A stretch of 64,000 nucleotides of DNA from Azolla caroliniana (taxonomy: Eukaryota > Plantae > Polypodiophyta). The stretch is taken from NCBI GenBank assembly GCA_043228905.1, contig JBHGNT010000016.1:14384001-14448000 (forward strand), read 5' to 3'. The number at the start of each line of letters is the position of its first letter. Position 1 is the stretch's first letter. Of the stretch, positions 1 to 64,000 are shown in pieces. The notes under the pieces are model-generated. The model was not told the DNA's origin, searched no databases, and saw only the letters and a program-made list of their open reading frames with translations. The position numbers and the translations under genes are program-made.

Positions 1-3000
1 GGTATGTGCCAAGAAGGGGAAAGAGGTGAGATTTCCGGCCATGACGATCAACTGTGTCCTTAGCGTCTCTGTCAGCTTTGCTTGACTTCTTCTTCCACTT
101 CAAGCACGCCCATCCGTCCCACATGGACTACCGTAGCCTCCCGGTCTGCCATATCCATCGTATGCTCTCAAACCGTCGGCTCCATCTGATCCACCATACT
201 CGACGGAGTTAACTGAACCACTGTCTCTGCCCGATCCGCCAGACCCGATTTTCGCACACCTCTCTTCGGCTTCCTTCGTTTTCCACCTGCGACCTTGGGC
301 CGAGTTCTCGTTCTTCTCGACTGTTTGTCGGACATTGCACCATGTGCTCTTCATCCACGCTTGTCTCGCCTCGGCCGCTTCCTCAACTCGACACTGTGAC
401 ACGCTAAACTTCGTCGTCGGTCATCCTTGTGCTCGTCGCTCGGCCCTTACGCGGCCACATCGCACGTCTCGCACTCCGCTCCGCTCTATGTACCCTTTTG
501 AAAAGGTACGTTGCTTCCCCGACATCTGTGTCGGTGCTCTCGTCTTTGGTGTCCTCCACAACCTCCGATGTTGCCGCTTCACCCCGAGGTACACCCTCTT
601 GGTCCGCCTCGTATGTCCTCCGGATGCGCTCCGGATCTCTCCGATCGCACTCTGGTTTCCGCCCTTTGCGTGCCGCTCCTTTGGTTTTATCATCTCCGCA
701 TGCCGAACACCTCGGTGTGTCGACTCTTCCTGCTCCGCGCTTGCCTTCCGTAGGCTCTTCCCGTGCGCCGATGTTGTCCCCCGAACATGCGCTCATTCTT
801 TCGCCCTTAGGCGACCCCATTCCGCGTTCCTTGCTTCTCCTTTGCCCACCGTGCTCTCTCGCCGTAGAGCGTACCGTCATCCCATCCTCCATGTCGGTGT
901 CCCTCGAGGCTCTCGTTACCGCCTCGCCTCGACTTGCGCCCTCTTGGCCCGCTTGGCCTTGCATGCCCTCAGGGAAGCCGTCGCGTTTTCTCTCCCCAGT
1001 GTGTACCCCGTTGTTCTCCGCACACCATCCTTCGCTCTCGCCACCCATCCGCCAATCCCGGCATCTCGCCGCTTCATCTCTCGTAGTGCTTTTGCCTCTC
1101 AAAGGCTCGACCGAACCGTTATCACCGGTCACTCGTTGTGGCTCATCCGAATACATGCTCGTTTCTTGGCCCTCGAGCGGCTGTAGAGCATGCTCCGTTT
1201 TACGCCGTAGTGCATACTTCGTATTACGCGCCTCATCCGCCGTAGACCCGACCTCTGCGTCGGACTCTTCGTCCTTCGTTGCCGTAGTCCCTTCCGACTC
1301 CGGCTTGCCGTCTTGACCGTGCTCGTCTGTCTTCACGGACCGGGTACCTGTTCCAGTAGCCTCGTCCGTTCCGGTCTCCGACTCCTCGCCGCCATCCGCC
1401 GTCTCTCCATTCTTATGTTGATCCGTAACCGCCGAAGTCTCTAGAATAGGCGGGGAGGGTCCTACGTCGGTCCCAGCCTCTACGTCGGTCCTCTTGTATA
1501 TGCCCATTCCGGGCCTCGAATCCTCATCTTCGTACGTGTTCGCTCCAGGCCATGCCTCCTCACGGCCACCGTCCTTCTCTCCGGTCTTATTTTGGCATTC
1601 GAGCGCATCCGCCGTAGTCTCCGGCCCCGGTGTCGAGGGGTCTCTCCTCCGTCCGCTCTGACCTTCCTCGTCGTCGTTTCGATTATCTGCTTTGCCACCG
1701 CCACCCTCCGTCTCTTCGGTCTCACGTGGGCTCTCGGGACCGACCGCCGAAGTCTCTAGAATAGGTGTGGGAAAAGTCTCGGTACCATCACTCGTCGATG
1801 TCATGTTCTTAGCCACCTTCGTTCGGACGCCATGGTCCGTGGCTATCTCTTCCTCGTTCTCCTCGTCGTCTTCTCGGTTGCCTACCTTGCCACCTGCACT
1901 GCCCATCGCTAGGACAGAGCGTCTAGGACCGGTGTGGGTAGGGACCCGGCACCACCGCTTCTTGTATCCGTAGCCGCCTCCGTCCAGACGTCGTTGTCCG
2001 TGGCTACCCCGCCTCCGATCGTGCAAGCCTCGATTATGCTTACCGCCATCTCCTCCATGTCGTCGTCTCGGTTGCCCGCCCTGCCGCCGCCACCGCCCGT
2101 CGCTCTACGTCTCAGGCTGCCGGAGCCTCTAGGGCTGGTGTGTGTAAGGTCGTGGCACCGCCACTCGTCTCCTCCCCACTCGATGTTTCGGGCTGCCATG
2201 TCCCGAATCCGTAGTTACCGGCCTCCATGGTCATCCCTTCACCGCAAGGCAAGAGGGTCGCTTGTTCCGCACCCTCTCCCATGTCGTCGTCGTACGCTCT
2301 CCCGGCCTCCGTATAGGCCCCGTCTTCTACGCTTAGGGAGGCTTCTTCCTCCGCATCCTCCGATCGCCTCCAACCCGACTCCATAATAAGCCCTTCTTCG
2401 GCTTCGATTTTCCCTTTCACAAGCTCGCATGCCTCCTGTATTAGCACTTCTAGGTCGAGCTCCTCCGAACCGTTTTGCGTTGAGCTCTCTTCCGGCGGTA
2501 GTGCGTAGTCACTCGCCGCTCTCTCTTCTCCGCCGCTCGCGGGCCGTTTTGTGGCCGACAGCCTCGCATCATGTTGCCAGCACACCCATTCCACCTCAGA
2601 CCACTCCTCGGTGAGACCACGTACTCCGTAATCATCTTGAAGCTCGAATAAGATGTCCATCCTCTCCTCATGATGGACCGTCTTCAAAAATAGGAGGACT
2701 TTGTCCGCCCCCACCGATCTCCGTTCCCACTTCGTTCACACTCAAACTCTCGGAATGCCTCCATCGCGTTCCGATGGCGCTCCATCGACGCCACCCATCG
2801 GTCGAACTCATGCTGACCTCGCCCATCCGGTTTTGCATACCCGTACGCTTCCAATAGGGCTCCCTCAAAGGACACCCACGACTCATGAGCTTCTCGTAGC
2901 TCCTTGACCTCCTTGTGCACCGATACGGCCGCCACTCGAGGAAAATACTCTAGTCGCATCGCCTCGTCCACGCCCCCTTTCACCATCTCGGCCTTGTAGG

Positions 3001-3226
3001 CTCCCCACAATTTTGGGACCTCATTCCCATTGAACCGGCCGACTCAATCGACCACCCTTTCGATGGCTTGTTGAGCTGCATCTCGCTTCGCCATCTTCCA
3101 TCTGGCTTCCATCACGATCTTTGCCATCATCTCCTCGAAGTCGAAGTCTTCTTCCATCTCCATGCTCCCTTGCCGCCCTTCATGTCGGGTTCACTAAAGA
3201 TGTTGAAAAGGCGAGCATTACGGAAC
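1..3226 (-). mobile_element. G1: degenerate Gag-only non-autonomous Ty3/Gypsy LTR element (3' end outside window, 5' LTR almost entirely deleted)
   Basis: PBS-like TCATGTCGGGTTCACTA at 3180-3196 matches the G2 PBS with 2 mismatches. Minus-strand ORFs are homologous to the G2 ORF (YKAEM, DKVLLF, GLTEEW, PILETSAV). Bases 1-10 match the G2 pre-PPT sequence GGTATGTGCC. Confidence 0.8.
100..3163 (-). pseudogene. gag: Frameshifted Gag-like protein with long acidic low-complexity tail (G1)
   Basis: ORFs 2684-3010, 2112-2714, 404-2026 and 100-402 are collinear with the G2 protein. No PR/RT/INT motifs. Confidence 0.7.
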
Positions 3227-3228
3227 TT

Positions 3229-5134
3229 GGATATCCAAAGTGAGCATGCAACTTGGGCGGTGTTCGGAAAGGCGCTTCTTGCTAAATACATGCTTGAAGA
3301 CGCATCACGACATACGCTCATGACGTGGATCGAGAAGAAAGGGAAGAATATGTGTGCGTCGGGAGTATATGTGGAATTCGACCAAAAGTACAACCGACTT
3401 CTGAGTGTTGCTCAACGAGTTCTCGATGGAGATAAAGTCCTACTATTCTTGAAGGCAGTGGATGCAAAAGATCGGCGAGAATTGGGCAACTTTTTGAAGG
3501 ACGAAACACAACTAAATGGCCTGGTAGCGGACTGGGCGATGGTGAAGAAGGCTTGTAGCCGTCTTGACAAGCGTCGTCAATGGCAAGAGGAAACTGATAT
3601 GGAGAATCCACAATCGTGGAGGAGGAAGGCACCTGTGATGATTAAGTCTAACAAGCCAATCAACAATTTGGACAAGAAAGCGATGGAGGAATCTATAATC
3701 AAGGAGCTCTCCAAGAAGTTTGAAGCGGTATCGTTGGCCAACTTAGGTCGACGTGGGCCGAAGGGAAAAGAAGTGTATAGATGTGTGTGGTGCGACAGTT
3801 TCGAGCACTCACGAAGGGAGTGCACTGACTTGCAAGACGCGATTCGCAAGAATGTCGTCTATTTGGACGACAACATGATCCACTTGAGTGAGACCCGAAA
3901 GCCACTACGAGTGAACTTCGGAAGAGGCGGGCCGAAAAAGATCGTGGAAGAGGAAGATGCAAGGCATGTGGAAGCCATGCACTACGCCGCATCGGCGGGA
4001 ATACGAGTCGGAAGAGAGAATCTAAAGACGATCAAGCCGGGAGTTGGGGTTTGGCCAACGGTATTCGAGTGTGAAAAGAAAGGAAAAATAGATTTGGAGG
4101 ATCTAAAACATGTTGATCGGAATGTGCGACGAGTTACCGGATGGTCGGATCCAGTCGACGATAACACAAGCTTTGCGGAGGTTGTGTGTGACAACTATGA
4201 AGCTCTTGTTGAAGAGAAGAGGAAAAGAACCAGTGAAGAAGATGGCACATCAAAGCATCACAATACAAGGAATGCAGGGAAAGAAGGACAAGCCCAACCT
4301 ACGCCACGAAAAGAGATAGGAGAAACAAGCATGAAGCCCGGTGGGTCAAGGAAACCTTCTCGGATGGAAGTCGATGAATCTATGAAGAAAGGAAAGGAAC
4401 GAGTGGCGCCGACATACAAGCTAAGATCGGACATAGAACAAACAACCAACTTGTGGAAGGTTCTTGAGGAGAAGGTTTTAGACAGTCATGTCGACCTTAC
4501 TTTGAGAGAGCTACTTGGGATCGCTAAGAAGGAGTTCCACGATACTATCGTGGACTTGATTAAGCGGAAGCGGCAACAATCGGATGAAGAAGAGGTGAAA
4601 ACAAGTGCCATAACCATGGCAAGATCCGAAGATGAGGAGGAAGAAGAAGTGATGGACGACATCCATTACTCTCGGCCTCATTGGGCAAGAGCGACAACGG
4701 CGACGCCAATGAAGATCGGAGAGAAAAAGGAGACCGTGGTAGCCTTGATTGACCATGGTTCAGAGATCAACCTCATGTCGACCGAATTCTACAAGAAAGG
4801 AAGATGGCCAATCAACAGAAATCACGGATGGAAGATACGAGCGGCAACGAAGGCCACGAAAGACTTGTACGGAGCTTGCCCCAATGTTAAAGTCACAATT
4901 GGAGATGTGGAGATGGATCAACACTTCTTCGTGCAAGACTCGGGTTCAAATCCCGTCATCCTAGGACAACCATATATCACATCGTCCCGGATGGAGACTA
5001 AGGTGTTCGATAATGGAGTGACCTTCGTGCGAGTCAAGAGCCTTGACAATCAAAGATCTGTTCAATTCCTTACGGTGCGGGCTAATCACGAAAGGAGTAG
5101 AGATAGCCTTGGAGGCGAATCCTCGGATTTTTAG
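3229..5134 (+). CDS. gag-pro: E1 Gag-protease (N-terminus lost)
   Basis: Zinc knuckle CVWCDSFEHSRREC; aspartic protease ALIDHGSEINL and VILGQPY. The first ~50 aa of ORF 3068 are antisense G1 sequence. Confidence 0.85.
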
Positions 5135-8100
5135 AGCAGACTATTGAAGCGTGGGGCACAAATAGTCTGAGCAATCATAAGTCCCCACAAGGAAGCGAAA
5201 TAAGTGGATCGCAAGGAGAAGCAACATGTGTGACACCTAGTGGCGCATGTAAACTTACACTACTCAACAAGAAGGACAATCATCGGATACAAGACTTTGA
5301 CAAGATGCTGAAAGAAGAAAGCATAATCGAAGAAGAAGAATTTGTGTCTCATATTCTAGAGGAAGCCTCATTTAACGACACCATCGGTGAAATTGAGGAA
5401 GTCGTGGACTTGAGCTACCCTCACGATCAAAATGTGATTTCGGTTAACTCCGTCAACATGTACACTATCATCGATGAATATCATCGAGGCATCTTGATGG
5501 AGGAAGTTGAAGTCAACACAAAATATAAAATAGTGGATAAGAAGATCAAGCCAGTTGTGGTTCCACTACCGGAAGATAGCTGGCAGAAGATGAAAGAAGT
5601 TGCGAATGATCTGAGCTTAAGGGATCCAAAGGCAGTAGGTCATGTCTTCACCAAAGAGACGAAAGGGAAGCTACAAGTTGGAAGGGAAGATTTCCTTCTC
5701 CCCGAAGAGGAGAGAATGTTCCGCGGAATGATTGAGAGACATGGGAAAGCCTTTGCCTTCTCTCCACAAGAGATCGGATGTGCCGACCCGAAGATGATAG
5801 AGCCGATGGTGATTTTTACGGTGCCACATGTACCTTGGAACCTCAAGCCGATACCGGTTCCAAGAGCTTACATTCCAAAGTTGATTGAGCTTCTAAAGGA
5901 AAAGGTTAGGATGGGAATTTTTGAGCCATCTAATGCTCCCTACTCTAATAGATGGTTTACGGTGCCGAAGAAGAACGAGTCCTTACGCTCTATACAAGAT
6001 CTCCAACCCGTCAACAAGGTGACGATCCGAAATGCCGGAATTGGTCCAAGCGTGGATGAATTTGCCGAAGCCTTCATGGGAAGATCGATCTATTCCATTG
6101 GAGATGTCTACTCGGGCTATGATCAATTTCAATTGGGCGTCGATAGTAGAGACATAACGACAATGAGGATGCCGATCGGGTTGGTAAGGATGTGCACCTT
6201 ACCCCAAGGTGCAACAAATTCCGTAGCCCACATGGTGAATGCCATGAATAAAGTGTTGAGGGATTGCATCCCCGATATCACAATGCCCTTCTTAGATGAC
6301 ATTCCAATCAAAGGATGCTTGATGGAAGAGAAAGATGAATCGAAAGATGAAGATGGTTGTGGAAGACTCGTCATCGATCATATAAAGGATAGCGAGAAGG
6401 TGTTGCAAAATCTCACGCTTTCGGGAGAGAAGTCTGCATTCGGTCAACCAGAAATATTGGTAGTAGGACACTTATGTGGGTCTTATGGCCGGAAACCATC
6501 TCCATCCAAGGTGAACGCTATTCAAGCGATGAAACAAGAATGTGTGTCTCAAACGGAGGTCCGTAGATTCTTGGGAGCATGTGCATTCTATCACATATGG
6601 ATTCCACATTATGCCCATGTTGCTGAACCATTGTATGGACTACTAAAGAAAAGGAAGAAGTTTGAATGGGAAGATGAGCATACCTATGCAATTCGAAAGC
6701 TAAAGAAACTATTATTGGAAGCTCTAGCACTGCGCAAAGCCGACTACACCGATGGTACCCCGATATATGTGACGGTGGATACGAGCCCAACCGGAATTGG
6801 ATGGGTGATAAACCAAGAAGACAAAGAAAAGAATCGGTATGCAATCCGATTCGGTGCGAAGGTGTTAACCGAAAGACAAAGGAAGTATGCCCAAGTAAAG
6901 AGAGAGTTATGGGGAATAGTATCCGCGGTTAAAACCGACCGTGACTACCTTATAGGAACAGAGGTCATAATGGAAACCGACTGTCTACCTATTCTTGGAA
7001 TGATATCCGGTTTTGCTAAACCGGATATTGCTATGCTGCGATGGATTCCCTATATCAAGTCCCTCAACCCCGAGATTCGGCATATAAATGGAAAGCATAA
7101 TGTGGTGGTCGATATGTTGTCAAGGGCAAGGTATAAGGGTGAAGAAGATTTGAACTCCGACGAAGAGGATGTTGGCCTAAACTTCTTTACGGTTTCTTGT
7201 GCTCGGGTGCTAGTAGTGTTCAAAGTGGAAGATGATGACGGTGAATTCATCGAAATTGGAAAATACTTAAGCTCTCTTACAAAAGATGAATCATGGTCAA
7301 AGGTAGACTTCTACCGAATTAGGAAGAAGGCCTACAAGTTCTTCCTCAAAGAAGGACATCTATGGAAGTTTCCGAAGAAGAAGAATGGAACTCCACTTCG
7401 AGTGGTGTGCAAGAAATAGGATCAACAAACACTAATTGCTGAATTTCATGATTGTGTGTGGGCAGGTCATCACGGTATATGGGCAACATTTGCAAAGCTC
7501 AAGGAGAAGTATTGGTGGCCGGGTGTTTACAAAGATGTAGCAAGCTATGTTGAAACATGTGAGCAATGTCAATTATACTCGAATATTCAACATAGGGATG
7601 AACTTCATCCGACATATCCATTATCAATGCACTATAAGTGGTTGGTAGACATAGTGGTTATGCCAATGGGATTGGGGCAAATGAAATATCTCGTGCTAGC
7701 AAGAGAGGATCTCACCAACCAAGTAGAAGGACGGGCACTAAGGAATAAAACAACTTCGGCGGTTTGTAAGTTTCTCCTTAAAGATGTTATTTGTCGATAC
7801 AGATGTGTCGGCAAAATAGTAGCCGATAGGGGAGAACTAGATGCAAATGAAGCTAAAGAGTTCTTTTCAAGAGGACATAGTCCGATTGTAAAAGCTCTAG
7901 CAAAGGCTTGCGACGACAAGATGGGGAATTGGTCACGATTACTACCTTATGCATTGTTGGCAGATAGAACTACACATAGCATGACTACGGGATATATGCC
8001 CGCCGAACTCATATTAGGACAAAAACCAATAATGCCTATTGAGCAAAGTGTTGCTTCTTGGACATCTTTGCCATGGCAAGAGGAAATGAGTTGGGAAGAC

Positions 8101-8505
8101 TTGCTAGCCACGAGGATTCAACAACTAGAACGGAGGCCCGAAGATGTCGAATTGGCAATAGAACGATTGCGCCAAGCTCGATTGAAGAACAAGGAGAATT
8201 TTGATAGAAAGCATCGTCTTTGACAAAGAAAAATTGAAGAAGGAGATTGGGTTCTTGTCTATGATAGTAGTCTCGATAATCAATATAGCACTACTCAGAA
8301 GTTCGCGAAACGATGGTTTGGCCCGTACATGGTCAAGAAAATAGAAAGCAATGTAACCTATTTTTTAGCGGAGTTAGATGGAACTCGACTTGCTTTGCCA
8401 ATAGCAGGGAAGAGGATCAAGATCTTTAAGAGAAGAGAGGCCCCAAATCTTGAGATCGAAGCTCTAGATGATGTATCCTCGAACATCGAGGTTAAAGAAG
8501 AGTAA
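5107..8505 (+). pseudogene. pol: E1 RT-RNase H-integrase, in -1 frame to gag
   Basis: RT motifs LPQGATNS and FLDD; RH VTVDTS and ETDC; INT HHCC, DIV, ADRG, WFGPY. Stops at 7417 and 8221. Comparison with E10 shows a deletion in the INT core (EFFS-RGHS). Confidence 0.9.
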
Positions 8506-9493
8506 TTAAAAAAGAGGAACCTTACCACAATTGGCACACTAGTGGATGTGCAAGTTTGGTGGGTGTGAATGTCGTGTGGTTTTTCACACACAATATGAAA
8601 ACTAGTAAAATAATTATTTAATATTAGCTTAATGTATTCATATAGATAGGTGTCTTCAAGATTTTCATAGCGTATTTTACTACGCATGAAACGGATAAAC
8701 AAGTATCAAGCTATGTGAGTGTGAAGTTTGAAGAAGAAGAAAGAAAAGACAAAACTGTGAGTTATCCCATATAGATAGGACAACATTGGAACCCAGGATA
8801 TATGAATGTGTGGAACACAGAATGTTCAAGGTGACTTGGGCTACATTGTTTGGTGTGCACGCTTCGGGCATACGCTGTCGTGCCTTTCGGCTCCGGATCG
8901 TTTGCGTGAGTCGGGTGGGAACCACCGGGGTTTTGGACTAGGAGAAAGAAGAATATGAGATGAGGCTAGTAATGAATAGATTATTAGAAAGAGAGATAGA
9001 AATTTCGTGAATCCCACGAGTGTATTGTATTCGATTAATCAATATTTAGATAAGAATATGTATTTAGATTGAAAGAAAGATATAAGAAACTTGTGAATCC
9101 CACAAGTATAGATTATATTATTTTCGTGAATCCCACGATTATATTAATCGGTTGGTGTTTTCGGAAATATATCCAATTTCCAAATATTTCACACACCTAT
9201 TACATTGTGCTCCCCATCCTTATGTAGTGATGGGAGAGACTAAGCATAACTACATGCTTTTTTTTTCTAATATGTTCATGCACACTAAATGTGCATGTAA
9301 TGCTTTTCTAATCCTTGCTTTTATTTGCTAAATATAGTGCTCATGCACGCTAGATGTGCATGAGTCACTTTTTAGTTGCTTGCGTTTTTCTATAAAATAT
9401 TCACGCACTCTAAAAATGCATGATTTACCTTTTAATAAAGGTAGGCGCAAATAAAGCAATTATAGTTATTAAATCTATTTATAGAACACTAAA

Positions 9494-9565
9494 GCTAAGG
9501 TAGCATAATGGTAAAGTTGAGGTTTGGCTACGTGGAGGTACAAGGTTCGAATCTTGCCCTATGCA
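9494..9565 (+). promoter_or_regulatory. tRNA-derived Pol III A/B-box cassette in G2 LTR (second copy 12352-12423)
   Basis: A box TAGCATAATGG (9501) and B box GGTTCGAATC (9544) at tRNA spacing, with TTTT downstream. Cloverleaf is degenerate. Confidence 0.7.
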
Positions 9566-9961
9566 CATGATAAATATTTTGATATTCTTATTTTATTTAT
9601 TTATATGTAATTAAATCGGTTATATTATTTTTACTTTTTCACGTAGTGTACGAAATACACTACGACACTCGCCCCCTCCGAACCCGCACATCCTCCGGTA
9701 TGTGCCGAAGTTGCCGATGCTCGCTGTCTCCCCTTCATCCTCTGTTTGTCCCGCTATGTCAACTTTGTCTCTCCATTTTGAGTAGACCCATTCTTTCCAC
9801 CCGAACCATTGTCGCCATCCGATCCACCATATTCTTTGTTCTCTCTCGTCATATTCTTGGCCCTTGTCATTCGTGGTAGTGTCTTTTACTGGCCTCTTTC
9901 TTGTCTTCATCAACCTTGACTTTTTTCCGGATCGCTCTCGTCCGATCGACTTTCGGTATGA

Positions 9962-11695
9962 TCAGCTTCCGATCGGATTCGTATTCGGCCGAATCGGAAT
10001 CGGTTGTTCGGTTTCGATTGAGTCGGTCTCCTTCCGGCCCGGTTTCGATCTATCGGTTTCGGTTTCGGTTGGCTTTCTTTTCCTCGTTTTCACCAGCCTC
10101 GACCGGTCCAACCTTCGGTTGAGTCGGATTAGCTTCTTTCCGGATCGGTCTCGTCCCATCGGCTTTCGGCTAGGTCGGCTTCCATCCATATTCGCGTTCG
10201 GCCAAGTCAGACTCGGTCGATCGGTTTTGACCGATTCGACCCCTTTTCGGGTCAGCTTTCTTTTGGGTCGTCTTTCGGCCGAATCCTCATTCGCCCGGTT
10301 CGGCTTTCGTTTGTGTCGTCTTTCGGCCGAATTCTCTTCCTTTCGGTTCGGCTTTCTTTCGGGTCGACTTTCGGTCGAATCCTCTTTTACCCGGTTAGGC
10401 TTTCTTTCGGATCGGAATCCCGTCCGGATCACCTTCCATCCGAACCGGCTTCCGACTTTACCTTTCTTGCCGCCACCTCCCATCTCTCCAGTCTCACGTT
10501 GGTTCTCGGACACAACCACCGAAGTCTCTAGGATTAGTGGGTAGGAATCCTCGGTATTATCATCCTCTGTCATTTCAACCATAGCCTCCTTCTCGGCTAT
10601 CTCTCCGTCGTATGAATCGGCTTCGACCTTTGTTTTCTCTCCACCACCTTCCGTCTCTTCGGTCTCACGTTGCCTTTCGAACGCAACCGCCGGAGTCTCT
10701 AGAATCAGTGGTGGAGAAATCTCGATATGGCCATCCGCCATTGATTCGTCCATAGCCACCTTCGATTCGATGTCATCTTTCTTGGTGACCTCCTCAATCA
10801 AGTCCTCCTTGCTCTCTTTCACTGCATCAATTATGGAAACATCAATTATGCTTACCCCTTTTTCACCCGATGTTTCAATCACTTGTATTCTGAAATCTTC
10901 TTCTACACTTGGGTTATCGGCCTTATCCTTCGTCGTTGCTCTTTCGCAAGACAAGAGGGTAGCTTGTTTTACACCCTCTTCCGTCGCACCATCATGTTGT
11001 ATTTCGGCCTTCATATCGGCTCCATCGTTTGTCTTCAATCGACCATCCTTCATCGGCCATGTCGTTAACAAGATTCTCATCTTCCTCTCATCATGTCTCC
11101 GGCATACCCTTTCGACTTTGGCCCAATCCTCGGTAAGACCGTTCGCACCGTCATCGTCTTCGAGTTCGATCCCGATGTCCATCCTTTCTTTTCGATCGAT
11201 CGATTTTACGAACATTAGGACTTTATCCTCCCCCACCAATCGTTGTTCCCGCTCCGAGAGTTGAGCAAGAGGATGCTCGAACTCTAGGAATGCTTGTGTT
11301 GCACTTCGGTGGGTCTTCTCCGATGCCACCCATTCGTCGAATTTTCGCCGATCTTGTCCCTTTGATCTCTTGTAATCATATGCCTCTCGTAAAGCTTCTT
11401 CAAAGGACTCCCATGTCGAGTTTTGTTGTTGTATCTTGTGGATTCTCTCTTGTAGTTCGTCCGAGGCCACCCGATTGAAGGATGTCACTTGCAATCCTTC
11501 CGGTATCCCACATCGTATCATCTCCGCCTTATATTCACGTAGGTAGCGTGACACACCCTTACCGTTGAATTCCCCGTTTCGTCGCACAAGCCGCTCTACT
11601 GCCGCCGTGATCTCCGACATCACTCGTTGTTCTTGTAGCATCCGATCGAACATCATCATCATCGTTATGCTCATTGCCTCTTGTTGATTCTCCAT
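9962..11695 (-). CDS. gag: G2 Gag-like protein, 577 aa from ATG 11695, with acidic then basic tail
   Basis: Capsid-like region aligns to E1 Gag (EDKVLMFVKSID vs GDKVLLFLKAVD; NGLTEDW vs NGLVADW). No zinc knuckle and no pol. Confidence 0.8.
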   Translation of the reverse strand: MENQQEAMSITMMMMFDRMLQEQRVMSEITAAVERLVRRNGEFNGKGVSRYLREYKAEMIRCGIPEGLQVTSFNRVASDELQERIHKIQQQNSTWESFEEALREAYDYKRSKGQDRRKFDEWVASEKTHRSATQAFLEFEHPLAQLSEREQRLVGEDKVLMFVKSIDRKERMDIGIELEDDDGANGLTEDWAKVERVCRRHDERKMRILLTTWPMKDGRLKTNDGADMKAEIQHDGATEEGVKQATLLSCERATTKDKADNPSVEEDFRIQVIETSGEKGVSIIDVSIIDAVKESKEDLIEEVTKKDDIESKVAMDESMADGHIEISPPLILETPAVAFERQRETEETEGGGEKTKVEADSYDGEIAEKEAMVEMTEDDNTEDSYPLILETSVVVSENQRETGEMGGGGKKGKVGSRFGWKVIRTGFRSERKPNRVKEDSTESRPERKPNRKEENSAERRHKRKPNRANEDSAERRPKRKLTRKGVESVKTDRPSLTWPNANMDGSRPSRKPMGRDRSGKKLIRLNRRLDRSRLVKTRKRKPTETETDRSKPGRKETDSIETEQPIPIRPNTNPIGS

Positions 11696-11712
11696 CTCCT
11701 TGCCACCCGCCT

Positions 11713-11729
11713 TCACGTCGGGTTCACCA
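11713..11729 (-). promoter_or_regulatory. Primer-binding site complementary to the tRNA-Trp 3' end
   Basis: TGGTGAACCCGACGTGA starts 4 nt after the 5' LTR and matches the recalled plant tRNA-Trp end UCACGUCGGGUUCACCA. Confidence 0.8.
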
Positions 11730-12525
11730 ACTGTGTCGTGCCTTTCGGCTCCGGATCGTTTGCGTGAGTCGGGTGGGAACCACCGGGGTTTTGGACTAGG
11801 AGAAAGAAGAATATGAGATGAGGCTAGTAATGAATAGATTATTAGAAAGAGAGATAGAAATTTCGTGAATCCCACGAGTGTATTGTATTCGATTAATCAA
11901 TATTTAGATAAGAATATGTATTTAGATTGAAAGAAAGATATAAGAAACTTGTGAATCCCACAAGTATAGATTATATTATTTTCGTGAATCCCACGATTAT
12001 ATTAATCGGTTGGTGTTTTCGGAAATATATCCAATTTCCAAATATTTCACACACCTATTACATTGTGCTCCCCATCCTTATGTAGTGATGGGAGAGACTA
12101 AGCATAACTACATGCTTTTTTTTTCTAATATGTTCATGCACACTAAATGTGCATGTAATGCTTTTCTAATCCTTGTTTTTATTTGCTAAATATAGTGCTC
12201 ATGCACGCTAGATGTGCATGAGTCACTTTTTAGTTGCTTGCGTTTTTCTATAAAATATTCACGCACTCTAAAAATGCATGATTTACCTTTTAATAAAGGT
12301 AGGCGCAAATAAAGCAATTATAGTTATTAAATCTATTTATAGAACACTAAAGCTAAGGTAGCATAATGGTAAAGTTGAGGTTTGGCTACGTGGAGGTACA
12401 AGGTTCGAATCTTGCCCTATGCACATGATAAATATTTTGATATTCTTATTTTATTTATTTATATGTAATTAAATCGGTTATATTATTTTTACTTTTTCAC
12501 GTAGTGTACGAAATACACTACGACA

Positions 12526-13040
12526 ACGCGCGTATGTACAGTCGTGTTAACGCTTCGGGCGTATGCGCGTGTGCATAGCCACGTGGACGACGTCTTCGGA
12601 TGTAGACGCGTGTGCAAGTTTCGAGCGTACACGTGCACGGTCGCGTGGACGTTTCGAACGAGTGCGCGGATGCATACACGACGCGGTCAGGACGCGTGCA
12701 AGCGTGGATGCGTACATTGTGTGGTGTGCACGCTTTGGGCATACGCGTGTATGCACGGTCATGTTAACGCTTCGGGCGTATGCGCGTGTGCATGGCCACG
12801 TGGACGATGTCTTCGGATATATGCGCGTGTGCAAGTTTCGGGCGTACGCGTGCACGGTTGCGTGAACGTTTCAGACGAGTGTGCGGATGCATACATGGTG
12901 CAGTCCGGACGCGTGGATGCGTACATTGCGGCGCGGTCGGGACTTTTGCGTGCAGATGCGTGTGTGCGGATGAGCGCGCGGATGCATACACAACGCGGTC
13001 GGGACGTGCGCATGCGTAGATGCGTACACTTCACGATCGA
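12526..13040. repeat. ~217-bp GC-rich tandem repeat (about 2.3 units) inside the E1 LTR
   Basis: GTTAACGCTTCGGGCGTATGCGCGTGTGCAT recurs at ~12546 and ~12763. The repeat starts at ~8843, left of G2. Confidence 0.85.
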
Positions 13041-13104
13041 GACTTTTTGCACGAGCTAAACTTTATGGATGATTGGGTCATTTGGCCGTATTATACAGAC
13101 AATC

Positions 13105-13235
13105 GCATGCAACCAAAAGCCAAGGCCATGCAACTAAAAGTAAAAGCCATGCATCTAAAACTGGAAGCATGCAACTAAAAGCAAAGACCATGCAACTAAA
13201 AATAGAGGTCATCCAACTAAAAGTGGGCATGCAAA
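13105..13235. repeat. ~21-bp minisatellite with CATGCAACTAAAA core, about 7 copies
   Basis: Directly visible periodic motif. Confidence 0.85.
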
Positions 13236-13683
13236 GTAACATTGGGGAGGGAGGATCAACGAGGAGCTGGATATATGTCCCATTTTTTCCCTACTAGTTT
13301 TTTTTTTCCCCTCTTCCTTCTTCGTCCCTCTGGGTTTTGGAGAAATGAATTATCTCACATATTGATATCAAACTCCTAGCTTCGGGGACTCGATCTTACT
13401 TGTAAAAAATTATCTCTTGTATTCATATCAGACCACTCCTTACATGGTTGTTGGCTCCTTTCTTTGAAAAATTAATCTCTCATTTCCATACCCAACCCAT
13501 TGTAACACGATTCTGAAATTATAAAGAATCGATTTTCTTTTGCAATAAAGGAATGATTTGTCTCTCCCACTTGTCTTATGCTTAAAACTTGCTTGTGTTG
13601 TACGTGTTGCACTAAATCCTTCTAGTCTAGAACCCCAGCGGTTCCGTCTCACAATCCGCACATAGTGACGGATTTTCACGACA

Positions 13684-16479
13684 ACGTGAAACGTGAATTT
13701 TTTCCCTAATAAGTAATGTTGGAATTTATTGATGTTGTAGATCATTCCCATGGCTTCACGCTCTGTCGTTGAATAGTTCCGCTCCACGTCGGATAATGTG
13801 TGGTTGAAGTAGTATACCGGTCGGTACCAACTAGGCTCGGTGAGCTGCATTAGTGCACTGCCAAGTGCGATGTCAAAGGCATCCACGAATAAGTGGAATG
13901 ATTTGGACCAGTCTGGGGGTTGTAGGATGGGTGCTTGGGTCAACATGATTTTTAGTGCCTCATATGCCTTGTCTTTTGTTGCCATCCCTTTGAATGTAGT
14001 ACGGTGTATTGTGGCGTGTAGGGGGGTTGCGAAATCCACCAAATATCGTAATATACGGTTGTGCCATCGTATTTGCCCGAGGAAGCGACTAAGAGCTTTT
14101 GCATTGTTGGAAGGTTTTGCTTCCACGATAGCCTTAATTTTGTTGGGACCTACCATGATCCCCTACTTGCTCACGATGTGACCGAGTAGAGCTCCACTAG
14201 TAACCCCAAATGCGCATTTAGTGCTCAGGGTTATGGGTGAAGCGCAAAGGTACGACATCGTTCCAAACATAGCCCTAAACGGCCTAAATATTCTCCTCGC
14301 GTCCCATACATGACGAAGTTGTCGAGAAAGACTTGCATAAACCCAGGGATAAAATCGCCAAAAATCCCCGTAATAGTGCATTGTAACGTGGCGGGGGCTG
14401 TCTTCAGGCCGAACATCATAACTATAGCTACGAATAATCCCCATTCAGTGACGAACGCAATCTTGTCCCGATCCTCTAGGTGCATTCGTACTTGATTATA
14501 TCCGCTAAAGCCATCCAAAAAACAATACATGTCATGGCCTGCGACTGTATCTAATATGTTATCTGTAAATGGTAAGGGGAATGCGTTCGTAATCGTGATG
14601 ACATTTAATTTACGGTAATCGACGCATACACGTATTTTCCCATTTTTCTTTGGCACCACTATTGGACTTAACCATGTTGCTTGTTTAACAGGTTGGATGA
14701 ACCCTACTTTCAAGAGCTTGTCAATTTCTTCTTTTACGCGGGCCGCGTAATTTGGGTTCATACGATAGCGTCTCTACTGAACGGGTTTCGCATCTGTGGC
14801 CAGGTTAATTTTGTGTTGGTAGAATTTTGGGTCAAACCCATCCATGTCTACATGCGACCATGCGCAAACATCTTTAAGTTTTCAGAGCAGCTCCGTCATG
14901 GCAATTTTCTCACGCGGCATCAAGTCCTTAGCGATTGACAGTAGACGTGGGACTTCCGCGGATCCAACATTAATCTCCTCCAAAGCCGATGCGGTAAGCC
15001 TTCGCAAGATTTCCATCTCTTTCTCGAATGCTTCTCGTGCTCTACTTAGCTCCAACATAGACTCGGGATCTGGTTTGTGCTCCACCTCTTGCCGCGTACT
15101 TGTTGGGGCGTACTCACTAGCGGCCTCGAGAACGTATTATCCGCAGATTTTTGTCGAGGTTAGCTTCAAGCTCTGTATCCTCCATTCCTTCCAGCATATT
15201 AATTTCTTCTGCGCACAGTGGTGTTATAGCTTTGGTCGGTGCAGATGTTTCCTACGTAGGTAAGTGAATCTTGCTTCCCGCATCGGAAGATGGTGCAGTT
15301 ATGCTGCCAATTTTGCTTGATATTAACAGACCATAGCTCTGCCTAACAAAATTGGGTACACCTGTGGGGCGTCTAGAGTGAACATGACCGCAGAAATCTC
15401 AAAGTGATGGCCGCCAACTACAATTCCTAGCTTCTAAATTAACCCTAGCGGTCTGATGGAGCGGGCGTCTGCCATTCGGAGCCAGAACGGGCATACTTCC
15501 CAGTCTGTAATGCCTAGCAGATTACAAGTGGTTTTACTGACCACCTTTACGCCGGATCCGCCATCGACGATCCATCCCACTATTTCTTGGCCTTGTAGTA
15601 CCACTTTGATGGCTGGATTATGGTGATCTACCACTGTTGGACTGGTATTGGACTCTGTGTAATTAGCCGAGATTTCTAGTTCGGCGGTGCCCCGTATACG
15701 ATTCTCTACCACTTGTCGGAACCGTGGCACCAATAGTAATAGCTTATCCATGGTGAGCATGATTTTGCAGTCTGCTAGTGCTTGCCATATCGGGTCTGGT
15801 GATAATGTCTTATCTTCCCAGGCTTGGGCCGCTTTGTGTATGTCATCTTGTTCTGCCCATTCTGTGTTTTTCACTTGACTACGTGTTGTGACCTGTTGGA
15901 CATCCACCATGATGGTGTTCATGACTAGTTCCTTGCCCTTATTGCAAGGCTACAAACATTGTGTACATTGGACTCGCCGTGATGGTGTTCACGGTTGTTT
16001 GCATACAAAGCAATGTACACTGGACTCGCCTTTCTCCAATATCAGAGCTGCGGTGGTGTATACAGGTGCGGATTGCTCTTCCAATGTTTTCTGAAATCGT
16101 TCATGATTACGGGGTTTCTGGCGATATTCCAGATGAGGCCCTTGGCGTCATTCATCCTCAGAACTTTCCTCGTAATGGTGTTGATCCCGTTCGTGGCGCC
16201 GGCCTGTCCACTGCAATTGTTGGTAATCGACATCCCCCCCCACTTGTAATGGTCATTGCTCTGATACTCTTCTCCTTCCTGCTCTTCTTTGTTAGACTTA
16301 GGATCGTTGTTGCGGTGGTGATGGTACGACCTTTCCACACGTTGGTTACGTTCCGTATTACGGTAACGCTCTTCTAGACGGCCTTGGTCATTTCGGTGGT
16401 ATTATTGTTGTGGTTCCATACATCGAACTGTCGGCGTGGCCTTGTTCAACATATTATATTTGCACTGGTCCATCGTATG
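13684..16479 (-). pseudogene. pol: E2 Gag C-terminus, protease, RT, RNase H
   Basis: PR IVDGGSG; RT WLSPIVVPKK, CVDYRKLN, FLDGFSGYNQ; RH LFVDA and NYSTTERE. Several frameshifts. Confidence 0.88.
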
Positions 16480-17185
16480 TGTCACATTCTAGACTCGAAC
16501 CTCTAACTTTTAACACACACAGTACATTGTCTTGTGTTAACCATATGGATACTCTTGTGAACTGTCCACATTCGATTGTGAACTTGTATATATTGTAGAG
16601 TCTTGTGTATAGTACATTCGAGAATATTCTAGTTGTTAGTATATTCTAGTAGCCCATTCATGAAATACTTAGTATTAAAGTTAATACTAACAAGACATGA
16701 ATAAGTGTTTGTGAGATTAGGGTAAATCAAGCCTAGATCCCTGAACTTATGGTAATAGCATAGGGATACAACGTCGTCGGTACAAAAATTTGCACTTGCA
16801 CTCTGTGAGATGACCCTCTTACACATAAAACAAAACAATAAGTAAAACAAAAAACACTTATACATGTATATACATACATGTATCATATTACATGAACACT
16901 TGTTTTCACTTGCACAACTAAACACACATTTGCACATAAGCAATATAGCCATGTACGTGTGTGTTGAGAGACAAGCTCAACATTGGGTGCATAACCTAGT
17001 GCGTAGATTGGGTGCGTAAAACCATACACAAAATATGGCCATAGCGGTATGTAAACCGAGAGGCCGTTGGAATGTTATTCCTCGTAAGGAATAATTTTGG
17101 GAGAAATGTAGGATGCTCATTTATGAGCGGTCAAGTACTGTAAGTACTTGTTTCAGCCCAATTATCAGAGCTTGTATAAAAGGTT

Positions 17186-17432
17186 TGTTGGGAAATCGGT
17201 CTCTCTGGATGGGATCCGATGATGAATAAAGAGGACTCGGTGAGAACCGGAAGAGATCTGGAAACCAGAGGAGACCCGGTGAGAACAGGAAGAGGCAACA
17301 TATCTGTAAATATGTTTTGAGTAAGCCTATTGAGGCTATATTTGTAAATAGCCCTAAGTTCATATAAGTATAAATATGACTTAGGGAAATCACTTTGTAA
17401 GGTTGTTGTTATTGTCATATTGTTGTATAGAA

Positions 17433-17471
<39 letters not shown>

Positions 17472-20400
17472 AGCTACGAGCACTCTCTGTTGTAACCGCC
17501 GTCTGGCGAAGATCGAGAGCACGAGGTCATTGCCTCTATGCCTTCACTTTCTATTTCCTCTCATATAGTGATAGTTGAAGTCCGTGGGCTCCCATGGTTT
17601 TTCCCTATTAGGGTTTTCCACGTAAACATCCTGTGTCATTTCTGTGTACTCTCTCGTTCATCCCCATTTCTGTGATTCAATACTCGGTTGTGGCCGAGCG
17701 GTATTCCTTGCTATTCTTCACAAACTGGTATCAGAGCGAACAACACAGAAAATGGAAGAATCGTTCAACGGCATGTTCAAGCTCCCCGGCTCCAACTACT
17801 CAGTGTGGAAGTCGACGATGAGGGACATGCTAGTGGTTAAAGATCTTTGGTTTCCGGACCGGAAGAGACCGGATAAGATCGACGCCACAGTGTGGGAGGT
17901 GATGCACATGTAGACGACGACATACATCTGGTGCTTCATCGACATGAGCCTATGCAACAACTTCAATGAAGAGAGCAAGGCTCATGAACTCTGGGCGAAG
18001 ATCGCTATCAAGTTCCAAAACAAGAATGTTGTTAATCGGGTTTCGGTATTCCGAAAGCTAGTGAGGCTCTGGTACCAGGACGACTCCAGTACGGCGGAGC
18101 ACATGAATGCCTTCCAAGGACTGACCCACCAGGCAACCTCATTGGAAGTACCTCTTGCCGATGAGGTACTCGCATTGCTCCTACTCGGTTCCCTCCCGAA
18201 TAGCTAGGAGACGTTAGTTGTCATGTTGGGCAACGCTGGGCCAGAAGGAAAACAGTTGTCCCTAGCAAGGGTAAAATCAAGCTTGCTAGATGAAGAAGCT
18301 CACCGGAAGGACTGGGAGTCCGGAACCAATCCGAAGGCCTTGGTCACAGAAGATGACCAAAACTGGGGAAGAGGCCGGTATTGGAGTCCCCAAAACCGGG
18401 ACAAATCAGGGACGAGGTCGAAGTCAAGGGGGAGGCTCATGTGCTTCTATAGGGGGAAGTCGAGACACTTCTAGAAGAACTGCCAACATTTCTAGAAGGA
18501 GAAAGAAACCAGCACTACCGATTCGAAGAAGAGTTTGGACCGAAATAGTTCGGACCGGAGAGGCCCGGATCGGAAGGGAATATCGACAATCACGACAAGT
18601 GAAGAAGAACTAATGCACATTACCTAAGAGAATGAGTTAAACCTTGTCGGCGACGAGACAATGTGGGTTGTCGATTCTGGAGCCTCGTTCCACCTAACAC
18701 CGGATCGGAAATGCTTCTCATCCTACTCGGTCAGTGTTCATGGTTGTGTCCGGATGGGGAATGAAGGTACATGCCAAATATCAACATAGGAGATGTGTTG
18801 TTGACAACATCAACCGGATGCAAATTGCTGTTGAAGGATGTCCGACACATTCCGGAGGTTCGACTAAACCTGATATCAACTGGTCGGCTAGATGATGAAG
18901 GCTACACAGGTAGCATCCGGAACGGTGTTATGAAGTTCAGCAAGGGAAGCTTGATTGTGGCTCAAGGCCGGAAGATCAACACATTGTACTTGATGAATGC
19001 TCGGATATGCCAAGAAGAAGTATACCTAGCATCTGACACTGCCGGTGAGCTGTGGCACAAAAGACTGTGTCACATGAGTGAGAAGGGGATGAAGAGGCTT
19101 GCCGAAGACAACCTCATTCCAGTAAAGGACGTGCAACTTCAGAAGTGCACCGATTGCTTGGCCGTCAAACAAAACCAAACCTCCTTCCGATCAAGACCAC
19201 CGATGAGACGGAATGCACCACTGGAGCTGGTGCATACCGATGTGTGTCAAGTGGACACGAAGTCACATGCGGGATCACAGTACTTCATGACGTTCATACA
19301 TGACCACAGCCGGATGTTATGGGTCTCACCATTGAAGCCGAAGGATCAAGTGCTATCTGTCTTCAAGGAGCTCCATGCGAGAGTGGAAAGAGAAACGGGC
19401 CGGAAGTTGAAGGCGGTTCGAGTAGATTATGGAGGAGAATACCGGGGGCAATTCGAGGATTATTGCCGGTCGAAGGGAATCTAGTTCAAGTTTACTGTGC
19501 CAAAGACGCTGGAACTAAACGGGTTGGACAAAAGGATGAACCGGACCATAATGGAGAGAGTCAGGAGCATGCTAGCACATGCAAAGTTACCCAAGAAGTT
19601 TTGGGCTAAGGCGGTGACGACGACGACCTATGTGATAAATAGATCACCCTCGGCACCCTTGGAAGGAGACTCACCTCAAAAAGTATGGACCAGTAAAGAT
19701 GTATCTTACCAACATCTGAAGGTGTTCGAGTGTCTCACATATGTCCATGTTGCAAAGGACAAGAGAGAAAAGCTGGATCCAAAGTCCAGGCCATGCATAT
19801 TCCTTGGATACGGCGATGATGAGTTCGGTTACCCTGTGTGGGACCTGGTCGACAAGAAGGTGTTCTAGAGTCGGGACATAGTCTTCATGGAAGACAGGAC
19901 CATTGCCGACTGGGAGTCGGAGATGAAGGTGATGAACTCCGGATCATTCAATGAAAACCGGCTTGAGGACACAAGGACTTACCCGGTTGAAAATCGAACG
20001 CTAGCCGGTAACCGGATGACAGTTGACGAACCGGCCGGATATGGACAAGAAACCAAACCGACCGAAGAAGAAGAAGAAGAAGAAGAAGACACAGGAACCG
20101 GACAAGATCCTGAATCGGATTCAGATTCGGAACAAATGGAGGAACCAGTAGTAAAAAACCAGGGACGGAGATATCCTCTCCGGGAGAGAAGAGCCCCTTG
20201 GAGATTTCCGGATGCAGAGCATGTGTGGCTAACCGATGAGGGGGAGCTAGAAAGCTTTGAAGAAGCGAAGGGAGACACCCACAGCCGCAAGTGGTTGAGT
20301 GCCATGCAGGATGAGATGGATTCCCTATATGAGAACCACACATATGAATTGGTGGAGTTGCCGAAAAGAAAGAGGGCACTCCGGAACAAGTGGGTGTACA

Positions 20401-21881
20401 AGCTGAAATTGGGAGACGCTAGAAATCCACCAAGGTATAAGGCCCGAATCGTGGTGAAGGGCTTCCAATAGAAGAAAGGAGTGGACTTCGATCAGATCTT
20501 TTCCCTGGTAGTAAAGATGACATCCATCCGGACGGTATTGGGCATAGTGGTAAGAATGGACTTCGAGGTAGAGCAACTAGACATGAAGACAACGTTCCTC
20601 CATGGAGACCTTGAAAAAGAGATCTACATGCATCAACCGGAAGGATTTGAAAAGAAAATGAAGGAGCACCTGGTGTGCCGGCTGAAGAAGAGCCTATACG
20701 GATTGAAGCAAGGTCCCTGGCAATGGTATCGGAAGTTTGACTCCTTCATGACCGACCAAGGACACCACAAGACGTAGGATGATCACTGTGTGTTTGTGAA
20801 GAAATTTGATGGAGGAGATTTCCTGATACTCTTCCTATATGTGGATGATATGTTGATCGTCGGACGAGACCAAGGCAAGATTCGGATGCTGAAGAAGGCT
20901 CTGAACCGGACCTACTCAATGGAAGACTTGGGGCTGGCAAGACAGATATTGGGAATGCACATCATCTAGGACCGGTCGAAGAAACTGTTCTTGTTGTCAT
21001 AGGAGAAGTATGTGACAAAGGTGCTTGAACGGTTCAACATGTCGGAGGCGAAACCGGTCGGATCAACACTTCCAACAAACTGCAAGCTATCTGGAAAACA
21101 AAGCCCGAGGACAAAGGTGGAGAAGACAGATATGATGAAGATACCATATGCCTCTGGTATCGGGAGCTTGATGTACGCGATGGTATGTACCCGGCCAGAT
21201 ATCGGATACTTTGAGCAATCAGAGTGGTGAGCCGGTTCATGAGCAATCCCAGAAGAGAGCACTGGAACGTAGTCAAGTGGATACTTTGATATCTAAAAGG
21301 CACCTCGAGTATGTGCCTCCGGTTTGGCTTCGGAAAACCTCAACTCGATGGTTTCACAGATTTGGATATGTCGGCTGATGTAGATACTAGCTGGTCGACA
21401 TCCAGATATGTCATGACTTATGCAGGGGGAGCTGTTTCGTGGTAGTCGAGGTTGCAGAAGACGGTTGCATTGTCAACCACGGAGGCGGAGTACATGGCAG
21501 TTGTAGAAGCCGACAAAGAGATACTCTGGATGAAGGACTTCATCGAAGAGCTAGGGATCCAATAGGAGGAATACTGGCTCTACTGCGACAGTCAAAGTGC
21601 CATCCACCTTGCAAAGAACGTAGCCTACCATTCCCGGATGAAGTCTCTGTTGTAACCGCCGTCTAGCGAAGGTCGAGAGCACGAGGTCATTGCCTCTATG
21701 CCTCCACTTTGTATTTCCTCTCATATAGTGATAGTTGGAGTCCATTAGGTCCCGTGGTTTTTCCCTATTAGGGTTTTCAACGTAAACATCATGTGTCATT
21801 TCTGTGTACTCTCTCATTCATCCCTATTCTATGATTCAATACTCAGTTGTGGCCGAGCAATATTCCGCGTTATTCTTCACC
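17186..21881 (+). mobile_element. E4b: Ty1/Copia element (E9 family) nested in the E4 5' LTR
   Basis: 5' LTR 17186-17722; PBS TGGTATCAGAGC (tRNA-iMet); imperfect TSD AGGTT/AGGTG; 3' LTR remnant 21644-21881. Confidence 0.88.
17752..21643 (+). pseudogene. gag-pol: E4b gag-pol (Gag, PR, INT, RT, RH)
   Basis: [36 protein letters not shown]. Many premature stops. Confidence 0.9.
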
Positions 21882-22173
21882 AGGTGCTCACTGAGCACGA
21901 AGTATGTACAGAGAACATACAGAGAATTATTTTGAATATAGTTTCGTTTTCTGCTCTCTTTGTTGCTCCCTCTCTTTCTTTGTCATTTTTGTGTTTTACC
22001 AAGTTGTCATGCTTTTGAACCGTGTACTTTGTGTCTTTCACATACGCTTCCGCACACGTATTCTTTTACATGGTATCAAAGCGCGAGGGTTGACACTCCT
22101 TTGCAATCGACAGAAAAGCTTGCGATAAAGACAGAGTTAAGTTATTTTCTTACGGAAAGGATAAGGCGGCAAT

Positions 22174-23980
22174 ATGGACAGAGGAATGGGAAGCTCGCTA
22201 CCGTCTGAGATGCTTGATAGGAGCAACTATGCATTTTGGTCGTACAAGATGCACCAGTATCTGCTCGGTCATGGTTACTGGAGTTATGTCAAAGGAGCCA
22301 ATGATACAACACCCGAATCGACACCGAGATTTTTCGACTTGGGAGCAAGTGGCAAGCAAAGTTCTTTATTGCTTCAAGTCTTGTGTGAGCGACCAGCTCT
22401 TGAGCTACATTCGGGATGCTATGACGCCAAAGGATGCGTGGGAGAATCTCAAGGGCATTGTCGCCACTAACACAACGGCCAGGAAGCTGCAACTCAAGCA
22501 AGAGCCTAGGAATGTCCGATAGAAAGATCTGTCTGTGGCTGATTACATAGCCCGAATCAAGGAGATCTGCGACTCTCTTTCCTCCATCAACGTAAACGTC
22601 AAGGAGGAAGAAAGGGTGCAGGTTTTTCGTTGGAGGGTTAACGTCAAAGTTCAGAGCATTCTGAACGGTAGTTTGCACAAGGGAGAACATTCTTCGAGCT
22701 TCAATCGATATTGCTCGTGGAGGAAAATCACACGGGTGCGTCGACGAGTACGCACACCGATGGCATGATGTTGTACATGGAGGAAGACAAGCCCGGTGGT
22801 CGTGGCGAACGAGGCGGATCGGCGCGCACTAGAGGCGACCGAAAAGAGCAGAACATGCGGCATAATCGAAACGCCGGAAGTAATTCCGAACCTTTGGGAA
22901 ACAGGGGAAGTCATAGCAGTGCCCGAAGCCGACAAGAGAAGCCCGCAACGAGATGTTGGTAAGGTGGCAAGAAAGGCCACAGGGAGAGCGAGTGCTAGAA
23001 GAAGAGGGCCGATTCGGACAAAGCTCGATCAAGTAGAAGAGACGCAAGAAAGCGTTAGAAAATCGCATTACGCCAAAGGCTTCGAACAAGCCGGAAATGG
23101 ATCCGGCCCAGCCTCCGTAATGAAGCTCAAGGCCAATTCGATGGCCGTGAACACCTCGACATCGAGGGAGGTGTGGTATGTTGATTTCGGAGCGTCAAAT
23201 CATATGACGAGTCATGAGGAATGGTTCTCGTACTTGGAGAAACCGGAAAAGCAAGGAGTGGTCAAAACCGGAGACGACACTCCGCCAAGCTTGGAATGCG
23301 AAGATTACGCAATGGTTGCATAGAATGGGGTTTGCGACGTCCAAATCGGACTCTTCGTTGTTTGTTCGGCAAGGTCGACATGGACCATTTTGTCTTTTAC
23401 TTTATGTTGATGATTTAGCCATCGTCGGTGCCAACCTGGAAGAAATCGGCCGCATCAAGTCTCAGCTCGCGACATCTTTCGAAATGAAGGATCTTGGAGA
23501 CCTTCATTACTTCCTCGGGGTCGAAGTGATCCGTTCTCCCGAAGGCATATTGATCAGTCAGCGTCGTTACTCGCTGAATATGCTCTTCAAGTTCAGGATG
23601 GAAGATTGTAAGCCCATCTCGACCCCTTTGGATAGAAATGGAAAGCTTTGTTGAGATTCACGTAAGGTGTACGACCCGACACAGTTCCGACAAATTGTCG
23701 GAAGCCTAATTTACTTGACGATTACTCAACCGGACCTCAGCTATCCGGTCGGAATGATCAGTCAATTTATGTCGCAACCCACGACCGAACACCTTCAATG
23801 CGCGCAAAGGATATTACGGTATGTCAGCGGCACGAAAGATATGGCGTTATTGTATCGGGCAGGCCTAGCTGAACCATTAGTTGGCTACGCAGATGCCGAT
23901 TGGACCGGAAAAGCCCACGACCGTAGATCCACATCCGGATACTCATTCTCATTGGGAAGTGTGGCGATCACGTGGAGCAT
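22174..23980 (+). pseudogene. gag-pol: E4 Gag-PR fused to RT C-terminal half (INT and most of RH deleted)
   Basis: LDRSNY..W; WYVDFGASNHMT; junction near 23283; LLLYVDDL; RRSTSGY. Confidence 0.85.
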
Positions 23981-25034
23981 GAAAGGAACAGTAGTGACTG
24001 TGATGCCGAATCGGCTGAAGAATTCGATTTCAGCCAGCTGAAGAAGCCGAAGAAGAAAACAGTGGTCGTAATCGCAAGGAAGAGTTGAAGAAAGCCAAAC
24101 AAAGGGGAAATACAACCAAGAAAGGCGTAAAGGCCAAGACCAAGACATGGTCTAATGTTGTGAAGGGCCTGAAAATAGAAGACGAATTGGAGACAGCCAA
24201 TTCGAGCGAAAGTGGAATTGAATCGAAAGTGACTGATTCAATCAAAATGTTCGATTCAGACATTACAAATGGACTAAGGGCCATGTGGAGGAAAGTGCAG
24301 CGAAAGAGGCCATGTTTTAAAGAGGGGGAGTATGTTACGGGCATGACCATATAATATCGCGTGGTGAGAATTTACCGTAGTATTCTATACACGTGGATAA
24401 GTATGAGGGTTAAACGAGAGTGTAAAGAAGGGGAAGGTTACTTTTAATCCTCGGGATTGAGACAACCCATTAGGCCAAGTGTGAACTTGCCTGGGGGCCT
24501 TGGGTATCGCTATAAATAAGAGGCCTAACTACCCTCATTTGATCATCTTGTTGACTACGTCAAGACTCTGTCTTGTGGTGGGTCAACTCTTGTAGCGAGC
24601 GCGCTAGCACTAAGTATGACTCGACGCCACGGTGGTGGTATGGGACACCGATCGAGGCTCTAGTCCGTCTCGATCCCTTCGCTCGGGGGTGGTCGGGTGG
24701 ATCAACACCTTTCTTTCTCTCTCTCCTTTCTATCTAGATCTATATTCTATCCTTATCTAATTCTTACATTAGTTCATGTCTTTAACAAATGCTATCAGAG
24801 CTCATTTTCTAATGTTTCTTTTGTTGTCTTTTGTGTTCTTGATTGATGGCGATCGATCTATGTGCGGTCGGCCTTCATGCAGACAAGGATCAACAAAGGA
24901 ACTTTGGTAATCTTTCTTGTTTTTTTTTGTCTATTTTTTCTTCTTCCATCTAATCATGTGTATGGTTAATATGTAGATTTTTTTCATTAATTGAATGATG
25001 TTGTAGTGGTAATTCATTGGTTGTATAAAACATT

Positions 25035-25305
25035 TACATATGTGTATGAGGTCAATACCTCATTTGACGTATATTGAATATGTGATGAGTGTCGTATACG
25101 CACGAGGTTAATACCTCAATTGCGTATTACGTTCACAAACATATGTTACGTTTGCATATGAGGTCAATACCTCGATTCGTTGTAAATGATATGTGTTTGG
25201 TCTCGTATGCGTAAGAGGTCAATACCTCAATTGCGCATTACGATTAACCCTTATTTTTGGATGTCTCGTGTGAGTAGAGGTATATGCCTCGATTACGTAT
25301 CTAGA
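25035..25305 (+). repeat. Array of five GAGGT-NNAT-RCCTC stem-loops in the E5 leader
   Basis: Copies at ~25048, 25104, 25160, 25215, 25277. Confidence 0.85.
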
Positions 25306-26485
25306 TTACATCATTTTTGGCAATTAAATATAACGAATTGTTTAATATAGGCATATGTGGTCACGTGTATACGTAGTTGATCGTATATATGTGATGATAT
25401 ACATATGTGTATATAAGTTATTGCGTGATTTTAAATCGAATGTTTTCCTTTACGGGGAAAGGATCTTGGTGGCCGTCCTCACATTTTTGTGAGAATAGCG
25501 TTGTCACCATCCCTTTTTTCAACAATTTTTTATTTTTGAAATCCCCGTTGGTGACTTCAATATTTCGTTATGTAAAGAAAGGCCTATAGCCATAATGATG
25601 TTGAGTACGTAGGGCTTGACCCACTTCATGTGAGGTTGCTCCTATGACACACTTCTCCAACATCCCTCCCTCATTACATGGATATGATGCCACCATGAGA
25701 TCATTCTTACGAGAGGCATTCGTAATGACGTAACCATGTGATGGGCCATGTGGGCCTACTACGAAAAGAGGGCTCATTTGGCTTGACCATTAGGTTGCAC
25801 TTTGGTGTATGCCATCGTAATTACGAGACTTGAGGTTAGGTAAGGTACCAACATATTTTGTGGTAAACGAGGGGGAAATAAGGACTCTTGACATATATGT
25901 TTCTTTTAAAAAAACATATATGGGCAAATGACTCGCATATCTCTTATACGCATGAAACATTAAAAATTCAAGAAGAGCAACCTACTTGGTTGGCTCAACT
26001 GTTTAATGTATTTGTTCTCGAGGTCTCGAGTTCAAATATGACCAAGACCATACAACATCGTTGATAAATATGACTATAACACATGTTTAGACTTGAGTTC
26101 TAAGTGCACTTCAGGGTCCTCATAATAGGACTTAAAGAGCCGAAACCACATATGTGGGCAACGAAACATAGTTTATTGTTAACATTTTTTTCGTGTATAA
26201 ACTATTCATGACCCGAACATACATGGTTGAGCCTCAGGGACCTGCCATGAAAAAATCAATATAGAGATCAGGGAAAGACATTAAATTGTCACCCCCATGG
26301 TTTTTAAAACACCTTTGTGTTACCATAGTAACCTGATCTTGAACCTCATCTCATATGTCTAGAGGGGTATTGATGTGAGATAATGATATCAATTAATGTT
26401 CGCCCATGATATGTTTACATCACGACATGATGTTATGACTATCTCTCTGACCTTATCCTATTTCTTTTCTAGAAATAATCATTTA

Positions 26486-29400
26486 ATGGCTCAAAATAAC
26501 AACCCAATGTCATCCGCTCAAGCGGAAGGAACTCAAAGGAGTCCTCCTGGACAAATGTCCATTGAGATGTATTTTTCGCAAATAACCCAATACCTTAGTT
26601 TCACCGCTCAACAGATGACCGAACTTTGGCAATCTCAAAGTGCTCTCGAGGCACGTGTCATTAGTTTACAACGTGAGACTAATAGACCTGATGAGCGACA
26701 AGGCGGACCATCGTTTGTCGTTAAGCCATTTACGGGAGATAAAAAGGAATGAACCGAAGAAAGAACCTACATGTGGCTGGGCCGATGGGAGTCTCATTTT
26801 GAGCTCTATCCCACGCCAGATAGTACGAAGATTGCATATGTTGGCCGAGAATTAGGGGGTAAGGCCTCCGCCTGGTGGTGTGGGCTCCGTACTTTGGGGA
26901 AATTGCCCGATACCTAGACAGATTTTGTCACAGTTTTTAAGGGCCAATTTCTATAACCTCCCTCTCGAACCGAGGCAGCTCAAGCTTTAATGAACCTCTC
27001 TAGCAAGAAGTTTTCCTCGCTAGAAGACTATGTCCACCATGCTAGAACCCAAATCCAAAAATCGGATCTAGAAGGGGACAATTGGTTAATAACTTGTTTT
27101 GTCAATGGCATCCCCAATTCGGACTATCACTGGATAGTGCACGATAAGGATCCAAAATCCTTCGAAGAGGCCGTTGAAATAGTTCTTCGCTATCAACGCA
27201 CTTCGAAGGACCACAACAAACCCAACGAAGTGCCCGGGACTAAGCAGTCACAATTCGCTGGGAAACTCAAGACACCCAACGAATTCATGGATCGTGATTG
27301 TAAGCGAGAACATCCTTTTTGCGTATTCTACAAAAGGAAGGGTCATACAAAAGAGCAATGTCGAAAGCTCCAACGAAAAGAGCACGACAACAAAGCTAAA
27401 GCTGCAGACAATAGAGGTCAGATTCCTAATGTCTTTCAAGTCTGTACACATCATTTAAGTAATTGTCAATGTTCTTTCCCTCACTATGTATTGGGTCCCA
27501 ATGATTTACTACGTGCAAACGGGTATATCAATGGATCTCCCGTACAATTTTTATTTGATTCGGGAAGCTCACACAACTTTGTCAATGATCGTTTGGTTCA
27601 GATATGGGGAATCCAACCCATCGTAAGTGATCACACCTACACGGTGCACTTGGCTAATGGAAGAGTACAATACATTAACGGGGCGATTCATTCATTAGGA
27701 ATTTCTATTGATACTTATATAGAGGAAGTAGACTTCCATGTAATGAATCTTTGTACCACTAATGTAATATTGGGTTATCCCTGGTTTTATAATAAAAACT
27801 CTTCTTTATCTATTGATTGGGTTCATAATTCAATTACATTTGTACTGAACGATTGTACTCATTTTATTCAATGTGTAAAAAAACAATCCCTCTCGATTGT
27901 TTCCTCGTGTCCATCAATATCCGAGTTGTCCTATTCTACTCTATTTTATTGTGTACTTGATCCAAACATTCACGTTTACAATATCGATAATGTCTCAGCT
28001 CAATTAACATATTTTGAACAACAACAACTTGATGAAATCTTAAATGATTTTCGTAATGTTTTTCCGAGTGAAATACCAGATGGGTTACCTCCTAAATGTA
28101 ATATAGACCATCGTATAGATATTGTACTTGGTGTTGCACCAATAAGTATACCTCCTTATCGCTTAAGTCGATCCGAAGAGGATGAGGTATCTAAGCAACT
28201 CAAAGACTATTTACGAATGGGTTATATACGTTATAGTAAATCTCCATGGGGTGCACCAGTTCTCTTAGTTAAAAAGAAAGAGGGCACATGGCGTATGTGT
28301 ATTAATTACCGACGCTTGAATAAAGTGACGATCAAGAATTCGTATCCATTGCCCTGGGCTGACAATCTAATTGACCGTCTCCAGGGAGCTCGATATTTTA
28401 CGAAACTTGATCTCCGTACTAGCTACCATCAAATACGAATAAGTGAGGACGATGTTCCTAAAACGGCATTTCGTATGCGCTATGGCCATTATGAGTTTTT
28501 GGTTATGTCTTTTGGTTTGACCAATGCTCCGTCTACATTTCAACAAGAAATGAATGACATTTTCTGAGAACAACTTGGAAAATTTGTCGTTATTTTCTTG
28601 GATGATATTTTAGTTTATAGCCGTACATTGCAAGATCATGCTAAACATGTTCTCTTTGTTTTACAAACATTGCGTGACAAACAATTTTACACGAAGATCT
28701 CAAAATTTGAGTTCTTCAAGAAATCAATTACTTATCTTGGACATCTCATAACCAAACGAGGAGTTGAAATTGATCCTTCTCGCATCGAGAAAATCAAGCT
28801 TTGGCCCACTCTTTAGGGTATTCAAGAAGTTTGATCATTCCTTGGTTTTGTCGGGTTTTTGCGAAAATCCCTTCGTAATTACTCCCAATTGACGACGCCG
28901 TTTACTGATCTTCTAAAAGGTCAAACGTGTAAGTCTACAAAACTTATTGTCTGGAATGCTACACTAGACCTCGACTTTAAGGAACTCAAGGACCTGGTAT
29001 ACAAGGCTCCTTCACTTCTTTTACCCGATCCTTCAAAACCTTTTCAGGTTGAAACCAATGCAAGCGATTATGCTATAGGTGTTGTCTTATATCAAGATGG
29101 TAAACCAATAACATTCGAGGGTAAGAAACTTGATTCTGCTCAATGTCAATATACCGTTCAAAAAAATGAATTATTTGCAATTATACATGCGCTCAAAACA
29201 TGGCGCCATTATCTTTATGGAAATCGTTTTGTGGTAACTACGGACCACGAGTCCTTGAAATATTTTTGTGACCAACAAGACCTGAAAGGTCGTAAGGCAC
29301 GATGGCCTGATCTCATCCAAGACTTTGATTTTTCCATACGATATCGTAAAAGTTCCATGAACACTGTCACTGATGCACTAAGTCACATCCGTGAAGTTAA

Positions 29401-30880
29401 CATGCTTAGCTTCACTGAAATATCATCATATCTTTATGATCACCTTCGAGGAAAGTATCTTGATGACAGTTATTTCGCAAAATACTAGGCAAGAGTAGAG
29501 TCTGGAACAAACACCACCACATCCTCGAAGGAATACTTCATCATTGCTAACGGTCTACTCTACCGTAATGGGAAGGTTTGTGTTCCATATTTACCCGAGG
29601 TCAAAAAGAGGATTCTTTTTTAATGCCATGATGCACCCTTAGCAGGGCACCCTGGAATACATCGTACACTCGTTCTCATCTCCACTCAATTTTATTGGCC
29701 TAATATGCGTCCTGACATACATATCTATGTGACTAAATGTCACCAATGTCAGGTTAACCAAGTCGAGCGACTTAAAGCTGCAGGACTTTTACATCCCTTG
29801 GACATTCCCAATAATAAGTGGGAAAGTATATCCATGGATTTTATTGTTAGCCTTCCTCGCACCCGAAAAGGTCATGATGCCATCTAGGTTGTGGTTGACA
29901 GACTAACTAAAATGGCTAGATTTATTGCTACTAAAACCATGGTAACAACTCCTGAATTGGCTTACCAATTCGTTGACGAGTTATTTCGTTTTTATGGGTT
30001 ACTGATGGATATCATGAGTGATCGAGATCCAAAGTTTACTACTGACTTCTGGACGCAAGTCTTTAAGAAGTTAGAAACTATGTTGAACATGAGCTCCACG
30101 GATCATCCTCAATCCGATGGACTGACACAATGAGTAAATCAAATTATTGAGGACATGCTTCAAGCATATGTTGGTGCAAAACCAACAAAATGGGAACGTT
30201 ATCTCCCAATTTTGGAGTTTGCTTATAACAGCTCCAAACATACGTCGAAGGGATATAGTCCTTTTATGTTGATGTATGGTTTTCAGCCACGAGCCCTGAT
30301 TGATGTTAATATACATCATGATCAGTTGCGAAGTACACAAAACTTTCTTTGGGATATGTTGCATATTGCATGAGATAATATAAAAATAGCTCAAGATAGA
30401 GCGCGTTTTTATGTTGATCATAATAGGCAACCTCGTGTATTCAACCCTGAATAGAAGGTATTTTTACATGTACCTCACAATTCTAAGACATTGTCTAAGG
30501 GTAAGTGCACTAAGTTAGCCCCACGGTTTAGTGGACCTTTTACAGTCCTCAAACGCATTGGGTCATCAGCCTATCGTCTCTCTCTTCCCGATGGTGTTGG
30601 AATTCATCCAATTTTTCATGTGAGTCGTCTAAAAGAACTTCTAGGTTCTGGCGACAATACAATTACAACTGAAACTCTGGTTACTTTTGAAGAATTATAT
30701 CTTCTAAACCACATGTACCAGAAAGAATTCTCGATGTTAAAACAAAAAAATTACGTACTCAAGAAATCCGAGAATTTAAAATAAAATGGATGGATAAATC
30801 AATAAAAGATGCCACATGGGAACGCGAAAATACTCTCAGAACTAACTTCCCTAAATTTCCATTGCAAGAGTGCAATGTTT
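26486..30880 (+). pseudogene. gag-pol: E5 Gag-PR-RT-RH-INT-chromodomain
   Basis: [11 protein letters not shown]; FGLTNAP and FLDD; ISMDF, SDRD, HPQSDG; chromodomain FKIKW..DATWE. Stops and frameshifts present. Confidence 0.92.
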
Positions 30881-33083
30881 TAAAGAGGGGGAGTATGTTA
30901 CGGGCATGACCATATAATATCCCGTGGTGAGAATTTACCATAGTATTCTATACACATGGATAAGTGTGAGGGTAAACGAGAGTGTAAAGAAGGGGAGGAT
31001 TACTTTTAATCCTCGGGGTTGAGACAACCCATTAGGCCAAGTGTGAACTTGCCTGGGGGCCTTGGGTATCGCTATAAATAAGAGGCCTAGCTACCCTCAT
31101 TTGATCATCTTATTGACTACGTCGAGACTCTGTCTTGTGGTGGGTCAACTCTTGTAGCGAGCGCGCTAGCACCAGGTACGACTCGACGCCACAACGGTGG
31201 TATGGGACGCCAATCGAGGCTCTAGTCTGTCTCGATCCCTTCGCTCGGGGGTGGTCGGGTGGATCGGCACCTTTCTTTCTCTCTCTCCTTTCTATCTAGA
31301 TTTATATTCTATCCTTATCTAATGGTTACATTAGTTTGAACATGTCTCTAACAACAAGGGAGCTGAGAAGGGCTCCATGAGCAGACAAGCCCACTGGAAG
31401 GGTCAAAGCAAGCGGAATCAAACGAGTTGAGGAGCGTGAGCGAGGCATGAAACCAAGAGAGGCCAGAGCGAAGATGCGGAAAAGCATATGGAACCTCAAG
31501 TTGAGCTTGAGGGGGAGTGTTGAGAGACAAGCCCAACATTGGGGGCGTAACCCAGTGCATAGATTGGATGTGTAAACCGAGAGGCCGTTGGAATGTTATT
31601 CCTCGTAAGGAATAATTTTGGGAGTAAATGTAGGATGCTCATTTATGAGCGGTCAAGTACTGTAAGTACCTCTGTCAGCCCAATTGTCAAGGCTTGTAGA
31701 AAAGGTGCTCACTGAGCACGAAGTATGTACAGAGAACATACAGAGAATTATTTTGAATATAGTTTCGTTTTCTTCTCTCTCTGTCGTTCCCTCTCTTTCT
31801 CTGTGATTTTTGTGTTTTACCAAACTATCGTGCTTCCGAACCGTGTACTCAGTGTCTATCGCATACGCTTCCACACACGTATTCTTTTACAGTGTGCACA
31901 TAAATGAAAAATAAAACAAGTGTGCGTATAAATGGGGTCTACTACCCATAATAAGGGGTATCACTAAGCTAAAACCCACGTTCTCAAGAGGGGTGGAACG
32001 ACGAGTGCTTCAAGTGGTATATTATTCACCCCCAACCATTCTTCAAGAATGCCTTGTCTCTAGTTCAGGTTCTCATTGGTTCAACTCGACATTCACACAC
32101 GCACACTACATAAATTTTAGCGACATCTTTGGTAGTCTATCAAGGAAAGAATTATAGGAGAAGATGAATGGAGTAACAAATGAAGAATAGTCTGATGATG
32201 ATCAAGCATGTACTTCAGGAAAGACCCTATAAAATGAGAGTCTATTTCTATAGAGATAATGGTAGTGGTGTCTCTTACTATTTAGAGGCATTTAAGGAAG
32301 AAATGTACATGAAATGTATACCTAAAGTAAGATAATTGGCAAGCTTCGTAAGAATGGTGACAACAAGAATCCAAAATTGAATTCTTAAAATACATGGTGG
32401 AAGATGGTATTGTCACAATGCATGCTTACCTATAAAAAGGGGCATGAATCTTGTGTAAAGTTTTATGTACATGGAACGTTAATATATAAGAGTTTTTGTA
32501 TACAATACCCTTTTTGCAACTGATCTATGTCTGTTAATTCTTAATAAGTTTTGAATCGTTGTGATTATCAACCGATCAACAGTGTCGCCGATTCAGACTC
32601 TTTGTGTTTTGATTGACTCAATTGTAGCGATCCATGTCTAATTACAAAATACTATTTGTTAAGTGTGATTTTTATGCTATTCCCATCCCTCCTACCATGA
32701 TCTTTGTTGAAGGGTACTCAGTGGTTGAGTATTTGATCCGTGCTTCCTAGGGAGTAGGAACAGTGTAAAAAATATTGAATGTTGAACCCAATCAATAGAT
32801 AAAGAAGAGTTTTTATTAAAAAACCAATGCATGAATCACCTCATTTATGTATTGAACTCTTCCATCAACCAAATGCACTTTATAGGTGTGATCACTTATA
32901 GTGGGTTGTGATCCAAGTCCGTGGATTCGCACACACCAGCATGGAAGAATCCCGTCGGTGGGCAGGGCGGGCGCGTCTATGGATTCCCCATATCTTAATC
33001 AAACGAACATTTACAAAGTTATGTGACCTTCCTGAATCAAATAAGAACTCTATTAGAGAACCATTGGTATACCCATTTGCACG

Positions 33084-35291
33084 TGTCAGGTCCGAGCGGG
33101 ACCACCGGGATCTTGAACCGGGGAGAGATGAGTTTCTGAAAGGTCGAATCCCTCGAAGCCGGTTGCGAGATTTTGGCCGAATCGGTTCCAGATGTTGTTC
33201 GGGAACAACCGATCCGGACACGTTCCAGATCAACCGGAATGCGTAGAGGTAGAGTGCGCTCATACGCATACCCATAAGACTTTCATAGTCGTATATACAA
33301 AAGGCCCGAAAGATGTAAGTATATACATATATAAATATGCGAACGACGGTTCGGTTCATCGTATGCGCGCGCACACACCCGCACACTAGGAAGGACAGAA
33401 CCCCAACACACTGGACCGAACGCAGACACAAAGGGGTCTCAGGATGCTGCTCTGAGACCCGACACTTCTACACATACAACAGACACACCCGTCGAGATGA
33501 ATAGAACACCGACGCTCCATGCAGGAAACACGCACACACATGTATATATATATATATATATATTATTATACAAGAGATGTTACAACGCCGGCTAAAGTCG
33601 GTTCTAACACAGAGACAAAGAGGGTGCCTACATCCCAGAACCAGTCGGGGAGCTCATGGGGGCTCGCCAGAACGAAGGGAGTCTCGTGCAGGGTACACCT
33701 CTTCCGAAACAGCAACCTTTTGCCGCCAAGCCGCCAGTTGGGGAGCACTCAGGTTCCCCTACGCGAGTGGGGATCTTGCATGGGAGAGAGAGAACCGAGG
33801 ACCAGTGCCTCCGAGCGTGTGGGCTCACCATGAAACAGTAACGGAAGCAAAAGCAAAAGCAAAACTGTAGTAGAGACGAGAGGAGACAAGAAGAGGAAAG
33901 AATAGAACAGAACATGAGAGAGAGAGAGAGAGAGAGAAAGTTGAAAGCATATCTACGGAAGGGAGTACTAATGTGGCAATTTTCTTAATTGGAGCAAGTG
34001 GAAATCCTTTCCTCGGTGGAATGTTCGTCTTGCCTATTGGCAATTCAACATGTTCCATTACCCCTGTAGTGTAGTGTAGTGTGGTTAGTGGGTGACCATA
34101 CTTCATGGTCACACCCATTGTAAGTAGTGTTTTTTAAACACATTTATTAATATAATTGTGTGTTTTCACCCAAAAAAAAAAGAGTGTTATTGATATATGT
34201 CTCCTTCCTAAGAACCTGGGTATTCATACATTGAAGCACAAAGTCTCTATGTGTTAGTAAAGCATACACATATGAGCTCAACCTTCTAGGTGGTGTCTTA
34301 AGTATGGCACTTAAGTTATCACTCCCTCTTAGTATGTCAGCATATCTTGAACGAATTGCACTATATGTCAAGCATGTGAAGAGCAAGTGACATTCATCCT
34401 CTACCATGCCTTCATTGCATACTTTACATGCCGTCAAATTCGTTACATTTTGATACCATGATGCAACTTCAATACCTAACTTGTGAGATCGAGTGCAAAG
34501 AGTGTAAGGGCTCTACGAGCATTACTACTCATATTGGTAATGAGATAAGGCTGGATACGATCAATAGACATTCTTGCTTTATATTGAGACCAACAGGGTT
34601 GACATTTGCAATGTAGTATTCTAGCTTTGTTCTCTTAACATCCTCCCATTTCATCCTTAATGATTCCGCCAACCTTTCCTCAATCATTACATACTGCATA
34701 GCATTGCCCGAAAGCTCTAAAAGATCATCCACACCCCATCTTCTAAACCATTTCCTTATGTCAACAACCCAACCAGATGAGAGAATCTTACTTTTAATAT
34801 GATTCTTGTGTAGCTTACATCCAACATTCCAAGGAAGATGTGGTAATCGATGATTCGACATATTCTTGACTTTTGTAATGTATTTATATACTCTTTGGAG
34901 TGCCAATAGTTCTATGGGTCGAACACCCGTTTCCAAGAGCATAACCTAGTAAGAGGTAGTGCATTTAACTCCTAATTGCCTCCTTAAAAACATCTTTTGA
35001 ATTTTCTCAATCTCGTTCCATACATTAAGAGAGATGGTGCCACCCCATACTTCTACTCCTTTACACGGGACCCTCCATTCCTTTTATAGCACAAGGAAGG
35101 AGTGGCGTAACAATGTGGGATAAATATCCCCCATTTCGAGGGATACTCTCCCCGGCTTTCATTCTTATTTGGCGCTTTAAAGGCACCCACTATTTCTGTA
35201 CAATCTTTACAAGAGGGAGTGCACACGGTGCACTCCGCCGATATCACCATCTTCCCCGGTTTTCATACTGTGGCCGGGAATCTTAATGTCA
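33084..35291 (-). mobile_element. Probable solo LTR (~1.2 kb) containing a LINE insertion
   Basis: TG..CA ends; ACG(T) duplication of the target; TATAAAA on the minus strand near 35085 followed by a CT-rich tract. Confidence 0.6.
34066..35060 (-). mobile_element. 5'-truncated LINE 3' end with CCHC finger, 3' stem-loop and (CACTA)n tail
   Basis: GVEVWG, LLETG, CKVC..EDECHLLFTC; hairpin 34090-34116; GTAGT repeats 34066-34089. Confidence 0.82.
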
Positions 35292-36869
35292 ACGTAGTAA
35301 TTATTGGGTCCTAATACATAGTGAGGGAAAGAACATTTAAAACTACTTAAATGATGTGTATTGATCTCAAGGACATCAAGAATTTGATCGAAGACTTTAT
35401 GATCTGCAGCTTTGGTTTTGTTGTCATGCTCTTTGCATTGGAGGTTCCAACATTTCTCTTTTGTGTGACCCTTCTTTTTTTGCCAAACATGCAAAAAGAA
35501 TTTTGTCGCTTACAATTATGATCATGAATTCATTGAGTATCTTGAATTTCCCGGCAAATTGTGACTGCTTAGGTTACAACAATCCTTGAAAACTCAATTA
35601 TCTTTAATGAAGTTGGAGTCCTTGACCTTACTACTTACCAACTTGATAGCTCTTGCCACTTAAGATAACTTTATTGTTGCTTTGAACTTTATCTTCTCTC
35701 TTATCTCTTCCATTATTTCTCAATCCAAAGCTTAACGTACTAGAATTGGGCTTTAGGTACTTTCCTTTCTTCACACGTGATATGGAAGGAATGAAGGGAC
35801 CAAAGCTACCAATAAGTTAAGGTTATGGTTAAGGACATTAACTAGGAGATGACAAGAGATGAGTATCAAACTAAAATTTAGAGCTTGCTCATGTCACAAG
35901 AGCTAATCACTCAAACAACAACAAGAAGTTTGAAACCTATAAGGGGCAATACAAAGCAAAAAAGTTACGTGGCATCGATTGAAGACTCATGACATCCACT
36001 TTAGGAATTGTATTTTACCATTTCCTTATTCTTTATGTCTCTCACCCATGTAATGTAGTTTATCGTTATAAAAACTCTCTTACAAAAATTCATATTCACA
36101 CACACATGTACACAATCACACTTATATTTAAGCACAACCATTCCTATCCATTCACGAAAATGTATAGACACAAATACTCCCACACAAGCCATTGCACATA
36201 TAATACAAACACTTATTTACATAGTTATATACAAACATAACCCCATATTTACAACAATCTTCATATATTTATATAAGCATATACACAAACATATAAACAT
36301 ATGCACATCACGATCAACAAGAACACATCTAGATGCAATTGTAAGTACCTTTTAGATTACCAACACTTAGGTACTCGAGACGTGATGCGGCGGTTTCGAG
36401 AGTTGTAAAAGAGAGGAAAAGGGCCAAAAGGAGCGCCAAAATTTTTGAATATATATAAACATGTTCACGTTCAGAAGTGGAAGGATAAGGAATATTCTGT
36501 CTAATTTTAGGTCTTTTTGGCCATTTCACAAAACACCTTGATACGTGTATCACATGTTCCCGAAAACTTGACGAAAAAGCTGAAAACTTTCACCATTTGG
36601 TAAAATTGAAAAATGTCAAAATTTGGCAAAATAGGAAAAGTAAGTTTGTATATTTTTAAGGAAAAATAATAACTAGTAATGTTTTAGATCTTAAAGAAAT
36701 TAGATGCAAAAGATTTCAAAACAATCAACTTTTTTATATCATTTGTGTAAATAATTACCTAGATTAATTATGTTATGCGGAATAGATTAGATGTGTGTTT
36801 GTGTGTGTGAAAAAGAGAGACAAGATAGATAGAAGATAGACTCAAATGTACATATTAACAAGGATATGC

Positions 36870-37520
36870 TTTGCTCACTTGGAGGCGCTTGGGGTCCACT
36901 CAGCCTAGTTGTGATTGGACTTTTTTCAGATATTGACCTTAGTTGATCATTGTCCTTTGTGTCATCAAAGTAGACTGAAAACAGTTCGGGTGGAGTCAGG
37001 TCTAGTTCGTACCATGACGTTGATTCGTCAAAGACTACATCCCGACTTACACAAACCTTTCGAGTAGAGGGGTTAAAGCATTTGACATACCCCTTTTGCT
37101 CCAATGAGTATCCTATGAGGATATATTTCTCCAACTTGGGATCTAGCTTTCACCGCTTTTTGTTAGGAATGTGTTCGTATGCAATAGAGCCGAATATCCT
37201 GACATGGTCTAGGTCCAACTTTGTACCGTAATCTTTCTCATGAGGGGTTACATCATGCACTCTGGGTGTTGTGCACCATTCACAAGGTAGATGACAGTAT
37301 TCGTTGCTTCAAACCAATACGACTTTGGAAGATACTTTTGTTCATCATTGTCCTTGCTACTTCGAGGATGTGACGATTCTTTTGTTCAACCACTCCATTC
37401 TATTGCTATGTATGTCCACACGAAAATTCTCATCGAATTCCTTTTTTGTAGAGGTATGTCATGAAAGCGTCGAAGAAGTATTCTTTACTTCCCTCTGATC
37501 GAAGACATCGAACATGTTGT
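36870..37520 (-). pseudogene. Ty1/Copia integrase fragment (E8-like)
   Basis: ILIGYSLEQKGY..CFNPSTRKVCVSRDVVFDE. Confidence 0.8.
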
Positions 37521-38126
37521 TTATCTTGGGTTGGACTAGCCACAACACAGGGTGTCCCTCCGGAACACTTCATCAAAAGGTGGTTGAGGGAATGATGTTA
37601 TCCAACACGAATCCGATTCTATCCAACTAATTCCGAATTGGTGGTGGCCTTTGTCTGCACTTCATATTCCAGTATTTTGGTTTGGTAGGTTGTTTGAACC
37701 TTCTCCAAAACTATCTTTGCTCATTCCGTTTCCTCATAATGCTTTGCGGTGAGTTGCGTCCTTTCCCTCACCACTTCGTCCATCATTTGTCCCATGGATG
37801 CAGCCATCATCTTCTATTCATCCGCCAACGTCTCCATCTTCTTTGCAAATTCCGTCCGGACCTCCTTCAATTTTTCTTGCTGCTAGTCGAAATCCGACCC
37901 CAGCTTCTTATGCTCTACCTCGAGTTGTTTATGGTCTCGGTGCAGCTTTTCAAAATCCTCCATTTTTTGCTTGAGACGCTGGTTTATTTGAGAGCACGTT
38001 GTTGTGATGTTTCCATGCCACGATGAGAAAATAACCTCTACCAATTTATATGAGCTTATTCAAATCTTTGTAAAAGGTTATATAGAGTGTGGGGCCTCGA
38101 TGAGTAGGAGCGTGTGGGGGTTTAGG

Positions 38127-38472
38127 TGCCGTGAAGGATTTGTTGCACGATAGAAAAATAAACTAAAATATTATATTGAATAACATTTGAGAGACTTGAA
38201 CCCACAACCCCACATACCAAATACAAGGCATATACCATTAGGCTAGGTCATTTTAATGTTTATACTTATGCCATGTATATTTTCATACATGAAAGCTCAA
38301 ATCAGTGGGATGTCTGTCATGCATCACATGCATGTCTTGTACCCTCACATGCATCATATGCATGGGGGCACCTATTTAAAGAGGGAAAGGGAAAAGAGTG
38401 GGGAAGAAGATGAGACGAGGAATATTATTGTAATAGGAGGGACAAGCTATATTATTGTACAAGAAATATTTT
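38127..38472 (+). repeat. Truncated LTR (U3 half) related to the E10 LTR
   Basis: Starts TGCCGTGAAG after a G-rich tract. Shares TATACCATTAGGCTA and ACCCTCACATGCATCATATGCAT with the reverse complement of 59420-59610. Confidence 0.65.
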
Positions 38473-38984
38473 GTATATTCTACAATTATTCTGTGGTATA
38501 TTCTAAACGGGTATATTCTTGAGATATTTCTCGAGTATATTCTAGAGATATTGAATCTCGAAAATTGTATAAATACTTGTAACATCCTTGGTCCCTTTCA
38601 AGGGATTCAACACCAGTCATTGACACATCAATCTAGTATTCTCGTTTCATTCCATCTTCTCTCCTTCACCTCTGTCTTCGTTCTCTTATGTCGTTCCTAA
38701 CTTCTAAAGTTCCTCGTAGCCTTGTCATTTGTGCTCCCTCCGAGTCCGCGCTTGGTGTGTCTGTGACAGTTTGAATCCCTTCCAACTGGAAGCACCACCC
38801 TTCATCGTCATCGCCTTTGCTTCTAGATTTACCATCATCACCGTCCTTGCTTCTAGAGTTACCGTCATCAACATCGTTGTCTTCGACGTCATCATTTTGA
38901 GCACCTCTTTGCCCAACCATCATCGTCATCAACACTACTTGTCATCATTTTTAGGTATCATTTTGCATCACGGTTTTGGTGAGT

Positions 38985-39460
38985 GCTTTCGATTGCTCAC
39001 CTTCCCAGTTCCTATGGGGGTCACAACCGCTCACTTTCCTGGTGGGGGTCGGATCATTGCACGCTTGTATTGCATTTTCGTTATAGTTCAAGTCTCGCGC
39101 CACTTTCCATTGGCGATGACCGATTTCGATCGCTCACCTTATAGTTCTAGTGGGGGTCACAACCGCTCACTTTCCTGGTGGGGATCGGATTGTGACTCGC
39201 TTGCACTCCATTTTCATTTCAATTCAAGTTTCACTCCAGTTTCCTTTGGCGAGGATCGTGTTAATCGCTCACCTTCCTAGTTCCGATGGGGGTTACAACC
39301 ACTCACTTTCCTGGTGGGGATCGAATTGTTGCTCACTCACACTCCATTTTTCATGTTGGTCTACATTTCACTCCACTCTCTTTTGACAAGGATCGATTTC
39401 GATCGCTCACCTTCTAGTTTCGGTGGGGTCACAACCGCTCACTTTCCTGGTGGGGATCGC
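38985..39460. repeat. ~135-bp tandem repeat, about 4 units (E3 interior)
   Basis: GGGGGTCACAACCGCTCACTTTCCTGGTGGGG recurs at ~39017, 39152, 39288, 39425. Confidence 0.85.
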
Positions 39461-39589
39461 TTCAGTTTCTCGCTAGTGCTGCCATTTGTGCCATGTTTTG
39501 GGTCAACCTTGACAATTTACCCTCTCATAATAGAAGAAGTCGGGTCAACCACTTCACTTGCACTCCTTCGCCTGTTAGTGTTCCAATCT

Positions 39590-40015
39590 CCGGTGAGGTC
39601 CACATGGTCGCTCACTCCCATTTGTGTTCTAGTCTCCGGTGAGGGCCGCATGGTCACTAACTCTCGTTCGTATTCCAGTCTCCGGTGAGGACCACACATG
39701 GTCGTTCACTCCAACTATTGTTCGTGTTCCCAGTGAGGACCACACATGGTCACTCACACCCATTGGTATTCGTGTTCTAGTTCCCGATGAGGACCGCACA
39801 TGGTAGCTCATGCTTGTTGGTGTTCGTGCTCCCCATGAGGACCACACATGGTCACTCACACCCATTGGTATTCGTGTTCTAGTTCCCGATGAGGACCGCA
39901 CATGGTAGCTCATGCTTGTTGGTGTTCGTGCTCCCCATGAGGACCACACATGGTCACTCACGCCTGTTGGTATTCGTGTTCCAGTCCTGGGCGAGGACCA
40001 CACATGGTCGTTCAT
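39590..40015 (+). repeat. ~50-bp stem-loop tandem repeat, 9 units (E3 interior)
   Basis: GAGGACCACACATGGTC core with a ~102-bp higher-order duplication. Confidence 0.88.
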
Positions 40016-40618
40016 GGCCGTTAGTGTTCAATACCTTGTCTTCTGGAAGGGTTACTCCTTATCTAGGATTTACAAAATACTTTGGAGGTGGTCTAAGATT
40101 TTCAAGAACAATATCCCCTTATGCCAACGACCGGTTTGGGAAGGCAGCGTAAGAGGGGGGATAATGTCACATTCTAGACTCGAACCTCTGACTTTTAACA
40201 CAGTACATTGTGTTGTGCTAACCATATGGAAACTCTTGTAAACTGTCCACATTCAATTGTGAACTTGTATATATTGTAGAGTCTTCTGTATAGTACATTC
40301 GAGAATATTCTAGTTGTTAGTATATTCTAGAATTATTTTGTGGTATATTCTAAAAGGGTATATTCTCGAATTATTTTTGGAGTATATTCTAGAGATATTG
40401 AATCTCAAAAATTGTATAAATACTTGTAACATCCTTGGTCCCTTTCAAGGGATTCAACACTAGTCATTGACACACCAATCTAGTATTCTTGTTTCATTCC
40501 ATCTTCTCTCCTTCTTCATCTCTGTTTTCATTCTCTTATGTCGTTCCTAGCTTCTGAAGTTCCTCATAGCCTTGTCGTTTGTGCTCCGTCCGAGTCCGCG
40601 CTTGGCATGTCTGTGACA

Positions 40619-41523
40619 GTATGCGCCCGTAAATGGCAAATAGGGCAATGTATCTACATATTACAATCCACCGCGGAGTGCCCTGAGTTGAAGAAGATTG
40701 TGCATTGAATGACCTAGCGGAACCGATATTCCGCGTCCTGGGACAACGCCTACCGAAGCGATGCCATGGACAATCCTTCATCTTCGTCTTCTAGTTCGAG
40801 TTGAAATGTCTGCTCAATAACAATGTTCGTCGTCTCGTCCTTCACATTCTGCATAGTCAAGGTAGTCCTGAGGGGTCGTCGTAACACTGCCAAAAATGTG
40901 TCCTTAGCCTCTTCCTCTGTCAAAACACGTGCGAGTTGCCACCATAGGCTCTGAAATCGCAGACTGAAATCAACTACAGACTCTTTTGGAAGTTGTTTGA
41001 TGGTGTAAAACTGGCTAATAATCTCACGTTGAGGGACACTCTGATGGAAGAATCGCAAAAATGACGATTGAAGCTAGTCAAACGTCGTGAACGACATGAT
41101 ATCGAACTGGGAATGACAACGAGCAACGTGGCCATCCAAGGTTATCCCGAACTCGGCGATCTTCGATGTGTGCGCTTCTGCCTCCAGAAGTCGTTGTGCC
41201 ATTTGATTAGCGTTCCAAACGTTGAGGAACGACCAAATGTGGCTCGTGGTGTCGGTTTCGCAGTTGTAACGGGGGTAGGAGAAAGCCATGCTAGTTGCGA
41301 TGGTTGTGCTGGGAAAGGGACTATTGCTACTATCGGGGTGAGTCATTTTGTGAGACTTTGTAACACTAGCTTGATCTGGTGGTGATAGGGCTTCCTGCCC
41401 GATTCCGCTTTGCTTCATGAGCATGGATTCTACCGTATAATCCAGGGGAGAAGGGGCATTGTCACTGAGGCGAGGTTTTCGCATAGCGCGTTCTTCTATC
41501 TGTCGGGTGACTGACCTGGTCAT
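40619..41523 (-). pseudogene. gag: E2 Gag N-terminal part
   Basis: ORFs 41074-41583 and 40750-41058 with major-homology-like KQLPKESVVDFSLRF. Confidence 0.75.
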
Positions 41524-42731
41524 TAGTCGATCTTGTCGAGTGGGTAGACATCCATTCCTTGCTGCTCGGCTGTGAGGATTCACAGATCACCATGCATGCC
41601 AAAAGTGTTGCCGGTTAGGAAGACGGCCTACCCTCGGTCCTTCAGGTTAGGTATCAAGGTGATCATGGTGCAGTGTAGGAATTTGTGTAGCGCGTGGAGC
41701 GTAGTGACTTAGAGCGTGTTTACTAAAGGTGCAAAACTGGAGACAGCTACAACCGAGCTCCTAATGTGCGTAACCACACAACACATATTCATCTTACACG
41801 CTTATGCTTATACAATCACACAAAGACAACAAACAACAGACAAGAGATAAGAGACAGAACTCAGATAAAACTGAACATTAAACGATTGTCCTCATAATTG
41901 CGCTAGCTCTTTACAATGTTCATATGCCCTTTATATACACAGGGCCTAGTCGGTTACACTGCTTGCATGAACCGTTAGACATGTTACTTCAACGCTTCTA
42001 TTATAATTAATATGCTTCTTTATCATGTGTTATTTACGTTTGTCCTCTTACGGCAGACAACACCAAGCTCGTCTTTTACGACATGTCATCTTGCGCATCT
42101 CTTTGCTAGCCTGTACTAAGGAAATAGTACCACTAAGTCGCGACACTTTAAGTTGTCTATACAAATCTCTACATTCCTCATCATACCACTTGTTCGGTGG
42201 CATAGACCCTGTCATGATATGGCAAGACTCAAACCCATGACCTTATGTTATATAGGTCGAGCTCTTGACCATTATACCATCTATTGTAATACATAGAATA
42301 TTATTTTCATTTAAGTTTTATTACAGGAAATTAATGAATATTCCAGATTTCTCTGGAACATTCTAGAAGCTTTAGGATTACTCCTGTGAACACTATAAAA
42401 GAAGGCACTAGGCATTATTTTGAACCAAATTGGTTCAACGCCAGTCTTAAGCCTCATAGCCATCTTGTACTTACTCTTCCTATAATATATCATCTGTTAT
42501 CATCATCTCTCTCTCTTTCTCATCCTCACTATCTCTCTCTCTCTCTCTTCTCTTCTCTTTCCTCCCTCTCGAGAGTCTTACGCAGTCCCGTCCTCCTAGT
42601 ACTAATAGTACTTCCCTTCTCTAGTACTAATTCTCTCTTTGTTTTAGTACTATTCCTGACAGTTTGAACCAATTATTCCTCTCTAGTCTTTCTTTTGGTT
42701 TCCCCCCATCCTCTTATCCTTTTTCTATAGA

Positions 42732-43810
42732 ATGGCTTCTATTAGCGCCCAAGAATACCAATCCGTTTTCTCTGAGCTACAATGTCTAAAAGAAAATTTT
42801 GTTACCTTGGAACAAGAAAACCAACGGTTGTTAGGGGATCTCCAACAAATCATCCTAGAAAAACAACAAACGCAGCAACAACATGGGGAGTTGCAATAGC
42901 AACATGGGGAGTTAGCATTATGTGTGCAACTTGAAGCAGCATTGCAACAACAAGGATCAAGTCCCCACGGATTTCATAAAGAGCCCAAGATTGGACTTCC
43001 TGTGAAATTTGATGGAACGCGATCGCAATTTAGGGGCTTCCTCAATCAGGTATGCTTAGTCATTCAAATGCATCCTTCTCGATACCCCACTGATGCATCC
43101 CGAGTCAGCCTAATAGGCACATTGCTTAGCGGCTCAACCTTGGCATGGTTTGCTCCGCTTCTGGAAAAACAATCGCCCTTACTTAATAACTTTGAAGACT
43201 TTATTAATGAGTTTAAAGCTTGCTTTGGAGATACAGACAGCATCCGGATGGCGATCAACAAAATCTGAGAATTGTGTCAAGGCGATCGTCCAGCCTCTGT
43301 CTACGCGGCAGATTTCCGTCTACTCGCTTCAGATATCCCCTGGGATGATCAGGCACTAATGGAGCAGTTTCGCTATGGCCTGCGAAACGATGTCAAAGAT
43401 CTACTTCTAACATTCCCCGAAGAACCAAAGTCTCTTACGGAGGCAATCAATCGAGCGGTCAGATGTGACAACTGCCTTTTCAAACGACATTCGGAACGTC
43501 AATTATAGGCCGGAGCCCACTCACACCTCAGTCGCGGCTAAACCGTTTGCACGAGACATACCTCAAGCAAATACTCTGACACCGATGGAGATCAACACCA
43601 TGCGTCAACATGGCCCGTTATCGGAAGAAGAAAAGCAACCACGACGTGCAAATCGATTATGCCTTTATTGCGGTGGACCAGGGCATATTGCAATCAATTG
43701 TCCTCATAGCCGAGGAAGACAGGTAAATCAAATCGTAGCATGTACTAAACCCAAGTCAATTCTTCCCTTAGGAGTGTTTGATAGTATTAATAGTACTAAT
43801 AGAGTGTCTG
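42732..43810 (+). pseudogene. gag: E7 Gag (PEG10/sushi-like); ends at 47584 after E8
   Basis: EPKIGLPVKFDGTRSQFRGF, TPMEI, CLYCGGPGHIAINC. Confidence 0.88.
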
Positions 43811-46800
43811 TGTTGAGATATCAAGCTCAACTAGTTTAATCTAGTTAGTCAACACATGTAACTTAGTAGTTACCTAGATCGAATCTAGTTAATGTGTTGA
43901 CCTTAAGCCTTTAAATAGGACCTTGTACTTAAGTGGGATACTCTAGATCCTCCACTCCTTAGTACATTTAATGTAGGACTTACACATAAGTACCTATGTT
44001 CTACCCACACATGTGCACCTTTGCACATGGGTTGTATATATACCTCATTGTGGGTATTTTTGTAGTTGATGACACTTTTCAATATAGTCAATCATCCCCC
44101 ATTTATCTTGGTGTTCAAGTGTAACTTCCTCTCTCTCTCTCTCTTCCTCTCACACACTCTCATGCGCATATCATACTAATCTTCTGTTGCTTAACGTAAC
44201 CATATAATTAGTCTCTAATTAACCCTAGTTAATTACCTGATTACTTAACATGGTATCAGAGCGAGTGGTTTAGGAAATCCACTAAGCCCACCACTTATTC
44301 GTGATTGTGTGTTCGAGACGCTGACGACAAATCCCGGCTATTTGCTATCCACTATCGTAGTGCCGCTACGAAGGACGTGTACGCGACCAAGAGAAGAAAA
44401 ACAAAACGGAAGACACAACAATCAACATGAACAAACAAATGGGAAGTTCACTCCCTAGCGAAAAGCTAGACCGAAGCAACTATTCATCTTGGGAGTACAA
44501 GATGAATCAATACCTTGTCGGCCAAGGGTATTGGAGCTACATCAACGGCGCACAAGAAAACAAACCCGAAACCACACACGCCAACTACCCAACATGGGAG
44601 CAAGGCGCGAGTCAGGTAATGTATTGCTTGGCAACATGTGTAAACGACCACATGCTTAGCCACATTCGTGATGCCAAGACGCCCAAAGAGGCGTGGGAAA
44701 ATCTCAAGAAGATTTTCGCCGCGGATACATCCACACGCAAGCTTCAACTCCGGCAAGAGTTGAACAACATACGACAAAAAGAAATGTCCGTGATGGACTA
44801 CACCGCCAAGATCAAGAGCATTTGCGACTCGCTTGGCTCCATCAACGTCAACATCGACGAAGAAGAGATGGTGCAAGTATGCTTGGGCAGCCTCGCACAA
44901 TGATTTAACCCGTTGAGAACGGCAATCTTGGCGAGAGATATCCCTCCCTCATTCTTCAACCTCCAATCAATGCTATTGGTCGAAGAAAACCACATTCAAC
45001 CAAAGACCAACACATCGGAAGGACAAATGCACTTCTCCGATACGGATGGTGCTCATAGACGAGGTCAACGTGGAAGAGGTCAATTCGACCTATCCCACGA
45101 AGGGAATTCACAATTTCGGCAAGGAAACAGAAGCCATCGAGGAACCTTCACAAGAAGGGGGAGCTTCCACGCCGAAAAAGGTCGGCGAACGACGCCACCT
45201 ACGTGCAACTATTGCAGCAAAATTGTCCATCGCAAAGAGGAGTGCCGAAAAAGACGAAGTGAGTCGGCCTCAACAAACCGGCAACTCACAAATTACGCCG
45301 CGAACGCGGAATACGCGGACTACGGCGGACTCTTTGTGATGAGGCATAGAGCGAACTCTATGATGGCCTCCGATCCCGCAAACTCCGCAAGGACCTCCAA
45401 CTCCGAACACGCGTGGTTCGTAGACTCCGGCGCCTCGCACCACATGACGTCGCACCAAGAGTGGTTTCGCGACTTGCGAACGCCGGATCGACCCGGCTAC
45501 ATAGAGACCGGAGACGACACTTCGCATCCCATTCGGCACACCGGCGATGTCCCATTCGGGAAAGAAGGCGAGCAAACTTGCATCAAGAATGTCTTGCACG
45601 TGCCCACAATAACAAAGAATTTGGTCTCAGTCGGCAAAATCGTGGAGCAAGGCATGCAAGTCCGCTTCAACAATGAAGGTTTCTTCATCGAGAAAGACGG
45701 TTGACTCATAGCCAAGGGACGGAGAGACGGTCGCTTGTTCATCCTCGACTCAAACGAGGTAAAATCGGCCATGTACACCAAAGGTCTCAAGACCGAGACA
45801 AACATCGAGTTGTGGCATAAGCGAATCGGCCATGTAAACCTCCAACGGCTTCGTGGAATGCAATCAAAGGGAGTCGTAATCGGACTTCCGGCCTTCGAAT
45901 CGAAACGAGTCGACCGAGTGTGTGAAGGATGCCAACTCGGCGAACAACATCGATTCCCATTCCCGAAGGAGAGCTCCGCAAGCAAAGGCCTCCTTGACAT
46001 AATCCACTCGGATGTATGGGGACCGGCTCAAACGCCGACGCTCGGCGGATGCCGCTACTACGTCACCTTCAACGAAGACCACTCGCGCTACGCGTGGATA
46101 TACCCGATGAAGAAGAAGAGCGAAGTGCTCTCCCACTTTCAAAGGCTCAAAAGCGAAGTGGAGAAAGAAACCGGTCGGCACATTCGATGCCTACGATCGG
46201 ACGGAGGAAAGGAGTACTTCTCCGACGAGTTCACCTCCTACCTCCAAGGTGAAGGAATTCGTAGAGAATTCTCATGCCGACACACTCCCCAACAAAACGG
46301 AGTAGCCGAGAGAAAGAATCGGCAAATACTCGAGGTAGCACGCGCCATGATGCGTGAGAAGCACATGCTGAACTTCTATTGGGCGGAAGCGGCATCCACG
46401 GCCGTCTATCTCATGGATCGATGCACCACAAATAGCGTGCACGAGCTTACTCCATACGAGATCTTCGTTGGAAGGAAGCCCATCCTCTCGCACCTCAAGG
46501 TGTTCGGAAGCATTGCGAATGTACGCATCCCGAACAAAAGTCGAGAGAAGCCCGACGCGAAGTCGAAAGAATGTATCCTCATAGGATACTTGTCCGCGAA
46601 AAAGGCGTACAAGTGCTTCAACCCTTCGACCCGAGCAGTGCGGATAAGTCGCGACGTCGTTTTCGACGAATCGGCATCTCGGTATAAGCCCGATGCGACT
46701 CCATTCGACCCGATCGAGGAAGAGTTGAACGCCAACTCGGACGATGAAACTTGGCCAAGTCCTCCACCGAAGGACAATCCAAGCTCTACCGAGCTAATTG

Positions 46801-47496
46801 GCCCACAAGAGCCTCCACGCGATGAAAACACGTTGCGGCCAAGTCCGACATTGGACAAAGGCAAAGGTAAGATGCCCGAATACGAAGTCGAGGTCCACCC
46901 CGACGACCGTGATTCGGATGATTCGGCTCGCTCACTAGACAGTGAGTTCAGTGTACCCATCATGAGGACACCCGGAGTAAAGAAGGCACTCACATCGACA
47001 AACGAGAAACTCCGCCACTCATAACGAGCGAAGACCCAAGTTACTCGTTACGCCTACAACGAGTATATGGCCCATCACTATGCCCTCGCGATGAAGGTAG
47101 TGGCCGAACAAGAGCCCGAGGATCCAAGCCTTAATGTGTTGACCTTAAGCCTTTAAATAGGACCTTGTACTTAAGTGGGATACTCTAGATCCTCCACTCC
47201 TTAGTACATTTAATGTAGGACTTACACATAAGTACCTATGTTCTACCCACACATGTGCACCTTTGCACATGGGTTGTATATATACCTCATTGTGGGTATT
47301 TTTGTAGTTGATTACACTTTTCAATATAGTCAATCATCCCCCATTTATCTTGGTGTTCAAGTGTAACTTCCTCTCTCTCTCTCTCTCTCTTCCTCTCACA
47401 CACTCTCACGCGCATATCATACTAATCTTCTGTTGCTTAACGTAACCATATAATTAGTCTCTAATTAACCCTAGTTAATTACCTAATTACTTAACA
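43811..47496 (+). mobile_element. E8: Ty1/Copia element lacking RT/RH, PPT and the start of the 3' LTR
   Basis: TSD GTCTG; 5' LTR 43811-44250; PBS TGGTATCAGAGC; 3' LTR remnant 47131-47496. Confidence 0.92.
44427..47120 (+). pseudogene. gag-pol: E8 Gag-PR-INT
   Basis: WFVDSGASHHM, LWHKRIGH, IHSDVWGP, RSDGGKEY, NGVAER. CGA>TGA-type stops. Confidence 0.9.
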
Positions 47497-47571
47497 GTCT
47501 GATAGTATTAATAGTACTAATAGCCCAAGTATCTCAAACAAATTTTTAATCCTTAGTCAATTACATGAAGA

Positions 47572-48127
47572 GTTAAACGATTGAGTCCAGCCAAAATAGG
47601 AGCCGTTTGGTTGGACAGCCCTAGATCTGTACATCCCATTAGTGGTTCCATTCCCTCCAAGCAAGTTAGCAATGTGTCCCTAGCCCAAGTCATGGTTAGT
47701 ACTAAAAGTACTCCCCTAGTACACGTCCTAGCACTTCTAGATTCCGGAGCTAATTCATGTTTCATGGATCAAAATTTTGCCCAAGCTTCTCAGATATCCT
47801 TAAGAAAACTTCCTTGCCCCGCATCTGTAGTAGTCATTGATTGTCGTCCCATTGCTTCTGGGAATATTGTAGAAGAGTCAGAACCCATTCAAGTTGTCCT
47901 AGGTAGTTTTGTGTGTGAGGTAGCATTTAATATAATTAGTAGTCCGGAGCATCCCATTGTCCTGGGATTACCTTGATTTGAATTACATAATCCAGACATA
48001 GATTGGAGAACAAGAAAAGTCCGACATCGACAACCCCAAGAATCTACTCATCGAGTTTCGACCATTTCACTACGTCAATTACGTGAAGAAGGACACAAAG
48101 AGGCAATGTTTCTATTTGCAATATCAG
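47572..48127 (+). pseudogene. pro: E7 protease, preceded by a -1 frameshift signal
   Basis: ALLDSGANSCFMD; IVLGLP. Confidence 0.85.
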
Positions 48128-51100
48128 TGTTAGGAAACAGGACCCTCCGGATGGGAAGTGAGAAGAACAGTGTTGACGAGCAAACTCGGCCGAGGCCGAA
48201 ACCGGATGTGGAGTACCCGGCAACGGAAGACCCCGGTGAGAACCGGATGTGGAGGACCCGGCAACGGAAGACCCGGTGAGAACCGGATGTGGAGTACCCG
48301 GCTACGGAAGACCCGGTGAGAACCGGATGACGAGTACCCGGCAAGAGCCAGATGGTGAAGGCCCGCTGAGAAGTACTCACCGGATGAAGGGACATATTCG
48401 TAAATATGTTTTCTAAGAGTCCATTGGGGCTATATTTGTAAATAGCCGAAAATCCATATTAGTATAAATATGACTTGGGGCAAACTTAGTTGGATAGAGT
48501 GTAGTTGTCATTCTTGTTGGTGCAAGATTTGAGTGCGTAACTATATACAGAGAGAGAGTGAGAGAGGAAGAGGTCATTGCCTCTGTTGTAACTGCCGCCT
48601 GTGGCGAAGATAGCAAACTCGAGGTCGTTGACTCGGTGCTTTACTATTGTACATTGTGATATAGTGATAGTTTGCAGCCTATGGGCTGCCGTGGTTTTTC
48701 CCTAGTTTGGGTTTTCCACGTTAACATCCTATGTACTCTTCTCTTCATTGTGTCGTGCGTGCATTACCCGTTTTCTGTGTTTGATTCTAGGCTCAGTTGT
48801 GGCCGAGCGTGGTTCATCGGGAGCGTGTATTCCTGTCAAAATGGTATCAGAGCGAAACGACGTAGAAAAATGGACGATTCGTTGGGAGGCATGTTCAAGC
48901 TCACCGGCTCCAACTATTCGGTGTGGAAGTCGAAGATGAGGGACATGCTCGTGGTTAAAGATCTTTGGCTGCCAGTTCAATTTGGGGACAAGAGACCGGA
49001 CAAAATCGACGCCACTATATGGGAGGTGATGCACATGAAGAAAATGGCATACATACGATGCTTCATCGACATGAGTCTATACAACAACTTCAATGAAGAG
49101 AGCAAGGCTCATGAGCTCTAGGAGAAGATCGGCATTATGTTTCAAAACAAAAATGTTGTTAATCAGGTTTCGGTATTTTGGAAGCCAGTAAGACTCTGGT
49201 ACCAAGATGGCTCCAGCATGGCGGAGCACATGAATGCCTTCCAGGGGCTAATGCACTAGGAAACATCATTGGAAGCACCTCTCGCCGATGAGTTACTAGC
49301 GCAACTCCTACTCAGATCCCTCCCAGATAGCTGGGAGACGTTGGTTGTCACTTTGGGCAACGCCGGGCTGGAAGGGAAATGGTTATCCCTGGCAAGAGTG
49401 AAGTCGAGCTTGCTAGATGAGGAGGCGCATCGGAAAGACAAGGATACGAACTCCAACTCCAAAGCGCTCATTACCGAATCCGAACGCGGAAGACAAAGGA
49501 ACCGTAGTCCCCAGAACCGGGAGAAGTCAGGGACACGGTCAAAGTCATGGGGGAGGCCTACTTGCTTCTATTGCGGCAAGCCGGGACACTTCCAGAAGAA
49601 CTGTCGGCACTTCCTAAAAGACAAGGAAACTGATAGTACCGATTCGAAGAGGACACGAGACCGGAACGGTAAGGACCGGAGGGGGACGGACCGAAAGGGA
49701 ACGATGCCAATCACGGCAAGTGAAGAAGAGTTGATGCTCATCACCGAGGAGAGTGAGTTGAACCTTGTCGGCAACGAGATGACCTGGGTGGTCGACTCCA
49801 GAGCGTCGTTCCACCTTACCCCAGACCGTAAATGCTTCTCATTCTACACAATCGATGATCACGGCTGTGTCCGGATGGGGAATGAAGGTACATGCCAAAT
49901 TGTCGGCATAGGAGACGTGTGGTTGACAACACCAACCGGATGCAAGATGCTGCTGAAGGATGTCTGACACGTTCCGGAGGTTCATCTGAACCTGATATCA
50001 GCCAGTCGGCTAGATGATGAAGGCTACACTGGTAGCATCTGGAACGGTGCTATGAAGTTCAGCAAAGGGAGCCTGATTGTGGGTCGGGCCCGGAAGGTAA
50101 ACACGTTGTACCTGATGAATGCCCGGTTATGCCCAGAAGAAGTGAACATGGCTTCCGACACTGCTGGTGAGCTGTGGCACAAGAGGCTGTGTCACATGAG
50201 AGAGAAGGGGATGAAGAGGCTTGCAGACGACAACCTCATTCCAGTGAAGAACGTGCACTTGGAGAAGTGCACTGATTGTCTGGCCGGTAAACAAAACCGG
50301 ACCTCCTTCCGATCGAGGCCACCGATCAGACGTAATGCACTACTGAAGTTGGTGCATACTGATGTATGTCAAGTGGACACGAAGTCACAGTACTTCGTGA
50401 CGTTCATAGATGACCACAGCCGGAAGCTGTGGGCCACACTGTTGAAGACGAAGGATCAGGTGTTATCCGTCTTCAAAGAGCCCCACGGAAGAGTGGAAAG
50501 AGAAACCGGCCGGAAGGTGAAGGTGGTTCGAGCAGATAACGGAGGTGAATACCGGGGAAGTTCGAAGAGTACTGTCGCTTGAAGGGAATCCGGCTCGAAT
50601 TTACCGTGCCGAAGATGCCGAAACTAAACGGGTTGGCCGAGAGGATGAACCAGACCATAATGGAGAGGGTTTGGAGTATGCTGGCGCATGCAAAACTACC
50701 CAAGAAGTTTTGGGCTGAGGCGCTGTCAACAGCAACGTATGTGATAAACAGATCACCCTCAGTATCCTTGGACGGAGACACGCCACAGAGAGTCTGGACC
50801 GGTAAGGAAGTGTCCTACCGGCATCTGAAGGTATTCGGGTGTCTTGCGTACGTGCATGTTGCTAAGGACCGGAGAGGAAAGTTGGATCCAAAGACCCGGC
50901 CATGCATATTCCTCGGTTACGGCAACGATGAGTTCGGCTACCGAGTGTGGGACCTGGCCGACGAAAAGGCAATCCGGAGTCGAGATATTATCTTCATGGA
51001 GGACAAGACGCTCGCCGACTAGGAGTCGGAGAAGAAGATAATGAACTCCGAGTCGACCGGTAAGGATTGATTCTACGATGAGCAAACCCAACCGGCAAGA

Positions 51101-53623
51101 GACCGGTTAGCACTCGAGGAGCCTGCCAGTTACGATGAGGATACCGAACCGGCAGAAGAAGAAGTAGAGGAAGCTGAAATCGGAACCAGCCAAGACCCCG
51201 AATCGGATTCGGATGAAGAACAAATAGTGGAGCTGGTTGCCGAAGGCCAAAGACGGAGATATCCTCTCCGAGAGAGAAGGGCCCCCCGGAGATTTCCGAA
51301 TGCAGAGCATGTGCTGCTGACCGATGAGGGAGAGCCAGAAAGCTTCGAAGAAGCGAAGGATGACACCCACAGCCGCAAATGGTTAAGTGCCATGCAGGAT
51401 GAGATGGATTCCCTGCATGAGAACCATACATATGAATTGGTGGAGTTGCCGAAAGGAAAGAGGGCACTCTGAAACAAGTGGGTGTACAAGTTGAAACCGG
51501 GAGATGCCGGCAACCCCCCGAGATACAAAGCCAGGATCGTGGTCAAGGGGTTCCAACAGAAGAAGGGTGTGGACTTCGACGAGATATTTGCCCCAGTGTA
51601 AAGATGACCTCCATCCGGACGGTGTTGAGTATAGCGGCAAGCATGGACCTCGAGGTAGAGCAGTTGGACGTGAAGATGACATTCCTTCACAGTGACCTCG
51701 AAGAGGGGATCTACATGCAGCAACCAGAAGGATTCATGGAGAAAGGGAAGGAGCGCCTAGTTTGCCAGTTGAAGAAGAGCCTGTATGGACTGAATCAGGC
51801 TCCCCGACAATGGTAACGAAAGTTCGACTCCTTCATGACAGATCAAGGGTACCATAAGACGCAGGCCGATCACTGCGTGTTTGTGAAGAAGTTCGAAGGA
51901 GGCGACTTCCTGATACTCCTTCTGTACGTGGACGACATGTTGATCGTCGGATGGGACCAAGCCAAAATACGGATGCTGAAGAAGGCTCTCAACCGGACCT
52001 TCTCAATGAAAGACTTGGGTCTGGCAAGACAGATGATGGGGATGCATATTATCCGGGACCGATCAACGAAGCAATTGTGGCTGTCACAGGAGAAGTACGT
52101 GACAAAGGTGCTTCAGCGGTTCAACATGTCAGATGTGAAACCAGTCGGATCGACACTTCCGGCAAACTGCAGGTTATCCGATAAGCAAAGCCCGAAGACG
52201 AAAGCAGAGAAAGCTGATATGATGAAGGTTCCATATGCCTCTGCCGCCGGGAGCTTGATGTATGCAATGGTGTGTACTCGACCGGATATTGGATACGCAG
52301 TCGGAGTGGTGAGCCGGTTTATGAGTAATCCCGGCAAGGAGCACTGGAACGCGGTCAAATGGATACTCCGGTACCTGAAGGGCACTTCGAATATGTGTCT
52401 CCGATTCGGCTCCGGTAAACCTCAACTTGACGGTTTTACCAATTCGGACATGTCGGCTGATGTGGATACCAGCCGGTCTACATCCGGGTATGTAATGACA
52501 TATGCAGGGGGAGTTGTTTCGTGGCAGTCGAGGCTGCAGAAGAAGGTTGCGTTGTCAACCACGGAAGTAGAGTACATGGCGGCTATGGAAGCCGGCAAGG
52601 AAATACTATGGATGAAGGACTCCATCGGAGAGCTCGGTATCCGGCAAGATGAATACCGGCTCTATTGCGACAGTCAAAGTGCCATCCACCTTGCTAAGAA
52701 CGCAGCGTACCACTCCAGGACAAAGCACATCCAGCGTAGGTATCACTGGATCCGGGAGCGAGTAGAAGATCGAGAGTTCGCGCTGACGAAGATCCACACA
52801 GCCGAGAACGGGTCAGATATGCTGACCAAAGTACTGATACCCGACAAGCTGGACGCATGTCGGAAGTGGATCGGACTAGTAAGACACCCCATGCCAGAGT
52901 GAAGGGGGAGTTTGTTAGGAAACAGGTCCCTCCGGATGGGAAGTGAGAAGAACAGTGTTGACGGGCAAACTCGGCCGAGGCCGAAACGAGATGTGGAGTA
53001 CCCGGCAACGGAAGACCTCGGTGAGAACCGGATGTGGAGGACCCGGCAACGGAAGACCCGGTGAGAACCGGATGTGGAGTACCCGGCTACGGAAGACCCA
53101 GTGAGAACCGGATGACGAGTACCCGGCAAGAGCCGGATGGTGAAGGCCCGGTGAGAAGTACTCACCGAATGAAGGGACATATTTGTAAATATGTTTTCTG
53201 AGGGTCCATCGGGGCTATATTTGTAAATAGCCGAAAAGCCATATTAGTATAAATATGACTTAGGGCAAACTTAGTTGGATAGAGTGTAGTTGTCATTCTT
53301 GTTGGTGCAAGATTTGAGTGCGTAACTATATACAGAGAGAGAGTGAGAGAGGAAGAGGTCGTTGCCTCTGTTGTAACTGCCGCCTATGGCGAAGATAGCA
53401 AACTCGAGGTCGTTGCCTCGGTGCTTTACTATTGTACATTGTGATATAGTGATAGTTTGCAGCCTATGGGCTGCCGTGGTTTTTCCCTAGTTTGGGTTTT
53501 CCACGTTAACATCCTATGTACTCTTCTCTTCATTGTGTCGTGCGTGCATTACCCGTTTTCTGTGTTTGATTCTAGGCTCGGTTGTGGCCGAGCGTGGTTC
53601 ATCGGGAGCGTGTATTCCTGTCA
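48128..53623 (+). mobile_element. E9: full-length Ty1/Copia element
   Basis: TSD ATCAG; 711-bp LTRs 48128-48838 and 52913-53623; PBS TGGTATCAGAGC; PPT GAAGGGGGAG; ~40-bp CCGG-rich tandem repeats in U3. Confidence 0.95.
48870..52902 (+). pseudogene. gag-pol: E9 gag-pol
   Basis: CFYCGKPGHFQKNC, INT core, LLYVDDML, RH CDSQSAI..RTKHI..DMLTK. Scattered stops and frameshifts. Confidence 0.93.
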
Positions 53624-56600
53624 ATCAGTACATCCTTCCAGCACTATTAAGGAGGAATCCTTAGTGCAACTTCCGGCGAAATATCATCCTTATGCCGATG
53701 TATTTGACAAGGTAAACGTCGGTACTCTTCCTCATCATCGTCCCTATGATTGTCCCATTGATTTACAACCAGGAGCAGAGCCACCATGGGGACCAATTTA
53801 CAACTTGTCACCCACCGAGTTAGAAGTCCTTTGAGCCTACATAGAGGAGAACTTCGCAAGGGGTTTTATTCGTCATTCAAAATCTCCGGCCGGTGCACCC
53901 ACCTTTGTCAAGAAGAAAGGTGGCTCACTTCGTCTCGTCGTTGATTACCATGGCTTGAATAAAGTCATCATCCGGAATAGGTATGCACTTCCTCTTATAT
54001 CAAGTCTTTTAGAGCGAGTTAATAGTGCCAAGTTTTTTACAAAAATCAATCTATGAGGAGCGTATAACCTCATGTGGATCCAACCGGGAGATGAATGGAA
54101 GACCTCCTTTCGCACGCGGTATGGGCATTTCAAATATATTGTTATGCCGTTCGGTCTAACCAATGCACCCGCAGTCTTCCAACACATGGCAAATGATATA
54201 TTCAGAGACCTCTTGGATATCTGTTTGATCATCTTGATTTATTCGAAGAACCAGGAAGAGCACGATTCTCATGTACTATTAGTACTAAAACAACTCCGCG
54301 AGAATGGTCTTTATGCCAAGCTAGAAAAATGTAGCTTTGACTGCAAGCAATTGGAATTTCTAGGCTACGTCATCTCCTCAAAGGGCATCTCCATGGATCC
54401 AGCTAAAGTCCAAATTGTGCTAGAGTGGCAAATTCCACGGACGGTAGGAGATGTACAATGTTTTCTAGGTTTTGCTAACTTCTACCGTAAGTATATACAA
54501 GATTACTCGAAGATTATTTTACCTCTCACACAAATTATGAAGAAGGGACAAGCATTTCTTTGGTCCAATGAAGCGGACAGGGCTTTTCGGCATCTTAAGA
54601 AAGCCTTTACATCAGCTCCTATTCTAGCTCATGTGGATACAAAGAAACCATTCATCATGGAGGCCGACGCATCGGATTTCGCCCTCGGTAGCATCCTTTC
54701 TCAACAAGGAGATAAAGAAGAGTTACATCTTGTGGCTTCCATTCGCGCAAATTCGATGCTGCGGAAATCAACTACGAAATGCATGGCAAGGAGTTATTAG
54801 CCATCGTGGATTCCTTTGTGCAATGGGGTCATCGTCTTTAGTGATCACAAAAACCTTGCTTATTTCCAGAACGCTCGGGTGCTAAATCGACGGCAAGCTC
54901 GGTGGGCTCAATTCCTCACGCGTTTTGACTTCAAAATCACATATCAACCGGGGAAGCAACAAGGAAAAGCAGATGCGCTATCACAACGTTCATATCTTGC
55001 ACCTCGTCCTGGTGATCCAACGTTTGATAATCAAAAGCAAGTAATCTTGAGACCAACATGATTGCACACAACATGGATTTTTCACACCCCTATGGATTCT
55101 CGGATTACCGATGCCATACGTGCGAACTTGAAGACAGACAATTTTGCTCAAGACATTCTGGCGCACATTGATACCTCTCGGGCATCCTGTTCCCAATCTC
55201 AACAACCGGGTATGGACTATCGACAATTCGAATATCATGATGGTTTGTTATTCTTTAAAAAGCTTGTATATGTCCCTGATTGCTCTTGTCGCCTTCGAAT
55301 CGTCCAAAATTGCCACAACACCCATACGGCGGGACATTTCGGTAGTACTAAGATGTTGGATCTCGTTCAACGATCCTTTTGGTGGCCCTGTATGCGATGT
55401 TTTGTCAACGACTATGTTCGGACTTGTGATGCTTTCTGTTGAGCAAAGATGCCCCGACACCATCCATATGGCTTGTTGGAACCCTTACCGATTCCAAGTA
55501 AGCCGTGGCAGTCTACTTGTCTTGATTTTATCACAGATCTGCCGGTCTCAAAAGGGTTCGATGTTATCTTAACCGTCGTCGATCAATATACTAAGATGGC
55601 ACATTTTGTGTCGTGTACTAAGGCCATCACTAGCGAGGAAACCGCCGCCCTTGTCATGCGTGAGGTATTTCGGCATCATAGCCTCCCAGACAGTATGATC
55701 AGTGACCGAGGACCTCAATTCGTCTCCAAATTTTGGCAGCATCTCTTCAAGATGCTCAAGGTCTCTTGCAACCTCTCCTCCGGCTACCATCCTCAGACCG
55801 ATGGGCAGGCAGAACGAACAAACCAAACGCTGGAACAATATCTCCGGTGTTTTCTGAGTTATCAACGGGACAATTGGCCGAGATTCTCCACTTTGCGGAG
55901 TTTGCATATAATAATGCGGTTCACTCCTCGACTTGGGTCTCCCCATTTTACGCTTATACCAGTTCTCATCGTCATTGGTCGGTGATCGACACCCCGGAGC
56001 TACCTACGAATCCTCATGCCGAGGATCATTTGGAGAGGCTACGCAAAATCTAGATGGATCTTGACGGGAACTTGTCGTTCCTTATGCACAAGACTCGGCC
56101 ACAACCGAGATTCTTTTCATACACAGAAAGCGGGAAATAGAACACGACACAAGGAAGAGAAATGGTACACAGGAGGTTAACGTGGAAAACCCCAAACTAG
56201 GGGAAAAAACCACGGCAACCCACAGGCTGCAAACTGTCACTATGTATGAATGTACAAAACAGTGAGTTCACGGAGGCAACGACCTCGTGCTCACGATCTT
56301 CGCCACAGGCGGCGGTTACAACAGAGGCAGCGACCTCTTTCTCTCTCTCTCTCTCTATACAACGTTACGTGCTCTCTCTTCTTCTTCTTGCACCAACAAG
56401 AAAATGACAGACAACTAAAAGTTTGCCCTAAGTCATATTTATACTAATATGACTTTTCCGGCTATTTACAAATATAGCCTCGATGGGCTCTCAGAAACAT
56501 ATTTACGAATATGTCTCTTCCTCCGGTTCTGCACCATCCGGCTCTCCGTAGCCGGGTACTCCTCATCCGGTTCACACCGGGCCTGCACCATCCGGCTCTC

Positions 56601-57340
56601 CGTAGCCGGGTACTCCTCATCCGGTTCACACCGGGCCTGTACCATCCGGCTCTTCGTAGCCGGGTACTACTCATCCGGTTCACACCGAGCCTGTATCATC
56701 CGGCTCTCCGTAGCCGGGTACTACTCATACCGAGTTTGTTCGTCGGCACTGTTCTTATCCCTTCCCATCCGGAGGGACCTGTCTCCCAACAGATCTCTCT
56801 ACTCATCTTCCTCATGCTCAACACACATAGAAGACTTATGCAAATCCTCATCGGCTTCCCTCCTCTTTTGCCATCGGCGATCTAGTATGGCTCTTACGTC
56901 GTCACATCAAGATTACTCGACCGTGCAACAAGTTGGATTATCGACGACTCGGTCCTTTCCGTATTACTAGTAAGGTTAATGATGTCATGTTCCGCCTTGA
57001 TCTCCCTCCGCATCTTCATATCCATCCAGTTTTCCATAGCTCTCTTCTTGAACCTTATAAAGCAAACACTATTCCCGATCGTGTTACACCACCGCCGCCC
57101 CCACTTGAGTTGAAAGCCGGCCCGGAGTATGAAGTTGTTGTCGTCCTCGATTCCAAACTTGTTCGCAACAAACTTTATTATTTGTTCGATTGGCTCGACT
57201 ATAGTCCGGGCGAACGTACTTGGGAACCCGTCGATCATGTCGCCAATGCTCAGGATCTTCTTCCTGAGTTCCACCGAAAGTATCTAGACAAGCCCAGTCC
57301 GCAATCAGCGCCGACTCGCTCCACTCGTCGTCTTAAGGGG
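53624..57340 (+). pseudogene. pol: E7 RT-RH-INT-chromodomain, split by a solo LTR
   Basis: MPFGLTNAP, EADASD, LDFITDLP, HPQTDGQ, LGPF, EYEV..YYLFDW..TWEP. Confidence 0.9.
56062..56791 (-). mobile_element. Solo LTR of an E9-related Copia family
   Basis: TSD GATCT; TG..CA ends; reverse complement resembles the E9 LTR. Confidence 0.92.
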
Positions 57341-59061
57341 GAGATAGTGTCATGATATGGCAAGACTTGAACCCATGACCTTATGTTATATGGGTCGAGC
57401 TCTTGACCATTATACCATCTATTGTAATATATAGAATATTATTTTCATTTAAGTTTTATTATAGGAAATTAATGTATATTCCAGATTTCTCTGGAACATT
57501 CTAGAAGCTTCAGGATTACTCCTGAGAACACTATAAAAGAAGGCACTAGGCATTATTTTGAACCAAATTGGTTCAACGCCAGTCTTAAGCCTTATAGCCA
57601 TCTTGTACTTACTCTTCCTATAATTTATCATCTGTTATCATCATCTCTCTCTCTCCCTCGTCCTCACTATATATCTCTCTCTCTCTTCTCTTCTCTTTCC
57701 TCCCTCTCGGGAGTCTTACGCAGTCCCGTCCTCCTAGTAATAATAGTACTTCCCTTCTCTAGTACTAATTCTCTCTTTGTTTTAGTACTATTCCTGACAG
57801 ACCCTATTCTACAATGATTGGAGTGTTTCGTGTATGGGAAGCTACTAATTGTCGTTGAGTGAAGGATGTGTGCGAGTTTTGTAGTGAGGTTCTCTAAAGG
57901 CAAGGAAGAATCAAAAGAGGAGAGATGGGCTTGAACATGTCGAGAGTAGATGTCAGCAAGCTCATGCATGAAATGTATTATGGTGTGATGGTTTGGTTGA
58001 TTAGAGTTGGTGGCGTGGAAGGTGTCGCATTTTAGCTCAAAGTATACAAAGTTATGGTCTGCACCAATGGGGCATGGGACCACCTGGAAGGAGTTAACCA
58101 TGTGGGTAGCTTCAGGGAATCCTATGAGGTAATCACCTGTGCTTTTCCCTCCTCCATGTGGGAAACATGTGAGCTCTTCCGAGCCCAGCCACTTGGCTAA
58201 GCCATTATATATGATCATATGGTGTCAGCTTCCAAGTTCAAGCAGATGATGGCCAAAGCTTGTGGCATCCGCACCTTGATCCTTTGATGTACGTGTTATG
58301 TCTAAGGCTAAAGGGTCGACATTCACCATTTCTAGGTTTCTATCCATCTAAAATATTGTGCATTATCGGGATTGGGTTCTCGCATTGAAATCTCCTTCAA
58401 GGAAGACTTCCCCTTGAGAAGAATATTGGATTACGTCATCCGATAAAGGCTCGTATGGAGAAGGCCCATGTGGCGTTCCTTCATCAACTACACTCGCCTC
58501 TCCAACCATATTATACCAGGATCCTTTCGGGGGGAAGTAACAAACGGCAATAAATATCGCTTGATCCTTGCTAGTGAGGACTTTCACCCACATAAAACGG
58601 GCTTCTGGGTCTGTCTTTAGTATTTCTATCCTATTATGTATCTCTCTCCGAAATAGTATCGCAACCCCTCCAGACCCTCTAGTAGTGTGTCGACGTGAGG
58701 TTTGTCTAAAGACAGATTCCCAACAAAAACCGTCAACTCGTGGCAGTGCTCGATTTGGACTCTAATGTGTTCTCCTCTAGATGGCCAGGGTGTGTCCAAA
58801 GTGCACCGTTATAGTTCCATAAAGTCATCCTGAGTTTATTGTCTGTCACATGGGCCACATGCCATCAATTGACGGCGCGATCATTTATTATCAGACGTCC
58901 GTCTCTGTAAAAAGCACAATGCCCCTCTCTACGAGCTTGTATGACTCACGGCATACAAGTTTTACGATGCTCAATTTGCATCTTGGTCAGGTCTTCATCG
59001 AGGTAGATAGGGTCCCTGCCCAATCCTCGATAGAGAGAGACAGAGAGAGAGAGAAAGTATT

Positions 59062-60830
59062 TGTCGCACCCCAAAGATGTCATGATGCACATCACATGTG
59101 CCAAACGTCGCAATGTGCGCTGACAATCACCGACCTCTATCTACAAGTGGTGATGGAGGATCGAAAGGATCATTCAAGATAATGAAGCGGGACCTTTGGC
59201 ATCCGCACCGAAAGGACTCGATGTTTTACGAGAAATATTAAAGATAGATAGGTAGATAGAGATGGACGGAAATTCCAATTCCAGGTTTGAACCCTTGACT
59301 TCAAATTTAAGAAACAAGACCTCTCACCAATAAGATAACTAGGTTTTCATTAATAATTCTTGATTCCATACATAACTTCCTTCCCTCTCTTTTCTTTTTC
59401 CTTCCTTATATAGATGGCCCCAATGCATATGATGCATGTGAGGGTCTGAGACATGCATACAATGCATGATTGTCATTTGGCGCTCATGCATTCCATGTGA
59501 TGCATGATAACCATGTCACTCATACAAGCTCTTATGTATGAGATTTTACATGTGAAAAGTACAATGATGAAATAAAAATTTAAAGAAACAACTTAGCCTA
59601 ATGGTATATCAATTGTTTCTTATATTGGAGGTGTAAGGGACAAAACCCATTTCACGTGCATATTAACCATCACCCCTTTCATACATGTGCATATTGCACA
59701 TTCTCGGTTTTCCGCATTTCACTTGATTTGCACACCGTTGCCGAAAATCTTCACGACATCCACCCCCACCAAATCGCACGTCCTCTGGTACATGCCAAGA
59801 AGAGAGTGTGAGTTTTGGCTACGGTGATCAATCTAATTCCTCCATGTCCTCATTGACTTTGCTCACATTTGCAGTTTCCGTCTTACTATCTTCATTATCG
59901 AGGTCATGACCCTCATCTTGTCTTTTCTTGAAGATCTTTTCTCTTTTTCCCACAATGGGTATGGTCAGCCTTGATCTGTCTAGCTCTGCAAAGTGGTAGG
60001 TGGCGTTATCGTTGGCACTCATCACCACATATGGTCCAAACCACCTTGCAAAATTCCTTGTTGTTCTCTGTTGGTTGTCAAGGATGTTGTCGTAGACCAG
60101 TACCCAATCTCCTTCTTCGATCTTCTTGGGACGCAGTCGATGTGTCTTGTCGAACCAAATCTTGTTCTTCACTCGGGTTGTCTCCATTATCTTTTGTGAT
60201 TTTTCTAGATCTTCGGGTCTTCTTTCGAGCTACCTTATCTGTGCCACCAATAATTCTTCTCAGATCATCTCATTCTCTCATGGTATTGCTACCCATGAGG
60301 CAATCATCCTCTCAATGAGCATTACCGGCTTTTGTCCATACATGTGCTCTACTGGCATATAGTCTATCACAGAACTGTGTAGTTCTATCGGCCCACAATG
60401 CATAGGGCAATAGTCGTGGCCAGTTCCCAACTCCACCGTCGCATGTTTGTACGATGGCTTTGACTATCGGCCCATGCCCTTGCTCAATTTTCCCATTTGC
60501 TTCCAGATTGTAGGCAGTTGTGAGGGAGAGCTTCACGCCTAGTCGCTCAAAGAGCTTCATTGCTTCATGTGTATCCAATTCCCCTCGGTTAGCCACTATC
60601 TTTCCCACACATCTGTATCGGCAAACAACCTCTTCGAGCAGAAATTTGCAAATGGTTGTCGTCGTCTTATTTTCTACGGCACATCATGCTACCTGGTTTG
60701 TCAGGTCTTACCTTGCTAGTACCAAGTACTTCATCTGTCCCACTCCCATTGGCATCGAGACCAGATCCAAGATCCATTTTAAGTGTATGGTGAGTGGGTA
60801 TGTTGGCCGCAACTCGTCACGATGATAGCC
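59062..60830 (-). mobile_element. E10: 3' fragment (integrase, PPT, LTR) of an E1-related Gypsy
   Basis: INT homologous to E1 (GHGPIVKA, ALWADRTT, WFGPY). LTR starts at 59758 (TGTCGTG). Left end uncertain. Confidence 0.75.
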
Positions 60831-61039
60831 AGTTCATGCAGACTCCATGTGACATTCATCTCGACTGTGTTAAGCGAGTACTAAGGTATGTGAGTGGGAC
60901 CATGGATTACAGCATCCGCTACGACTTGGCCACACTAATTTGACTTGAAGGATACATTGATGCCAATTGGGTCGGCTACAAAGACGATTGACAATCAACC
61001 TCAGGATTTGAATTCTCACTCGGCAGTGGGACCATATCA

Positions 61040-61720
61040 TGGAGCAGTAAGAAGCAGCCAAGAGTCACATTGTCTAGCACAAAAGCTAATTATAGGGGCA
61101 CTTCCATCATCACATGTGAAGCTATTTGGCTAAAGAGAATCTTGAAGGATCTAGGTGTTCCCATCACAAATCTGATTCTCCTCTACTGCGACAATATGAG
61201 CAACATTCACCTAGCTCAGAACCTAGTCTTTCATGCTTGGACCAAGCACATCGAGGTGCACTATCACTTCATCTGAGAGTGAGTGAGCAAGACAATCACA
61301 GAAGTGAGGTGAGTCCACCAACTATCCGGCGACCAGAAGTTGCGTTTGAAGGGGCATGTTGAGAATCAAACTCAACTTCCCGTGTGTGGGAACACACTCT
61401 AAGATGCTCAAGTGTGTGAATATTCCACCTCCTTGTATAATAAGTATTGTGTCATAGAAGTTAATACCTTATTACTCATACTCAATAAGTAGCTAAGACT
61501 CCACTTGTTTCCCAAGAAGCAACGCTATTGAGAGAACTTAGAGAGAAGGTGACTACAGAAGCACCTTCTCCTTCTCTTTATAGTAGTTGGTTCATTCTTG
61601 CTTCTTGTTAATATACAGTTTTCTTGTTTTCTATATTCCTTGTGTTATATTTCTCACACACGCATACACATATCTCTTCCACCACACAGAATCCCTCTCA
61701 ATTCTTTTCATAAGAAATGC
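61040..61720 (+). mobile_element. Copia RNase H fragment with PPT and LTR start (61357)
   Basis: CEAIWL, YCDN, TKHIEVHYHF; GAAGGGGCA followed by TGTTGAGA. Right end uncertain. Confidence 0.7.
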
Positions 61721-62279
61721 CATGTGTCATGAACAATTCTCAAGTGATGATGTGCTCTACTTAATGCTTGCCCTTCTAACAAACCATCTTCATGAATTTA
61801 AATATAGCCATAATTAGGAAGTATATGGGAATCTAAGGAAACAACCATATGCCTCCACCCCATTACATCTAATGATGGTAATAGATGCATAGTTGCCACA
61901 TCAAGACCTTTAACAACACTTCCCCAAAGTTAAGATAATTAATGTATTTTGAGAAATGTAATGTTGGTTGCCTAATTTGCCAAGTTGCATGCATTTGCTA
62001 CAACCCAAGATTCTTTATCATACCCACAAACGGAAATGAAAAGTTCAACAAACACGTATAGCACAATTATCAACCATATCACAAACAAAAATTAGAAAGT
62101 CAAACCCATATGTGGTATTCCACTTAGAAACTAGATGTCACAAGTATTTTCTAAGTGAGGATTGATTGGGATTGTGGGAATAGAATTGGAATTTAGACCT
62201 TGCAAACTAGAAGATTTCTTCATAGAATGATTTAAGGGGCAAGGTGAAGGCATCAAGACGGTTGTTGATTGTTCAATAT

Positions 62280-64000
62280 TGTTGTCCTCTTGTTCTGTGT
62301 GGGAAATGAATGGGGTCCTAATGAGCCAACATCTTCCATATTACGAAGCACTAGAAAGAGAGAGAAAGAATTCTAGACAAGGGGTATTCAATTCAATAAA
62401 AAGAAAGATTATTTTCTATATTAAAGAGAAGGTATTACATTGGGGGTATCCCCCTAATTTCCCAAAAACCAGCCTGCCCTTCTCTATGAGCACAACCTAC
62501 TTAAATACCCATGGACTCAACTACTTCACCACCAATTTCTCTAGCTACTTGACCACTAATTCCTCTAGTTACTTGACCACTAGTTTCTCTAGTTGATCCC
62601 AACCAATCTTCCCCTAATTTCTCTACTTCTAACTACTCCCTAACATAACACTCTCCCACGAGGTGAAGAGTTTCGCCCTCCACACTAAAACACTAGTATA
62701 ATAACATGACTTGCTAAGTCCATAAGTAAATAAAAGAAAAAAGGAATGAAGGACAATGGCAAAGGTGGTCTTACCATACTAATACAATAGGCAGTGTCTA
62801 AAACCTTGCCATTGTAGCACTAATTAGAGCTAGGGTACCCGAACAAGAATGAGGGATCCGAACGAAACAAACTTTCTTTCAGAGATCCATGTGGCTTCCG
62901 AAAGTGGTCGCCCTTTCAACTTGATCAAAAATTTCGTGTTTCCATTGCGCACTTGTTGTTTTAAGATTGCTTCAAGTTTTTCAGCTTCCTCACTTAGGTT
63001 AGTCTTCCGACTCCAATGTTTATCTGCATGAAATCTCTTAAGCAAACTTACATGAAATGTATCATGCACCTTGACAGAACTAGGCAATTTGAGTTTGTAA
63101 GTGACTCCATTAAAACTTTGTAGCACTTCATATGTCCCATAATAACGATGGTTAAATTTAGGTGAGAGTCATCCAGGTAAAGGCCAATGAACGGCACTAA
63201 CGAGGACCAAATCGCCTTTGAAAAATTCGATGTGTTGACATTTTTTGTTAGCTGCCCGAACCATTCGTTCCTTTGATTGTTGTAATCCTTGTTGTGCAAC
63301 TTGCATTGTTGCTTGCCAATCTGCTAGAAAAAGATCGACATCGGGCTCTTTAATTTTATCTCGAACAACATGAGAGACCAAAGCCAATGGAGTAAGAACT
63401 TGCTTCCTTGTAGCTAATTCAAAAGGAGAAAACCCAGTGGCAGAATGTTTAGAGGAGTTATAACAAAATTCCAACATATCAATATGATCCACCCAATCTT
63501 TTTTATCCTCCTGCACATAACAACGAATGTAGTCTTCAAGACTCTGATTTACCCTTTCCGTTTGGCCATCAGTTTGGGGATGAGCCGTCGAAGACATTTG
63601 AAGTTGTGTGCCCAGCAATTTGAATAGTTCTTGCCAAAATCGACTAGTAAAACGCAGATCACTATCGGATACGATAGCCGCATGCATGCCATGATATTTA
63701 AATATATGTTTGAAGAACAATTTGGCTACCTAGAGAGCTGTGAAGGGCGGTTTTGTTGGTACAAAGTGAGCTTGTTTAGAGAAATAGTCGATGACCACCA
63801 TGATCGCATTATAACCTCTTGACATGGGCAAGTCCACTATGAAATCCATACTCACCACATCCCATGGTTGAGCGGGTATTGGCATAGGTTGTAGTAATCC
63901 AAATGGTCGTCCACGCCAAGCTTTGACTTGTTGGCATGTCACACAAGATTGGACGTAGTCTTCTACATCCAACTCCATATGGGGCCAGAAAAAATGTTGT
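62280..64000 (-). mobile_element. 3' part of a Ty3/Gypsy chromovirus (INT, chromodomain, probable LTR 62280-62650)
   Basis: VSMDFI, HPQTDGQTE, HDTFHVSLLK, EATW; TGTT..AACA segment beside purine tract GTGGGAGAG. Confidence 0.82.

Follow-up and report, generated by a model that had tools for sequence, protein, structure and literature searches.

The LTR nest and its tRNA-like cassettes

The window (the whole 64,000-nucleotide stretch of Azolla caroliniana DNA that was analysed) is a nest of LTR retrotransposons. One of them, G2 (8876-12525, minus strand; 3650 bp), is a Phygy-type element without pol, whose two LTRs (5', 11734-12525; 3', 8876-9667; minus strand) are 99.9% identical and which has a tRNA-type primer-binding site (PBS) at 11712-11729 and the 4-bp target-site duplication (TSD) ACGC. 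In its 3' LTR, a tRNA-like cassette was found at 9494-9554 on the plus strand, comprising an A box (9501-9511), an AGGT motif corresponding to tRNA positions 44-47 (9536-9539) and a B box (9544-9554), with 32 nt between the two boxes and TTTT following at 9577-9580. A sequence-only reading had described A and B boxes at tRNA spacing, then TTTT, antisense to the element, and this was indeed seen on the plus strand at 9501-9580 of a minus-strand element (44.3 bits with a weight matrix; nhmmer E 9e-5). An identical copy lies in the 5' LTR (12352-12412, also given as 12359-12412; plus strand). In four sequencing runs, the bins of the G2 cassette were covered like the neighbouring LTR bins, and the LTR of G2 is 79% like that of the pol-coding locus L031. 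A stop-free minus-strand frame of 644 codons with a gag-like front occupies 9962-11896, and no Pfam match was found for it. A broken relative of G2 (404-3200, minus strand) stands head to head with the gag of the element G1 at ~3197, with no LTR between them.

G1, another Phygy-type element, served as a negative control: the start of its 3' LTR (8570-8875, plus strand) holds no cassette, nor does its family (L006/L008). The pol at 5107-8508 has Riccia proteins as its nearest named relatives (47-64% identity) and matches of up to 90% in metagenome assemblies. Phygy is described as a bryophyte non-chromovirus Gypsy group marked by a 4-bp NCGN target (PMC6317226), which the ACGC duplication of G2 fits. 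G1, G2, the element E10 and an LTR starting at 38000 were assigned to Phygy from the TSD ACGC and because the closest named relatives by pol are from Riccia. Just ahead of the polypurine tract, Phygy elements have a short inverted repeat that is conserved (window 9668-9710, 8530-8569 and 59759-59800, and most loci).

Cassettes were also found in an element of a different Gypsy lineage. E7, which carries pol and a chromodomain (Chromo E 1.8e-8), is a self-priming chromovirus of Tcn1 type, with a PBS complementary to its own LTR and the 5-bp TSD GACCC; self-priming and a chromodomain are likewise given for Tcn1 (PMC6317226, PMC2864245). Its cassettes are on the minus strand and antisense, at 42225-42279, right where the 5' LTR (42210-42661) begins, and at 57363-57417 in the 3' LTR (57348-57799), in agreement with the minus-strand cassette previously placed at 42222-42283. 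E3 was also assigned to Tcn1 and is self-priming (TSD GTATG); no coding region was seen in it, and its 5' LTR is interrupted by 21.8 kb of nested elements (16650-38469). For E3, the B half of the proposed cassette held up (17-18 bits), but its A box is poor, its spacer measures 35-39 nt and the matrix missed it; this weak cassette lies on the minus strand at 16491-16551 in the 5' LTR, and its B half recurs at 40174-40212 (minus strand; nhmmer E 0.12) in the 3' LTR (40165-40618).

The two remaining carriers are Phygy LTRs. In a truncated LTR of the L045/L046 family, a cassette of 51 bits was located on the minus strand at 38192-38245, antisense; the cassette had been noticed correctly, but the LTR start had been put at 38127, whereas homology to L045/L046 places it at 38000. 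The cassette therefore sits 193-246 bp from the LTR start, beyond the ~175 bp claimed as the limit for all such sites. This LTR stops abruptly at its joint with the E3 nest, suggesting a deletion. The E10 LTR (minus strand, starting at 59758) holds the expected plus-strand, antisense U3 cassette at 59594-59647 (35.8 bits), whose B box is decayed and is intact in the sister family L015. A second E10 cassette at 59283-59337 (minus strand; 44.3 bits), which had been overlooked, lies in sense orientation downstream of the TATA box, so the claim that all cassettes are antisense to their element is incorrect.

Cassettes exceed chance and occur in Gypsy LTRs of the window

When textbook A and B boxes (at most two mismatches from the consensus) were searched, seven pairs were found in the window, a number that includes both LTR copies per element, against a mean of 0.25 and a maximum of 1 in 60 shuffles. 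A weight matrix trained on 23 non-redundant cassettes, all from metagenome loci outside the window, gave 34.7-51.0 bits for seven window sites, 12.6 bits for one coding site and at most 10.6 bits in 30 shuffles. Five of the eight Gypsy LTR families of the window carry cassettes, E3 being included as weak, and these comprise both chromovirus (Tcn1-type) and non-chromovirus (Phygy-type) LTRs, as had been suggested. No cassette was found in the Met-primed Gypsy LTR, the G1 LTR or six Copia LTR stretches of five or six families, the last in line with the earlier observation on Copia, and the profile detected none in an LTR-like stretch below 62652. Two further minus-strand LTR-like stretches (33400-33960 and 41750-42100) have neither a partner in the window nor a cassette. 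A perfect A box with no B box beside it lies at 24467-24477 in the Met-primed Gypsy LTR and at the matching place in the LTR at 30897-31354 (minus strand); by chance alone, 64 kb should hold a few such A boxes.

The E7 family was examined for the possibility that the cassettes are sporadic insertions absent from most copies. Contigs from four runs with four organism labels had numerous distinct flanks at 57348, and joints that bypass the cassette reached a depth of at most 53 versus ~1e5-1e6, a negligible share. One run presumed to be RNA behaved as DNA. Of the five variable box positions listed for the E7 cassette, four (57, 12, 11 and 9) vary within the consensus, with G10A outside it; among the positions listed, one of ~16 strict positions varied versus ~2 expected, a within-family test that is weak alone.

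The conserved positions match a TFIIIC footprint

The cassettes are not tRNA genes. ARAGORN found no tRNA in the window or in 21 loci, and Rfam gave no tRNA match. In an alignment of 29 non-redundant cassettes (two being half copies), none of the stems paired above the level of row shuffles (anticodon 43% vs 44%, D 48% vs 50%, acceptor 42% vs 39%) and no covariation was seen, and a tRNA gene was rejected. The information per column was instead concentrated in the B box (1.42 bits), positions 44-48 (1.29 bits) and the A box (0.97 bits), as opposed to the anticodon arm (0.37 bits) and positions 63-73 (0.17 bits). At tRNA positions 44-47, A44 was kept in 79% of the 29 cassettes, G45 in 93%, G46 in 100% and T47 in 93%. 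The boxes stand at class I tRNA spacing; with 20-60 nt allowed, 33 of 69 distinct pairs had a spacer of 32-33 nt.

Seventeen homologous pairs, which are not independent, gave the same picture: 173 of 187 strict box positions (93%) and 59 of 68 AGGT positions (87%) were identical, compared to 293 of 459 spacer positions (64%) and ~70% in the flanks. The earlier idea of a recurrent LTR module is supported; it is fixed within families, and its boxes have changed less than the spacer and the flanks. Box conservation is partly circular, in that the boxes served to pick the cassettes. AGGT is the least circular signal because it lay outside the seed filter: it was unused for the 23 seed rows, although it was part of the matrix that added the remaining rows.

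One explanation is that the cassettes are neutral relics, that is, tRNA-derived SINEs or tRNA pseudogenes that landed in LTRs and have since been copied without function. Such relics would account for decayed copies, of which E10, E3, L020 and L044 provide examples. Moreover, a flanking direct repeat of at least 8 nt was found in 8 of 27 cassettes versus 8.5% of cross pairs, one of them 11 nt long and not of low complexity; most of these repeats, however, are A/T- or A/G-rich or stem from tandem duplication. Decay is also uneven, as the above identities of boxes and AGGT versus spacer show, and the stems are randomised while the spacing is almost free of indels. Furthermore, no shared 3' body or tail was detected (0.17 bits). 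We consider neutral relics improbable as a full explanation; insertion may explain the origin of the cassettes, not their upkeep.

In yeast, TFIIIC contacts a base upstream of the B box, with G45A altering binding 5-fold; changes at 44-47 affect both binding and transcription, and the A box is needed to position TFIIIB (parts of PMC11724288). The retained pattern of boxes, spacing and AGGT matches a TFIIIC footprint. On these sequence grounds, host TFIIIC probably binds the cassettes. A-B distances of 30-60 bp are described as tolerated by TFIIIC (10.1101/2023.05.16.540835, in part), so the fixed spacing of 32-33 nt is stricter than binding alone requires. Two other tRNA letters, U33 (69%) and A38 (76%), are also kept; they are not promoter positions, and docking of TFIIIC leaves their retention unexplained. 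Several cassettes can form a shifted hairpin pairing about 30-34 with 44-47, which may reflect only residual tRNA letters.

Cassettes point away from the TATA box

With one site counted per family and position (n = 25), 15 antisense and three sense cassettes lie upstream of the TATA box, and six sense and one antisense downstream of it; for L071 and L025, in which the TATA box is beyond the contig or not located, distance from the LTR start decided the side. Antisense sites make up 16 of 25, so an antisense position at the U3 start does not hold as a strict rule. A better description is that cassettes point away from the TATA box, which applies to 21 of 25 sites, with four pointing towards it (nominal p 0.0009, inflated by shared ancestry). 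The 45 nt upstream of cassettes are AT-richer than those downstream (76% vs 67%). Given the predominant direction, TFIIIB would load on the TATA-facing, more AT-rich side. Many Phygy LTRs, and also the Tcn1-like LTR of L014, have palindromic CATGCA-rich blocks between the cassette and the TATA box (window 38310-38370, 59417-59520 and 9270-9420; L014:3980-4060; L015:1010-1125). These blocks share short matches across lineages; we take them to resemble RY elements bound by B3 factors.

The carrier elements are transcribed by Pol II: they possess a TATA box and measure several kb, and the sense strand of the two coding elements examined for T-runs has 13-22 of them. The cassettes themselves might nevertheless be working Pol III promoters, with antisense RNAs, short ones or read-out transcripts, that would tune the element or the DNA next to it. 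The A box has kept its tRNA spacing and matters more for TFIIIB loading than for TFIIIC binding, the upstream side is AT-rich with TATA-like words in 17 of 27 cassettes versus 12.4 in shuffles (p 0.06), and U33 and A38 are partly kept; the G2 cassette would yield an RNA of ~90 nt ending at its TTTT. The T-run after the G2 cassette, however, is not conserved across cassettes. TTTT within 34 nt downstream occurred in 13 of 27 versus 11.3 expected, the CAA start motif in two of 27 versus a 16% background, and no shared RNA fold was found, with folding z below -2 in five of 27 and -0.25 for the G2 cassette. In the 3' copy of E7, the first T-run is 931 nt away. Moreover, cassettes occur in both orientations and B halves have been duplicated alone. 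The outward-facing Pol III RNA that had been envisaged is thereby weakened for want of a conserved terminator, start motif or fold, and we judge Pol III promoter function rather unlikely.

Orientation also bears on the idea that an antisense copy in the genomic RNA pairs with the primer tRNA and aids strand transfer. The bipartite PBS of Ty3 and a tRNA-like stretch in HIV-1 U3-R are precedents for tRNA pairing, and the U3 position and antisense direction of many cassettes fit. However, over positions 62-73 the 15 antisense Phygy cassettes agreed in only 27% with the primer 3' end as deduced from the PBS in the window, and none of them shared its position 62. E7 primes itself yet carries the cassette, and sense copies cannot pair. 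Primer-tRNA pairing is largely refuted for these sequences, and we give it next to no credence.

Alternatively, a TFIIIB-loaded cassette could be a landing pad attracting elements which, like Ty3, are directed to Pol III start sites. Heavy nesting in the window would suit such targeting. Insertions at most 80 bp upstream of the A box were nonetheless found at none of 10 window sites, one window being a small sample; the nearest break is ~99 bp away at the weak E3 site, and the insertion site of G2 itself is an LTR without a cassette. Attraction of this kind seems very improbable.

Distribution of the cassettes among related elements

A metagenome scan aimed at Phygy yielded 163 Phygy-type loci, of which the best 80 were analysed. 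Together with two contigs from prokaryote genomes and G1 they formed 40 pol clusters at 85% identity, 19 of them without enough LTR to test. Among the best 80 of 163 loci and these additions, cassettes were present in 11 of the 21 testable Phygy clusters and absent from 10, with one to four cassettes in the carriers; the families are not independent of one another. An HMM built from 22 cassettes outside the window matched 45 times in 535 kb, never inside pol, and the best hit in a reversed-sequence control had an E of 1.5; none of the 45 profile matches lay outside LTR-like DNA. The B half alone is duplicated in L084 and L048, and tandem cassettes occur in L041, L043 and L049. All 17 pol-bearing loci checked from cassette-positive families had a stop-free pol, indicating that the carriers include coding elements. 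For Tcn1, breadth comes from E7, E3 and three loci met by chance, L014, L071 and L025, with Tcn1-like LTR starts in their flanks and an antisense cassette near the LTR start. One Tcn1-like pol, P0155, is fused to a dUTPase domain (PF00692); dUTPase fusions are mentioned for fungal elements (PMC2864245, in part).

The 80 contigs include 70 from one accession series, and every cassette-positive contig came from those 70. None of the five loci from other sources with LTR sequence (L054, L061, L070, L080 and L085) had a cassette, and four of these five branch deepest in a quick tree. The trait may not extend beyond a set of related hosts. Three scans of viral contigs found no relatives and one found three distant loci, none carrying cassettes. 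Prokaryote genomes gave two contigs, with no LTR. L004 and L005 are Phygy-type pol loci on short contigs of two bacterial assemblies, probably plant contamination.

On the same tree, the cassette state changed by at least seven gains or losses (35 hand-labelled of 83 rows; the 'no' label of L042 was wrong), a patchy spread that neutral relics would also produce. In addition, the U3 of a single family can have or lack the cassette: U3 interiors differ between L046:4935-5593 on one side and L046:11437-12079 (L046b) and L053:6861-7579 on the other, a tandem repeat replacing the cassette. L009 and L015 differ likewise in their U3 interiors. In both sets of same-family LTRs, the first 75-80 bp and the TATA region are common and the interior is either the cassette or a short tandem repeat, which suggests that U3 modules are swapped between LTR versions of one family. 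Since 10 of 21 testable Phygy families lack the cassette and the L046/L053 family has both versions, the cassette is dispensable.

Comparison with known systems

The nearest known likeness is the Helenus group of TRIMp3 elements, whose LTRs contain a tRNA-derived stretch with boxes A and B most conserved and no functional tRNA (PMC10886601). In the portion of that paper available, Helenus elements are non-coding and 311-1263 bp long (screen limit 1 kb), whereas G2 has 3650 bp and E7 has pol. The Helenus LTRs examined bear a single sense cassette followed by a T-run and proposed to transcribe the element; among the carriers here, in contrast, are elements that have a TATA box and a stop-free pol, and the carriers hold one to four, mostly antisense, cassettes. 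By length and sense placement the carriers fall outside Helenus/TRIMp3, with which they share tRNA-derived sequence with A and B boxes in the LTR. According to the same source, autonomous partners of TRIMp3 have to rely on Pol II and are not likely to have LTR sequence in common with it. It further remarks that tRNA-like parts occur in 'not a few LTRs' of Repbase, only TRIMs having been followed up, so such LTRs may be known to curators.

Cassandra TRIMs are similar in that a Pol III promoter was captured in a plant LTR. They differ in being short and non-autonomous, with a promoter of 5S type in sense orientation, a conserved terminator and demonstrated transcription (PMC10886601, in part). 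SINE2 elements likewise have an A/B-box head of tRNA origin with the stems lost; unlike them, the cassettes have no shared body or tail, are fixed within LTRs and propagate via the LTR route. In the available text of a 2026 paper, tRNA-derived LTR regions are mentioned only for Cassandra and Helenus/Ajax (PMC13570524). The available parts of PMC6317226 and PMC2864245, large supplements aside, contain no mention of a tRNA-like or Pol III element in Phygy or Tcn1 LTRs. Subscription papers and Repbase entries aside, the literature yielded no description of coding Phygy or Tcn1 elements with multi-copy cassettes that point outward.

Closest in possible function are tRNA genes and ETC sites, whose TFIIIC-recognised boxes act without a useful RNA; tRNA genes and TFIIIC sites are reported as TFIIIC-dependent barriers to heterochromatin (PMC12409998, in part). 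The cassettes, known from sequence, share with TFIIIC barrier sites a conserved B box and upstream contact region. ETC sites have the B box only and are fixed in the host, whereas the cassettes have retained the A box at its tRNA spacing and are carried by mobile elements.

Proposed role and significance

The LTR module is real and recurrent, and apparently selected. By analogy with tRNA-gene and ETC barriers (PMC12409998, in part), we propose that the cassettes are tRNA-gene remnants that dock TFIIIC and TFIIIB and guard the Pol II promoter in silent chromatin, a role to which we assign about an even chance; of the readings considered, the insulator one put forward earlier would fit best. Host TFIIIC would read the B box and the 44-47 region, and the A box would place TFIIIB on the TATA-facing side. 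For the Pol II promoter, the docked factors would form a barrier or keep the chromatin open, which would be the selected benefit, and any Pol III RNA from the cassettes would be a by-product. The moss Gypsy element RLG1 is reported to lie in heterochromatic islands with its young copies transcribed there (PMC7466625, in part), and such islands are where a barrier would pay off. More tentatively, autonomous Gypsy elements of two distant lineages could have repeatedly captured, trimmed and multiplied tRNA mimics to fence the Pol II promoter on both sides, a history that is possible but that we would not favour.

So far, Pol III promoters in LTRs have been described in short non-coding elements and thought to make the element RNA. 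Here they occur in protein-coding elements, in numbers and orientations unfit for transcribing the element, and their footprint matches TFIIIC contacts. The U3 versions with and without a cassette in one family are a ready natural comparison. If the cassettes are barriers, they would offer a testable answer to how retrotransposons remain transcribed when they insert into heterochromatin. They would also be naturally occurring TFIIIC sites with which to study whether plants have working tRNA-gene insulators. Should repeated capture of tRNA mimics by these two lineages be true, high-copy LTRs would scatter many TFIIIC sites over the genome and act as mobile chromatin barriers that keep the elements active in heterochromatic transposon islands.
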